Source: Amphiscolops sp. MND2022 (lineage: Eukaryota). From it: DNA of 64,000 bases. The notes under the pieces were generated by a model that worked only from the letters and a program-made list of their open reading frames with translations, had not been told where the DNA came from and did no database searches. A program made the position numbers and the translations under genes. The stretch is from assembly GCA_964187785.1 (NCBI GenBank), contig OZ076411.1:35588001-35652000 (forward strand), in the 5' to 3' direction. Within the stretch, counting starts at the first letter, position 1. Each line of letters opens with the position of its first letter. Shown one piece after another: positions 1-64,000 of this stretch.

Positions 1-200
1 AAGTATTGCAAATTTCATTACGTCACTTTTCTATTTTTAAATGCAACCAACTTTTTATCAATTTTGCTGCGATTTCAATGTATAGGAACATGAATAGGTT
101 ATCACCAAAAAAAAACCTGAACCTCTAGTTCAAGTGCCAGCTACCCCACCCCCTAACATTTGGAAAGTGACAACAATTTCAAGATCTGGTTTTGTTTCAG

Positions 201-238
201 ACGAAAAAAATCGTTCATCCGACTGGATCGATTGCCAA
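201..238 (+). CDS. Internal coding exon of an unknown host gene (gene 1), (x)EKNRSSDWIDCQ
   Basis: Acceptor TTTGTTTCAG ends at 200 and donor GTGAGT starts at 239. The exon runs phase 1 to phase 0, compatible with the phase-0 exon at 820. Confidence 0.6.
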
Positions 239-587
239 GTGAGTGAAACATTATAACTTATCCAATTAAGCTTTTTCTTTAATCTTCCTGCTTAACTGCT
301 TCCTGCTTATAATACTGTAATATAAAAGACCAACCGGGAAAAAACGATTTCAACGATAGTGTTTAACCAGACCAGTGTCAACCTGGTTTGGTCATCTTTA
401 CTTCACTGTAATACAAATCCTAATCTTGCTTTTGATATGTAGTAATTCTGAATGCCAAAATCAAAACTCGATAAACTGTTAATAGAATATTTTTCATTGA
501 TTTGTTTCGTAACAGTTTACAAATTATACATCCAAGTCATATTTTGTACAACAATTTGAATAAAGCGTTTCGAAATCCATTTGGTTG

Positions 588-764
588 TTTGTCTTTTCCT
601 TCTTTCAGATCTGAAGTTTTCCCCTGACATTTTGAGTCATCAATTTAAGACATTGGACTTTCATCCCAATTACGTGTTCAACGGGATGAAAAGTCCAATG
701 TCTTAAATTGATGACTCAAAATGTCAGGGGAAAAACTTCAGATCTGTAAGAAGGAAAAGACAAA
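588..764. repeat. Long inverted repeat / hairpin: ~80-bp arms (588-667 and 683-764) with a 15-nt loop
   Basis: TTTGTCTTTTCC...TTTCATCCC is the reverse complement of GGGATGAAAAG...GGAAAAGACAAA, with 1 substitution and 2 single-base indels. Confidence 0.95.
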
Positions 765-819
765 TGATGTCAAAAGGAAAAGACATGATGTGAATTCAAC
801 TATATGGAACAAATTTCAG

Positions 820-1048
820 GTCGATCCTGGTGTGTACCATTACGATGGAAGATGGTGTATTTTTTACTTCACAAAATCGATAGCTGATTTTCAGCTGTTT
901 CAAGTTGTAATCAACATTACGGCAAACGGAAGTCACACAGTGGCGAGAGCGCATAATATATTTTTCGGATGGATGATTCCTGAAGTTGACATTCAGTTCG
1001 ATGAAGAGAAAATGGACGTGGCAGTAAACATCTCACAAACATACATTG
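820..1048 (+). CDS. Coding exon of gene 1 (VDPGVYHYDGRWCIFYF...VNISQTYI-G)
   Basis: Acceptor AAATTTCAG ends at 819 and donor GTAAAT starts at 1049. The frame is open (part of ORF 721..1152) and contains N-glycosylation sequons NIT, NGS and NIS. Confidence 0.65.
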
Positions 1049-1367
1049 GTAAATCATGGCGACTGGAAGTTTTACATTCGTGGTGGAACAAGGTTATAAT
1101 GAGTTCAGGTAATTGCCGCTTCAAACTTTCTTCTAATGCACGTACATACTAAAACTTCATGTCCTCGAAAAAAATATGCTGCCGCAAAAGTAGGTTCTGA
1201 ACGTATGGTGACCAACCACGACAATGATCATGAAAGCAAAAGAAGTACTGCTTAGTTTTTGAGCAAATTATCAACTTAAACAAAGTCAACTGACAATTAT
1301 TTGAAGAACACAGTACATGTGTGTCCGCTGGTAACTATTCGTTATAATATGCTTGTCAGAATTTCAG

Positions 1368-1510
1368 GTGTCCATATCAGCAAAACTTTTTTGTACAAGA
1401 CTGAACCGTTTGGGCTCATACATTTAAGAACAGGAAACAAAACTAGTTTTGTCTCTCTTCCAGTACTTCTCTACCAACCCAAACGAAACGAGATGGCATC
1501 CTTACAATGA
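1368..1510 (+). CDS. Terminal coding exon of gene 1 (G-VHISKTFLYKTEPFGL...LYQPKRNEMASLQ*)
   Basis: Acceptor GAATTTCAG ends at 1367. The phase-1 join completes a Gly codon with the previous exon, and the stop TGA is at 1508-1510. Confidence 0.6.
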
Positions 1511-1729
1511 GATAGATTCTTACGGAACCTGTCAAACAATTGTGTTTCCCTGTTTTGACTGATTTATATTAATCTGCTTTGAAAGTTCATATAGAAAATT
1601 TGCGGAAAATTGAAGCCGTGAAGTTCTGCCAACTTCATAATGCTCCATTTCTATTTTTGAAAGAAGCCGAGACTTTCCACCGCCATTTAACTGCAAAGCC
1701 CGCGTTGGCAACCAATCTCAATCCACCGA

Positions 1730-2187
1730 TGGTCAACGGAAGTTCCACTGGTCGTCATCGGTGGACATTGATAAATACACCACTAGCCACCGATGGCTCT
1801 CCCGTTAATGAATCCGTATCAGTCCCATGTCGGCATCCTTCTCGCAGTCAGCGTAACTTCAAGCTAGTGGCGTACATACTGTTTAGTTCTTTCCTAATGC
1901 TCCAGCTAAATTTTGGGTTGATCATATTCGAAAAGTAAACATGAATATCCAATGAATATGCAGCTTGCAAAATTTCACACCTATGTTGTAAAGTTCAATT
2001 TTGGTTCATCCACACATTCTAATGATTTCAGTGGGCTCAGTCTTGCGTTCTTCTGACTTTAGTAAAAATTGTCAGATGTTCGTCCAATTGTTTCTCTCTT
2101 TTGAAAAAAAAACTTTTCAAGAAAGGTTAATTCGTATAGTTTAGCTGCATTACTCATAATTTAGCTTGTCCGTCAATCCACAGATAA
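1730..2187 (+). repeat. Putative 5' LTR of BelA (diverged)
   Basis: Shares blocks such as TTGATCATA, ATGAATATCCAATGAA, TGTTGTAAAGTTCA and TCAGTG(G/A)GCTCAGTC with 8363-8720. It is followed by PBS-like TGGTACGCCGGGAC at ~2188. Boundaries are approximate. Confidence 0.55.
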
Positions 2188-2785
2188 TTGGTACGCCGGG
2201 ACAAAGACAATTATCGACGCAATGCTTTCCACAGAGGACTTGGATTGTCTCAAGGCGAAACGAGGTGCCATCAGAGCACGTGCCACGAGGACGATCACAA
2301 CAATTGATCACTTGGCATCAACAGAACCAAACAACGTAACTAATGCTATCAGAGAGCAAAGATTCAGCTCAAAACAAGTTCTCAATCAAACATTAAATCA
2401 TCTTACAATGAGTGATCGATGACCAAATTCTTGACCAATTGTCGCCTGATTAGATACATGTAGACAATGAAATATGCTTTGAGTATCAAGCAAAGATCTT
2501 CCAAGCCATTGCAGTCACTAAAGACTTTTATGGAACGGGCAATTAAGGCTGATTTAGTCTCTCAACAACGAAACGCATCAGCCCCAGCAAATTTTAGTCG
2601 ACAACAAAGCACAAACCGCTTGACGCTACCTCGACTTGAATTACTGACGTTCCCAGTTGATGGTAAAATTAAGCCTTTTTTGTTTTTTTTTTTCAATGTG
2701 CTGTTCACAATATGCTGACCTTAGCGACTCGCAAAAGATGTTTTACCTGAAGACTGCGTTGAATGGTGAGGCCCACAAGTTGTTG

Positions 2786-5700
2786 AGTAAAGTCATTAAA
2801 ACTCACACAAACAACGATGTCGCTCTAAACATACTCTCAGACCTAGACGACAGCAAGCGAGTGAAAATGCGAGAACATCTCAGCTGTCTCTTCAGGGCTC
2901 CTTGTGATGGTTGTAGGTGTGGTAGAAAATGATGGTGGCATTTTAGGGGAAAAGGTTTCGACATGAATGAAAAGGCCGATATCTTCATGGTTCACACCGT
3001 AGTGGAGAAAGCTCGATCAAAACTATCTGAAGCAAACAGAATTGACCAATCCTGTAAAAAATCCTCTCAGATACGATCTGTTGTACAGTGGCTTGCAGTC
3101 GAGATGCAAAGCACTAGAGTCTGTAGATTTCATGTGTGATCACAATGCATTCACTCACGATGGTAGAAATTGAATGAGTGGCCCGAGTAAGGTTCGCAAC
3201 AGGTCATCCTACTAGGGTGAGTCTAATTCTTTAACCATCAACCAAAACAATTGCGACAGCTGCGAAGAAGCCCACAAGGTCTTCCACTGTCAAAATATCA
3301 GAAGTTTGAAGTTGATTCCAGACGTTAGTTGGTCGATCAGAAATCAGCATGCTTCAATTGCCTTCAACAAAGTCATATTTTTAAACAATGTCAATCAACC
3401 TCAAAAAGTCGAACGAGTGGAGCTAGGGACAATACGCTCCTACATAAACACAATCCTCGACAGATACCAAGCAAGGCTTCAATCCAACAATGCATATGGA
3501 CTTGATCAACCACACTCTACACAAATGACGAGTTCTACTTCAAACAGCTTTGATCGACATTCGCAACAGCAATGGAAAACCAGTAAACTGGTGAGCACTT
3601 TAAGACTCAGGCTCACAACTCAGCAAGCCAGCACCAGATTTCATCGAACAGAGTGGCGCAAAGCTCAAATGTGTCATTGGGTCCTTGGCGCATGAGACGC
3701 GTTACTTATGGAATCGCTACCCGTGACTAACGTTCTATACGAGCGATGCAGGAAACCGCGAAAGATACCAGATACGAGAATGTCCAACAGACCATCTTGT
3801 TGGATTTTTACGTTTTAGACTTTTTTGGGTGTAAACTCATTGGAAAAGACGACGCAAATACAAGTTGAGTTGAACAAAACTCTAAGCAAAGGATAGTTCA
3901 ATCTGCAGAAATGGATCTCAAACTAACCGGAGCTGATCCAAAGGCTACTCCAAGATCTTCGTAGATGCAATCCCTACGAAGTGGAATCTAACACATCAAC
4001 TGTGAAGACACTTGAGTCCACCTGGAATCATCTGGACGACAAAATTTACTTCACAATCGCGGAGTCCATCTCACTTCACGCACCACGTGCCAAGTCACCT
4101 CAGAGTGTTCAACGATTTTCGACCCCCTTGGATTGCTCGCTGCAATAGTCATCAAGTTGAAGATTTGGATTCAACGCGTTTGGTTGGAAGGGTGAGATTA
4201 GTTTGACCGTCTTCCACATGACCCGATTCAAGTGTTTGAAGCGTGCAAAGCCGAATTGGCAGCATTTATGTGGCTCTCAAAACCATGCCGTGTAGCATTG
4301 GGCACTTACATCAAGATGCAGTTTCACTGTTCTGCATACCACTCTATCACGTTGCAGTAATCTACGTGGTCACACAACAAGCGGATGGTTCCAGGCAATT
4401 GTCACATCCAAATCGAAAGCCGCACCAGTGAAGACTATGTGATTGCCTCGACTTGAGTTGTGCGCCGCCCAGCTTGCCGCCACTCTATCAACATGTACTG
4501 ATTTCATTTCAATCATCGCCGCTTTTTTCACAAGAAGTCTTCACTTGGTCCGATAGTACCATCACGCTCGCATGGTTGAATGCCCTTCCATTGAAAAGGA
4601 CGACTTTCATTGCACATCGTGTACGTGTACGTGACTTTCAAATAATTGAAGGCACGTTCCAAGGCTGCTCAACCCTTCTGACATCACCAGCCGCGGAGCA
4701 CTAGCAGACTCATTGACGACATGTGGTGGAAAAGACCAAATTTTCCAGTGCATGAGAAAACTACTTGGACTATTCAACCTACGGCTTCATTGAAAAACCC
4801 AAAACAGCAACACAAGTCTCTGGCAGCACGACCAGAATTCACAGTAAAGTCATTAAAACTCACACAAACTACGATGTCGCTCTAAACATACTCTCAGACC
4901 TAGACGACAGCAAGCGAGTGAAAATGCGAGAACATCTCAGCTGTCTCTTCAGGGCTCCTTGTGATGGTTGTAGGTGTGGTAGAAAATGATGGTGGCATTT
5001 CAGGGGAAAAGGTTTCGACATGAATGAAAAGGCCGATATCTTCATGGTTCACACCGTAGTGGAGAAAGCTCGATCAAAACTATCTGAAGCAAACAGAATT
5101 GACCAATCCTGTAAAAAATCATCTCAGATACGATCTGTTGTACAGTGGCTTGCAGTCGAGATGCAAAGCACTAGAGTCTGTAGATTTCATGTGTGATCAC
5201 AATGCATTCACTCACGATGGTAGAAATTGAATGAGTGGCCCGAGTAAGGTTCGCAACAGGTCATCCTACTAGGGTGAGTCTAATTCATTAACCATCAACC
5301 AAAACAATTGCGACAGCTGCGAAGAAGCCCACAAGGTCTTCCACTGTCAAAATATCAGAAGTTTGAAGTTGATTCCAGACGTTAGTTGGTCGATCAGAAA
5401 TCAGCATGCTTCAATTGCCTTCAACAAAGTCATATTTTTAAACAATGTCAATCAACCTCAAAAAGTCGAACGAGTGGAGCTAGGGACAATACGCTCCTAC
5501 ATAAACACAATCCTCGACAGATACCAAGCAAGGCTTCAATCCAACAATGCATATGGACTTGATCAACCACACTCTACACAAATGACGAGTTCTACTTCAA
5601 ACAGCTTTGATCGACATTCGCAACAGCAATGGAAAACCAGTAAACTGGTGAGCACTTTAAGACTCAGGCTCACAACTCAGCAAGCCAGCACCAGATTTCA

Positions 5701-6898
5701 TCGAACAGAGTGGCGCAAAGCTCAAATGTGTCATTGGGTCCTTGGCGCATGAGACGCGTTACTTATGGAATCGCTACCCGTGACTAACGTTCTATACGAG
5801 CGATGCAGGAAACCGCGAAAGATACCAGATACGAGAATGTCCAACAGACCATCTTGTTGGATTTTTACGTTTTAGACTTTTTTGGGTGTAAACTCATTGG
5901 AAAAGACGACGCAAATACAAGTTGAGTTGAACAAAACTCTAAGCAAAGGATAGTTCAATCTGCAGAAATGGATCTCAAACTAACCGGAGCTGATCCAAAG
6001 GCTACTCCAAGATCTTCGTAGATGCAATCCCTACGAAGTGGAATCTAACACATCAACTGTGAAGACACTTGAGTCCACCTGGAATCATCTGGACGACAAA
6101 ATTTACTTCACAATCGCGGAGTCCATCTCACTTCACGCACCACGTGCCAAGTCACCTCAGAGTGTTCAACGATTTTCGACCCCCTTGGATTGCTCGCTGC
6201 AATAGTCATCAAGTTCAAGATTTGGATTCAACGCGTTTGGTTGGAAGGGTGAGATTAGTTTGACCGTCTTCCACATGACCCGATTCAAGTGTTTGAAGCG
6301 TGCAAAGCCGAATTGGCAGCATTTATGTGGCTCTCAAAACCATGCCGTGTAGCATTGGGCACTTACATCAAGATGCAGTTTCACTGTTCTGCATACCACT
6401 CTATCACGTTGCAGTAATCTACGTGGTCACACAACAAGCGGATGGTTCCAGGCAATTGTCACATCCAAATCGAAAGCCGCACCAGTGAAGACTATGTGAT
6501 TGCCTCGACTTGAGTTGTGCGCCGCCCAGCTTGCCGCCACTCTATCAACATGTACTGATTTCATTTCAATCATCGTCGCTTTTTTCACAAGAAGTCTTCA
6601 CTTGGTCCGATAGTACCATCACGCTCGCATGGTTGAATGCCCTTCCATTGAAAAGGACGACTTTCATTGCACATCGTGTACGTGTACGTGACTTTCAAAT
6701 AATTGAAGGCACGTTCCAAGGCTGCTCAACCCTTCTGACATCACCAGCCGCGGAGCACTAGCAGACTCATTGACGACATGTGGTGGAAAAGACCAAATTT
6801 TCCAGTGCATGAGAAAACTACTTGGACTATTCAACCTACGGCTTCATTGAAAAACCCAAAACAGCAACACAAGTCTCTGGCAGCACGACCAGAATTCA
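2786..6898 (+). repeat. Head-to-tail tandem duplication, period 2057 bp (2786-4842 and 4843-6898)
   Basis: Identical ORFs are offset by 2057 bp (3306/5363, 4012/6069, 4243/6300, 4453/6510). I counted about 6 substitutions between the copies. Confidence 0.97.
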
Positions 6899-8362
6899 AC
6901 TGCCCAACGTCCAATTTTTGAGCTACCAGCGCCTCTTAAGAGAACCACAGCAAGGGTCTTCAAAATCGACCAATACTTGGAAACCTAAGCTTATGTGTCA
7001 TTCAATCCAGACGATTTGTTTCAAGCCGAGAACTATTTGATTCAGAAGATGTAACCTATTGTGCCCACGAGTATGAACTACTGCAATAAAGCAAATCTGC
7101 TCTAAAAAGCAGCCCTTTTTACAATTTGCATCCTTTCCTTGATGATAAGTCATGTTCCATCAATGTTGGGAGGAGGACTCACCCGTCAAATCTAAACGAA
7201 CCATTCAAGCATCAAGGTAATTTTTCGAAGCCTCACCTCACGAAGCTGATAGTTCAAGACTGCAACAATGGAACACTCCATTCTTGAGCTCAAATGACGC
7301 TCTATCAGATTCGTGAACACTTCTGGATTAAAAACGGGTGAAAATATGTCACACAGATGTTGCACCAATGAGCAACGTGTCTTCAACTTGTTCAAGAAGA
7401 GACCCTTCTAGCAATGGGACTTCTTCCTGATGAAAGGATTACCCCAGGAAGACTATTCTCGAAGACATGTATCGACTTCGCGGGAATCTTCAAGACGAAG
7501 GCCAAAACTAGCAGCAAGTTCGTCGACAACACCTTCATCTGTCTAACAACGAAAGCTAACCACTTAGAAGCAGTCTAATCTCTAACGAAGGAAGCTTGTA
7601 TTGCCTTCTCAAAGCGCTTCGTGGCACGACAGGGAGCCCCAGAGAGCATCTTCAGTGATAATGCAACTTCAATGGAGCCTGCAACGATCTACTGAAGCTC
7701 AAGGACATCTTAACAGAAAAAGAAATTGAGTCATACGTCCACATGAACTGTGTGATGATACCTCCAAGAACACCTAACTTCGGTGGGCTGTGGGAAGCAG
7801 TGATCAAAAGTGCAAAATATCAAATCTGCAGGGTGATGGGTAACACAACACTTACAATTGAGGAATCCAACACACTCCAGCACAGATAGAAGTTGTCCTA
7901 AGTTCACGGCTCATATAACCGATGCCCTCTGATCCTAATGATGATGCTCCAATATCGCGTGGCTACTTCCTGATTTGTAGTCAACCACAGCTCATGCGGA
8001 AAAATCATTAACGAAAAGTCATATTTCTGCAAACAGACTCGAGTTTTTGAAATCTCTTATGAAACATTCTGGAACAGATGGTCCGAAGAGTATCTCTCGA
8101 ACCTGCAACCGTTAACCAAATGGCACGATCCTACAGATGCTCCGGAAGCAAGAGAAGTAGCCCTCATAATGGAAGATACCGTTCCTTCTTCTCATTGTCC
8201 GCGCGCAAGATTCGAAGAATTATATCTAACTAACAACAAGCCAGAGTAGCAAAGGTCTTTATAAAGGCAATCATCCTTTATTAGGCCCCTCAGCAAGCTA
8301 CGCCTACTCTCCAAACAACCGCCTCTCTCCCCAATCAGCCCGATCCTACCATGCACGCAGAT

Positions 8363-8720
8363 GTCAGGAAGTTCGATCATATCATGCATCCGGTGGAACT
8401 CTACAACTCTTAATTGTTGTCAGACAGTCTTTCTAGCTGATCTGAAATCAATTGTGGTTGAATTATCTTCAACGCGCGCAGAATAATTACTTTTTTTCTC
8501 AAAACTCAACCCAAAATTTAGTTTGATCATACTTGAATTGTAAATCATGAATATCCAATGAAAATTCAATATGTATGTTTTCACAACTTTGTTGTAAAGT
8601 TCACTTGATACGTATTGATTTATTCACACTTGCTACTTAAGTCAGTGAGCTCAGTCAGTCACGCTTTCTTCTGATTTTAATAGGAATTGTCGCAAGATAG
8701 TCTAATTGGTTAATCAGAAT
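8363..8720 (+). repeat. Putative 3' LTR of BelA (diverged)
   Basis: Begins with TGTCAGG just after the end of the integrase C-terminal region and has patchy similarity to 1730-2187. Confidence 0.5.
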
Positions 8721-8764
8721 AATCGGGCAGAAAAATCACAAACATAACACCTTGAACCGCAATT

Positions 8765-9020
8765 GAGCGAATTTCGGATCTTGAACATAATCTGTACGAA
8801 AGTTGTCTCTTCCAGTGCTTTTCGGCATTTTTTCTGGGTATAGCCTTCTGGAGGACGTTTCGGGAAGTTTTCTTGCTATGTCTCATTACGGGTGTCTTCT
8901 AAGCTGGTTTCCGTGTTTTTTCATCTGTCCGTCTATGTGTTTTTTCGGTGGGTGTGTGTTTTGTCGTCGATCATTTTACTCCTCTAACCTGATATTTTGG
9001 TACATGCTATGTTGAGCATG
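8765..9020 (-). repeat. Dispersed repeat, copy 1 (homologous to 22838-23100); possibly a 3' fragment of a non-LTR element
   Basis: CGGATCTTGAACATA...GAAAGTTGT...TTCTGGG..TAGC.TTCTG...TTTTCTT...TCGTCGATCA is collinear with 22838-23060 at roughly 65-70% identity. Confidence 0.75.
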
Positions 9021-9469
9021 TTCTATTCTGAGTTTTTCAGTGTTTCGAAGATGTCCAACACACTGGTGGACGTTACACTAGTTTTGGGACTTAGTCAATC
9101 ATAATACAGTGATTTTAGATCTTATTCTATCAGGAAAAGAGTAAAATCAGCCTTTTTAAAAACTCCTTCTGTTCGTTCGATTCTCTCCTGAATAAATTTT
9201 ATTTTGGGGTGACAATTTATGTGACTTTTCTGGAACTAGGGAAGAAGATTGAGGCACTCGTTTGTTGCTTGGAAGGGTACCAAACTGGAAACCCAATACA
9301 TAGTAACTACTTGTAATAACGATTTACTGGAAAACCAAAACAAAATTAAACTAGCACCAAGAACCAAGAAGAGAGGTAGCTTGCCAACTCAAGTTGCACC
9401 TGCGCAGCACCGAAACGCTTCGTTTTGCTTACTGCAGCCAGCGTGGTTAGCTTAGTTTTGATTTGAGCA

Positions 9470-12400
9470 TTTAGTTTGCGCCTCCTGCAGCTCATCCGTT
9501 ACTGAGGATCGAGAGGTGTTTTGAGGCTCTACACTGGAAAACTCATTGTCTTCAATTTCTATCGCTTTCGCAATGACTTGGGATAAGTTAGTGAAACCCA
9601 GTCCAGGTTAATTTTTTGATTGGCCACTAGTTTCTGAATCTTGCTGAGAGCCATATATTGGCTTCTTCTGTCATTTCCACCTTCCCTGCTTTCTGAGACT
9701 GTGTGATTTCGTTTGGTCTTGCACAAGACCATTGTCGCTGGGAGCCATTTCCATTGTTGTTTCACCAGCCTTTGGGGCCTCTGGGGAAGGTTTTTTTGAG
9801 CCCCCTTTCCTGGTCCATGGGTGGCCTACCTGGCTCACTATATGTCGTAGTTCTTGTCCTGAGAATCCATCTCTGCACTGCGAAGCCTTTTACAAGCGTG
9901 GGTGTTGCTCCTGTACAAAGCGTTTCCTGCACGAAGGCCAGCTTGTCTATCCTGCCGGTAAGCTCCACAATGGGAAGCCGAGTGGTAAAGATCCGGGGTT
10001 CAGATAGCCGATTGCTTTCTCCAGGCTTGAATTGCATATTGCATCGTGCTTTGATTGCCATCTGAAGGTACCAGGTGCTCAGTTGTGGTCTTGCGGTCTT
10101 GCCAAAATTCTCCGATGTTCGTACTCGGCCAGTCGTTCACAATGGACAGAGCTTCGTGCCCCGCTAAAGATGCTTCGAAAGAATAAGTGTGCGCGTCTGA
10201 AACGCGTATGTTTGCCGGTCGACAGATCATTGATGCTTTTGAATATAACAACTGCAAAAAATACCGCGAAACAGGTCCGCTTGGTAGAAACGAAGTGTTG
10301 TCGAAATTTACGAGAGTGCACAGGTTTTGTAGTGAAATTAACAGCGTTCCTGCTAATACTGTTGACGTTCCGTCCCAAGAGGTGCCTAGAAACCACCAGT
10401 TGTCGGTTGGGTGATACACATCCCCGGGGGGAGTTATACCGTATTGTTGCCAAAACGGATGTGCAGTGATTTTTGATGGTATGGTGTTCTGGTATGCTTA
10501 ATTTCACTACCTGCCGAGCAAGGGTACCCGCTCCTGGATACTCTCTTGTTCGGTACCTTCTCCTCGGTTAGATTGACGCAACTACAATTACAGGAACCGC
10601 AGGTTCCGCATCTATAACGTGGTGTTCGATTACGTCTCTGCTGGTATGATTGTGCTTGTGATGAAGTCAGTTGAGGCTAGGGTCCTCGACGGAGCTTTGG
10701 AGCTTGTTCGACCCGTTTATCCTCTTCTTCATCGAGTGGTCGGTCTGCTTGATGTTGTTGTTGCTCTATTTGAGGAAGTGGTACTTCCTCACCTACAACC
10801 TGGAGATCAACCTTCTCGTCTATTTCTTTTGCTAATTGACCCAACCGGGTGACAAAGAGATCGTGGGACTCAAGGCGTTAACTCCAGTCGCCCCGTTGTT
10901 CCTTTCCGGGGGCTCGTTCTCTATAGCGGAATCTGGTTGTTGAGTCCGGCGAAGACGAGAGTTGTTTTAGTTCAGTTGTCAGTGGTTCGATCAAAGTGGC
11001 TGAACTGCCCACGAGCAATCCCTCGTTCTAACGCCATCTGGATGGGATGTGGTACTGGCCTGGTTGGTTCTATTTTAAACGAGGCCTCCGTCAGTTGTTC
11101 CGGCAAGAAGGCAAGAAGGAGTCTCGTGAGATATCTGGCATTTTCTCCTCGTTGTTTTACTGAACATGCTGATTCGCAATGATGGCTTCCCTGTGGTACT
11201 ACGGTAAAGGGTGTGTTCTGCCCAATCCTAGTATGTGAGGGCCACGCCAAGCGCAATTAAGTTTGCGGGTATCACCTTTTGGTCTAATGCGGCTAAAACC
11301 TAAACAACATCGACTACGGCATGCACTTTTGCCTTCATGTGTTGGCCTTCACCTGCTACTGCCTCAATTGTGTTTGGTGTGTGTTCCTGCGAACACGTTC
11401 AAGGATCACCTGTTGTCTAACTAACAAAAACTCCACAAAAACCTCCCTAGATTTAAGTCGCGGCGCTGCGACCTCAGAATAAAAGAATGAGAACATCATT
11501 GACGTTTCGGCTTCACACTGGAGTTGGTATGGTGAAGATCCTGTTGTCGCCTGTCTCGTGGAATTGTAGTCACCTGACGCTTCGTCTACGTGGCCTCTCC
11601 CAGTCTTGGATCTGGTGAGAGGTGTACAATCTGAACAATGTGAGTAATAGCCGGTTTTGTTGTTCTAGCAGATCAAACCTCCTGAGTGAACTGGAGTGGA
11701 AGTCACTTAGATGACTTGTGAAACGTTATAGAATTTTTGTGTTATTTTAGCTCGAAAAATAGATGTTTTTGCTGATTGCATTCTAGAGGAAATGCCGTGG
11801 CTGGCAAGCCATTTAAATGGCATGATTTTAGCTGTTAATGCGTTTGGGTGTCGAGACGTTCCGGCGGCATTTTTGTTGTAACATTGAGGATGCAGTTTGA
11901 TCTATCCACCTCGCATGTCGTTTCTGACACTTCCTACTGTACTTCTGGGTACTATGGCGTGCTATCCAAGGGCAGACATCGTATCGTGTCGGTTCTTGTT
12001 TTGATTTTTTCCGCAAACAGTAAAGCTTTCCGAGAGTGCGCTCGCGCTTCCGTTGGAAGCTCAGGATTATTCGGAAAGAACCTCCATATCTGGATATATG
12101 TTGAAGTTTGGTACGTTGAGCAGGTCTTCGTAATCTATCTGGGACATTCAGTTGAATCCCTTGCTCACTTCGTTAGGGTCTGAACGCTTTTTTCCGATGC
12201 ACAAAGTCGATTGTCGTTTTGCAAAGGCCGTATGCGGCTTCGATTGATGTTGCATGCGCTGTCTCTGAATTGTTGTGATGTTGTACAGATAGAAGCTGGC
12301 TATCCAGCGTCCAATCATGGCTTGGCCCCTTGAATACGTCTTCAGCCTTCAGCCACAAGAGCTCTTGGTTGACCCGACGAAGCGTGAATTCTCGACCTGC

Positions 12401-15400
12401 AAGGTTTCAGTGTAACTACTCGATGAAGTATAAGACTGCCTATTTTTGCAAATTTGGAATAATCTAGTTTAGTTTTGCTAGCTTTAGTGATTTGCTGTCG
12501 TACACAATTTGTCCAAAGTTGATCTTTCCTCTTATATTTCCTTTGCTCTTGGTTCAGAAATCCAGCTATCATCTGCCAAAGCTAACGTCGTCTGTTGCTA
12601 ATACAATGTGTCCTTTTTTGTTGGGTACTGCGAAAGCTGTTGCATCAGCTAACGCTTGCTTCATTGAACTAAATGCTTCTTGGTGTTGCTTGCTCCATTG
12701 GAAACATTTGTTATTTATCCGTCACACCTGCATACGTTGCGCCGTAGCGACATGAAGGTGGTTGAAGTACATGTGGTTCCGCTTTGCTTCTCGGCGGCAT
12801 CCTGTCCTGCATTTTGCTACTTTCGCCTGGGTCTGGCTTGATGCCTTCTCCAGGAACAACTCGTCCGAGGTTTTTCGTTTCCGTGCGCATGGTTTCTCAG
12901 CAGCATTTTGAAGCCCCCCCAGAGACCTTCGAATCCTTACCGAATGCTCACTAGTAGGTCATCAAGGGTTTCGGTTGCGTTGACCAGATCGTCAAAAAAG
13001 CAATCACGACATGCTTTATTGTTGTTGAATCTTTTGCAGTGCTCCAGCGATTGATTTCTGGAAAGTGGCCGATACATTGCATAGCCCAAAGGTCATGGGA
13101 CGCAATCTGAAGTACCCGAGCTCAAGCGCTAACGTGGTCGTTTTCCGATCACGCTTCTTCAGCGGTGTCTGCCGGAAGGCCCACGCTAAGACGATGCTAT
13201 TGAAAATCTTGGAGTAACCTAATTTATAAACGCTTCCGTCGATCACAGCAAGTGGGAACGAATCCTTCACTACCACGTCGTTCAGCAGTCGGAAGTCACA
13301 GCAAAAGCTTGCCTGTTTTTTCTTCACCATGACTATCCCACCGGACAATGGCGAGTAGGGAGTAGGAAGACTGTGTCAGACCTACGGCCAGTAACATTCG
13401 GAGTTGACTTTTGCCGCCTTTTCGCGGTACCTTCGCCTCGGTTCTTCAGTGTATGGCACAGGCCCGTCCCGAGATATATGCTATGTTGTGTTATTTTGCA
13501 TTTCACGATGCCTGCTTTGTTGTTCATGAACAAGTCTTCGTATTCATTTGAATTGTTTGCTAGATTTTACCTTGCATCTTTTCCCCAAAAAAATAAATGA
13601 CTGAGGAGAAGTCTGTTTTTGACTTTGAATTCAACTATTGGGGATCTGTCCTATGTTGTATTTCGTCCTCGGGAAGACCTTGTTCTGACTGTCAATTTTG
13701 TGGTAGAGTACGAACAAAATCAAAAAAACTAATTTCGGGTTTTCCTTCTAGATTTCATTTAAAATGCACTTTATTCACATGTTCGGCTGCAAACTCAGCA
13801 GCTTCCAAACAGAAACAAATTGCAGCATGAAAACTGTTAACCACAGCTTCATGTTGGTGTGTTTTCTGAAACATGCGGAAAGTTAATTCTTGCGCTGTAA
13901 ACGTGGAACTCAGTTTTTTGATGTGTGATTATTTTAGCCCTTATTATTTTGCGTGAGTTCGAGAGGATGTAAGACAGCGTCCTCAACTGGAACTACGAAG
14001 GATGCTTGCTGCACACTTACAGAATGCACCACCTTAAAGGGATGTTTTCGGGTTGCTGAAGGTTACCTCATAGCAGTCAGGTTCTCGAGAACGTTGTACG
14101 TCAGAGGAACTATCGTCCCTGCAAGAAGTCTTCTGCTTCCAGGTGTTCAGTTATGTCAACAAAATTGGCTTTGAGGATGTTTCCTCTCAGCAGGACGCTG
14201 ACGTCTTCCGATATTTCGATTGTGTTGAAACTTTTGTCATTGTCAGCATCGAGTTGAAGATCGTAAGACAAGAGGCTGAGGGCGAGCGAAGAGACAATTT
14301 TTTTGGAAGGAATTCAGGAAGATAATAGATACTACGGATCCTGCGTCGATCCTATCGTACAGTGGCATTGCCTCCTTGAAGATAATCGCATTCGCAGCTA
14401 CCTGATAGGCCCTTTCACATATCCGAATTTCTTCCTTGGTGTCTTCATTACGATACATACCCCCGCAAGCAAGTTCCAAGATATTGCGACTTGAATTAAA
14501 ATCCAATCACAGCGGGTTATTATTATAAATACAGTTTTACACTTTTCTCATATTACACCAAGTGACAATTTGTAACACTGAATGATTAAAATTCACTAAT
14601 TGACTGGTTTACACTATGTTGTTTCACCTCAGTTCTTTTATTCCCGAATCTAAACCATGCGAATAGTGTCCTTTCGGGACCAAAATCGCATCGAACTTCA
14701 CGTCGACGCCACCAAAGTAGCTACCGGGATTGGTGCGATTCTCTTCATCGTTTGCTCTGGAACTAACTTTGATTCAACATATTTAGCGGAGTTCTTAAAT
14801 GGTTGCGACGCTCTCTCAGTTTTAGTGTTTCGACATAACCCCTCCTTTAAAAGAGCTAGTGTTAGGTTGGAATGCGGTTTTTTTCCCGCTGTCAGCAGCA
14901 AGTGGATGGAATTCAATGTCTCAGTGCAAGGATTCTGGTGTGGTTAATATTTGCTTTTCGCCACAAGTAACTACTACCAGGCGCGAGGGGACTCCTGCTT
15001 CGACGTGATCAGGTAGTCTGAGTCAGTGAAGTCGATGTGATAAGTGACAGACGTATGCCTTGCCGCTCTAACTTCTTCGTCTCATTCTATACCTTCTGGG
15101 GTCAAACCTTCGGATGCGGAATGTCTTGTCCGTCAACATGTAATGCAGAACGCTAATGTTCCTCAGAACAGTAACAATGCTGGAAAAATAACGTTTTTCA
15201 TGCCTTGCGGGTTAGAAGGGAAGTCCATCCGTCGGATGGGGTCGCATGTTATGAGTTGAGTTGCTGCTGTATCAGTTTCCGCGCTCAATTTTCAGGGGGC
15301 AAACAAAAAGCGATAGATCTTGTTGTCAACAAGCCACTGGCTGTTTGAGTGGTTGCTGTAAATTGTGTGCCTTTGTGGCGCGGCAGGTTGGGGTACCTGG

Positions 15401-17400
15401 TGTCGCTGATTTATTGCGGTAGCTTGTTGCGGCACGGCCGGATATTGCTCAGTACGGGCAGAGCTAAGCCTGCATCGATACTGCTGCTCAGTGATTATAA
15501 GTGCTTCTACCGTTGGTGATTCTTCGACGTATTTCTCTTCGCGTCTCTGCATCATTTTGTAGCGTCATGCTGGGACTTCTACAGTTGGAAACCTTGACTG
15601 CGCAAGCCTTCAACGCGACTAAGAATTGCATGTAATCCTAATCACTGGTTTGGTTGCGCGTGCGGAATTGTTACTGTATGTGGATCCTGCTAGATCTCAT
15701 TCCCAACCTACGTGCAAGAAGCGCTATTATTTTTTCGTCGGTGTCCCATTCGGCCTTAGATTAGTTGGTTCTGTAAAATCTTGCCTCGTTTTTCAGGATT
15801 TCGATAGTGGTCCATGCTTTCTCCAAGAGCGTTGCCTCTGCGTGCGCTTTCACAAAGATCGCTCTAATTACAACATCATTCCGTTGACATTGCCATCGAG
15901 CGTTGTTACGCAAAAAAATGATGGGCTTGGTTTGGCTTCTTTTGCCGCTAGCAGCGGTTCCAAGCCTTTGAACACTGCTGTTGTGATTTCTTGCGCCGCG
16001 CATGTCTCTGCATTGTTCTGGGGGTTTTAAACTTGGGTTCCTCCGCTGCGATCTTTTGGTCTAAACTCTATTGCATGTAGTTTTTTGCTTCGTACTGGAG
16101 GCCAACGGCCGTGGTATGATATCAACAAAGTATTACCGGTGGCTTGACAATGGCACACGTCCATGGTGCCGAGCTGAGAGTCATTAAATTACTTGCAGCT
16201 GCGCAACAATCGCTTGTTATCTATGCGTCTCTCGCGAAAGGGTCAATTGATGATATGTCAGTTATCGAGTCTGTCCTCGTGTCGCAGGTCCACAGTTCAC
16301 CTTAAACCAATTTCGGGATCTCGTTTGTTCTCTCTGGCTTTTACTTGTATAGCGAAGGTGTTTGAACCCTCGCCTATTAGGTGTACTCTGTTTGCCGCCT
16401 GCTAGTAGGTTCAGAGCCTGCTTATCTCTATATGTTGGTGGCTGCGCGGAAAATGCACTTGTGGTAGGCGCGATAGCTTGTGTTGATACCATTAGCAATG
16501 ATGGAGGGCGGCTAGCTCCCGCAAATGACTGGGCAGCCACGGCTCTCACCTCGAGGTCCAGCATAGTTGTCATTAGCTCCTTCAAGTGGTTTTATGCATC
16601 TGAGTCCCGCCGTCGCTTCAAAGCGGACATTGACTTCAGGCAGTCAACAGATCGGCTACCTCGTGCTTTCAAAATGGTGGTCAACTCCGTCATGCGAGTG
16701 TCAGTTAGTGTCTCCCGGTGTCTGATGATGTCGCAATTCGATGCTATCGAGGATTCCAACTCGCCCTCACTGATGCGTTCCAATTTCAATTCTGGCAATT
16801 TTTTTTGCAACTCATCCATTTTCCCCATCATCATCTCAGATCGCTGAGCGTGCTAATTATCTTCATGCGCTGAACTTCCTAATGCATCTCTAATACCCCT
16901 TGTGATTGTCAAGTTTGGCGCGGCCATGCTGCTTGCTCTTGAGTTTTTCGTGTATTTGCCGATCGCTCTAGGTGGTCTATGCACCCTCCAAGCAACTGAA
17001 AGGGTTAGTCACTCTCTTCATTGCTCACTTGTCTTGTCAGTCGGAGTGCCTATTGAAATCGCAGGAGTAGTCAGATGTGTTGTGTTCGTGAACGGATTTC
17101 TATTGGTGGTAACCACCAGTACCCCAGAATCCAATGTGTCAGCGCTTGCGCATATTTCTGAGGTTGATCCAATGGTGTTGCATCCCACTCGCTGGACCTG
17201 CCCGTTCGCTAGTTTCTTGTTCTGTCGCTGATCTGTTGTTGGACATAGGCCAGCCTTCTAGGCTGTTCATAGTGACAACCAGCGGAAGCCAGGTGCTACT
17301 AGGGCGAACCTCGGCGCTATCTATTCGATAAGCACTGTCGTGAGAAGGTAGTGACGATCCGGGCTGCCTTACGTGAGTCATCTCGTAATGTGCTCACCAT
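9470..17400 (-). mobile_element. Degenerate Ty3/Gypsy LTR retrotransposon (G0); LTRs not recognised
   Basis: Order on the minus strand: coiled-coil gag remnants (16.8-15.3 kb), protease-like IDAGSVVSII (~14.34 kb), RT (13420-13016), RT/RNase H connection FQWSKQHQEAFSSMKQALADATAFAVP...LATD (~12.65 kb), and integrase core WLASHGISSRM and YNSTRQATTGSSPYQL (~11.8-11.5 kb). Confidence 0.85.
13016..13420 (-). pseudogene. pol: Gypsy reverse transcriptase remnant (G0)
   Basis: IVMVKKK..FCCDFRLLNDVVVKDSFPL..ID...AFRQ..L...DR.TTT......F..RPMTFGLCNVSATFQ is a classic Gypsy RT N-terminal motif series. Confidence 0.9.
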
Positions 17401-17659
17401 TCAATACAACGTGACATAGCTTCTGAAAACATTCGGGCTATAATGTTGTCCGTGACGCATTAAGAGCGAGCATTCAGCTTTGACAGCTCCTCTACATCGC
17501 TTGCGAACGGGTTGATTGCTGCTTGGGTCTACAGTCATTTCATCTATGGGCCTCCCAAACGTACGAGCTCATCTATCGCCGCGTGTATTGACTTCTATAT
17601 TTCAAAAACATGATGAAAATTTGTTGCTCATTACGATACATGTCCCGCAAAAGTGGAAA

Positions 17660-18170
17660 GTGATCACTTGGTGTAAATAGTTTTTTTGGGTAAAATAGTC
17701 AATTACTGTAAATTTGTCAAAGACTGTAGTAATCCATTAGTGTAGTGGTGCAGCAAAGTGTAGTATGAACGCGGTGAATTCCAGTCAAAATGCGTAGTTA
17801 GTAAATGGTGTAAAACAGTCAAAATTTACAAGCTAATTTAGTAAGGTGTAATTTAGTCAAAGTTTGATTAAATTTCAGTTTGAATGAGTCTTCTTTTACA
17901 AAACTACCGAAAAGTGTAAATTAGTCGAAGTTTGACAGTTTACGGCAAGTTAATAAAAACTTTAAACACATCATTTTGCATTGAATAGTTGCTTGGCGTT
18001 TAATTACTTTGACTAAATTACACATAACTTTGACTGAGTTACGCGATTAAACAATTACAGCATACGTACATCAACACATACATACATTCAGTAAAGTTTA
18101 CATTGGATGGCACATGCACGCAAAAGCAATTCTAGTCATTTAGTGTAACTAACTAATTATGTCAATTTAG
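17660..18170. repeat. Cluster of degenerate ~15-bp motifs G(C/T)GTAAWTWAGTCAA (MITE-like or minisatellite-like), copy 1
   Basis: About 5 forward motifs (e.g. 17847 GTGTAATTTAGTCAA) and 2 reverse motifs (TTGACTAAATTACAC at ~18009). The cluster ends in TAGTCATT..GTGTAACTAA. Confidence 0.7.
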
Positions 18171-18484
18171 AGATTAATGATTTGAACTATTTGCTTACTG
18201 ATCATGCCAGTGAAACATAAACATTAACTCGAGGATCTTTTCTCAGAAATTCCCAGGATGTTAATTCTTCCACAGTAGAACCAGAACATTCAACCAATGT
18301 CTGTTTAGGACTGCGTGAATTCACAAGGGAAAAGTGTGTATCGTATCTGGCTTCTAAACTATCACCAGCAAACATGCTGTGCAGCAAATATGCTCTTCTG
18401 GATATGTTTGTGTTACTTCTATATCCGTACGTTTATATAGTTTTTGATTTTTTGTTCCAAAAATATTCAATTCTAAAAACGTCC

Positions 18485-18552
18485 TTACCGGGAATCGAAC
18501 TCAGTCCTAAAGATCGACCGCCTTGTATTCTACCATCTACGCCACCGATCGC
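18485..18552 (-). pseudogene. tRNA-Gly-derived sequence (tRNA pseudogene or SINE head)
   Basis: Minus strand reads GCGATCGGTGGCGTAGATGGTAGAAT...GAGTTCGATTCCCGG, with an A box and a B box. The 5' and T-arm parts resemble metazoan tRNA-Gly, but the anticodon arm is degenerate. Confidence 0.65.
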
Positions 18553-19659
18553 TTGTAATCAATGGGACTTCAGTACTTCATAATCTTGCACTGTTCAACA
18601 AATTGCGTTAGGTGAATTAGTATATAGACGGGAGTTTAATTGGCTGAAGATTTGGTAAATTAACTTGTTCTGATCATGACAGTAGGCAAAATTTTTACCC
18701 GTTTTTGTGTTTAGAATCACTTAGAAGTCATTACCAATCATCGTTCAATGATGATGTTATTTCACTTCAACTAATACATTAAAGCATTGGATTACTCGTA
18801 ATCACACCACGCTGATTTTTTATTGGGATTACTCTCTGAATACAATTCTGTTTTCTCTGAAAACCTCTATTCTCTACAAGAGACAACTTGCAAGCACATT
18901 CTCAGGGATAAAAATGTTTATCGTGAACTAATACTAAAATTGGTATAATTTTAAAATTAAAAAAATCGTTCGAAATTAACACCTTTGTTTTTATCAGAGA
19001 CAGCAGAAAGTAGTTTTGAGTCCTGGAAACTTTCTGAGTTGAATAACTTTTGAATTTTCTTGTTAACTGGGGTGGTTTTCTTTCGATAATCCCACATTAT
19101 GTGGGTCCTTGAAGATGAGACCTTGAAAATGAGATAAGTGGGTATTTCTGGGAGTTTCAGTTTTTCTCGGGAATTAGGCTTTTTTTCTGCATTCAGGACG
19201 ATCCATTTCACAGACCTTCTGGCTGTTTTCCTCAAACAAACAAAACATCACTACTTGTCAAAACTTCCAATACTTTGTTATTCTTTCTAAAAGTTATTCA
19301 TAATCTTTGAATACTTTCAAAACTAGTTTCAATATCAAACCTCTAACAGTTTTGAAATCGAATGAATTGAAATGAAATTTTTGAATTTCCTCGACCAAAC
19401 AAACTAATCTAATTTTCCTAAGCTCATTTGAACTAAGTGGTAACTGATCATGCCAGTATGCTAAATTTTTAAATTGAAAGTTTATGATTTGAATCCTCGT
19501 GATTGTATTCAAATCACTCAGAATTCAATACTAATCATCATTGAATCAATACCGATGTTTTCACACAAGAACTGAAACATCTAGCAAGTGAAATTGATCC
19601 ATTGCAATCTTCACAACAATGTTTATATAACCATCTTTATTAAAGGTAAACTAATGACT

Positions 19660-19900
19660 CACAAAACGCGTAAAATAGTCAAGTTCATCACTGTGCTACA
19701 CTATTTGACTAATTTACACCACGTAATTAGTAAGACGGCGTAATTCAGTCAAAATGCGTAGTGGAAAATCGCGTAATTTAGTCAAAGTGCGTAGTACTGC
19801 ATAAGTGCGTAATTCAGTCAATTAGTGTAAATTTATGGACCGGAAAATAGTGTAAACTAGTCAATTAGTCAGTTTTAGTCATTCCGTGTAACTAATTATC
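19660..19900. repeat. Cluster of the same motif, copy 2
   Basis: GCGTAATTCAGTCAA twice, plus GCGTAATTTAGTCAA, GTGTAAACTAGTCAA and a reverse TTGACTAATTTACAC. It has the same terminal TAGTCATT..GTGTAACTAATTAT. Confidence 0.7.
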
Positions 19901-22837
19901 ATTTGGTGTAGTAGGAGAAAAGTTTAAATCTGTTTTTTAAAAGTAACTCACTGTGATTGGTTATTAATGCATGTCGCAAGATCTGAGAACTTGCTTGCGG
20001 GGATATGTATCGTAATGCTGTCCTACTAAGTTTGTATTGATTTTTCTTTTCGATCGTTGTTTGGTCACGAAAACCGTTCCTTTTCAACTGCTGTAATCAC
20101 TAGTTTACTTGTTGTTCTGTTTTGAGACGCACTGAGTCTAGAGAGTCGAATACGCTGGGAATGCCAAAAAACGGGTGCCTAACTCTCGTCGCACGGCAAG
20201 ATACGCACTGAGTATCCGTAATCTCAACTATTAGTTTGTACTCAGGTGACTTTGCTATCGGTTGGACGAAAACGCGGTTTTTACGTTTTACCCGACTACG
20301 TCGCATGGGCCGTTTTTTGGTAGACCAGGGGTAACAGCATAGTCCAGTCACTGCGTAACACGTTCAGCGACTCGTAACATGGGTGTAGTGAAAAAATGAG
20401 ATCGTTGCAAGACTTACTCGGATCTATGACAGCTTAAATTCTGCGAGTTTTATACAAAGTTCGTCTTAACCATTTTTGTCGTCAAAACGCACGCCTGAGG
20501 AAAAAGCACTTCTAGCACTGCTAACAAACTGAAAAGTTGACACGCTTTGTTTTTCTAAATGAATCGTGGGGAATTGACCAACAATTGGGCTTAAAGCAAT
20601 TTTTTTGCTAAATGCGGTGGATCAACAAAGTTGTTGGGCAAATGGAGAAGATCACACTTTCTTCGTCAAACACGCGTTTTCTGCCTCTTATACCTTGAAT
20701 TTGTTATGCGAGCGTAAACAAGGCACATGTTACGGAAAAACACTTTAGCGGTTAGCCGGAGTTGTAATTAGGTGATCCGAGGTGACCAAACTATGTTGTT
20801 CACTTGGCGCCGTTTTTTCTGGTCTAAGTCAGCAAAAGTGTCACTTTCTACAAGTTGGGCCGCAGCAAGCTGCTCAAAATGCACAAATCAGTTGAGTACC
20901 GTGTGGGCAAAATTCAATGTCTTCGCGCTGGGAGATCCCATCCCCGAGTTATCGCATTGTGCTCAACTAAAATGCTGTCATGGGGTAAATTTCATACGAT
21001 TTTCAAGTAAAATTGCGACTAGGTTTCTTAATGACAGGTGACGGAACGGCAACAAACTTTACACCACTAACATAACGTTTTGCGGTCTAAACCATAAGGC
21101 AATCTGTGTTTTACTGCTTTTTAGGAGCGAGTTCGACTTGTCTGAGAAGCACTACTATCGAGTTACCAAATTTCGCAAATACATGTTTTCGCATAATCTC
21201 CGCAATCACTGGTCAGAATCACTCGCGGTTATTTGCGTTAGCAACGTCACATTGTTATGATTGAATAGGCTAGGGGAACCTGACAGGTTCGAATAATGGT
21301 GTCTCAAAAAGTTTCCATGTTGCACTTTTTTTATACCCTGGGAACATTACGAATAAGACGCATTTTCATGAAGAAACTTGAATAATCTGTTCTTAGACGT
21401 TAGAGGCTGTTTCAACAGTAACGTAGCAAGTTTTAAGGTTGTTTCGGGTACTGGGGTTTTTTAAATCAATATTTTTCGTCTTATACCGCTCATGTCTTTA
21501 GCTTCCTCTACTCAGGTCCATGTATCTAACAAGGAAGCAAGTGATAAACTTATCATTTTGTATTGAAAAGGTTAAAACTGTCTTGGCAAAAGTGCGTCGT
21601 ATTACCAAACACGGAACAATGATTTTTGAGCTAATTGAAAGGATTAATAACAAACGCACAAGACTTTGCACTCACCAAGTTTGATCCGAAAAGCCAACGT
21701 TAGTTTTCTTGCTGATTTTTTTGGGGTTGTCACAATTTAGATTAGCATGTTGTTTCTGTTCCTGACTTGACATGTCCAATGAAACGCTTCTGTTGTTTTC
21801 CACTGTCCTTACCTTCTCTTGAACGATTTTAATCTTCAAAACGTCAAATGTAACAAAATTGAAAAATTGGTATTATATATAGTTTGACAGGGCTTTATAG
21901 CTAACTCGCTAAACTTTTTCACGAATCAATCAAAAACCCATTTGGCATTTCTAATATTTAGTACTAGTGAGGGTAGACATAAGAAAAAACGTTAAAATTG
22001 CAAAACACAAAGTGAACAAAGTGACTTAGCGAATCCTGGTGGGTGCCGTGGTCCATCGGATGGACGAAAAGGTGTGATTTTGTGAATTGTGCTCCCTGCC
22101 CAGTGAGCGCCTTCGGCGATCACTTTGGCAGTTTGAACACCTTGAAAAAGCTTCGGGACCATTTAAAACAAAATCCGGTTCACTCGGAAGTGAAATTCCT
22201 AAAGATAAAGTATTGATCAATATGAAACGTTGTCATCAAACGTCATTTTCAATTGTCGGACCTCGGTAGAACGCAAAAAACGCACGGATTTTGCTAGAAA
22301 TGGTACCAAAGAGACAAGGTAAGAAATCTTTCAGTTCTAGATCTTGATCTCACAAAGCCGAAAAGCAGAAAAAACTCCAACTGAGACAAAAATATTGCAA
22401 ACTATTTTTTGTGGTGGCCATGAAAAACTTTTAGATGTAACGTCGAGTTTTTGTCTTACAAAATAGAGCTGGAAAAACGCCTAGGTTGCCTTGACAAGAA
22501 ATCCTTGTCTTGCTACATCGCTAGAAATCAGTGTCTGTTCCAAAAGAGGTCTCCTCGTGAGACTTTCCAAATGTCGGGGAGGCTCCTCATTTAGAACTCT
22601 GTGGCGACAAGCTGGCACTTCCAAAGTTCGGACACGTACAACAAGCATCTAAAAACTATTCCTAGGTCCCTGCGACTTCCTATATACTTCCATGGTCCAA
22701 AAAGTGCCAGTAGCTGAAAGACATTTTATTGATGAAATATGATGTTGAAATCGAAACTTATCAGGTCAAACGTTACCATATATCTGGAAATCCGTACTAA
22801 CTGGTCAGAATAATGACAAATAAGCATCTGTTACCTA

Positions 22838-23100
22838 CGAATTGCGGATCTTGAACATAGGCTGTGCGAAAGTTGTGAGTCTTTTTTGATGCTTCTCGGC
22901 CTTCTTCTGGGAATAGCATTCTGAAGGGACGTTTTGGGACGTTTTCTTAGTATGTATCATCACGGATGTGTTTGGAGCTCGTTTCCGGGTTTTCTTCTGT
23001 TCGTCTGTGTTATCTCGGTCGAGGTGTGTTATTTCGTCGATCACCGTACTCTCAACTTATTTGTTGGAACCTGTTAGGTTGAGCATGTCACATTTCGAAC
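22838..23100 (-). repeat. Dispersed repeat, copy 2 (homologous to 8765-9020)
   Basis: Collinear with copy 1. On the minus strand both copies read ...IPR...NFRT(D/A)YVQDP(K/Q)F. Confidence 0.75.
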
Positions 23101-24188
23101 ATTTCACAATTACTTTAACAAGAAAACAACGTTCAGCCCTGTTTCATTAAAATACACTGGTTCAAGATCTGTGATCTTCCAAATCTGGACCTGCAGGGTG
23201 GAATAACCTAAATTTTTTTCTTCACATCTTTTCTCTTCCACACTAAAATCGTCAAGTTTCTAAAACAGCTTAGAGAGGAAAAAATATCTAAAGTGGAAAA
23301 TGGGAATAAGATCTAATGGGAATAAGATCAACAAATTCAGGACGGGAAGAATATATAAACGGAATAAGACCTAAAATCACTAAATTTTAGATCCTAATAT
23401 TTAAATCTTTTCCCCCTCCCAAAAATGGCTATGGCTCAGTTGGTGAAGGCGAAGAAGGCGGAAATTATGCGGTTGCATAGCGGGCGTCTTGTTGCTTATA
23501 TTGTGTAACGATAGGCATTCCTAAAGCTTGATAGCTACATTAGATGGAAAACTAGCGGACAAAACATACGTCCGGGGCTAGACAGTTTCGTAAACCAGCT
23601 CAATTTCCTCCCAGGCATGTCCCGAAGGGGGTAACCGTCTTAAAGGATGCTCTCCGGCTTGATTCTAGTATGTAACTGCTAGTATAAGAAATAACGGGAA
23701 TTATGCTTTCCTACTCACAACCAACGTTTAGACAGCCTTTAAAAACAATGCTAAGAATAAAAAGTGAAAATTTCCAAATCCAGGGTGACATGGGAATAGT
23801 ATCTAAAATTGCCAAAACTAGCTCTCGGGCTAGCAAATACAGCTAAACCCAAAGCAAGTACATCAAAGCACGCTGGGGCGCACGGTCTTCAAGTACCAAA
23901 CAAGGATCTTCAGGCGAAAAGACTCATTTCTCCGGTTCTCGCTACTTGAGGTAGCATAATGCTGAAAATCGGTAAACACAGGGTGTTAGCACCAAAACAG
24001 AGTCTTTTTCTCTTTGTGTTTTCGCACAGTCTCGCTCGGTCTGCATTCGTCCTTGTTTTGCATTAAAAATGACGGAAACAGCGAAAAGAGCAATCACCAC
24101 GTCACACATCGAATTGATATTTTTCGCATGACTGATGTCAAAGTTTCAAATCCGGCAAAAATGCCTTGATAAAAAATGACTGTTTCAG

Positions 24189-24601
24189 ATGGCGTCTTCT
24201 CAAGGGACAACTCAACGCTCCAGCTTTTTTTGCCCATCCACAAATCAAATCTCACAAATGAAGTCTTTCATGTCCATTTCTTCATTCACCCGGCTCCAGA
24301 GGATAAAAGTTATCGACACCTGTGGAAAAGGAATGAGTATCTCGTGTCCAGGTATCACGATAAAACGCACTTCTGCCCCTACATGTATCACATTTTCATA
24401 CGCAACAACGAAGAATTGACAGGAGGAAAGTATGCCTCACCAAACGGGAGATTCATCTTAGACCTCAACCGCTTATCCACAGGAGGTTTACAAGTTCTAG
24501 ACACAGCTCGCGGGAGCTCAATCATACATGGTCAACAAATCCCTTTCGATGGAATTTCCATTCTGGATGGTAAACTGATATTCTTCATCAATTCAGGAAA
24601 T
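24189..24601 (+). CDS. Probable internal exon of an unknown host gene (137 complete codons), with a weak bulb-lectin-like stretch
   Basis: Acceptor TGTTTCAG ends at 24188 and a perfect donor GTAAGT starts at 24602. The frame is open throughout (ORF 24176..24637) and has sequons NST and NLT. The stretch KYASPNGRFILDL is reminiscent of bulb-type lectin repeats. Confidence 0.6.
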
Positions 24602-25599
24602 GTAAGTTCAGTGATTTTGGAATCAAAACCAAACTAAGTCATTAGTTTCTTCTTCTATACCGAGCGTTTGTTATGGATAGGATATTTCCTCATAGTGAGA
24701 AATGTTGAAAGTTTGCTGACGATATTCATTATTTTAGGTGCAATCTGGCAGTTAACATAGGCTGCTTGTTTCGAAAAACTTGTCACTTCCAAATACGATA
24801 CAACAGCTGGTTCCATGTGGCAACTTCATGTTTTCATAAACAAAATCGCAAGAAAAAGAAAATGGGAACATTTTTTAAAACTCACTTGAACAACTTATTC
24901 AAGCAAAATATTGGGTACAAATGAGCCGCTAAATTTTTCAGTGGCTAGTGGTCGCTCGAAGTTAAACCTCTAGTTTTCTTGTGTGCAACATTGCATACGG
25001 AGGTGAAAAACTTGAATAACTTGAACACAATGGATAATCAAATGCAGAATCCTTTGAGCAATTCTAAAAACATCAGAAGAAGACCCATCAGCTTACAAGT
25101 TGTCAATAGGACGAGAGAGGTAGATTGAGACTGTAAAATGACGGCTACGTCATAGAGACCCAAATAAATAGTCGAATAAACTACATACCTAAAATCAGCT
25201 CTAATTCGAACCGAATAGATCATGCATAGAACACTATAAAAAATATGTCTGCACACATTACCACAATAGAGAAACATTGCCGAAAGAAGAAAGTTTAGTT
25301 GTTTTGAACTTCATTCTTTCGAATTTATATCATGTTTTATTTCTTCTTTTTCCCCTTATATCCTTATCTAGTTTCTTTCCCATTTGTTGGAAACAGTACC
25401 AAATTCGCTCTGATAGACTTTCTAGCTTTAATTTGAATTGAAAGTTTCCTTTTCTCGATTTTTGATTTATTTCAATTCATTGGATTGATTATCCATTACT
25501 TATTAACAATTTTCAAATCTAATGAAATGTTGATTTAAAAGCCGAAACAATGTTTTGGTGTTGATTTGCTGTAATGCAATCAATAAGTAAAAGTTTATC

Positions 25600-26172
25600 A
25601 GCAGTTGCTATTGTTGCGGCCAGCGTTACTGGTACCGTTTAAAATGTCATTTCTGCTATTCAACGATTTGATGGAGTCCTCAATTCTGGAGTATGTCAAT
25701 TCTGGAGTTGGAGCATCCTTGTTCAATCTAGTGAAGCGTTTGACAGGCTGCCGATCTTGTAGGATAAGTTTTCGATTAGACGAAAATTTCTCTCTGACTA
25801 TGTTCTGTGTCGCTTAGCCTCTTAACCAATCTATTCTCTAACTTGTTCGTGTTATCCTCGAAATCTCTTTCAGTTAGACTAGGGCTTTCTTCAATAAATG
25901 AGCTAATTGTTTCAACAACTTGAATATGTTAGTTTCTTTTAACCCGTTGGAAATATTTCGGTCCATTACTAAGCTCCTGTTCAAGTAGTACAAAAGGCAG
26001 AGTTATTGCTGCTAACGGCAAAAGAATGAATTCGAAGCAACTATCAAAACAAAAATTACTTGGAGATGGAAAATTCAAGACTTTGATTTACAAAATGAAG
26101 GACATGTTTAAGGTGAGATGCAAAATTATGATTTTCTCAATCCGGCTCCAGGTGTCTATACTTTACGCTACC
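25600..26172 (-). mobile_element. Truncated 5'UTR and gag start of the G1 Gypsy family
   Basis: Collinear with 54890-55425 (CTGGA(G/A)TTGGAGCATCCTTGTTC, CAGTTAGACTAGGGCTTTCTTC, CCGGCTCCAGGTGT.TATACTTTACGCTA) at ~75-80% identity. Confidence 0.85.
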
Positions 26173-27014
26173 TGGTATTTTGAACTACATTGGAAAATTA
26201 TTACACATGCAAGTCTCTGGGGCAACTTGCTCGCATTGGGGTGTCCAAACGGTTGGCCAGAGTGGTGACCTAAATCATTAGAAGCAACAGGTTATCTTAT
26301 TCATTAGAACTATAACAAAATTAGCGACCATGATTAAATAGAACATTAGCACTAAATTTTTCATGTGGAAAAGGCAGGCAACTCAACTTTAATTTGAATA
26401 GATATGGTGCATTTCGACATTTATCAGCAAGTTGTCCCAGTGGTCGACCCAGTACAAATAGATAGTGGATGGCTACTTTGGTACATTAAACTAGCTAAAT
26501 CAATGTGAATACATCATAATTTAGAGCGACAGTACTCAGTTATTATACTAAAGAGTATGTGAAAATATAATAACGCTTTCAGCGGTAATATTCAAGTGTA
26601 TTTGCTGGTGGGTTGTCGCAATGGTTGGCTCAGATCTCAAAGTTAATAATATTCGAAATTGCATCAGAATAGCATCATCATGGGTTTACATGTCTCATGA
26701 TCCTTCCATTAAGCTTCTTTTAGGCAGGGATTTTCACGTTATATTTCATTGTATGATTTGCACTATTGGATGTTCTAGTCGAGCAGCCAGACTGTCGTCC
26801 CAGGTTCTATCGACTGGTAAGGTGTATGGGACTGCTACGCAGCTTACTTAGCATATTAGCGCTAAAAGCCTATTGGTGAATTCATTTGGCCATTACTGTG
26901 CGCTTGTATTCACTGTTCTCGTCTAAACTGCACTCCAGTAAGCGCGCTAGTTGAAATAAATTCGCGCGCTGGCTGTTTGACTACAATTATACACTGTACT
27001 TGATGTTATTTACA
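26173..27014 (-). repeat. Gypsy G1-family LTR (3' LTR position)
   Basis: On the minus strand it starts TGTAAATAACATC and ends AAAATACCA. It is collinear with 55779-56631 at ~75-80% identity. Confidence 0.85.
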
Positions 27015-27119
27015 TATTTATGTAATTTTAGGTACTGCGTTCAGTTCTTCATTTTCTATGATAAAACATTTACATAAGTATTGGTTTCATAATCTTTGGT
27101 TTTTGTTGTTTTAGTTTTC

Positions 27120-30100
27120 AGCTTTATAACGACTCTTGAGTTTCCTTCTGGTTAATTTCTCCGCCTTCTTCCTCAGGCGTTTCCGGTTCGTTTAGTGTGT
27201 CGGAGCTCTGAATATTGACGATATAGTTGGGCAGATCGTAGACTGTACTAGTGATTTATAGGACAGCCATGATCAGTCGGTCGTCCAGTCGCTGCCCGGA
27301 AATTATCCAATTGAACTAGAGTAACTATAAACATGGCTGATATTTCCATTATCAGGACGGAATAACGAGCTAGCCACATGGTCATAATTTTGGGTCAGGC
27401 ACATAATTTCATCGTCCGGAAGCACTGGGTTGTGTGTGGTAAATCGGCGAAGAGTTGGTTGATCTTCCTGTGCAGAAACGTTTAGCGATTCATTTGCTAC
27501 TTCATGACGTACAACGATATTACCTTCGTCTGTTTTGACTACTTCAAAAAAATTTTCAATTCTTGGATGTTTTATTTCATAAAAAAAACTTCGGCGTTGA
27601 TTGCGCTTGAGGTATCTGCACGTACGTGCACTGGTCGCGGTCCGAGACGAAACAATCGTTAGAGTAATTGATTTTTGGTGACAGCATTCTTTCTTTTTAA
27701 CGTAGTAGTTTCAACAATATTCGTAGAGTTATACAACGGCTTGAGTAATAGCTGAGCGTTTGAGTGATAATCTCTAGCTGCTAGCGTGATGGGGAAAGTT
27801 TTCAGCTGGCAGACTGAAAAAATTCCCTTACGTTATTGTAATTATAATAATGGATTATTTTATTGTCTTTGTTTTACGCCATATCTTCGTCAGTTCAAAG
27901 ATTGATGAAACATGTACAAGCACGACAGATGTAACATCGTCCACTGGGTTGGATGTCCAGGGATATCCTAGTGTGCGCGGATTCAGCGAGATTGCTGATG
28001 ATGAAAGTTCTGACGATGATGCGGCCAATGATGCAATTGATGGGGTGGATTCAGGCAGCGATTCTGATGAGGATGATGATGATGACAACCGTTCGGTCTG
28101 TCTACAAGTGATGCCTGGCATGAACTGGACTGTCTACTTGATGTAGAAGGTACGTTTCTTAGCGGGTTGTTGGTGGCCAGCCAACATTCCATGCTAATAT
28201 TCAGACGCGTCGTTTCATCTACCTTTGTTGGTTGCTTAGGACTGTCAGACGAATCCCTTTATTAGGATTTTCGGCCCGGCCCACCAGGTGGTTTTTTTTC
28301 TACTGTACGGTGAAGCCGTCGTGTGAGTTCGACTGGGACGACTAAGCGGGCTCGGTTGTCTCTTCCGGAGACAAACGATAGAACGGTTGATGATACTTTT
28401 AGGGTCCTTAGTGTAGGAGTTGCTGGTAGGAATTCAGCGCTGTGGGTATCATCGTATGTAGAAAGTGACTATTTGGTTACTTTTTTTGTTCGTCGATTTT
28501 AGACGAGCTTTCTCAGGCTTGTGGACGAGCATATGCAGGGGTTGGTTCCACTGATTCTGATGCGTTATGTCTCCTTTTGTCGAAGGGTGAGGCTAAAACT
28601 AGTCAAGGGCCAGTGCATGGTACCCGATATAGGTTCGAGCGTACCCAACATTACCAACCGCCAAAGGGTTTGGAACCTTCTGTTCTGCGCTATGAGTGGG
28701 CGAAAGGAAATTGTCTTTTTCCTCCTGATTCACCATTGCTCTGTCATTCTGTTACTATGTTATTGTGTTGTATGGTGTTCCTGTCTATTCATTTTGCTTA
28801 AAGTTAAGTCTGCTTTTTGCTTTTTGTTTTCAGTGGGGCTCAGCGGAGCTGACGGTCTTCCTCTCAGGTCTTGGCTTTCGGTCAGACGGCCGTGCGTTTG
28901 GAGCGGTCCCTGAGTTGCACACTTCATTGTTTAGTTTTCAGCCGAGGATGCGATGTCTGAACTCTTGTCCCGGGTTTTGGGGTTTGTTAGCACTTTTTGG
29001 GTTGTTCTACTTGTACTAGTTTTGGTTGTACAGTTGCTCAAGCGCAAGGGTTTTCTGTTACACCGTGCCCGGATGCAATTGGACGCGGAGGCAGAGACGA
29101 AGACCCGGCTGTACGCTAAATAAAGAACCTTTTTGTGGCGCGGAGCACCCGAGATTTGCAGGCACGTCAGTTGCAAAACACACTTTGAAAAAGGCCTTCG
29201 TTATCGGCTTGACCATGAAGATGTTGTTTATACTGTCAAATTTATTGCAATTGATGAGGCTCCGATCTCCCCAGAATTACTAGCGAAGATTGAAGAGACT
29301 CCAGTTGTTGTTCTTGGTCGGAAGAATGCGTTTGTCGAAGATGAAATCGATGCACTCGTTGGCGTTGTTTCGAATGTTCCTTCTTCGACACTAGTGGGAA
29401 GGCTAGTTGAGCTTTTGTGAAGCGGTGGATCCCACAGTTTCCTTAGACGTCTTTGGAATCACTTCAGGACAACGATTCCAATGGAAACTAGCTATGGTCA
29501 AGTCAGCTGGAGCAGATCTGAATTATTAGTTAATCGGTGTCAAACTTTTTATCCCCGTATTTTACCCCGAGTGCAACCTGAATGTAAAGGTGCTGACTTT
29601 AAAGTGTCGTTTTGCAGAGATGACATTGGGTTACGTTGCTTTGTATGTTTTTTCGTCGGCGATGTTATTCGCGAAGTCTGTCTGCATTTGGAACAACCTG
29701 CTCCAGGATTTTGCAATGCTGAGAATAAGTGCTTATCCCGAGCCCTTGCCATCCTTCTTGCGAATCAGTCGTCTGTTTCTGTCCATGGGTGTTCTTCCAC
29801 GTTGATCAACATTTTCACCAACTGGTGTAAAGCTGGAGGTCGTTATGTGCCTTTGCATTTGTTGGAGTATACCCCAAATGTTTTCAAGGAACACGTCTGT
29901 GACGCCGGTGTGGTTGGTGCGAATCTTCTGGATCCTTTCGCCATTCTACATTGTTTGCTTCGACGCTTAGTTAAAGCAGTCCACCAGCTTTGGTTGATGG
30001 CTTTGCCTCAGTTCATATTTGTGTCCGCCAACGAAAAATTCTTTTTGTCTCCTTATACCCTGTTGCTTCCGAGCTAATGCATCACTGGGATGAGATGAAG

Positions 30101-31685
30101 TTGTTTCACAAGGGGACAGGGACTATTCTTCCAACTAAGGGCAATGCGCTTCTTGATGTGAGCCAGTTGATCATCTCGGACACATTGGTGTTGCCACCTT
30201 TGGGTGTACGGCACGTCCTTGTTGCGTGTTTTCAACACATTCCGAGAAGCAGTTTGTTACTGAAGTCACCGAAGATACATGCCGCAGTTAATCTGATTTT
30301 TAGTCGGCGCTTCTTCGTAGAAAAACGCAAACTATAGTAGTGACTTTTTTAAGACCAACCAAGTGACAGATTTTATAAGCTTTATAGGCTGACTTGAATT
30401 AACACTAAATGCCACAGTACTTCTACTGGCACTTGAGACAGAGGTTAATTAGGCTTTTTTGAGATCCCCTTTTACATTTTGCGGCACTATGGGAACAAAA
30501 AAAATTTCAGACCAAAAAAATTTTGAAAAAAAATTTCAAAAAAAAGCTTTTTAAAATCATTTCCTCATGTGGTTACTGTAGAAGAGAATACTTGACACTT
30601 TGAAGACGTTTAGCTATTATTGAGCATAAGATATGGCGCCGACTTAAACCGTTCCCAGCTTGTTGCTATTTCTATTGAAGATTGCTTGGTAAGGCGAAGA
30701 AGCTGACCTGCTGATTGAATCGTCGAGTCTGTATATCGGTCAGTCTTCGACCACATGGGCTCACATTTCCTATATCGAGTGCCTTCGGGGCAAACTTCTT
30801 GCGACAGTTGCTCTGAACGCGTGTGGTGATGCCTTGAGGCGTACTTTCCTTCCTCCGCGAGTGTCATGAGTTTCTTCTGGAGTTCCTCAAGGTTTTGAAT
30901 TGTTCGGCTTATGAAAAGTCGGAACTGGTCTTTTGTTCAGGTTGTTTTTAGCCGGATACTATGTTGCAGTGTGATGAGTATTACACTGTGACATTATTCT
31001 TGGATCTGACCAATTACTTGTTAGAGTGTGGTCGATTGACATCCCCGGACTGCGAGGCAGCAAGTAATGAGTTCGAATCCTTACTCGAGGAGATCCGTAG
31101 GCGGAACTAGCGAGTCATGTCTTCGATCACAAACAGTTTCTCCTTTGTGTGGGATTCAGGCTTGCTTGACTGCCGGTTGAATTTGAACAGGGTGGTGCAG
31201 TTGGCAGCTATGGTCATGGTTCCTCGTCCGGTTTGTTATCCTGATGTCGACATGATGTTAAGTGGTGCAAAAGTTCCAAAGAAGGTTCTGTTGTCATAAA
31301 TTTTTTCGTGTCAGTCGTATGTATTCTTTGCAAAACTCGCTTCGGGAGAGCTTCTGACCAAAGACTGCCTGGAGAAGCTGAAATGTTAATATGTCGAATT
31401 GGAAGGTCTCTATGGATGACCCTCATTTTTGCCGTGGAACTCGTTGTATATCCATGGTAGTTCTGTTCGTACTGCCAGTATGGAAAATTCGAGCGGTTCC
31501 AGGAAGCGGCGTGGAGCGAGCAGAGGAGCAGCCTTCATTCCGACTGATTTAAAGCAATTGATTTGTGTAATTTTTAGTATTGCAATTTGTATTCATTTCT
31601 GTCTGTATTGTTATTGTATCTCGTGTTTCTTCTGGACCAATGGGTCCGTTCTTTGATCGAGAGAAGAGAAAATGGAATACGTTAG
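27120..31685 (-). pseudogene. Degraded post-integrase ORF region of Gypsy G1, env-like (inferred)
   Basis: The GTTAG TSD joins it directly to the post-integrase sequence at 48423. I found no pol motifs. Fragments include EFCKEYIRLTRKNL/YDNRTFFGTFAPL, ANCTTL, NNVT, EVCPEGTRYRKCEPMW and LTAACIFGDFSNKLLLGMC, i.e. Cys-bearing and rich in sequons. The 27.6-29.0 kb part may be a separate insert. Confidence 0.45.
30298..30664 (-). mobile_element. Non-autonomous Helentron/DINE-1-like element (HINE-like), copy 1
   Basis: Asymmetric subterminal inverted repeats AGTCGGCGC (30302-30310) and GCGCCGACT (30636-30644). It has an AACAAG end on the minus strand, T-rich insertion flanks and an ACTATAGT palindrome, and is homologous to 62083-62615. 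Confidence 0.65.
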
Positions 31686-32561
31686 TGTTGGCGCCAGTCA
31701 ATTGCAAGATCAGAAACTCAAATTCGAACGTGACTGATGATACTTATAACTCAAAATACTTAGAAAGTTTGTCAAGATTTTAGTTGGAAAATTTACAAGT
31801 TTCACCAGAAATAGGGCATACCCAAAAAACACCCCCCCCGTTTTTGAGAAACACTGGCTCAGTGACCCTGAAACTTAGCATGTATATACTAGAGGTGCTA
31901 ACTCAACTTCTCACTGGAAACATCCGACCCCGTATCCATCCTGAGTTCAGAGCAATTAACATCCAAAGTGACCTAGGTCGGCCCCACGAAAACCCGATTT
32001 TGATATACAAATTATTATGTGATTTTACCTTATGACCATGAAGGAAATTTAACTCTGTTGAAATTGGTGACATTTACAGTGTGTAAACATACTTTCTAAC
32101 CCACCTAAGAACCATGCCAAAACCACCACTTAGTTTGTTTACATAGCTAATAACTTCATTTTATGCTTTAAGTGTCATTTATTTATACCTCATATTTCAA
32201 CCTATATTTGTCGAACAATTGTAAACTAGTGCACCTTTACTAGATAGGCACAATTTGATTGGAAAGCTGTATAAAGTCGGGTCTCAGGACCACACGTATT
32301 CTCAATTCATTTCTTCACCTCTTGTCGACTTTTCGCCAAAGACTAAGGGCGACTAAGTTAGTTACTCTCAACTTGTGGTCAATTGGACGCGTTAAGAGAC
32401 AAAGAAAAAGTGCATTTCGGGATCATTGGATCCTACTAAGTCAATATACAGTCCTTTTAATCTAAGAAGCAAGCAGTGTTCGGTAACGATCCGCAGTGCC
32501 GAGCACCGAATTCAGGGTGGCGTAAAGTTTGGTCGATTGAAGGGATCAAGCAGCAGTTACA
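31686..32561 (+). repeat. B1 5' LTR (LTR A)
   Basis: Starts TGTTGGCGCCAGTC, ends GCAGTTACA, and is followed by a PBS. Confidence 0.95.
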
Positions 32562-32563
32562 TT

Positions 32564-32580
32564 TGGTCCTCCAACCGGGA
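32564..32580 (+). promoter_or_regulatory. Primer-binding site of B1 (tRNA-Tyr-like)
   Basis: TGGTCCTCCAACCGGGA lies 2 nt after the LTR and resembles the Bel/Pao-type PBS TGGTCCTTCGAGCCGGA. Confidence 0.75.
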
Positions 32581-32996
32581 CATCCTCAATTGGGCGGACA
32601 TATTCAATTGGGCGGACATCGTCAATTGGGCGGACAACTGGATGATCGTCTGATTGATACACAGCCAGAATAACATCGTGCGAACAAGTGAACGTGTACA
32701 GTGAACGACGATGGGAGATAATCTATACAAAACTGTGTTCTGCAAAGTGGTCACATCTGAGCTCTCCTCTGTGTTTAGTGTACTCTGAGAGTTTGGGCTA
32801 CTTCTGCAGACGCTGAATGATTGTATTCGAAGTGGTAATACTGGAAATTTTGGGTCACAGTGTACTCTGGGAGTTTGGACTATTGTGTACTCTGGGGTTT
32901 TTTTTTCTTCATCGGCTTGTTGGGAATTGCTTTCACAGCAGAATTTGGACTCCTTTGGTTAGTTAGTGTAGTCAGGGGTTTTGGGCTACTTCAAAA

Positions 32997-35900
32997 ATGG
33001 CCGATCCAAAGAAAATTGATTACAAAAGAATTGAAAACCATTTGAAGAATTCTATGGATAAGCCATAATGGGAGAGCAACATGAAAGCAATTAAAAACTT
33101 TGAGACAAAAATGGATGAATTACATGCTGAGCTGCGCAAAGCAGACGTAACGAAGGAAAAACTCGCACACCTTCTACCGAACCGACAAGACCTACTGCCT
33201 AGATGGAGGAGACTCGTCGGGGGCGAACACAGCACTCTTGAAAGCCAAGTATCAGCCAGATTGGTCGGATAATAAAGGCGACCGATTCTGCAGATATCGG
33301 AATGAATTATATTCCTTGGAAACACCACATAAAAACATTGGTCAGATGTTCACAATGATGCGGAGGAGAATGCCTAAAGAATGAAGGACAATTGAAGGAG
33401 TTCCTACAACTTCGAAACTCCAAAGAGAAATGTGATGAAAAACTTCAAAAAAACGAAAATGAAATCAATAAAAATCGGGATACTAATAGCAACTCAGAAA
33501 ATACAAAGCATTGGTAGAAACAAACGGAGAAACCCTCAAAAAGAGAGATGGAATTGTGGTCAAGTTGGATGAGTTGTTGAAACACAGTGGAGATACTTCA
33601 ATCTACAGTGACTTGCATCGCATGGAGGGAATTATGGCCCATGCCAAGGTGAATTGACAAGAGCAACAACTAAAGTCCCGCGACTGTTCTCCTCAGAAGA
33701 ATGCGAATGACGAAGTGGCACAAGATACCGATGGACCCTATTCGTTTGTCAATCGTTGTGTTAATGTGGTGAATTCGCTACCTGAAGAAAGAGATCAATG
33801 TGCAAGCAAGGCACATTCAATGGGCATCAGAACATCAGTTAGTTCAAAGTCAACTACTACAAAGCGGGTGATGTTCCTAGAACTGGAAGCAATGAAGAAA
33901 CAAAAAGAAATCGACGAACAACTAACTGCAAAGAAACGTCAAGCTGAGATCCGAAAGAAACACGACGAAATGGATAAACTCACAGAAGAGATCGCTAAAC
34001 TCGAAAAAGAAATGGAGAGGGCTAAATGAATCTCTGAAAAGGTAATGGAAATAGCCCGAGCGGGAAGTAGCCGAGCAAGTACAAGTTTGCGAAGCGTTTC
34101 CCCAAAACCGCTCTAAAGTGATCCGTTCGAAAAGGTACCTTCTTGGCTAGATCGAATCGAAGTTGACAACAAGCTAACGAACAATGGGAATGAGGAGCCC
34201 AGAATCGCACTAGCCAGCGAACCTATTCAACGACAATCCGGTGTATTGCCGCATAAACCGAAATCGTTTCAACCAGCTGCTAAGATGGCACATCCAATTG
34301 TAGCAAACGTGGGCAACTCGGGTAATCTCTTTGTCTCGAAGGTGGCTCCTGTAACGCTGAAGAAAGCTGCACCACAATATGTTCAGTTTGGAAATAGTTT
34401 ACCTCCGAATCAGCCAACAACGAACGACAAATATGAAAAATGATACGGTGCCACCACATGTTGCACCACCGTTAACCTCACTGCACCCCCACATAGTCAT
34501 TTCGGACCCACGAGAATCGAAAACATGAGTCTTCCAGCCAGTCTGCCGAACCTGAAGTTAGCAGAATTTTCAGGTGACCCATTGGAATGCCCGAGTTGTC
34601 GGGGTTGTTCCTCTCGACTGTACATGCTGCGAACATTGACACCAGTCTCTAGATAAATCACCTCAAAACGCTGGTCACTGGAAAGGCAAAGGAAGTAATA
34701 GCTGGACTAGGCTACACTGGAGACATGTATGATGTTGCATACAATACCTTGGTTGCGCAATTTGGGAGACCACAAGTGGTAGTTAACGCACAACTGAGAC
34801 GAATTTACACCTTTCCACCAGTGAAAGCGTACGACTCTGTAGCATTGGTCAAATACTCAAGAATAGTTTCAAGTTGTGTACAAGTTTTGACGCAGATGAA
34901 CTATGTTGGAGACTTGCAGTCAGATGGCGTCCTGAGTAGTGCGACCAGAAATCTGCCATTGAACATGAAAACAAAATAGTTGACTTACACGAGACAAATT
35001 GCCAACTACTACAAGGGGCTGGAAGCGTTCAGCGCATGGTTGCAAGAGATATCAGCGGTGCAGAAAGATGTTCTCATGACAGGCAACCTTAACGCAGACA
35101 GATCAAAATGGACAGGTAAAGACAAGCCAAAGAACTCTACGTTCTCAACCTTTGCTGACGACAGTGTCGTGAAGAAGACTGGTCATGATTGTCCATTGAA
35201 AGATGGTAAACATCCCTTGTGGAAATGCGATACGTTTCTGAAGATGACCTGTCAAGCACGATATGAAAAATTCAAAGAATTGAAACTCTGCTTTTGTTGC
35301 TTGGCTGGAAAACATGTGGTGAAAAATGGCACTTACAAAGCGTGTGGAGTCAAAGGATGTAGCAGGCGGCATCATCGATTGCTACATCGCGAGGCAAACG
35401 AACGGCCGAAAGAAAGTGGAGTGGAAGACCCACAACGGAAAGCGGAGGCAAATTCAGCATTTTGCTCAATGAAGAGCAGTGGAACTTTGCCACTTATACC
35501 TGTCATCATTCAAGTTGGCAAAAGGCAAGAATCAACCTTGGCTCTGTATGACTCTGAGCGAGCCTTTGGAGCGAGCCTATCGTTCATAGACAAGACATTA
35601 GCTGACGAGTTAAACGCTGACGGTGAAGAAGTTGATCTGAGTGTGGCTGGAATACATGGGACAAATGAAGTCAAATGTGAGTGACTCACGGTGGGAATTC
35701 GCGGCAAGACAAGGAGCGACACACACCACATGACAGTCTACACGCACCCAAACATAGACGCCGGATCAAAGATATACGACTATCGGGAACTCAAACATGC
35801 CTACCCCATTTGTCAGTATTAAGCGAAGAAACATTGAAGCTCAAAGATGCAAAAATGATAATGGGACAGAACTGCTACCACATACATCAGCCTGGAGAAT

Positions 35901-37326
35901 AAAAAAGTGGCACGAATGGTGAGCCGTGGGCAGTGAAAACGAAACTTGGATGGACCCTCTGTGGACCACTTCCACAGCAAGAATCTGTGCAGATGGCTGC
36001 ATCTTGCGTAACAACTTCTGAAGATGATGCTCTGGCAGAACAGATTAAAACTTGGTGGGACATTGAATCCTATGCGTCTCGCTGCCATGTATCTGGAAGG
36101 TCCAAGGAAGATGAGAAGTCGTTGCAGATGCTAGAACAAAACACAAAGTTCGATGGTGAAAGATATGAGGTTGGTCTTCTCTGGAAAAGAAATGACCCCT
36201 TCTTGCCAAACAATTATTTTTCGGCATTGAGCGAAATGACGTCGTTAGAGTATAGACACGAAAAGATTCCAGAGTTGAAGAAACTCTATCAAGACACCAT
36301 TAAAGTAGATGTTGAGAAGGAATTCGTCAGAATCCTAAAGCAAGAAGAATTGGAAGCTACAAAATTTGCAAGTCAGTGGTATGTTCCACATCACCCAGTA
36401 GAAGATCCAAACAAACCAGGAAAAGTGAGGCCAGTGTGCAACGCAGCTTCCAAGGTCCGTAGAATTTCCTTGAACGATAACCTCTTGACTGGGCCGGACC
36501 TACTGCAGAATCTGATTGGAATAATCTTCAAGTTTAGAGAACAAAAGGTCGCCATCACTGCTGACATTGAAGCGATGTTCCTACAAGTGAAAGTACAGTC
36601 GGAAGATTGTAAAGTGTTGAGATTTCTACGGAGAGACAAAACAAATTAATTCGCTAAAAAGTAGATGTATGGAAGACATATCTTCGGAGCTAAAAGTTCC
36701 CCCAACATGCGCCAATTATGCCCTGCAACAAGTTGCAAGAGATAACACAGGAGTCCCCTCAAATTACCAAACTGATAAGGCGAAACTTCTATATGGACGA
36801 CTTTGTAAAGTCTGTTCCCAGCGCGGAGCAGGATAATGAAATCTACAAATTGTTGAGAGCGGTGTTGGCAAGAGAAAGTTTTCAATTAACAAAATGGATT
36901 AACAGCTGCGAACAGACTATGACGTCTATCGACCAAGCAGACAAGTCACCGTCCTCTAGTTAAACTTTTGAAGCTGAACCGACTTCTCCATCAATCTTGG
37001 GACTGCAATGGAACGTTGACGCAGACAATCTGGAAGTCTGCAGAGGCATGCAGAAGGAGATACCGGTGTAGATAACGCAGAGAGCGGTGTTATTCCAAGT
37101 TTCAGCTGTACTCGACCCTCTGGGAATAGTGTCTCCTTTCACCATAAAAATGCGACAGCTACTGAAATCAATATGGAAGGAGAACGGACAGTCGTAGGAT
37201 AAAGAACTGAATGAAGAAAATCGACATGAATTCAAGAAATGGGAATCAGAGATAATACATGTGAACCAAATGGCCCTCAAAAGAACATATTTCGAGTCAG
37301 GTGTGAACAAAGTAGATCTACATATC
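32997..37326 (+). pseudogene. pol: B1 gag-protease-RT (left part; stops and frameshifts)
   Basis: DUF1759 (VAQFGRPQVVVNAQLRRIYTFPPVK), Cys/His knuckles (LCFCCLAGKH, CGVKGCSRRHHRLLH), protease LYDS..GASLSF, and RT WYVPHHPV, NDNLLTGPDLLQNL, ADIEAMFLQV and FYMDDFVKS. Confidence 0.92.
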
Positions 37327-38182
37327 TGTAACGACTGCTTGATCCCTTCACTTGACCAAACTTTACGCCGCCCTGAATTCGGTGCTCGGCACTGCGGATC
37401 GTTACCGAACACTGCTTGTTTCTTAGAATAGATGGACTATATCTTGACTTAGTAGGATCCAATGATCCCGAATTGCACTTCTTCCTTGTCACTTAGTAAC
37501 TTAGTCGCCCTTAGTCTTTGACGAAAAGTCGAAAAGAGGTGAAGAAATTAATTGAGAATCGAAATGGTCCTAAGACCCAACTTGACTACAGCTATTCAGT
37601 CGTTAAAATCCCTATCTAACAATGGTATACATATCGTTTACAGTTCTACAGTAAATACAAGCAAATATAAGTAAGTATAAAGAAATGACACTTAAAGCAT
37701 AAAATGAAGTTATTGGCTAAGTAAACAAAGAATGTGGTGGTTTTGGCATGTTGGTCAGGTGGGTTAGAAAGTATGTTTACACAATGTAAATATCACCAAT
37801 TTCAACAGAGTTATCTTTCCTTCAAGGTCATAAGGTAAAATCACATAATAATTTGTATATCAAAATTGGGTTTTCATGGGGTCCGACCTTGGTCTTTTTG
37901 GGTGTTAATTGCTCTGAACGCAAGATAGATACGGGCTTAGGTTTATTGAACGAAAAGTTAGTGTAGCACCACTACTAAATGTGTGCCAAGTTTCGAGGTT
38001 GTTGAATGAGAGGTTCACCCGAACGGGGAGGGGGGTGGTCCAATTTTACACGAGGCCATTTTTGCTAAAAATTGTAATTTTCAGACTAGAATCCTGATAA
38101 AGTTTCTAAGCGTTTTGAGTTGTGAGTTTCATCAGTCACGTTCGAATTTGAGTTTTCGTCTCGCAGTTGACTGGCGCGAACA
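37327..38182 (-). repeat. B2 3' LTR (LTR C)
   Basis: On the minus strand it reads TGTTCGCGCCAGTC...GCAGTCGTTACA. Identity to LTR D is ~96% by eye. Confidence 0.95.
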
Positions 38183-41100
38183 TCGCCGGCCCTGTTTTTC
38201 TCCCGAAAAACACTTTCGTAGAACATGGGTGCCAGTTTCACTACTGGTTTTTTAGTTTGCCATCTTTTGTCACAACAGTCGCAGATCTGACTCTGCCATC
38301 GCTTCCTTCTTGTACTTCCAACACTCTCGCCATTTTGTAGTTGGACCGCTTTACATTTTCATCCACGACCCAAACCAAATCATTCACTTTCAATTGTCTC
38401 ACATCATCTTTGCTCCACTTATTACGCAGATTCGATTCCAGCAGATATTTTTTAGTCCATCTGGTCCAGATCTTATTTGAATAAGCTTGCGACACTCGGA
38501 ATACTCGTCTCAAATCTTTGTAGCGTTGAGCGCCCGGTAGGAATGGTGTGGCTAAATTTGCTTATCCCAATAAGAAATGATTTGGTGTCAAAGCTTCCAA
38601 GTCATCTGGATCATCACTAACACATGTCAGTGGTCTAGCATTCAACGTCTGCTCTACTAGGCACATAGTTGTTATGAGAACGTCGTCTGTCGAGAATTGT
38701 CCATTCAATACAGTTATCATCGCTTTTTTACAACTTCGTGCCAATCGTTCCCAGATTCCTCCAAAATGAGGGGCTCCAGGAGGGTTGAATTTCCACTTGA
38801 TGTCATTTTAAGCTAATGACATCTCAATGTGTGACAGATTCCACGCATTTAGACAATCTCTCATTTCTTTGGCTGCACCCAAGAAGTTCGTCCCATTATC
38901 GCTCAAAATTGTAACAAGTTTGCCTCTCCGGGCAATAAACCGTGTGATAGCAGTTAAGCAGGTTTCTGCTTCCAAAGATGGAACAACTTTGCTATGTACT
39001 GCTCTAGTTGTCGAACAGGTGAAGCGACAGCACCATCTCTTCATAGTCTTACGCATGAACTTCACTTCGAAGGGACCAAAATAATCAACTCCAGTGTTGA
39101 AAAAGGGGGACACTCGTTCCTGTAATCTTTCTCGTGGTAAATCAGTCATTAATTGATGCTCCCGCTCGTTGCTTTCTATGTTTAACACATTTCGCTTTCA
39201 CGCTCCTCAGAGCGTTTCGCAATCCAATCTTCCAGTATTCTTGTCTTAGAACACTTTTGACGTATTCTGTGCCTTCATGAAAAGTCGCTTGATGTGCATC
39301 TTCAATCAGCTTGATGACAACATAATGCTTTGCTGACAACAAGGTTGGGTGTTTGATTTCATACCTGACTTTGAATGTTGCAGTCGACCTTGTAGTCGTA
39401 GCAACCCATTTTCGTCCAGAAACGGCAACAGTTCATTCAATTGATCTGAAGCCGACAACGGCTGCCCTTTGTAGATTTTCTCGTAGGCATCATGAAAACT
39501 TTCCTTCTGACAACGCTTCAAAACTGCCAGTTTTGCTGCATTGAGTTCTCCAACTGTCAGAATTCCTTCGGATTTCTTTTTCCTCCATCTAAGGCAGTAT
39601 GACAGCACTCGAATCATTTTCTTGAAAAACCCAAATCTTTCCCATTTGAATGCTGGTTCCATTACCGCAGCTTCCATGACTTAGGCCAGGCGTCTTCTGT
39701 CTCGGTGAGCCACGCCGGCCCTGTGAGCCACTCACTTTCGTTAGGGCTTCAACTGTCATTCCTCGAGTTCGAACGTCAGCAGGATTCAGTTTTCCTTCAA
39801 AAGGACGCCATTGATCGATAGTTGAATTATCGAGAACTTCAGCAACGCGGTTTGCCACAATGACCTGTTGTTTGTTGTTGCTTGCGTGAAGCCATTGTAG
39901 GACCGTTGTTGAATCTGTCCAATGTATAATTCGGTCTATTTCAAAATCATGTTCTCCCAAAATAAGCTCTCGCAGTCTTACTCCAAAAACTGCTGCCTGC
40001 ATCTCCAACTTAGCCACTGTCATGTTTCGTATTGGAGCTACTCTATATTTTCCCATCACAAGGCAACTTCGCCATTTTCTTGCCTTCTCAAATTAGCAAC
40101 CATGCACATTGCTTCCAACGAAGCGTCTGAGAAGATATGTAGATCTACTTTGTTCACACTTGACTCAAAGTATGTTCTTTTGAGGGCCAGTTGGTTCACA
40201 TGTATCATCTCTGATTCTCATTTCTTGAATTCATGTCGATTTTCTTCATTCAGTTCTTTATCTGTCCGTTCTCCTTCCATAGTGTTTTCAGTAGCAGTCG
40301 CATTCTTATGGTGAAAGGAGACACTATTTCCAGAGGGTCGAATACAGCTGAAACGCGGATTAACACCGCTCTCTGCGTTATCTACACCGGTATCTCCTTC
40401 TGCATGCCTCTGCAGACTTCCAGATTGTCTGCGTCAACGTTCCATTGCAGTACCAAGGTTGATGGAGAAGTCGGTTCAGCTTCAAAAGTTTTACTAGAGG
40501 ACGGTGACTTGTCTGCTTGGTCGATAGACGTCATAGTCTGTTCGCAGTTGCAAATCCATTTTGTTAAGTGAAAGCCTTCTCTTACCAACACCGCTCTCAA
40601 CAGTTTGTAGATTTCAATATCCTGCTCCGCGCTGGGAACAGACTTGACAAAGTCATCCATATAGAAGTTTAGCCCTATCAGTTTGGTAATTCGAGGGGAC
40701 ACCTGTGTGTTATCTCTTGCAACTGGTTGCAGGGCATAATTGGCGCATGTTGGCGAACTTTTAGCTCCGAAGATATGTCTTCCATACATCTACTTTTTAA
40801 GGGTTAATTTGTATTGTCTCTCCATAGAAATCTCAACACATTACAATCTTCCGGCGGTACTTTCACTTGTAGAAACATCGCTTCAATGTCAGCAGTGATG
40901 GCAACCTTTTGTTCTCTAAACCTGAAGATTATTCCAATCAGATTCTGCGGTAGGTCCGGCCCTGCCAAGAGGTTATTGTTCAAGGAAATTCCACGGAATT
41001 TGGAAGCTGCGTTGCACACTCGCTTCACTTTTCCTGGTTTGTTTGGATTTTCTACTGGGTGATGTGGAACATACCCTTGTCTTCCTAATTTAGTGGCTTC

Positions 41101-44100
41101 TAATTCTTCTTGCTTTAGGATTCTGACGAATCCCTTCTCAACATCTACTATAATAGTGTCTTGATAGAGTTTCTTCAACTCTGGTTTCTTTTCGAGTCTA
41201 TACTCTAACGACTTCATTTGGCTCAAGGCCGAAGAATAATTGTTTGGCAAAAAGTGGTCATTTTTTTCCAGAGAAGACCAACTTCATATCTTTTACTACC
41301 AAACTTTGTATTTTGTTCTAGCATCTGCAGCGCCTTCTCATCTTCCTTGGACCTTCCAGATACATCGCAGCGAGACGCATAGGATTCAATGTCCCACCAA
41401 GTTGTAATCTGTTCTGCCAGAGCATCATCTTCAGAAGCTGTTACGCAAGATGCAGTCATCTGCACAGCTTCATGCTGTGGAAGTAGTCCACAGAGGGTCC
41501 ATCCAAGTTTCGTTTTCACTGCCCACGGCTCACCATTTGTGTCGCTTTTATATTCTTCAGGCCGATGTATAGGGTAGCAGTTTTGTCACAAAATATTTTT
41601 CACATCTTTGAGCTTCAATGTTTTTTCGCTTAGTACCGACAAATGGTGGTAGGCATCTTTGAGATCCCGATAGTCGTATATCTTTGATCCGGCGTCTATG
41701 TTTGGGTGCGTGTAGACTGTCATGTAGTGTGTGTCGCTCCTTGCCTTGCCACGGATTCCCACGGTGAGTCGTTCACATTTCACTTCATTTGTCCCATGTA
41801 TTCCAGCCACACTCAGATCAATTTCTTTACCGTGAGCATTTAATTTGTCAGCTAATTCCTTGTCTATGAACGATAGGCTCGCTCCAGAGGCTCGCTCAGA
41901 GTCATACAGAGCCAAGGTTGATTCTTGCCTTTTGCCAACTTGAATGATGACAGGTATAAGTGGCAAAGTTCCACTGCTCTTCATTGAGCAAAATGCTGAA
42001 TTTGCCTCCGCTTTCCGTTGTGGGTCTTCCACTCCACTTTCTTTCGGCCGTTCGTTTGCCTCGCGATGTAGCAATCGATGATGCCGCCTGCTACATCCTT
42101 TGACTCCACACGCTTTGTAAGTGCCATTTTTCACCACATGTTTTCCAGGCAAGCAACAAAAGCAGAGTTTCAATTCTTTGAATTTTTCATATCGTGCTTG
42201 ACAGGTCATCTTCAGAAACGTATCGCATTTCCGCAAGCGATGTTTACCATTTTTCAATGGACAATCATGACCAGTCTTCTTGTCGACACTGTCGTTAGCA
42301 AAGGTTGAGAACGCAGAGTTCTTTGGCTTGTCTTTACTTGCCCATTTCGATTTGTCTGCGTTGGGATTGCCTGTCATGAGAACATCTTCATGCACTGCTG
42401 CTATCTCTTGCAACCGTGCGCTGAGCGCTTCCAGCCCCATGTAGTAGTTGGCAATTTGTCTCGTGTAAATCAACCTTTTTGTTTTCATGTTCAATGGCAG
42501 TTTTCTGGTCGCACTATTCAGGACACCTTCTGATTGCAAATCACCAACATAGTTCATCTGCGTTAGAACTTGTACACAACTTGAAATTATTCTTGAGTAT
42601 TTGACCAATGCTACAGAGTCGTACGCTTTCACTGGTGGAAAGGTGTAAATTCGTCTCAGTTGTGCGTTTACTACCACTTGTGGTCTCCCAAATTGCGCAA
42701 CCAATGTATTCTACGCAATATCATACATGTCTCCAGTGTAGCATAGTCCAACTATTACTTCTTTTGCCTTTCCAGTCACCAGCGTTTTGAGGTGATTCAT
42801 CTTCAAACTGGTGTCAATGTTCGCAGCATGTACAGTCGAGAGGAACAACCCCGACAACTTAGCCCATTCCAATGGGTCACCTGAAACTTCTGCTAACTTC
42901 CATTTCGGCAGACTGGTTGGTAGACTCATGTTTTCCATTATTGTGGGTCCGAAAGGACTATGTGGGGGTGCAGTGAGGCTAACGGCGGTACCGTATCATT
43001 TCTCGTCTTGTTGTTCGGTGTTGTTTGATTTGGAGGTATTATGGTTCCAAACTGAACATGTTGTGGTGCAGCCTTCTTCAGCGTTACCGGAGCCACCTTC
43101 GGGACAAAGAGACTACTCGAGTTGCCCACGTTTGCTACTGTTGGCTGTGCCATCTTGGCAGCTGGTTGGAACGATTTCGGTTTATGCGGCAATACACCGG
43201 ATTGTCGTTGAATAGGTTCGCTGGCTAGTGCGATTCTGGGCTCCTCATTCCCATTGTTCGTTAGCTTGTTGTCAACTTCGATTCGATCTAGCCAAGAAGG
43301 TACCTTTTCAAACGGATCACTTTAGAGCGGTTTTGGGGAAACGCTTCGCAAACTTGTACTTGCTCGGCTACTTCCCGCTCGGGCTATTTCCATTTCCTTT
43401 TCAGAGATTCGTTTAGCCCTCTCCATTTCTTTTTCGAGTTTAGCGATCTCTTCTGTGAGTTTATCCATTTCGTCGTGTTTCTTTCGGATCTCAGCTTGAC
43501 GTTTCTTTGCAGTTAGTTGTTCGTCGATTTCTTTTTGTTTCTTCATTGCTTCCAGTTCTAGGAACATCACCCGCTTTGTAGTAGTTGACTTTGAACTAAC
43601 TGATGTTCTGATGCCCATTGAATGTGCCTTGCTTGCACATTGATCTCATCGATGCAACTCACTGTAGATTGAAGTATCTCCACTGTGTTTCAACAACTCA
43701 TCCATCTCGGCCACAATTTCATCTCTCCTTTTGAGGGTTTCTTCGTTTGTTTCTACCAATGTTTTGTAATCCTCTGAGTTGCAAAGTGTATCACGATTTT
43801 TATTGATTTCATCTTCGTTTGTTTGAAGCATTTCATCACATTTTTCCTTGCAGTTTTGAAGTTGTTGGAACGCCTTCAACTGTCCTTCAATCTTTAGGCT
43901 CCGCATCATTGTGAGCATCTGACCAAAGTTTTTTGTCGTGTTTCCAAGGAATCTAATTCAATTCGATAACTGCAGAATCGGTCGCCTTTATTATCCGACA
44001 ATTCTGGCTGATACTTAGCTTTCAAGAGTGCTGTGTTCGCCCCGACGAGTCTTTTCTATCTAAGCAGTAGGTCTTGTCGGTTCGGTAGAAGGTCTGCGAG

Positions 44101-44260
44101 CTTTTCTTTCGTTACGTCTGCTTTGCGCATGCATTTCATCCATTTTTGTCTCAAAGTTTTGAATTGCTCTCACGTTGCTCTCCCATTGTGGCTCGTCCAT
44201 AGAACTCTTCAAATAGTTTTCAATTCTCTTGTAATCATTTTTCTTTAGATCAGCCATTTT
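38183..44260 (-). pseudogene. pol: B2 gag-pol (decayed); longest open piece is 41586..42704 (372 aa, gag/protease)
   Basis: Same motifs as B1, plus RNase H KCRVAP-like / KLEMQAA, WTDSTTVLQW and integrase [16 protein letters not shown] and EALTPNHFLLG. Confidence 0.92.
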
Positions 44261-44696
44261 TGAAGTGGCCCAAAACCCCAGAGTACACTAACTAACCAAA
44301 GGAGTCCAAATTCTGCAGCGAAAACAATTCCCAACAAGCCGATAAAGAAGCCCAACAACCCCAGAGTACACAGTAGCCAAAACTCCCAGAGTACACTGTA
44401 ACTCAAAATTTCCAGTATTACCACTTCGAACACAATCATTCAGCGTCTGCAGAAGTAGCCCAAACTCCCAGAGTACACTAAACACAGAGGAGAGCCCAGA
44501 TGTGACCACTTTGCAGCACACACAGTTTTGTATAGGTTACCTCCCGTCGTCGTTCACTGTACACGTTCACTTGTTCGCACGATGCTATTCTGGCTGTGTA
44601 GCAATCAGACGATCATCCAGTTGTCCGCCCAATTGATGATGTCAGCCCAATTGATTATGTCCGCCCAATTATTGATGTCCGGGTCGGCGGACCATA

Positions 44697-45537
44697 TGTA
44701 ACGACTGCTTGATCCCTTCACTTGACCAAACTTTACGCCACCCTGAATTCGGCGCTCGGCCCTGCGGATCGTTACCGAACACTGCTTGCTTCTTAGATTA
44801 AAAGGACTGTATATTGACTTTGTAGGATCCAATGATCCCGAAATGCACTTTTTCTTTGTCACTTAGTAACTTAGTCGCCCTTAGTCTTTGACGAAAAGTC
44901 GAAAAGAGGTGAAGAAATGAATTGAGAATTGAAATGGTCCTAAGACCCAACTTGACTACAGCTATTCAGTCGTTAAAATCCCTATCTAAAAATGGTATAC
45001 ATATCGTTTACAGTTCTACAGTAAATATAAGCAAATATAAGTAAGTATAAAGAAATGACATTTAAAGCATAAAATGAAGTTATTGGCTAAGTAAACAAAG
45101 AATGTGGTGGTTTTGGCATGTTGGTCAGGTGGGTTAGAAAGTATGTTTACACAATGTAACTATCACCAATTTCAACAGAGTTATCTTTCCTTCAAGGTCA
45201 AAAGGTAAAATCACATAATAATTTGTATATCAAAATTGGGTTTTCATGGGTCCGACCCAAGTCTTTTTGGGTGTTAATTGCTCTGAACGCAAGATAGATA
45301 CGGGCTTAGGTTTTGTGTAGCACCACTACTAAATGTGTGCCAAGTTTCGAGGTTGTTGAATGAGAGGTTCACCCGAACGGGGAGGGGAGTGGCCCAATTT
45401 TACACGAGGCCATTTTTGCTAAAAATTGTAATTTTCAGACTAGAATCTTGATAAAGTTTCGAAAGCTTTTGAGTTATAAGTTTCATCAGTCACGTTCGAA
45501 TTTGAGTTTCTCGTCTTGCAGTTGACTGGCGCCAACA
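44697..45537 (-). repeat. B2 5' LTR (LTR D)
   Basis: On the minus strand it reads TGTTGGCGCCAGTC...GCAGTCGTTACA and is followed by the PBS. Confidence 0.95.
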
Positions 45538-45542
45538 ATATC

Positions 45543-47536
45543 TTTTCAGACGCTTCGTTGGAAGCAATGAGTATGGTTGCTTGTTTGAGAAAGCAAGAAA
45601 ATGGCGAAGTGGCTTTTGTGATCGGAAAATGTAGAGTAGCTCCAATACGAAACATGACAGTGGCTAAGTTGGAGATGCAGGCAGCAGTTTTTGGAGTAAG
45701 ACTACGAGAGCTTATTTTGGGAGAACATGATTTTGAAGTAGACCGAATTATACATTGGACAGATTCAACAACGGTCCTACAATGGCTTCACGCAAGCAAC
45801 AACAAACAACAGGTCATTGTGGCAAACCGCGTTGCTGAAGTTCTCGATAATTCAACTATCGAGCAATGGCGTCCTTTTGAAGGAAAACTGAATCCTGCTG
45901 ACGTTCGAAATCGAGGAATGACAGTTGAAGCCCTAAAGGAAAGTGAGTGGCTCACAGGGCCGGCGTGGCTCACCGAGACGGAAGACGCCTGGCCTAAGGC
46001 GCCTGAAAAAATACCATTTAGCTTCCGAGAAGAGCCTGAACCAGTCATGGAAGCTGCGGTAATGGAACCCGCATTCAAATGGGAAAGATTTGGGTCTTTG
46101 AAGAAAATGATTCGAGTGCTGTCATACTGCCTTAGATGGAGGAAAAAGAAATCCTAAAGAATTCAGGCAGTTGAAGAACTCAATGCGGCGAAACTGGCAA
46201 TTTTGAAGCGTTGTCAGCAGGAAAGTTTTCATGATGCCTACGAGAAGATCTCCAAAGGGCAGCCGTTGTCGGCTTCAGATCAGTTGAATAAATTTTTGCC
46301 GTTTCTGGACAAAAATGGGTTGCTACGACTAAAGGTCGCCTGAAACATTCAAAGTCAAGTTATGAAATCAAACACCCAGTCTTGTTGTCACCAAAGCATT
46401 ACGTTGTCATCAAGTTGATTGAATATGCCCATCAAGCTATTTTTCATGAAGGCACAGAATACGTCAGAAATGTTTTAAGGCAAGAATACTGGATTATTGG
46501 ATTGCCTAACGTTCTGAGAAGCGTCAAAACGAAATGTGTTAAATGTAGAAAGCAACGAGCATGAGTGTCTCAACCATTCATGGCTGATTTACCACGAGAA
46601 AAATGCAGGAACGAGTGTTTCCCTTCACCAACACTGGAGTTGATTATTTTGGTCCGTTTGAAGTGAAGTTCCTGCGCAAGACTATGAAGAGATGGTGCTG
46701 TCTCTTCACCTGTTTGACGACTAGAGCAGTACACATCGAAGTTGTTCCATCTTTGGAAGCAGAAACCTGCTTAACTGCTATCACACGCTTTATTGCCCGG
46801 AGAGGCTACAATTCTGACAGATAATGGAACGAACTTCGTGGGTGCAGCCAAAGAAATGAGAGATTGTATAAATGCATGGAATCAGTCAGACATTGAGACG
46901 TCGCTAGCTCAAAAGGACATAAAGTGGAACTTCAACCCTCCAGGAGCCCCTCATTTTGATAGGAATCTGGGAACGATTGGTTCGAAATTGTAAAAAAGCG
47001 ATGATAGCTGTATTGGATGGACGATCCTTGACAGACGATGTTCTCATAACAACTATGTGTTTAGTAGAGAGGACGTTGAACGCTAGACCACTGACTAGTG
47101 TTAGTGATGATCCAGACGACTTCGAAGATTTGACACTAAATCATTTATTGGGAAGGGCAATTTTAGCGACCCCTTTCCTACCAGATTCTCAACGCTACAC
47201 GGACTTGGGACGGGTATTCAGAGTATCACAAGCTTATTCAGATATGATCTCGATCAGATGGGCTAAAGAAAATTTGCCGGAGTGGAACGTGCGTAACAAA
47301 TGGAACGAAGATGATGTGAGACAACTGAAAGTGAATGATTTGGTTTGTGTCGTGGATGCAAATGTGAAGCGGTCCAACTACAAGATAGTGAGAGTATTGG
47401 AAGTACACGAAGGAAGCGTTGGCAGAGTCAGATCTAAGACTGTTGTGACAAAAGATTTCAAACTCAAAAGACCAGTAGTGAAACTGGCACCCATAATCTA
47501 CGAAAGTGTTTTTCGGGAGAAAAACAGGGCCTGCAA
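45543..47536 (+). pseudogene. pol: B1 RNase H-integrase (right part)
   Basis: Resumes at IFSDASLEA after the TSD, then [41 protein letters not shown] and RPVVKLAP. Confidence 0.93.
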
Positions 47537-48422
47537 TGTTGGCGCCAGTCAATTGCAAGATCAGAAACTCAAGTTCGAGCGTGACTGATGATACTTATAA
47601 CTCAAAACGCTCAGAAAATTTGTCAAGATTTTAGTTGGAAAATTTACAAGTTTCACCAGAAATAGGGCATACCCAAAAAAACACCACCCCCCCGTTTTTG
47701 AGAAACACTGGCTCAGTGACACTGAAACTTAGCATGTATATACAAGAGGTGCTAACTCAACTTTTGACTAGTAACACCCGACCCAGTATCTATCCTGAGT
47801 TCAGGGCAATTAACACCCAAAATGACCTAGGTCGGACCCCATGAAAACCCTATTTTGATATAGAAATTATTATGTGATTTTACCTTAAGAACTTGAAGAA
47901 AATTTGACTTTGTTGAAATTGGTGATATTTATATTGTGTAAACATACTTTCTAACCCACCTAATGAGCATGCCAAAACCACCACCTAGTTTGTATACATA
48001 GCTAATAACTTCATTTTATGCTTTAAATGTCATTTATATATACCTCATATTTCAACTCATTATTACCGAATAATTGTAAACGAAATGTACACCTTTACTA
48101 GATAGGCACATTTTGATTGGAAAGCTGTATTAAAGTCGGGTCTCAGGACCACACATATTCTCAATTAATTTCTTCACCTCTTTTCGACTTTTCGCCAAAG
48201 ACTAAGGGCGACTAGGTTAGTTACTCTCAACTTGTGGACAGTTGGACGCGTTAAGAGACAAGGAAGAAGTGCAATTCGGGATCATTGGATCCTACTAAGT
48301 CAAGATACAGTCTCTTTTTATTCTAAGAGGCAAGCAGTGTTCGGTAACGATCCGCTGTGCCGAGCATTGAATTCAGGGCGGCGTAAAGTTTGGTCAATTG
48401 AAGGGATCAAGCAGCCGTAACA
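47537..48422 (+). repeat. B1 3' LTR (LTR E)
   Basis: Preceded by PPT GGGAGAAAAACAGGG (47515-47529). It reads TGTTGGCGCC...CCGTAACA, with ~92-93% identity to LTR A by eye. Confidence 0.95.
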
Positions 48423-51400
48423 GTTAGTAAGAAATGAAGAGGGCTTCCGAAGTTACTCGAAGGAATTTCATCGATGAAGCCTTCAGTAATTCTGCTTTAT
48501 TCTGCTCATCGAATGCGAAAGTAATCCAGTCGTAGGAACTAGAAAAAGTAAGTAGCCTTCGTGTGCCATAAAATAAGAGTTTTTTCAAGTAAATTGACAT
48601 AATCGCGTTTCCAGTTAGATGAGGGGGTTACTACGTAGGTTGTATTTTCCTTTTCGGGAAGAACTAGCTTCCGGGTTTGGGTTGGGTTCTGGGTAATGAC
48701 TTTCTTCCATGTGGTTCTATTCAGTTGGTATGTCCGGAACTATGTCCTCTATGTGTTTTCTGATCTAACGACGTTATCGTGCTTGATGATTGTGAGCTCA
48801 TCATTCGGGTGGCTAATATTAGGCATAACAACGTGTTCTAATCCTGATTGCCATGCAAGGGTTTAAAGGTTGTCGTGGAGGATTACAATCTCGTTATCGG
48901 GTTGGAAATCTTTCGCTTGGACTTGGGTGTCGAGTACGCGGTCCTTGGTGAGCAAGAGTCCAGGCGTATCCTGTGGAGAAGTTGAGTTCTGTTCGTTTGT
49001 AATTTGCGTATCAGATTTATGTTGTTCGGGAGGGTTTTCACGACTACGTAACGTCCCGTCCACTAATACACTCGGAATGGTAGCTTTGACCCTTGGTCAT
49101 TTGTTTGTGGATGTAAGGCGTAGCAGTAATCGTTGGTTTCCAAAGGGTGACCTGAAGCTTTCCTATCGTAGTATTGCTTCTACTGTATATACGAGTGTAC
49201 AAGGTGCTTGCTCACTGATTCGTTGATCAGTTGATTTTCCGGAGAACTTCTTCCCCAGCGTTTGCTGTTGGTGTCTTGGGGAGATACAGTTTAAGCTAAA
49301 CTTCCAGTCAAAGATCTTGTAGGGTCTTCTGCCGTGGAACACCCTACTGGGCTGGCAGCCCAGTTCTGAGTGCTATGTGGTGTTATAATTGAGCGTTGGG
49401 ATGGGCACAAATTGGTACCACATAATTCTCCGCTCCCCTGTGGAGATATTGAGGGCTTCTTTCAATGAGGCATGGCAACGCTCCTAGATGCCCATGGGGT
49501 GTGCAAGTTTGGTCGTGGCGTGTCTCAATTGGATGCCCAGGACGTGAGTTGTGTCAGCCATTACTTCGGGCATAATTTGGGTTCCTTTGTCCGTGATGAT
49601 AATTGTTGGAGATACGCGTGCTGTGTCATGTAGTTTATTAGTGCTACAGTCCTTGCGTCAATTTAGGTAACGCAGTTTGTGAATAAGTACAGTGAGAAGA
49701 CGTCCATGGCGGTGACAATGGCCGCGTAGCCGTTTGATGGGTCGTCGAATGGGACAATGTCCATCTGTAAGGCAACTTCTGGTCCCATTGTGAGTTTGGA
49801 CGTAATATTCGTTGGTGGGTGAGTAGTCTGTTGTCCGTTCGCTTAGTTTGCACGTATTTCATGCAGTGACTGATGTGCCGGGTGATCCTCGCTGCTAGTC
49901 CTGGGAAGTAATACTTTTCTCGGCATTGTTGCATTACTTTTTTGATCCCGGGATGTTTGTCGTTCATTCCATGATGAGTATTGATAAAAGAGTATACAAG
50001 CTGTTCGGACAGGAGCATCTGTAAGTATCTGATTTTCTCTGTCTCCCCGAAATATTGTCGGTATAACAGCCCGTCTTTAAGAATAATTCGGGATCCTTGG
50101 GTCGTGTAGTGCAGTGCTCTCTTGTCAGTTGCCATGAGTTGTTCACGGTAGGTTCCTTCAGGAGGCGCAGCTTGTATTTTCGTAAGATTGTGTCTTGATC
50201 TTGTTGGTGTCTCATCTCGGTCGGTGGGCCATTTTCGGGAGTGGCGTATCGTTTGTGTTTGACGATAAGAAAGCCATTGTCAGGTGTGGTGTCCTCTGAA
50301 ATTACAGTGTCTGTTGGCGTTTCTTGGGTGTCGGTTCCTAATAGTTTCTATCGGGCTCGCTGCTTTCGTTCCCAGATCTGTTCCTCAGTTTCAATGTCGT
50401 CTTCGGGGAGGATATGGAACAGTTCCCCTTCAGTGACATCAGATGACTGTAGGTGTACCTCAATCGGTGATGTTTGAATGTCATCTCGTATTAGGAGTTC
50501 GATCTTTTCCTTGGGGTCGAGGTCAAGACGCTAGAGGAAGTCCGCTGTACTTTTCATCCTGCCTGGGACATGGACGATGGAGAAATTGAACTTCAATACA
50601 AAGTCGCATGCGTTTAGTAGAACTGAAGATATTATTTTTGTTCGTAAGAATCTTGTCACCGACTTGTTGTCGGTCAGGACAATGACTGGTTCATTCGATC
50701 CCCACAGGATGTGGATGTACTCGATGAAGGCAGAATATTTTGTCAGGAACTCCTTTGCGTATATGGACCTTTTGATTTGGGGTGATGAGAAGGTTTTGAA
50801 CCCAGAAAGCAACTGATGCGTATGTCTTTTTAATTGATGTGATTTTCTCTTCGACTTTTCCCTCAATCATTTGGGTGTAGCCGTCTTTTTTGAAGTTTGC
50901 GTCAGTCATTAGTCTATATTACCTATTAGGTTTGTTTTGACCATTGGGTTTGTTTTAACCATAGGCCACAGGCGTTCTCTAGTGATTTGGTAATGTTCTT
51001 GAAGTTGTCCAGGATTTAGTTCGTGACTATGATCGGCTTCTCTGGTTTCACTATACCTTTTCATGTCGATTTCGCCAAAAGGAAAACGAGAAGCATATTC
51101 GAGTCAATGAATTTCAATTTCGCTTTCGTGGAAGAAGTTTTTGCCAATTTGAAATTGAAATTGGCCGAAAAAATGACTTTCGCCAAATTAGAAACAGAAA
51201 ATTCAAAAACAAGAACAGAGATTATCAAGGACCTCAGAAATCAAAACTCCACCAGATTTTCGCCCAATTTAATTTTCCCGTAATAGTGGTCGACATAATA
51301 AGCTAATCAATTTTTTGTGAGAAATTGAGTTTCGCTACGGCGGAAATGATGTTCGGTCATGCAAAATTGATTCTCTTTTTGGCAAAGTTGAGTTGCACGT

Positions 51401-54400
51401 TGGCGATTTTCACTTTTGTTCTGGCGGAAATGACATTAAGGTCGAGGCAATTCAGATGGACGAGGTACAGTTCGTGAAACACGGTAACGTTTCCGGACTA
51501 TCTGGTGATGTAATTCCGATAGTAGTTCACAAACTTGATTTTTTTTGGAGGTCTTTTTTTGTTTCAGAAAACGACAGTTTTGGAAGCATTTTCGGATTCT
51601 CTGCATTTGAGGGGCGATTCCCTCTGGTTACACAGTCAGTCCAAAGAGTTAGACTTTCTTGACACCGAACATGCACTTGGCCATTGTCACCCGCAGTCCT
51701 GTTTCTCTGACGCACTGAAAGACCTCGAGCAGGTTGGTCTTCAACTCCTCGCCGTTGTGGGTGGCTACCCCGATGTCGTCGATATACTGAGCACAATTGT
51801 TAGCTTTAATGAGTCTGTCGATATAATCCCTCATGGAGCTCGAGAAGAAGGAGAGAGATCTGCTGAGCCCTTGTGCGAGTCGCAGGTATGCAAATGTCCG
51901 ACTGGCCAAGTTAAGCGCCAACACTTCAACTGATTTCTGGTCGGCAATTTGCAGAACGTGGTAGGCTTGATAGTAGTCAAGCTCACAGAAGAGCTTCTTG
52001 CCTGTCAGGTGTTGGGCAGCGTCGCAGAGTGCGTTCACGCAGTGAATATAGTTTTTTAGAAAAGTCTGCGATGAGGTTGTTGCTTTTCCCCGTATTCACA
52101 AGCAGCCAGAGCCTCCCATTTGGTTTCATTGGCGCGAAAATTGGACTCGCGTGTTTGCTGAAGCAGGGTGTTGTGATAACTGTAGTACTGCATTAGGGCT
52201 AACTCGAGTGTCAAGTCATTCTTCAGGTTAACTGGGCAGGGCAACCTTTGGGTGTAAGCAGGCTGGTCTGTTGCAGGAATGAGTTTTGACTTGAACTCGT
52301 TGTTGACTCCTATGTCGAGGCAAGTCATTGCGAAAATGTCGTTGAACTCCAAAAATCTGTCTTTAATGTCTGCTCTGTCTTTTTTGTTGAGTTGTGAGTC
52401 CTCCCATTTGAAGTTTGCGAGAGAAAAATATGCTCTGTCATCTGGACTGTTGTATGGGTTTAATTTCTGCATTGATCCCAGTTCCTCAATCTTCTGTGAA
52501 ATGCGGTTCTGGATAGAGGTGTGAGTTGAGGTATCACCTGGATTGTCGGGTGTGGAAAACCAGTTGTTTTTGGACGCTTGCTGTTTTTCATTAGATTTGA
52601 GAAGATCGTGACGTACTCCATGGCCTGTTCGGAGTCATCATCTGCCAGGACTTTCTGTGCCGCGGAAAGGAGTGGGCGTAGCTGTTTGGCTTCTTGTGGA
52701 AAGAGGATGTGAAAGTCTGCTCCTGGCAGGTTCTTTTTGAGAGTGAATGAGTTAGGCGACGTATTGGCGTTTCGAATTTCGATTTTGGAATTTGTTGCCG
52801 TTGAGATTGAACTTGCCACTACTATCTCGTTGTCCCTACAGTTTCTTTGAACTTCCCGTCGCCGATGTGAGCTGGCCTATATTCGTTCTGGCCTCTATGT
52901 TCCCGTTTGCGACCTGATGTTTAAATGGGGGCTCCATCTCCTTGATTATTTTGTCGGGGCTAATAGATTTGATCTTGTCAAACTTACTCTCGGGAAGGTA
53001 ATTAATTATTGCTCCTGAATCAATGAATGCATCCATTGAAAATGTAGTAAAGTCCAATTTGACGAAGAGCTTTTTCCTTTTTTCAGGGTGCTGACAAGAT
53101 TGGGAAGCCTTGTTCATTAGTGTTTGGGCTTGTGATAGCGATATCATGGAGCTGTTGGTTGGTGTGAAGCCAGTCGGCGTCTTTTGCGTCGTTTGTTGAT
53201 CCGAGAGATTGGACACTTTTGTTGTCCTTTGTTTTGAGGGCTCGTTTGATTCAGCGGGCGCGTAGTGTTGTTTACAATGGAGGAATTTTGCGTTTTACTA
53301 ATTGCTGTGGCGGTTCCTTGAGAGTATTTGTGTTCGGGACTCTCTGGGCTTGATGAGGAATACGTTTTGACTGCACGTATTTGTTCGTTGCGGCTGGGAT
53401 TGTCTGCGGGACTGGAAAGCAGTCGGTAGCGGATTTTGGTTGAAGTTGACAATTGAATTAATGATGTCTGGTGGAGGTGCCACGAATACTGTTATTTCGG
53501 TGTCGTGTTCTTCTTCAGCCTGGTGTATGGTAGCATGACTTGTGTCGTCCTAGTAGAGTTAAAGAAAGTGGCGTTTTTGGACGTACCAGTCTGGGTAGGG
53601 AATTTTGTGTAGTGTATTCTTGTTGAACTTAATGAGCCTCCTGATGAGCTATCTCGGTTGACTGTTTTCCGCAACACTCCATGATCTTTTCTTCATCAAA
53701 ATTTTTCGGGGGTTCAGATGTGGTGTAGAATCTGAAGTCTGCAACATCTCCAAAACGAAGACGTGGCTTTAGAAAATTTTTGTTGGTGGGCTTGGGGTGC
53801 CACGATTTGTAGCTGCTGGATCATTTCCTGAGTCGGTTTCGCGGGAATGGGATTTTTTTGGTGGTGTAGTCTTTGGTGTTTTCTACCATGGTGGGCAGTT
53901 AGTCCAGTTGGCGCCTGAGTAGCAATTCTTGTTTTCGTTGCCCATTTTGCCACATGTTTCACAAGGTGTTGTTATGGTTGAGGTACGTGGTTTTTGTGTT
54001 CCTTTATATCGGTTGGCTTTTCTGCAGTTGCGGAGAAGGTTCCCTGGGTGGCCACAACTGAAGCGTGGGCCTGATGCTTTTTGTGTACACTCTTGGTTCC
54101 GGTTCGGGACATATTCCATGTTGTTGATGTCTGTGATCAAAGTCGCGTCCGGGATTGCGAGGCCATTCAGTTCCATTTCTCTTTCGAGGTGCTGGACTAT
54201 TGATTCGCATGAGGCTGTCTCCAGCATGGCTTGGTCGAGGACGCTTTTTAACTGGTTTGGCAATTTGGCAAAGAAAGATGATTCAATGAATCACGGGGCA
54301 TCGTCTGCGTAAGCTTCCTGTGCCAATTTCGGGTACGTTTCCAGGAAAACTTGTAGTTTGGGTTGTTGGTTCGAATTTAGGTTTTCCCAATTGCACCCGC

Positions 54401-55425
54401 GCGCCGTTGCCACTGATTGGGTTTTGACGTAACTTCTGCGCAATCCTACTATGACGTTTTAAGGTTGGTTTATTTGTGGAGTCCGTCATGTTGTGGAAAA
54501 TTTAGAGTGCGTTTCCCCTTAATAGGGAGTGGAAGTAGTAGAGTTTTTCTTCCCCGTTTTATTCGGGTGGACTTTTGAACTTGTTTGGTACATTTCTTTG
54601 AAATTCTTGAACTTGTCTGTCTTGCCGTCGAACGTAGGCATCGTTGTAGAGAGTGCTTTTGGCAAGCGGTGCAGATGGTTGTTCCATCTACTAGCAGCAG
54701 ATAAGGATTCGAGTAGTTTCTCGATAATTTCATGTGACCGCCTCTGGTTTAGATGCTGCAGGCTTGATGAACGTGCGTAGGGAGTAAGGTTGGGGTCATT
54801 AGTGACTCCTGTCACCATGTTGATGCCAGCGATGTTGGTATCGTTTAAAGTGTCATTTTCGATATTCAACAAGTTTTGTGGAGTCCTCCTAAGTGCCACT
54901 TCTGGAATTGGAGCATCCTTGTTCTAGGGAAGCGTTTGACAGGTTGTCAACTTTGGAAAGTAAATTTTCGGTTAGACGGATTCCTAGACCTTCTATATTC
55001 TACCTTATTCGTTACATCTCCGAAATCTCTCTCAGTTAGACTAGGGCTTTCTTCAACAATTGAGCTAGATGTTTCAAATACTTCGTGATCACTTGGCGGG
55101 TCTCTTCGCAACTTTCTTGATTGGGTTTTCTCTGGCATGGTTAGGGAGAAAGAGTTCGGCTTGGCAACAATTCAATTGAATATGGTAGTTTCTTTTAAAC
55201 CGTTGGAGATAATTCGGTCTATTACCACGCTCCTGTTCAAGTAGTACAGAAGGCAGAGTTATTGCTGCTAACAACAAAATAATAAAGTCGATGCAATTGT
55301 CAATACAAAATTACTTGCCGATTGAAAAGTCAAGACTGTGATTCACAAAATGAAATACCGGTTTAAGTTGAGATGGAAAATAATGATTTTCTTAACCCGG
55401 CTCCAGGTGTTTATACTTTACGCTA
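48423..55425 (-). mobile_element. pol: Ty3/Gypsy G1 internal region (gag-PR-RT-RH-IN), decayed
   Basis: gag MPTFDGKTDKF with degenerate knuckles (CGHPGNLLRNC, CETCGKMGN), protease AFIDSGA, RT LDYYQAYH, YLRLAQGLSRS and QYIDDIG, RNase H MTDANF, IYAKEFL and LTDNKSVTRF, and integrase HPGIKKVMQQCREKYYFPGL. Confidence 0.93.
51031..51495. mobile_element. ~465-bp foreign insertion between G1 RT and RNase H
   Basis: It interrupts the RT-connection coding sequence, is flanked by direct GACTAT repeats (51025-51030 and 51496-51501), and carries internal TTCGCCAAA / TTGGCCGAA-type motifs. Confidence 0.55.
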
Positions 55426-55778
55426 GACAGCAGGAAAATCTCGCCCGTGGTTTCACATCGTGTTCAAGCCACCGTCCTTTCTGAAGCGGGAAAATACTAG
55501 TAAGGTAGGCTTCATCAGGACTAGGCGTTCCGCGTCATCTAACATTTAAGGAAAAGAGGGATTCGACTTCCTGCCGCATCCCGATTCGGTGTCCACCTCC
55601 TCCTAATCCCCCGCCAATTCGAGACACCGAACCAATGTTGGCACTGAAATTTATGAGCTCCTGAAGCGGGAAAAAGGAATGAAATTTACAACGAAGAAAA
55701 TGCTAATCTTTTGATCAGACTGAACTTAATGAAGGTGGGCTTTCAAAGTACCTAAATTAAACGACAAACACGGTTAAC

Positions 55779-56631
55779 TGGTATTTTAAACAATTTTGGT
55801 AAATTAACACACGGGCAACTCTCCTGACAATTTGCTCGGATTGGGATCTCCGAATTGTTGGCCAGAAGGTCGACCTAAATCATTAGAAGCAACAAGTTAT
55901 CTGATTCATTTAAACTATACCAAAATTAGCAACTATAGTTCAATGGGAAATTAGCACTAATTTCTGCATGTGGAATTGGCAAGCAACGCAACTTAAAGTT
56001 GGAGAAAAAAAGTGCGTTTCAACATTCACATGTAAGTTGTCACAGTGGTCGACCCAGTATATATAGATAGTGGATGGTTACTTTGGTACATTGAATATGC
56101 TAAATCATTGTAATTACAGCATGGTATAGCGCGACAGTACTCAGTTCTTACAAGAAAATAGTATGTTACTATACATTAATACATTCACGGTTGATATTTA
56201 CGTGAATTTGCTGGTGGGTTGTTCCAGCGGTTGGCTCAGATCTGAAAGTTATTATGATTCAACATTGCATCAGAATAGCATTATCATTGGTTTACAAGCC
56301 TCATTTTCCTTCCATTAAACTTCTCTTTGGCCGGGAAATTCACGTTTGTGATGTTATATTTCATTGTATGATTTGCACAATTGAATATTATAGTCGAGCA
56401 GCCAGGCGGTTTCCCAAGCTTCTATCCACTGGTAATCTATTTGGAGCTGCTACTCTGCCTACTTATCAATTTAGCGCTTAACGCTGATTGGTCAATTAAC
56501 TTGGTCGTTACTGTGCGCTTGTATTCACTGTTCTCGTATAAACTGCGCTCCAGTCAACGCGCTAGCTGAAAAAAATTCAGTCAGTCTGGCTCTTTGACTG
56601 CAAATAAACACTGTACTTGATGTTATTTACA
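55779..56631 (-). repeat. Gypsy G1 5' LTR
   Basis: On the minus strand it reads TGTAAATAACATC...AAAATACCA and is homologous to 26173-27014. Confidence 0.85.
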
Positions 56632-57584
56632 GTTTCAGTTTTCTCATTACTTCCTCCGCCTTCTTCTTTAGGCATTCTTGCTTCGTTTAGTGTTCCGCAG
56701 CTCTACGGGGGCTGCGACAGATATGATTTCTTCATTTAGCTGAGGATTATCAATACTCTCCTTTTTCAAAGTGAAGCAATTTAAAATGATCTTTGGCTAA
56801 TACGTGTCAGATGAAGCAAAAATACACTTTAATCCATTTCCGGAAACAGGGGATTTTTGAGAGTTTTCTAAAAATTTTTAATGAAGTTGCACCTGCCAGA
56901 TTTTACACATCCTGTATTGATAATATACTTCATGTCTTACAAAAAATAATTTAGGTACACGTTTTCTCTATCCAATTTTGTATCAGTTTTAAAAAAGAAG
57001 AGATTCCGATTATTCAAATTGTACTTGGTACTACTGCGTAGAAAAGTCATTGTTGAACCTTTGATTAGTACTTGTTGAGGATTAAGTTTTAATTGTGAAC
57101 AATTTGGAACCGACATGTTCTAAAATAAATTGACTTTTGTTTTTGTCATTCAGAGGTTAGAAACTGTTTTAACAATTGAACTATTTACTTGGTTAGAATT
57201 AACAAAATTGGTGAGAGGTTGAATATTGCGGGTGGCAATTTCATCATTACCCTCTTTTGAATGATTTTTCTAAATTATTATTCAAAGCGTTGCCTAATTA
57301 TCTATTTTGTTTCTAGTTTTCCGTTACGGGTTCAAAACGTCTTCCTTATCATATTAAAAAACTTGCTTTTCCCAAGTGTTTCTTCCAGTCTTTCAGCTTT
57401 CAATGGAACTTGTTTTTCCAGATTTTTTAACTTTTCAATATCATCACGATTATGAATTGAATAGATTTATTAAACTTTAGTTTGGAAATTAGATTAAAAA
57501 TTATGTTTTGAAATGAGATTTGAAAAACTGAAATATTCGATTTTTCAAATCCAGAAATAAAATTCAGACATAAAATTATTGAAT

Positions 57585-57830
57585 TTTACCCAAACGTAAA
57601 TATTTCCCTAATTATTCACAGTATTTAACATCAGGAGCAGTTGCAGCAATAAGTTTTGCATCTTTACCTGCTGCTGCAGTTCCAAGATTTGCAGCTATTA
57701 TAAGAGTTCTTTCATAATCGTTGAATAATTTCTTTCCAACATTCTCTGCACCAAAAGTCTCCCAACCCTTCTGCTTGTGTAGTTTGATCATATACTGTAA
57801 ACTATTTATTTCTTTTACATGTTATACAAG
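57585..57830 (-). pseudogene. Polinton conserved small ORF remnant
   Basis: GKKLFNDYERTLIIAANLGTAAAGKDAKLIAATAPDV...GKYLRLGK. Confidence 0.6.
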
Positions 57831-57981
57831 TACCTCCTATTAAGTAACAATTAAGTAACAGACGCTGCTGTTTTTCATTCTGAGTAATATCGCCTTTTAA
57901 ATTGGAATTGACAGAATAGTGTTTACAACCAACACATTATGAATTATTTTTGAAATTAATGCAGCTCAATATTCATATAGG

Positions 57982-58890
57982 TTAAATCTTGATGATTTGA
58001 ATTGTGAATGTTAGAGATTCATTGTTGAAATCGACAGGGTTATGATTAGAGTCTTCGCGAAAAAAGTGAATCTTGTCTTGTTAATCGTTTTGTACAAAAC
58101 AGTGATCGGCTCTTTGTTAATTTTATATCCTGGCGGAGCATTGAACTTGAACAAAACTAGTACTTGTTCTCTAATTCGAATAACCAATGAGCCATCTACA
58201 CAATCACCCGTCAGATAAACTTTGTCTGTTTATGTTATCATAGTTTTCTCATGAGTAGTGAGTGTTTATAAAGTTCAGGTCTCTGTAAAGCTCTGAAATT
58301 CAACGAAAGGGGTCAAGTTCATCCTTGAAAGTTTTTGTTTTATATTTGTATTTTTATCAACTAAATCATATTCCAAGTAAATCATTTTTAAAGTCGAAGA
58401 AGGGAATTTTCATGGAAGCTTCGTTTTGTTGTTGGTCTCTATTAGTTGGTTGTTTGCTAAAGCTTCGAATATTTTCTCTAGTTTGTCCAAATCTTTTCTA
58501 GTAAGTTTCTTTTCTAAAAATAACTGTCAACAAAAAAATGCTTAAGCTTTTCTACAAAATCCTTCTTTTTGGAGAATTCATGAAAAAATTCAACATTCTT
58601 TACTAACCCATTGCCAACTCTACGTTTTCTCAGTAGTTGGTCATTGAGAAGAATTTTGTGTTTGTAGTTGGTGCGTGTTTCATTAAAAACGGTATTTTAT
58701 GCTTCTAAAGTTGTTACTCCAATCAACGAATTTTCAGACAACTCCAGGGGAACATTAATTGAAAAATATAAATTTTTTGTATTTTCATTTTAAATTCTTG
58801 AGTTTCTTGTGGTTTAGATTGAGTATTTCATCGATGAGCAAATGCGATTTTGCGATATTTAATACAAGAGAGCTCTTCTTTATCATAAGG
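57982..58890 (-). pseudogene. Polinton minor capsid (penton-like) protein remnant
   Basis: N-terminal NTQSKPQETQEFKM...FSINVPLELSENSLIGVTTLEA*NTVFN. C-terminal DKVYLTGDCVDGSLV..IREQVL..FNAPPGYKI.KEP..LYK.INKTR...EDSNHNPVDFNNESLTFTIQIIKI*. Confidence 0.7.
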
Positions 58891-59109
58891 TACAAAGTTT
58901 GATAGCTTCATTTGTTATGGAAAATTGTTCAGGGATTCTTACAAAAATCTTTAAATCCACAAAATGCAATTTCATCCATAAACTCTTGCTATCTACTTTT
59001 TGAAATCATTTTTTTCGGGTTTTGATTGGGTTGTGGTTTTGCTTGTTTAGATATGGCTTTAAAAAGAGCTGCATAATCAGTTTTTCTCATTCAACAATGA
59101 CAAAACTTC

Positions 59110-59480
59110 ATGACTTTCGCTGATAAAATAATTTTAAAACTGCATTTCTAAAACTCATAATCTGTGTAAGATATGAAATATGTGAAATAATCAGAGGCAA
59201 AAAAGCCATGGTTTTTCTGCGATTAGAATTCTGAAAAAATACCGCTATTCATTTGATTCATTTACCGGAGATGCACAGCAGTATGAATAAAAAAATCTTC
59301 AACAAAGATAACCCAGGGTATTTCTTCAATGGGCTGTAAATTAACTATGCTACTATTAGTGGTAAAAGCATCATCTCTCATGTAAATTCTAGTCTAAAAA
59401 CCTAATTTATACAGGACTTTTTTATTTTTCTCATTAGAAGTTGCTTCAATACAGTTTTCTAGCTGGAAAATTACTTGCTG
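59110..59480 (-). pseudogene. Polinton cysteine protease (adenain/Ulp1-like) remnant
   Basis: Frameshifted remnant IYMRDDAFTTNSSIVNLQP..EIPWVIF...(F)DSY.CASP...FRNAVLKLF. The GTHW catalytic His appears to be lost. Confidence 0.55.
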
Positions 59481-59559
59481 TTCATGAATGTGTCTGATGG
59501 TATGCATTAAAATCAAGATTTTTCAAATCTGTTTTTACTATTTCGCAAAAACTGTCAGT

Positions 59560-62020
59560 TAATTTTATCGTTTTGAAGAACGACTTGTTTAATTTAACTC
59601 TCCTGTTCCGAATCAGGATTTCTCATGAGACTTCTGACACTTCTGTCATTGAAGCTTATGCAAATTTTACAAACCCATCGATCATCGAGCAACATCGGTT
59701 GTTAGTGATTTTCGAATTAACACAAATAAAAAAGTTATAGTTGAAAAATTTTTCGATAAGAAGAATTATTGGCAAGATTTTTTTTCTCGAGATCTGGAAT
59801 CGAGCAACTGGAGCAAGTTTTACCGCCAAAATATCGCCGAGGATATGTTCTTAGTATACAGTAACAATTTTGAAAGATCTCTTGAAAAGTGAGTTACGAA
59901 AAGAAAAGTGTTGATACGCAATGATAAAAGCTCAATCACCATTCAAAATTCTTCGATCGAAAACGAATCAGAAAAAATGTTTGCAAAAATGGAAGAATTC
60001 ATGCATCCTGATGACATTACTTATAAATTAATTCAACAAAATTTTTGCGAGAAACTGAATGATAACCGCCTCAGTCACAAAACTAACACTTTCAAACAAC
60101 TCCAGTCAGATCGCCAAAAATGGAACTTCATAAATGAAGCTCGAAGTTTCAGAAGATGCAAAACGGAAACAGTATCTTTGAAGAAATCTTTTGGGGGTAT
60201 CATAACTGACCTAAAAAGATTGTATATTTACTCAACTACTGCTTCTCAAAACTCTATGACTCATCGGATCGAAAAAAAAACGTTTGATGAAGAAATTGAA
60301 ACAAGAGTCAAAGCGAAAAGCGAACGTGACTCTCAAATTTCAACTCATTACCCTGTTTACTTGCAAAAAGTTTGGTAAAGAACCCAACATAACATAACCT
60401 TTGGGTCTGTCCATTACCCCAGCTTGGGCTCTGAAAGATTCCATCAATGTGATAGCTGAGCCTCTCTGCTTTCTCATATACGCATTTTTGATTAACGGTA
60501 AGTTTCCAAGTGATCTTAAACAAGCTCATGTTTGCCCAATCTTCAAAAAGGGTGACACTGAAGATCCAAACAACTATAGACCTATTTCTATTACAGCAGC
60601 TTTATCCAAGATTTTCGAAAAAGTCATTCGTGAACAAATTACTAACTATACTGATAACAACAAATTTTTGGTTGGTACAATTTGGTTTCAGGAAAAATAT
60701 ATCCACGACGGATGCACTGGTTTTCACAACTGAAAAAATAAGAAAGGAAATTGATAACAATCACTTTGTTGCTGCCGCTTTTTTGGAACTATCAAAAACC
60801 TTCGACTCTATTTCACATGAAATACTTCTCAAAAAGCTGGAAACACTTCATTTTGATCAAAACGCAATTTCATTGTTACAATGTTTTCTCACTGGACGGA
60901 CTCAAAGAGTAGTTTTGTCCACATCCAAATCGGACTGGATTAATTAATAACTAGGCGTCCCACAAGGTACTGTTCTCGGCCCGTTGCTTTTCAATCTTCA
61001 TGTCAATAGTATGCAGAACATAGTGCCAGAAAGTTCAAATTTGGTGCAGTACGCTGATGATACGTTTGTCTTTGTTGCGGCAAATTGTATCAATACTGGA
61101 ATTACCAATCTTGAGGGAATTTAGAAAAACTAATTGATTTACTTCGTATCACATCGGTTCAACATAAACGCCAAAAAAACAGAGTTTATTGTCTTCAGTA
61201 AACCATCGAAAAATGCTTCGATAAAAAAGTCGAGTTACAAGTTCACAGTCATTCTATCAAACAAAAAGAGTGTGTAAAATATCTTGGTGTGCAATTGGAT
61301 CAGAACCTTGACTATCAGAACGAAGTGAGAAACATTCCATATATTTTTCCGTATACGGAAAATGGCCTGCGGTATCAAATCAATTTACTGTGTTCGTGAT
61401 TTTTTACCAACGAAAACGAGACTACTGTTACTAAATGCCCTTGTTATCAGCCACTTACAATACTCTTCTGTACTCTTGAATGGCATTTCTCGAAGCCTCA
61501 TTTCGACCCTGGAAAAGCAACTATATTGGGGAATCAAAGCATGCTTTATTAGATATAAAATGGATTCAGCACACGATCTTAGGTTACACTATCGAATTTT
61601 ATCGGTTCGTCATCTGCTGGACTTGAAAGCTGTTTTACTTTTCTGGAAATGGAAATACAATCATTCGCCCGCTTTTTCACTGCTTCAGATCGCCACTGCA
61701 AATCTGAAAACACACGAAAGAACATTAAATTTAACATATCATACTTTTGCCAATAGTGAGCAGTTGAAAAACAGCCTTTTCAAGAGAGCAGTACCTTTGT
61801 GGAACGCATGAAAACTGAAATTGGGAAATCAGACGTATGAAAATGTAAAGAAAAAGTTGAAAACGTTTTTTAATGAGAAATTTGTTAATGACATCGATAG
61901 ACCTCAGTATATTCAGAAATGTTGGAGAGAATATTGTTTCAAGTAGTCAATTTTTAATCCTCAATATTTGTTTTTCATACAATATTTTGTATTGTCCATT
62001 TTTTTAATAAAACGGTTCTA
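59560..62020 (+). mobile_element. 5'-truncated CR1/L2-type LINE (endonuclease tail plus RT), decayed
   Basis: FPSDLKQAHVCPIFKKGDTEDPNNYRPIS, QFGFRK, FLELSKTFDSISHEILL, GVPQGTVLGPLLF, QYADDT, YLGVQLD and C-terminal AVPLWNA. An AATAAA lies near 62006. Confidence 0.92.
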
Positions 62021-62052
62021 CACTGCCCTCCATGTATCTGTTTACATTTTAG

Positions 62053-62841
62053 ATATTTTATTTGAAGGAAAAGAGTGTTTTCTTTTTAGTCGGCGCTTTT
62101 CGAAGAAAAACGCAGACTATAGTAGTGACTTCTTTTTTTTCAAGACCAACGAACTGACAGATTTTATAAATTTTATAAGTTGGCACTAAACCGGCACTAA
62201 CACTAAACTGTGTCACGCTACTTCACTGCCACTTTGCCACTACGGCTTTTTCGAGGTCTGACAAGCAGAATGACATGGGTTCGAGTCCCGCCATGACCAT
62301 TTTTTTGTGCAAGTTTTTTTCGACTTTGTGAGACTTTTTTCGCAAATATCTCCAGAGGGTCCACCCTTAATTTTCATCTATTTTGCAAAAGAATGGATGT
62401 TAAAAAACTTCCAAAGGGCCCCATTTTACATGTTTCGGCACTATGCGACTTACGGGAGACCAAAAAATTTTTAAAAAATTCAAAAAAAAAATTGGAATTT
62501 TTTTTCAATTTTGCCTCAAACGGGTACTGTAGAAGAGAATACTTGACACTTTGAAGTCCTTTTGTTATTTTTGAGCCTTAGATATGGCGCGGACTTGGGC
62601 CGTTCCCGGCTTGTTTTTTACTTCAACGAATTCGCGTCTACCAGATCTTACGTTTACATTGGAATGGAAGCCGCTTGTACGTTCCAACTGATACTATTGT
62701 AAATGTGTCTGTTTGCAGGACAGAGTCATTTACCAAACTGGAATGAATGTTCACTTTGGATGGATAAATGACGAAGGTCGACTACGGTTTGAGCGCAGGG
62801 TTGATGACTGCCCATGGAATGATCGTCTTTTTTCCACTCAT
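62053..62841 (+). pseudogene. Probable disrupted paralogue of the gene 1 exon at 820-1048 (HINE insertion plus 2 frameshifts)
   Basis: FEGKECFL | HINE | FYFNE...FQL...VNVSVC...DRVIYQTGMNVHFGWINDEGRLRF aligns with YDGRWCIFYF...FQL..VINIT...AHNIFFGWMIPEVDIQF. Donor GTTAGT starts at 62842. Confidence 0.45.
62083..62615 (-). mobile_element. HINE-like element, copy 2 (longer internal region with a tRNA-like B box)
   Basis: Same ends as 30298-30664 (AGTCGGCGC at 62088-62096; GCGCGGACT...GGGCCGTTCCCGGCTTGTT). An extra internal segment contains GGTTCGAGTCC at 62278-62288. Confidence 0.7.
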
Positions 62842-63128
62842 GGTTAGTTTTCACGATTCATTACAGAGTAGAAATTGAAAAAAAAGAGAGCACCATGATA
62901 GTAATATTCGATTATAGGATCATGGCTCTATAGATCAACAATCGTTTTTGAAAAAAACGTTTAGAGTTACTGAAATATCAAAGGCAACAAAAATATTTTT
63001 GCGATGCTTTCAGACGAAGATGGCTCAGAAAAATCAACGGGAATACAAGACCATTCATTTTTGTCGTAAATTCAAGAAAACTTGATTATAGTCACGTAGT
63101 TGCAAGAGGATAATCAGCAATTGCACAG

Positions 63129-63317
63129 TTCTTGACACGGATTGTCTATGCTGGGGAAGTCATGGGTGTACGAACTCCCGATAGGTCAATGGTTTACCGT
63201 AATCTAGGTTACAGGTTTTACAGTTTGAAAAGAATAGATTGTGTTATGTTTCTGAAAAAAGAAGACTTTCCTTCTCGCGGATGTTCACCTCAAAAATATA
63301 AGAACAATCAAAACTAA
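63129..63317 (+). CDS. Candidate terminal exon of the gene 1 paralogue (FLTRIVYAGEVMGV...FYSLKRID...NNQN*)
   Basis: Acceptor TTGCACAG ends at 63128 and phase 0 matches the donor at 62842. It shows motif similarity to the gene 1 last exon (FLY..E..GL and LY..KR). Confidence 0.45.
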   Translation, partial: FLTRIVYAGEVMGVRTPDRSMVYRNLGYRFYSLKRIDCVMFLKKEDFPSRGCSPQKYKNNQN

Positions 63318-64000
63318 ACACTGAAATTGAATTAACTCTAATTATGAAAGTCAAAAATGCGAAGTTTATTGGGCTTTTTACTGTTTGAATATTTCATTTT
63401 TATGTTCTTTCACATGTCAATTATCAGTTTTTAAATGAAAATTTCTAATGAACTTTCTCTAAAATGGTTTTATACAAATCCATTGAAATTTTGGTTGGAT
63501 GTCAAGACAAATAAAAGTAACACTATACCTATGAAATCAATGAGAACTTTAACGCTAAACTATCCTACGAAACTTTCTAGATAATTTAACCAAACTAGTG
63601 AATTGGACAAACATAATCATGGTAAATGGACCCCACACTCTTACGATGAGAGTGGAACCAGTTGAAATTAATCTATCCATACGTCAAGTAATTTTTGGAC
63701 TTCACAACGAACAAACAAAAACAAGTTTTTATTTGGAGGTACAACATCACAGAAAATATCTCGAAAATTGAAAGCCTTGTCACAGATGAGCAATGAAAAG
63801 AACATGAGACTGGAAAACTAAAATGTGTGAAAACTTCGAATCGAAAGGACGTAGGTCCACAGGTTCTGTAAGATTATTATCTTCTTGGAGATCAAAAGCA
63901 GATATAGAGTCTGTCATGCCTGACGCATGATAATACTGAACAACGATGCTCTCAACTAAACAACATCAGTAAAAGATGAAGCATGAACCGACAATACGCA

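Follow-up and report, generated by a model that had tools for sequence, protein, structure and literature searches.

What could lead two retrotransposons that inserted separately to carry the same inactivating mutations? The question is raised by a 64,000-nt window from Amphiscolops sp. MND2022 (GCA_964187785.1, contig OZ076411.1, positions 35,588,001–35,652,000, forward strand), and all B1 and B2 coordinates given here are positions within that window. B1 (31686–48422, plus strand) is the outer element, a decayed Bel/Pao LTR retrotransposon with TG...CA LTRs (5′ LTR, 31686–32561; 3′ LTR, 47537–48422; 7.9–8.0 per cent apart) and a perfect 5-bp target duplication (GTTAG, 31681–31685 and 48423–48427). 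B2 (37327–45537, minus strand) is likewise decayed and of the same family, although its subfamily mosaic is different, with a 5′ LTR at 44697–45537 that differs by 4.2–4.3 per cent from its 3′ LTR at 37327–38182, and it has a perfect 5-bp target duplication of its own (ATATC, 37322–37326 and 45538–45542) in the RNase H region of B1. The two are separate Bel/Pao insertions, B2 being nested antisense in B1.

Domain matches in B1 comprise DUF1759, Peptidase_A17 and DUF5641, and those in B2 comprise DUF1759, RVT_1 (below the curated cut-off), Peptidase_A17 and rve (E 1.3e-6, also below cut-off). The combined order (DUF1759, DSG region, RVT_1, Peptidase_A17, rve, DUF5641) is the Bel/Pao order of Gag, PR, RT, RNase H and IN, lying between LTRs with a target duplication. 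The YMDD (RT YXDD) and DAS (RNase H) motifs were spotted by eye, and the protease DS...G motif is split by an insertion. By the definition in PMC554778, the third Cys-His box (CX4CX3HHX3H) is complete and the first and second each lack one Cys in both copies. Domain order and motifs resemble those in the passages of that report on Sinbad and Bel/Pao, from which B1 and B2 differ in being decayed and in having two degenerate Cys-His boxes. Lesions common to both are a minority, because 11 further stops are found in B1 alone and 6 in B2 alone; a 168-bp deletion, matching B1 33621–33790, is also private to B2.

The sequence-only reading described two tracts of near-identity between these elements, and both were recovered. 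T1, in gag (B1 33791–34268; B2 43647–43170), has 3 mismatches in 478 sites, with a fourth at 34269, and its upstream end in B2 adjoins the B2-private deletion; T2, from the Cys-His boxes to the protease (B1 35221–35565; B2 42232–41888), has 1 mismatch in 345. A third tract, T3, was found by segment scoring beyond the range of that reading, in the right-hand (RNase H) piece of B1 (45632–45909; B2 39768–40045), with 3 mismatches in 278 sites (P=0.003) and 10 shared rare alleles. The adjoining sequence had been put at more than 10 per cent different, which is true to the right of T1 (13 per cent) but not of the other stretches beside T1 and T2 (7.7–9.8 per cent); sites outside the tracts differ by a mean of 9.0 per cent (484/5,390). 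The U3 regions are, as claimed, strongly different (with as many as 36 differences in 100 columns), and the LTRs of B1 diverge from those of B2 by 17–18 per cent. When the 491 mismatches were permuted 5,000 times over the 6,491 internal sites, the best permuted segment score was 220, and the observed scores of T1 and T2 (355 and 304) exceeded those of all 5,000 permutations. Identity tracts alone nevertheless prove nothing, because unlinked young copies of this family, which exceeds 100 copies in the genome, are mosaics that share far longer identical stretches (scores >3,000).

More telling are the alleles themselves. At least 122 places in the genome bear the family motif (217–442 candidates at first look); 58 other copies were retrieved and 53 scored, after exclusion of L100 and L104 (internal duplications) and of L101, L106 and L108 (divergent or rearranged). 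Judged against 38 other copies, rare alleles common to B1 and B2 occur at 61, 27 and 36 per kb in T1, T2 and T3 versus 4.8 per kb outside, and alleles private to one of the two number 33 and 30 per kb outside but 0–4 per kb within. Even outside T1–T3 the pair has 15 doubletons in common, compared with a median of 1 and a maximum of 7 in 253 old pairs. In the RT region (36647–37094), which contains three shared stops, shared rare alleles are interleaved with private ones, as older or shorter tracts might appear. The high density of shared alleles in T1 was considered as a product of mutagenic repair, an idea that was rejected: these alleles are largely a rare gag variant present in L099 too. 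As raw counts, to which no claim is attached, CpG transitions make up 0/73 of the shared and 14/345 of the private alleles, and weak-to-strong versus strong-to-weak changes number 21/29 among shared alleles and 40/87 and 52/75 among private ones.

It might be supposed that the arms were made to look alike by cross-talk during assembly or polishing, or by an amplification chimera, given that tract lengths of 280–480 bp could resemble short-read fragment sizes and that the family is so large. Mis-mapping in a large family should favour common alleles, however, and the alleles shared here are private; 9 of the 10 residual tract mismatches are likewise private to one copy, and the mixture of shared and private alleles in RT is unlike the product of polishing. 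In T1 some 16 per cent divergence would have to have been erased, more than read mis-mapping should bridge. Polishing cross-talk is accordingly disfavoured on the pattern of alleles, and an artefact of any of these kinds is improbable.

Both copies have the gag stop of the sequence-only reading (...PKPL*, at B1 34114–34116 within T1 and B2 43324–43322), its RT stop (...EIPV*, B1 37069–37071 and B2 40384–40382) and its split protease motif (DSERAFG in B1, DSERASG in B2). The protease insertion, shared within T2, is of 12 bp (about 35553–35567 in B1), leaving 60 bases between anchors compared with 48 in 53/53 other copies. The RT stop sits within a 91-bp identical run, which on its own has P=0.35, and two further stops are shared (B1 36647 and 36662; B2 40806 and 40792). 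A stop at position 47586, inside the 3′ LTR where pol ends, is also shared.

A second explanation is that B1 and B2 descend from an already defective recombinant lineage that was mobilised in trans, or that B2 was derived from B1 RNA by recombination. The strong mosaicism of the family, such as template switching would give, is in keeping with this, and the gag stop does occur in 2/51 other copies; these two copies are not relatives of the pair in T1, however, and the remaining four lesions occur in none of the other copies scored (insertion 0/53, RT stop 0/47, stops at 36647 and 36662 0/49 each). An exact-pattern search of the 1.07-Gb genome, which diverged carriers would escape, returned two matches to each lesion pattern, both inside the window. 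Among the scored copies, then, the shared lesions are all but confined to B1 and B2, and several unlinked copies bearing the same lesions, as a non-autonomous lineage would leave, were not found.

Timing bears on the same alternative. Had the tracts been shared before insertion, they should show at least the 4.2 per cent by which the B2 LTRs differ; T1–T3 together differ at 7/1,101 sites, or 0.64 per cent (95% CI 0.26–1.31), versus about 4.2–4.3 per cent for the B2 LTRs (P=1.6e-13), and the tracts are therefore much younger than the insertion of B2. In a test of the four LTRs over 827 sites, 7 sites group the 5′ LTRs against the 3′ LTRs and 1 groups the LTRs crosswise. Five of the seven are rare alleles (frequency 0–0.07 in 56–61 other LTRs), all lie within 116 bp, and each is present in both 5′ LTRs and in neither element's own 3′ LTR. 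They define T0, in the U5 of the B1 5′ LTR (32398–32534) and shared with the B2 5′ LTR (44860–44724), with 3 residual mismatches. B1 and B2 have 6 sites of this kind in 160 columns, compared with a maximum of 3 among 47 other pairs; in a nested inverted pair on C7 that shares only LTRs, none was seen at 849 sites, with no sign of transfer. Alleles found in a 5′ but not a 3′ LTR cannot be inherited through a single reverse transcription, and their absence from the elements' own 3′ LTRs therefore indicates transfer after insertion. An artefact would likewise have had to join LTR sequences 17 per cent apart while sparing each element's own LTRs at 4–8 per cent. Residual divergence did not differ significantly among T0–T3 (P=0.18) and so gives no sign that their ages are distinct.

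Trees built inside and beside the tracts point the same way. The T1 and T2 trees place B1 next to B2 as sisters (support 1.0), four flank trees set the two apart, and outside the tracts they fall in different clades, which is again contrary to a common defective lineage. That origin, which the sequence-only reading had offered as one candidate, is extremely unlikely in view of the near-privacy of the lesions, the youth of the tracts relative to B2 and the alleles confined to the 5′ LTRs. In T1 the pair groups with L099 (support 0.99), as B2 alone does in the right-flank tree (0.86). Seven copies that lie 8–10 per cent from B1 in the right flank of T1 lie 15–17 per cent from it in T1, where they are 4.5–10.7 per cent from one another. 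B2 is thus the probable donor and B1 the recipient of T1, because B1, elsewhere grouped with its own subfamily, groups in T1 with that of B2; on these trees and distances the tract was probably copied across about 16 per cent divergence. T0 may, on slighter grounds, have passed from B1 to B2. When flank affinities were correlated, no donor emerged for T1 (rho 0.10, P=0.5) or for T3, and at T2 the correlations had opposite signs on the two sides.

Exchange could also have been real but of another form, through paired crossovers (two successive inversions) or through a third copy or cDNA that converted both elements. Inverted arms are able to cross over, and inverted duplications with shared flanks exist at other loci of the family. 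Reciprocal swaps, however, would relocate alleles without making the arms identical, and a third donor should match the tracts, yet the nearest other copy is 8 per cent away in T1 and 5 per cent in T2 and T3, and a direct search with T1 gave no match above 90 per cent. Such routes are very improbable.

The explanation that best fits these observations, and very probably the correct one, is that non-allelic gene conversion took place repeatedly across the inverted arms of B1 and B2, long after both had inserted. Proposed in the sequence-only reading, it is supported by tract scores, private alleles, the four-LTR test and tree switches; local identity (0.3–2 per cent divergence in the tracts, about 9 per cent elsewhere), shared rare alleles, signs of post-insertion transfer and a change of tree at tract ends are all found here. 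Several events can be inferred, because tracts flank the insertion on both sides and, in places, shared and private alleles alternate. Through the nesting, each half of B1 would have had B2 as an inverted partner at a distance of 3–12 kb. A break in one arm could then be repaired by copying 100–500 bases from the other, leaving no net inversion, and the copied patch would bring the accumulated damage of its donor, making the stops and the 12-bp insertion passengers in both copies. The T1 event probably ended where the B2 deletion interrupts homology. A bolder and distinctly tentative idea, which we consider possible but doubtful, is that antisense self-nesting creates a small double palindrome, and with it a persistent hotspot at which conversion runs in both directions, able to move about 480 bases across roughly 16 per cent divergence and to pass null mutations from host to guest and back.

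Conversion of this kind has already been described in Alus, in LTRs and in palindromes, and the present case leaves the accepted picture unchanged. Aleshin and Zhi (2010) reportedly described it between neighbouring Alu copies. In passages on Alus less than about 10 kb apart, linked copies share non-diagnostic mutations and have locally lower divergence (PMC6598467, PMC8230782), as here, but B1 and B2 are LTR retrotransposons of 8 kb apiece, one lying antisense within the other, and their tracts of 140–480 bp fall in coding sequence and carry null lesions. Accounts of LTR conversion on the human Y (PMC4921805) and in plants (PMC7251063) describe, in the parts consulted, a comparable patchwork of donor segments with maximum tracts of 14–450 bp, a preference for linked donors and distorted LTR dating; those parts concern LTRs, whereas B1 and B2 are also converted in gag, protease, RT and RNase H, and their LTR transfer joins the 5′ LTRs of two elements. 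Y-chromosome palindromes similarly exchange sequence by conversion between inverted arms, with inversion rare (PMC3723533), but their arms are >99.9 per cent identical with multi-kb tracts, unlike arms about 9 per cent apart that arose from two insertions and were homogenised only in patches. Like B2, the elements in a survey of autoinsertion among plant Gypsy and Copia retrotransposons lie inside an older member of their own family and have a 5-bp target duplication; the relevant passages of that survey do not include conversion between nested element and host (PMC6911290). Titles and abstract openings outside subscription journals likewise yielded none describing such conversion.

B1 and B2 offer a clean example of ectopic conversion and a natural record of it with unusually good controls, because nesting orders the insertions, two LTR pairs serve as clocks and more than 50 family copies polarise the alleles. 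Inactivating mutations common to two copies need not signal a defective lineage, and ectopic conversion probably bridged about 16 per cent divergence; no function for host or elements is apparent. If the hotspot were general, nested same-family pairs would introduce systematic, measurable errors into the dating and the trees of retrotransposons, and would double as natural assays of the divergence tolerated by ectopic repair.

A clean second case was not found among the matches listed for the Amphiscolops genome, which were inspected by eye (100 of 122 and 100 of 104 motif matches). Two further inverted near pairs were seen among them, but neither was accepted as a replicate: on C2 the two copies have 565 bp of non-element flank in common, on C5 about 340 bp of flank, at a fairly even 3 per cent, and each pair looks like an inverted duplication rather than two independent insertions. 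The direct pair seen on C8 is a duplication too (99.8 per cent).

Compared with itself, the window shows four LTRs of related sequence and three long matches in inverted orientation. The outer element, B1 (31686-48422, + strand, target duplication GTTAG), has a second element of the same family, B2 (37327-45537, - strand, target duplication ATATC), inserted within its RNase H region. Both are assigned to Bel/Pao from their Pfam matches, in the order DUF1759, RVT_1, Peptidase_A17, rve and DUF5641, and from motifs reported for Pao/BEL elements (PMC554778). LTR divergence is 7.9-8.0% within B1, 4.2-4.3% within B2 and 17-18% between them, and the greater divergence of the B1 pair is what the nesting order predicts. 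Lying antisense within B1, B2 is therefore an inverted partner to both B1 halves, and the intact layout suggests that the arrangement carries no net inversion. Direct repeats at 25612-27014 and 54818-56631 (69-86%, each beginning TGTTG) flank B1/B2, an RT (51649-52095, -, RVT_1) and an integrase zinc-binding domain (49644-50279, -), and may mark an older element that contains B1/B2; at 60492-60947 there is a further, separate RT fragment (RVT_1).

B1 and B2 differ at 491 of 6,491 internal sites, and three tracts are nearly identical (B1 coordinates): T1 in gag (33791-34268, 3/478 mismatches), T2 from the Cys-His boxes to protease (35221-35565, 1/345) and T3 in RNase H (45632-45909, 3/278), outside of which divergence is 9.0%. 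T1 and T2 exceeded every one of 5,000 permutations, and T3 reached P=0.003. The sequence-only reading had claimed a gag stop (34114), a 12-bp protease insertion and an RT stop (37069) as common to both elements, and all three were confirmed in each; stops at 36647 and 36662 are also common to both. Because each element also carries many unshared stops (11 in B1, 6 in B2), the shared stops are a minority and appear to be passengers.

Identity alone is not the argument, since young unlinked copies are mosaics with identical stretches far longer than the B1/B2 tracts. Several copies among L051-L068 are mutual mosaics with multi-kb near-identical stretches in pairs 5-7% apart overall, as expected under template switching. 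Fifty-eight other family copies were fetched from the genome, of which 38 were scored first and then 53, with five excluded as rearranged or divergent. Against the 38, rare alleles common to B1 and B2 number 61, 27 and 36 per kb in T1, T2 and T3 and 4.8 elsewhere, while single-copy private alleles fall to 0-4 per kb inside the tracts, against 33 and 30 per kb outside. The 12-bp insertion occurs in 0/53 other copies, the three RT stops in 0/47, 0/49 and 0/49, and the gag stop in 2/51. Exact 26-29-base patterns spanning the three lesions of the sequence-only reading matched only B1 and B2 in 1.07 Gb, in a search that misses diverged carriers.

A defective lineage could have supplied the common lesions, but this explanation fails, contradicted by the near-absence of the lesions from the other scored copies, by tract dating and by an LTR test. 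Sequence inherited before B2 inserted should roughly match B2 LTR divergence, and the low tract divergence argues against such inheritance: T1-T3 pooled are 0.64% diverged (95% CI 0.26-1.31%) against 4.3% (P=1.6e-13), which would place them at roughly 15% of the age of B2. The two LTRs of an element are identical at insertion, and on this premise a four-LTR test is independent of the dating. Of the 827 columns, seven pair the two 5' LTRs with each other and the two 3' LTRs with each other; one groups the LTRs crosswise. At five sites (32403-32518), within a tract in U5 (T0, 32398-32534), both 5' LTRs carry an allele rare in other LTRs (frequency 0-0.07 in 56-61) and both 3' LTRs the common one. 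Six 5'-grouping sites fall within 160 columns for B1/B2, against at most three for 47 other old-element pairs (at most five in all). Both tests indicate that sequence passed between the elements after B2 inserted. Residual divergence did not differ significantly among T0-T3 (P=0.18). Near the U3 start (31690-31775 compared with the B2 LTRs), several family-polymorphic sites differ between the B2 LTRs, which may reflect conversion by other copies.

Within T1, B1 and B2 each lie 8% from one copy, L099, and no other compared copy comes closer than 13%. In the flank to the right, B2 groups with L099 (support 0.86) and B1 falls in a different group, seven copies of which are 8-10% from B1 there; within T1 the same seven are 15-17% from B1 and 4.5-10.7% from one another. 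This tree switch and these distances make it probable that B2 was the donor for T1 of B1 and that the copying bridged about 16% divergence. T1 stops where B2 carries a private 168-bp deletion; the deletion itself was not transferred to B1. A flank-correlation test left this direction unconfirmed and indicated no donor for T2 or T3; for T0, transfer from B1 to B2 is weakly favored. A third copy could have been donor to both elements, and none was found for the tracts among the compared copies or, for T1, by direct search. B1 and B2 also share 15 doubletons outside T1-T3, and every one lies in the left arm; 253 old pairs have a median of 1, and none exceeds 7. This suggests older or shorter events, including those that carried the RT stops.

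An assembly artefact appears unlikely from the sequence, because the sharing spans 16-17% divergence, passes over the more similar LTR of the same element and concerns alleles that are private. Reciprocal crossovers between the arms would not homogenize them. The sharing is real in the assembly, and we are highly confident that it is best explained by in-place gene conversion. One arm may have broken, with repair copying from the inverted neighbor 3-12 kb away and a resolution that would leave no net inversion; the pathway itself is our inference. B1/B2 is a new, well-controlled instance of a known process: earlier reports describe conversion between neighboring Alus within about 10 kb (PMC8230782, PMC6598467), among LTRs, where maximum tract lengths are 14-450 bp (PMC4921805), in plant LTRs (PMC7251063) and between palindrome arms (PMC3723533), as well as nesting within a family in plants (PMC6911290). 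In the part of the literature searched, no listed title or abstract opening dealt with conversion between nested and host elements.

Other inverted pairs occur in this genome (G000). On C7 (71.34 Mb), a family copy (L034 984-8077 with L121 3971-6568) hosts a 6-kb antisense element, target duplication GTCCG, with same-family LTRs and a largely unrelated interior; no LTR transfer was seen, with 0/849 columns grouping 5' against 3' LTRs. Inverted same-family arms on C2 (62.19 Mb; L123 5958-9302, L035 8894-5368) share 565 bp of non-element flank, are mostly 0-5% apart over an initial 1.9 kb and largely 4-10% apart further on, and represent a complex rearrangement. On C5 (12.98 Mb; L124 1535-7433, L126 2684-8568), one element forms a back-to-back inverted duplication, about 3% diverged, that takes in about 340 bp of flanking sequence. 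Several family copies contain internal segments of 2-4.5 kb duplicated in tandem (97.6-99.6% identity where compared): among the matches listed, these are L100, L104, L127/L128 and motif clusters on C6, C9 and C12. Within the window, a 177-bp self-inverted repeat (90%) lies at 588-764, and a 2,057-bp unit is duplicated in tandem (2786-4841 and 4843-6898, 99.7% identity), reflecting either recent duplication or an assembly effect.
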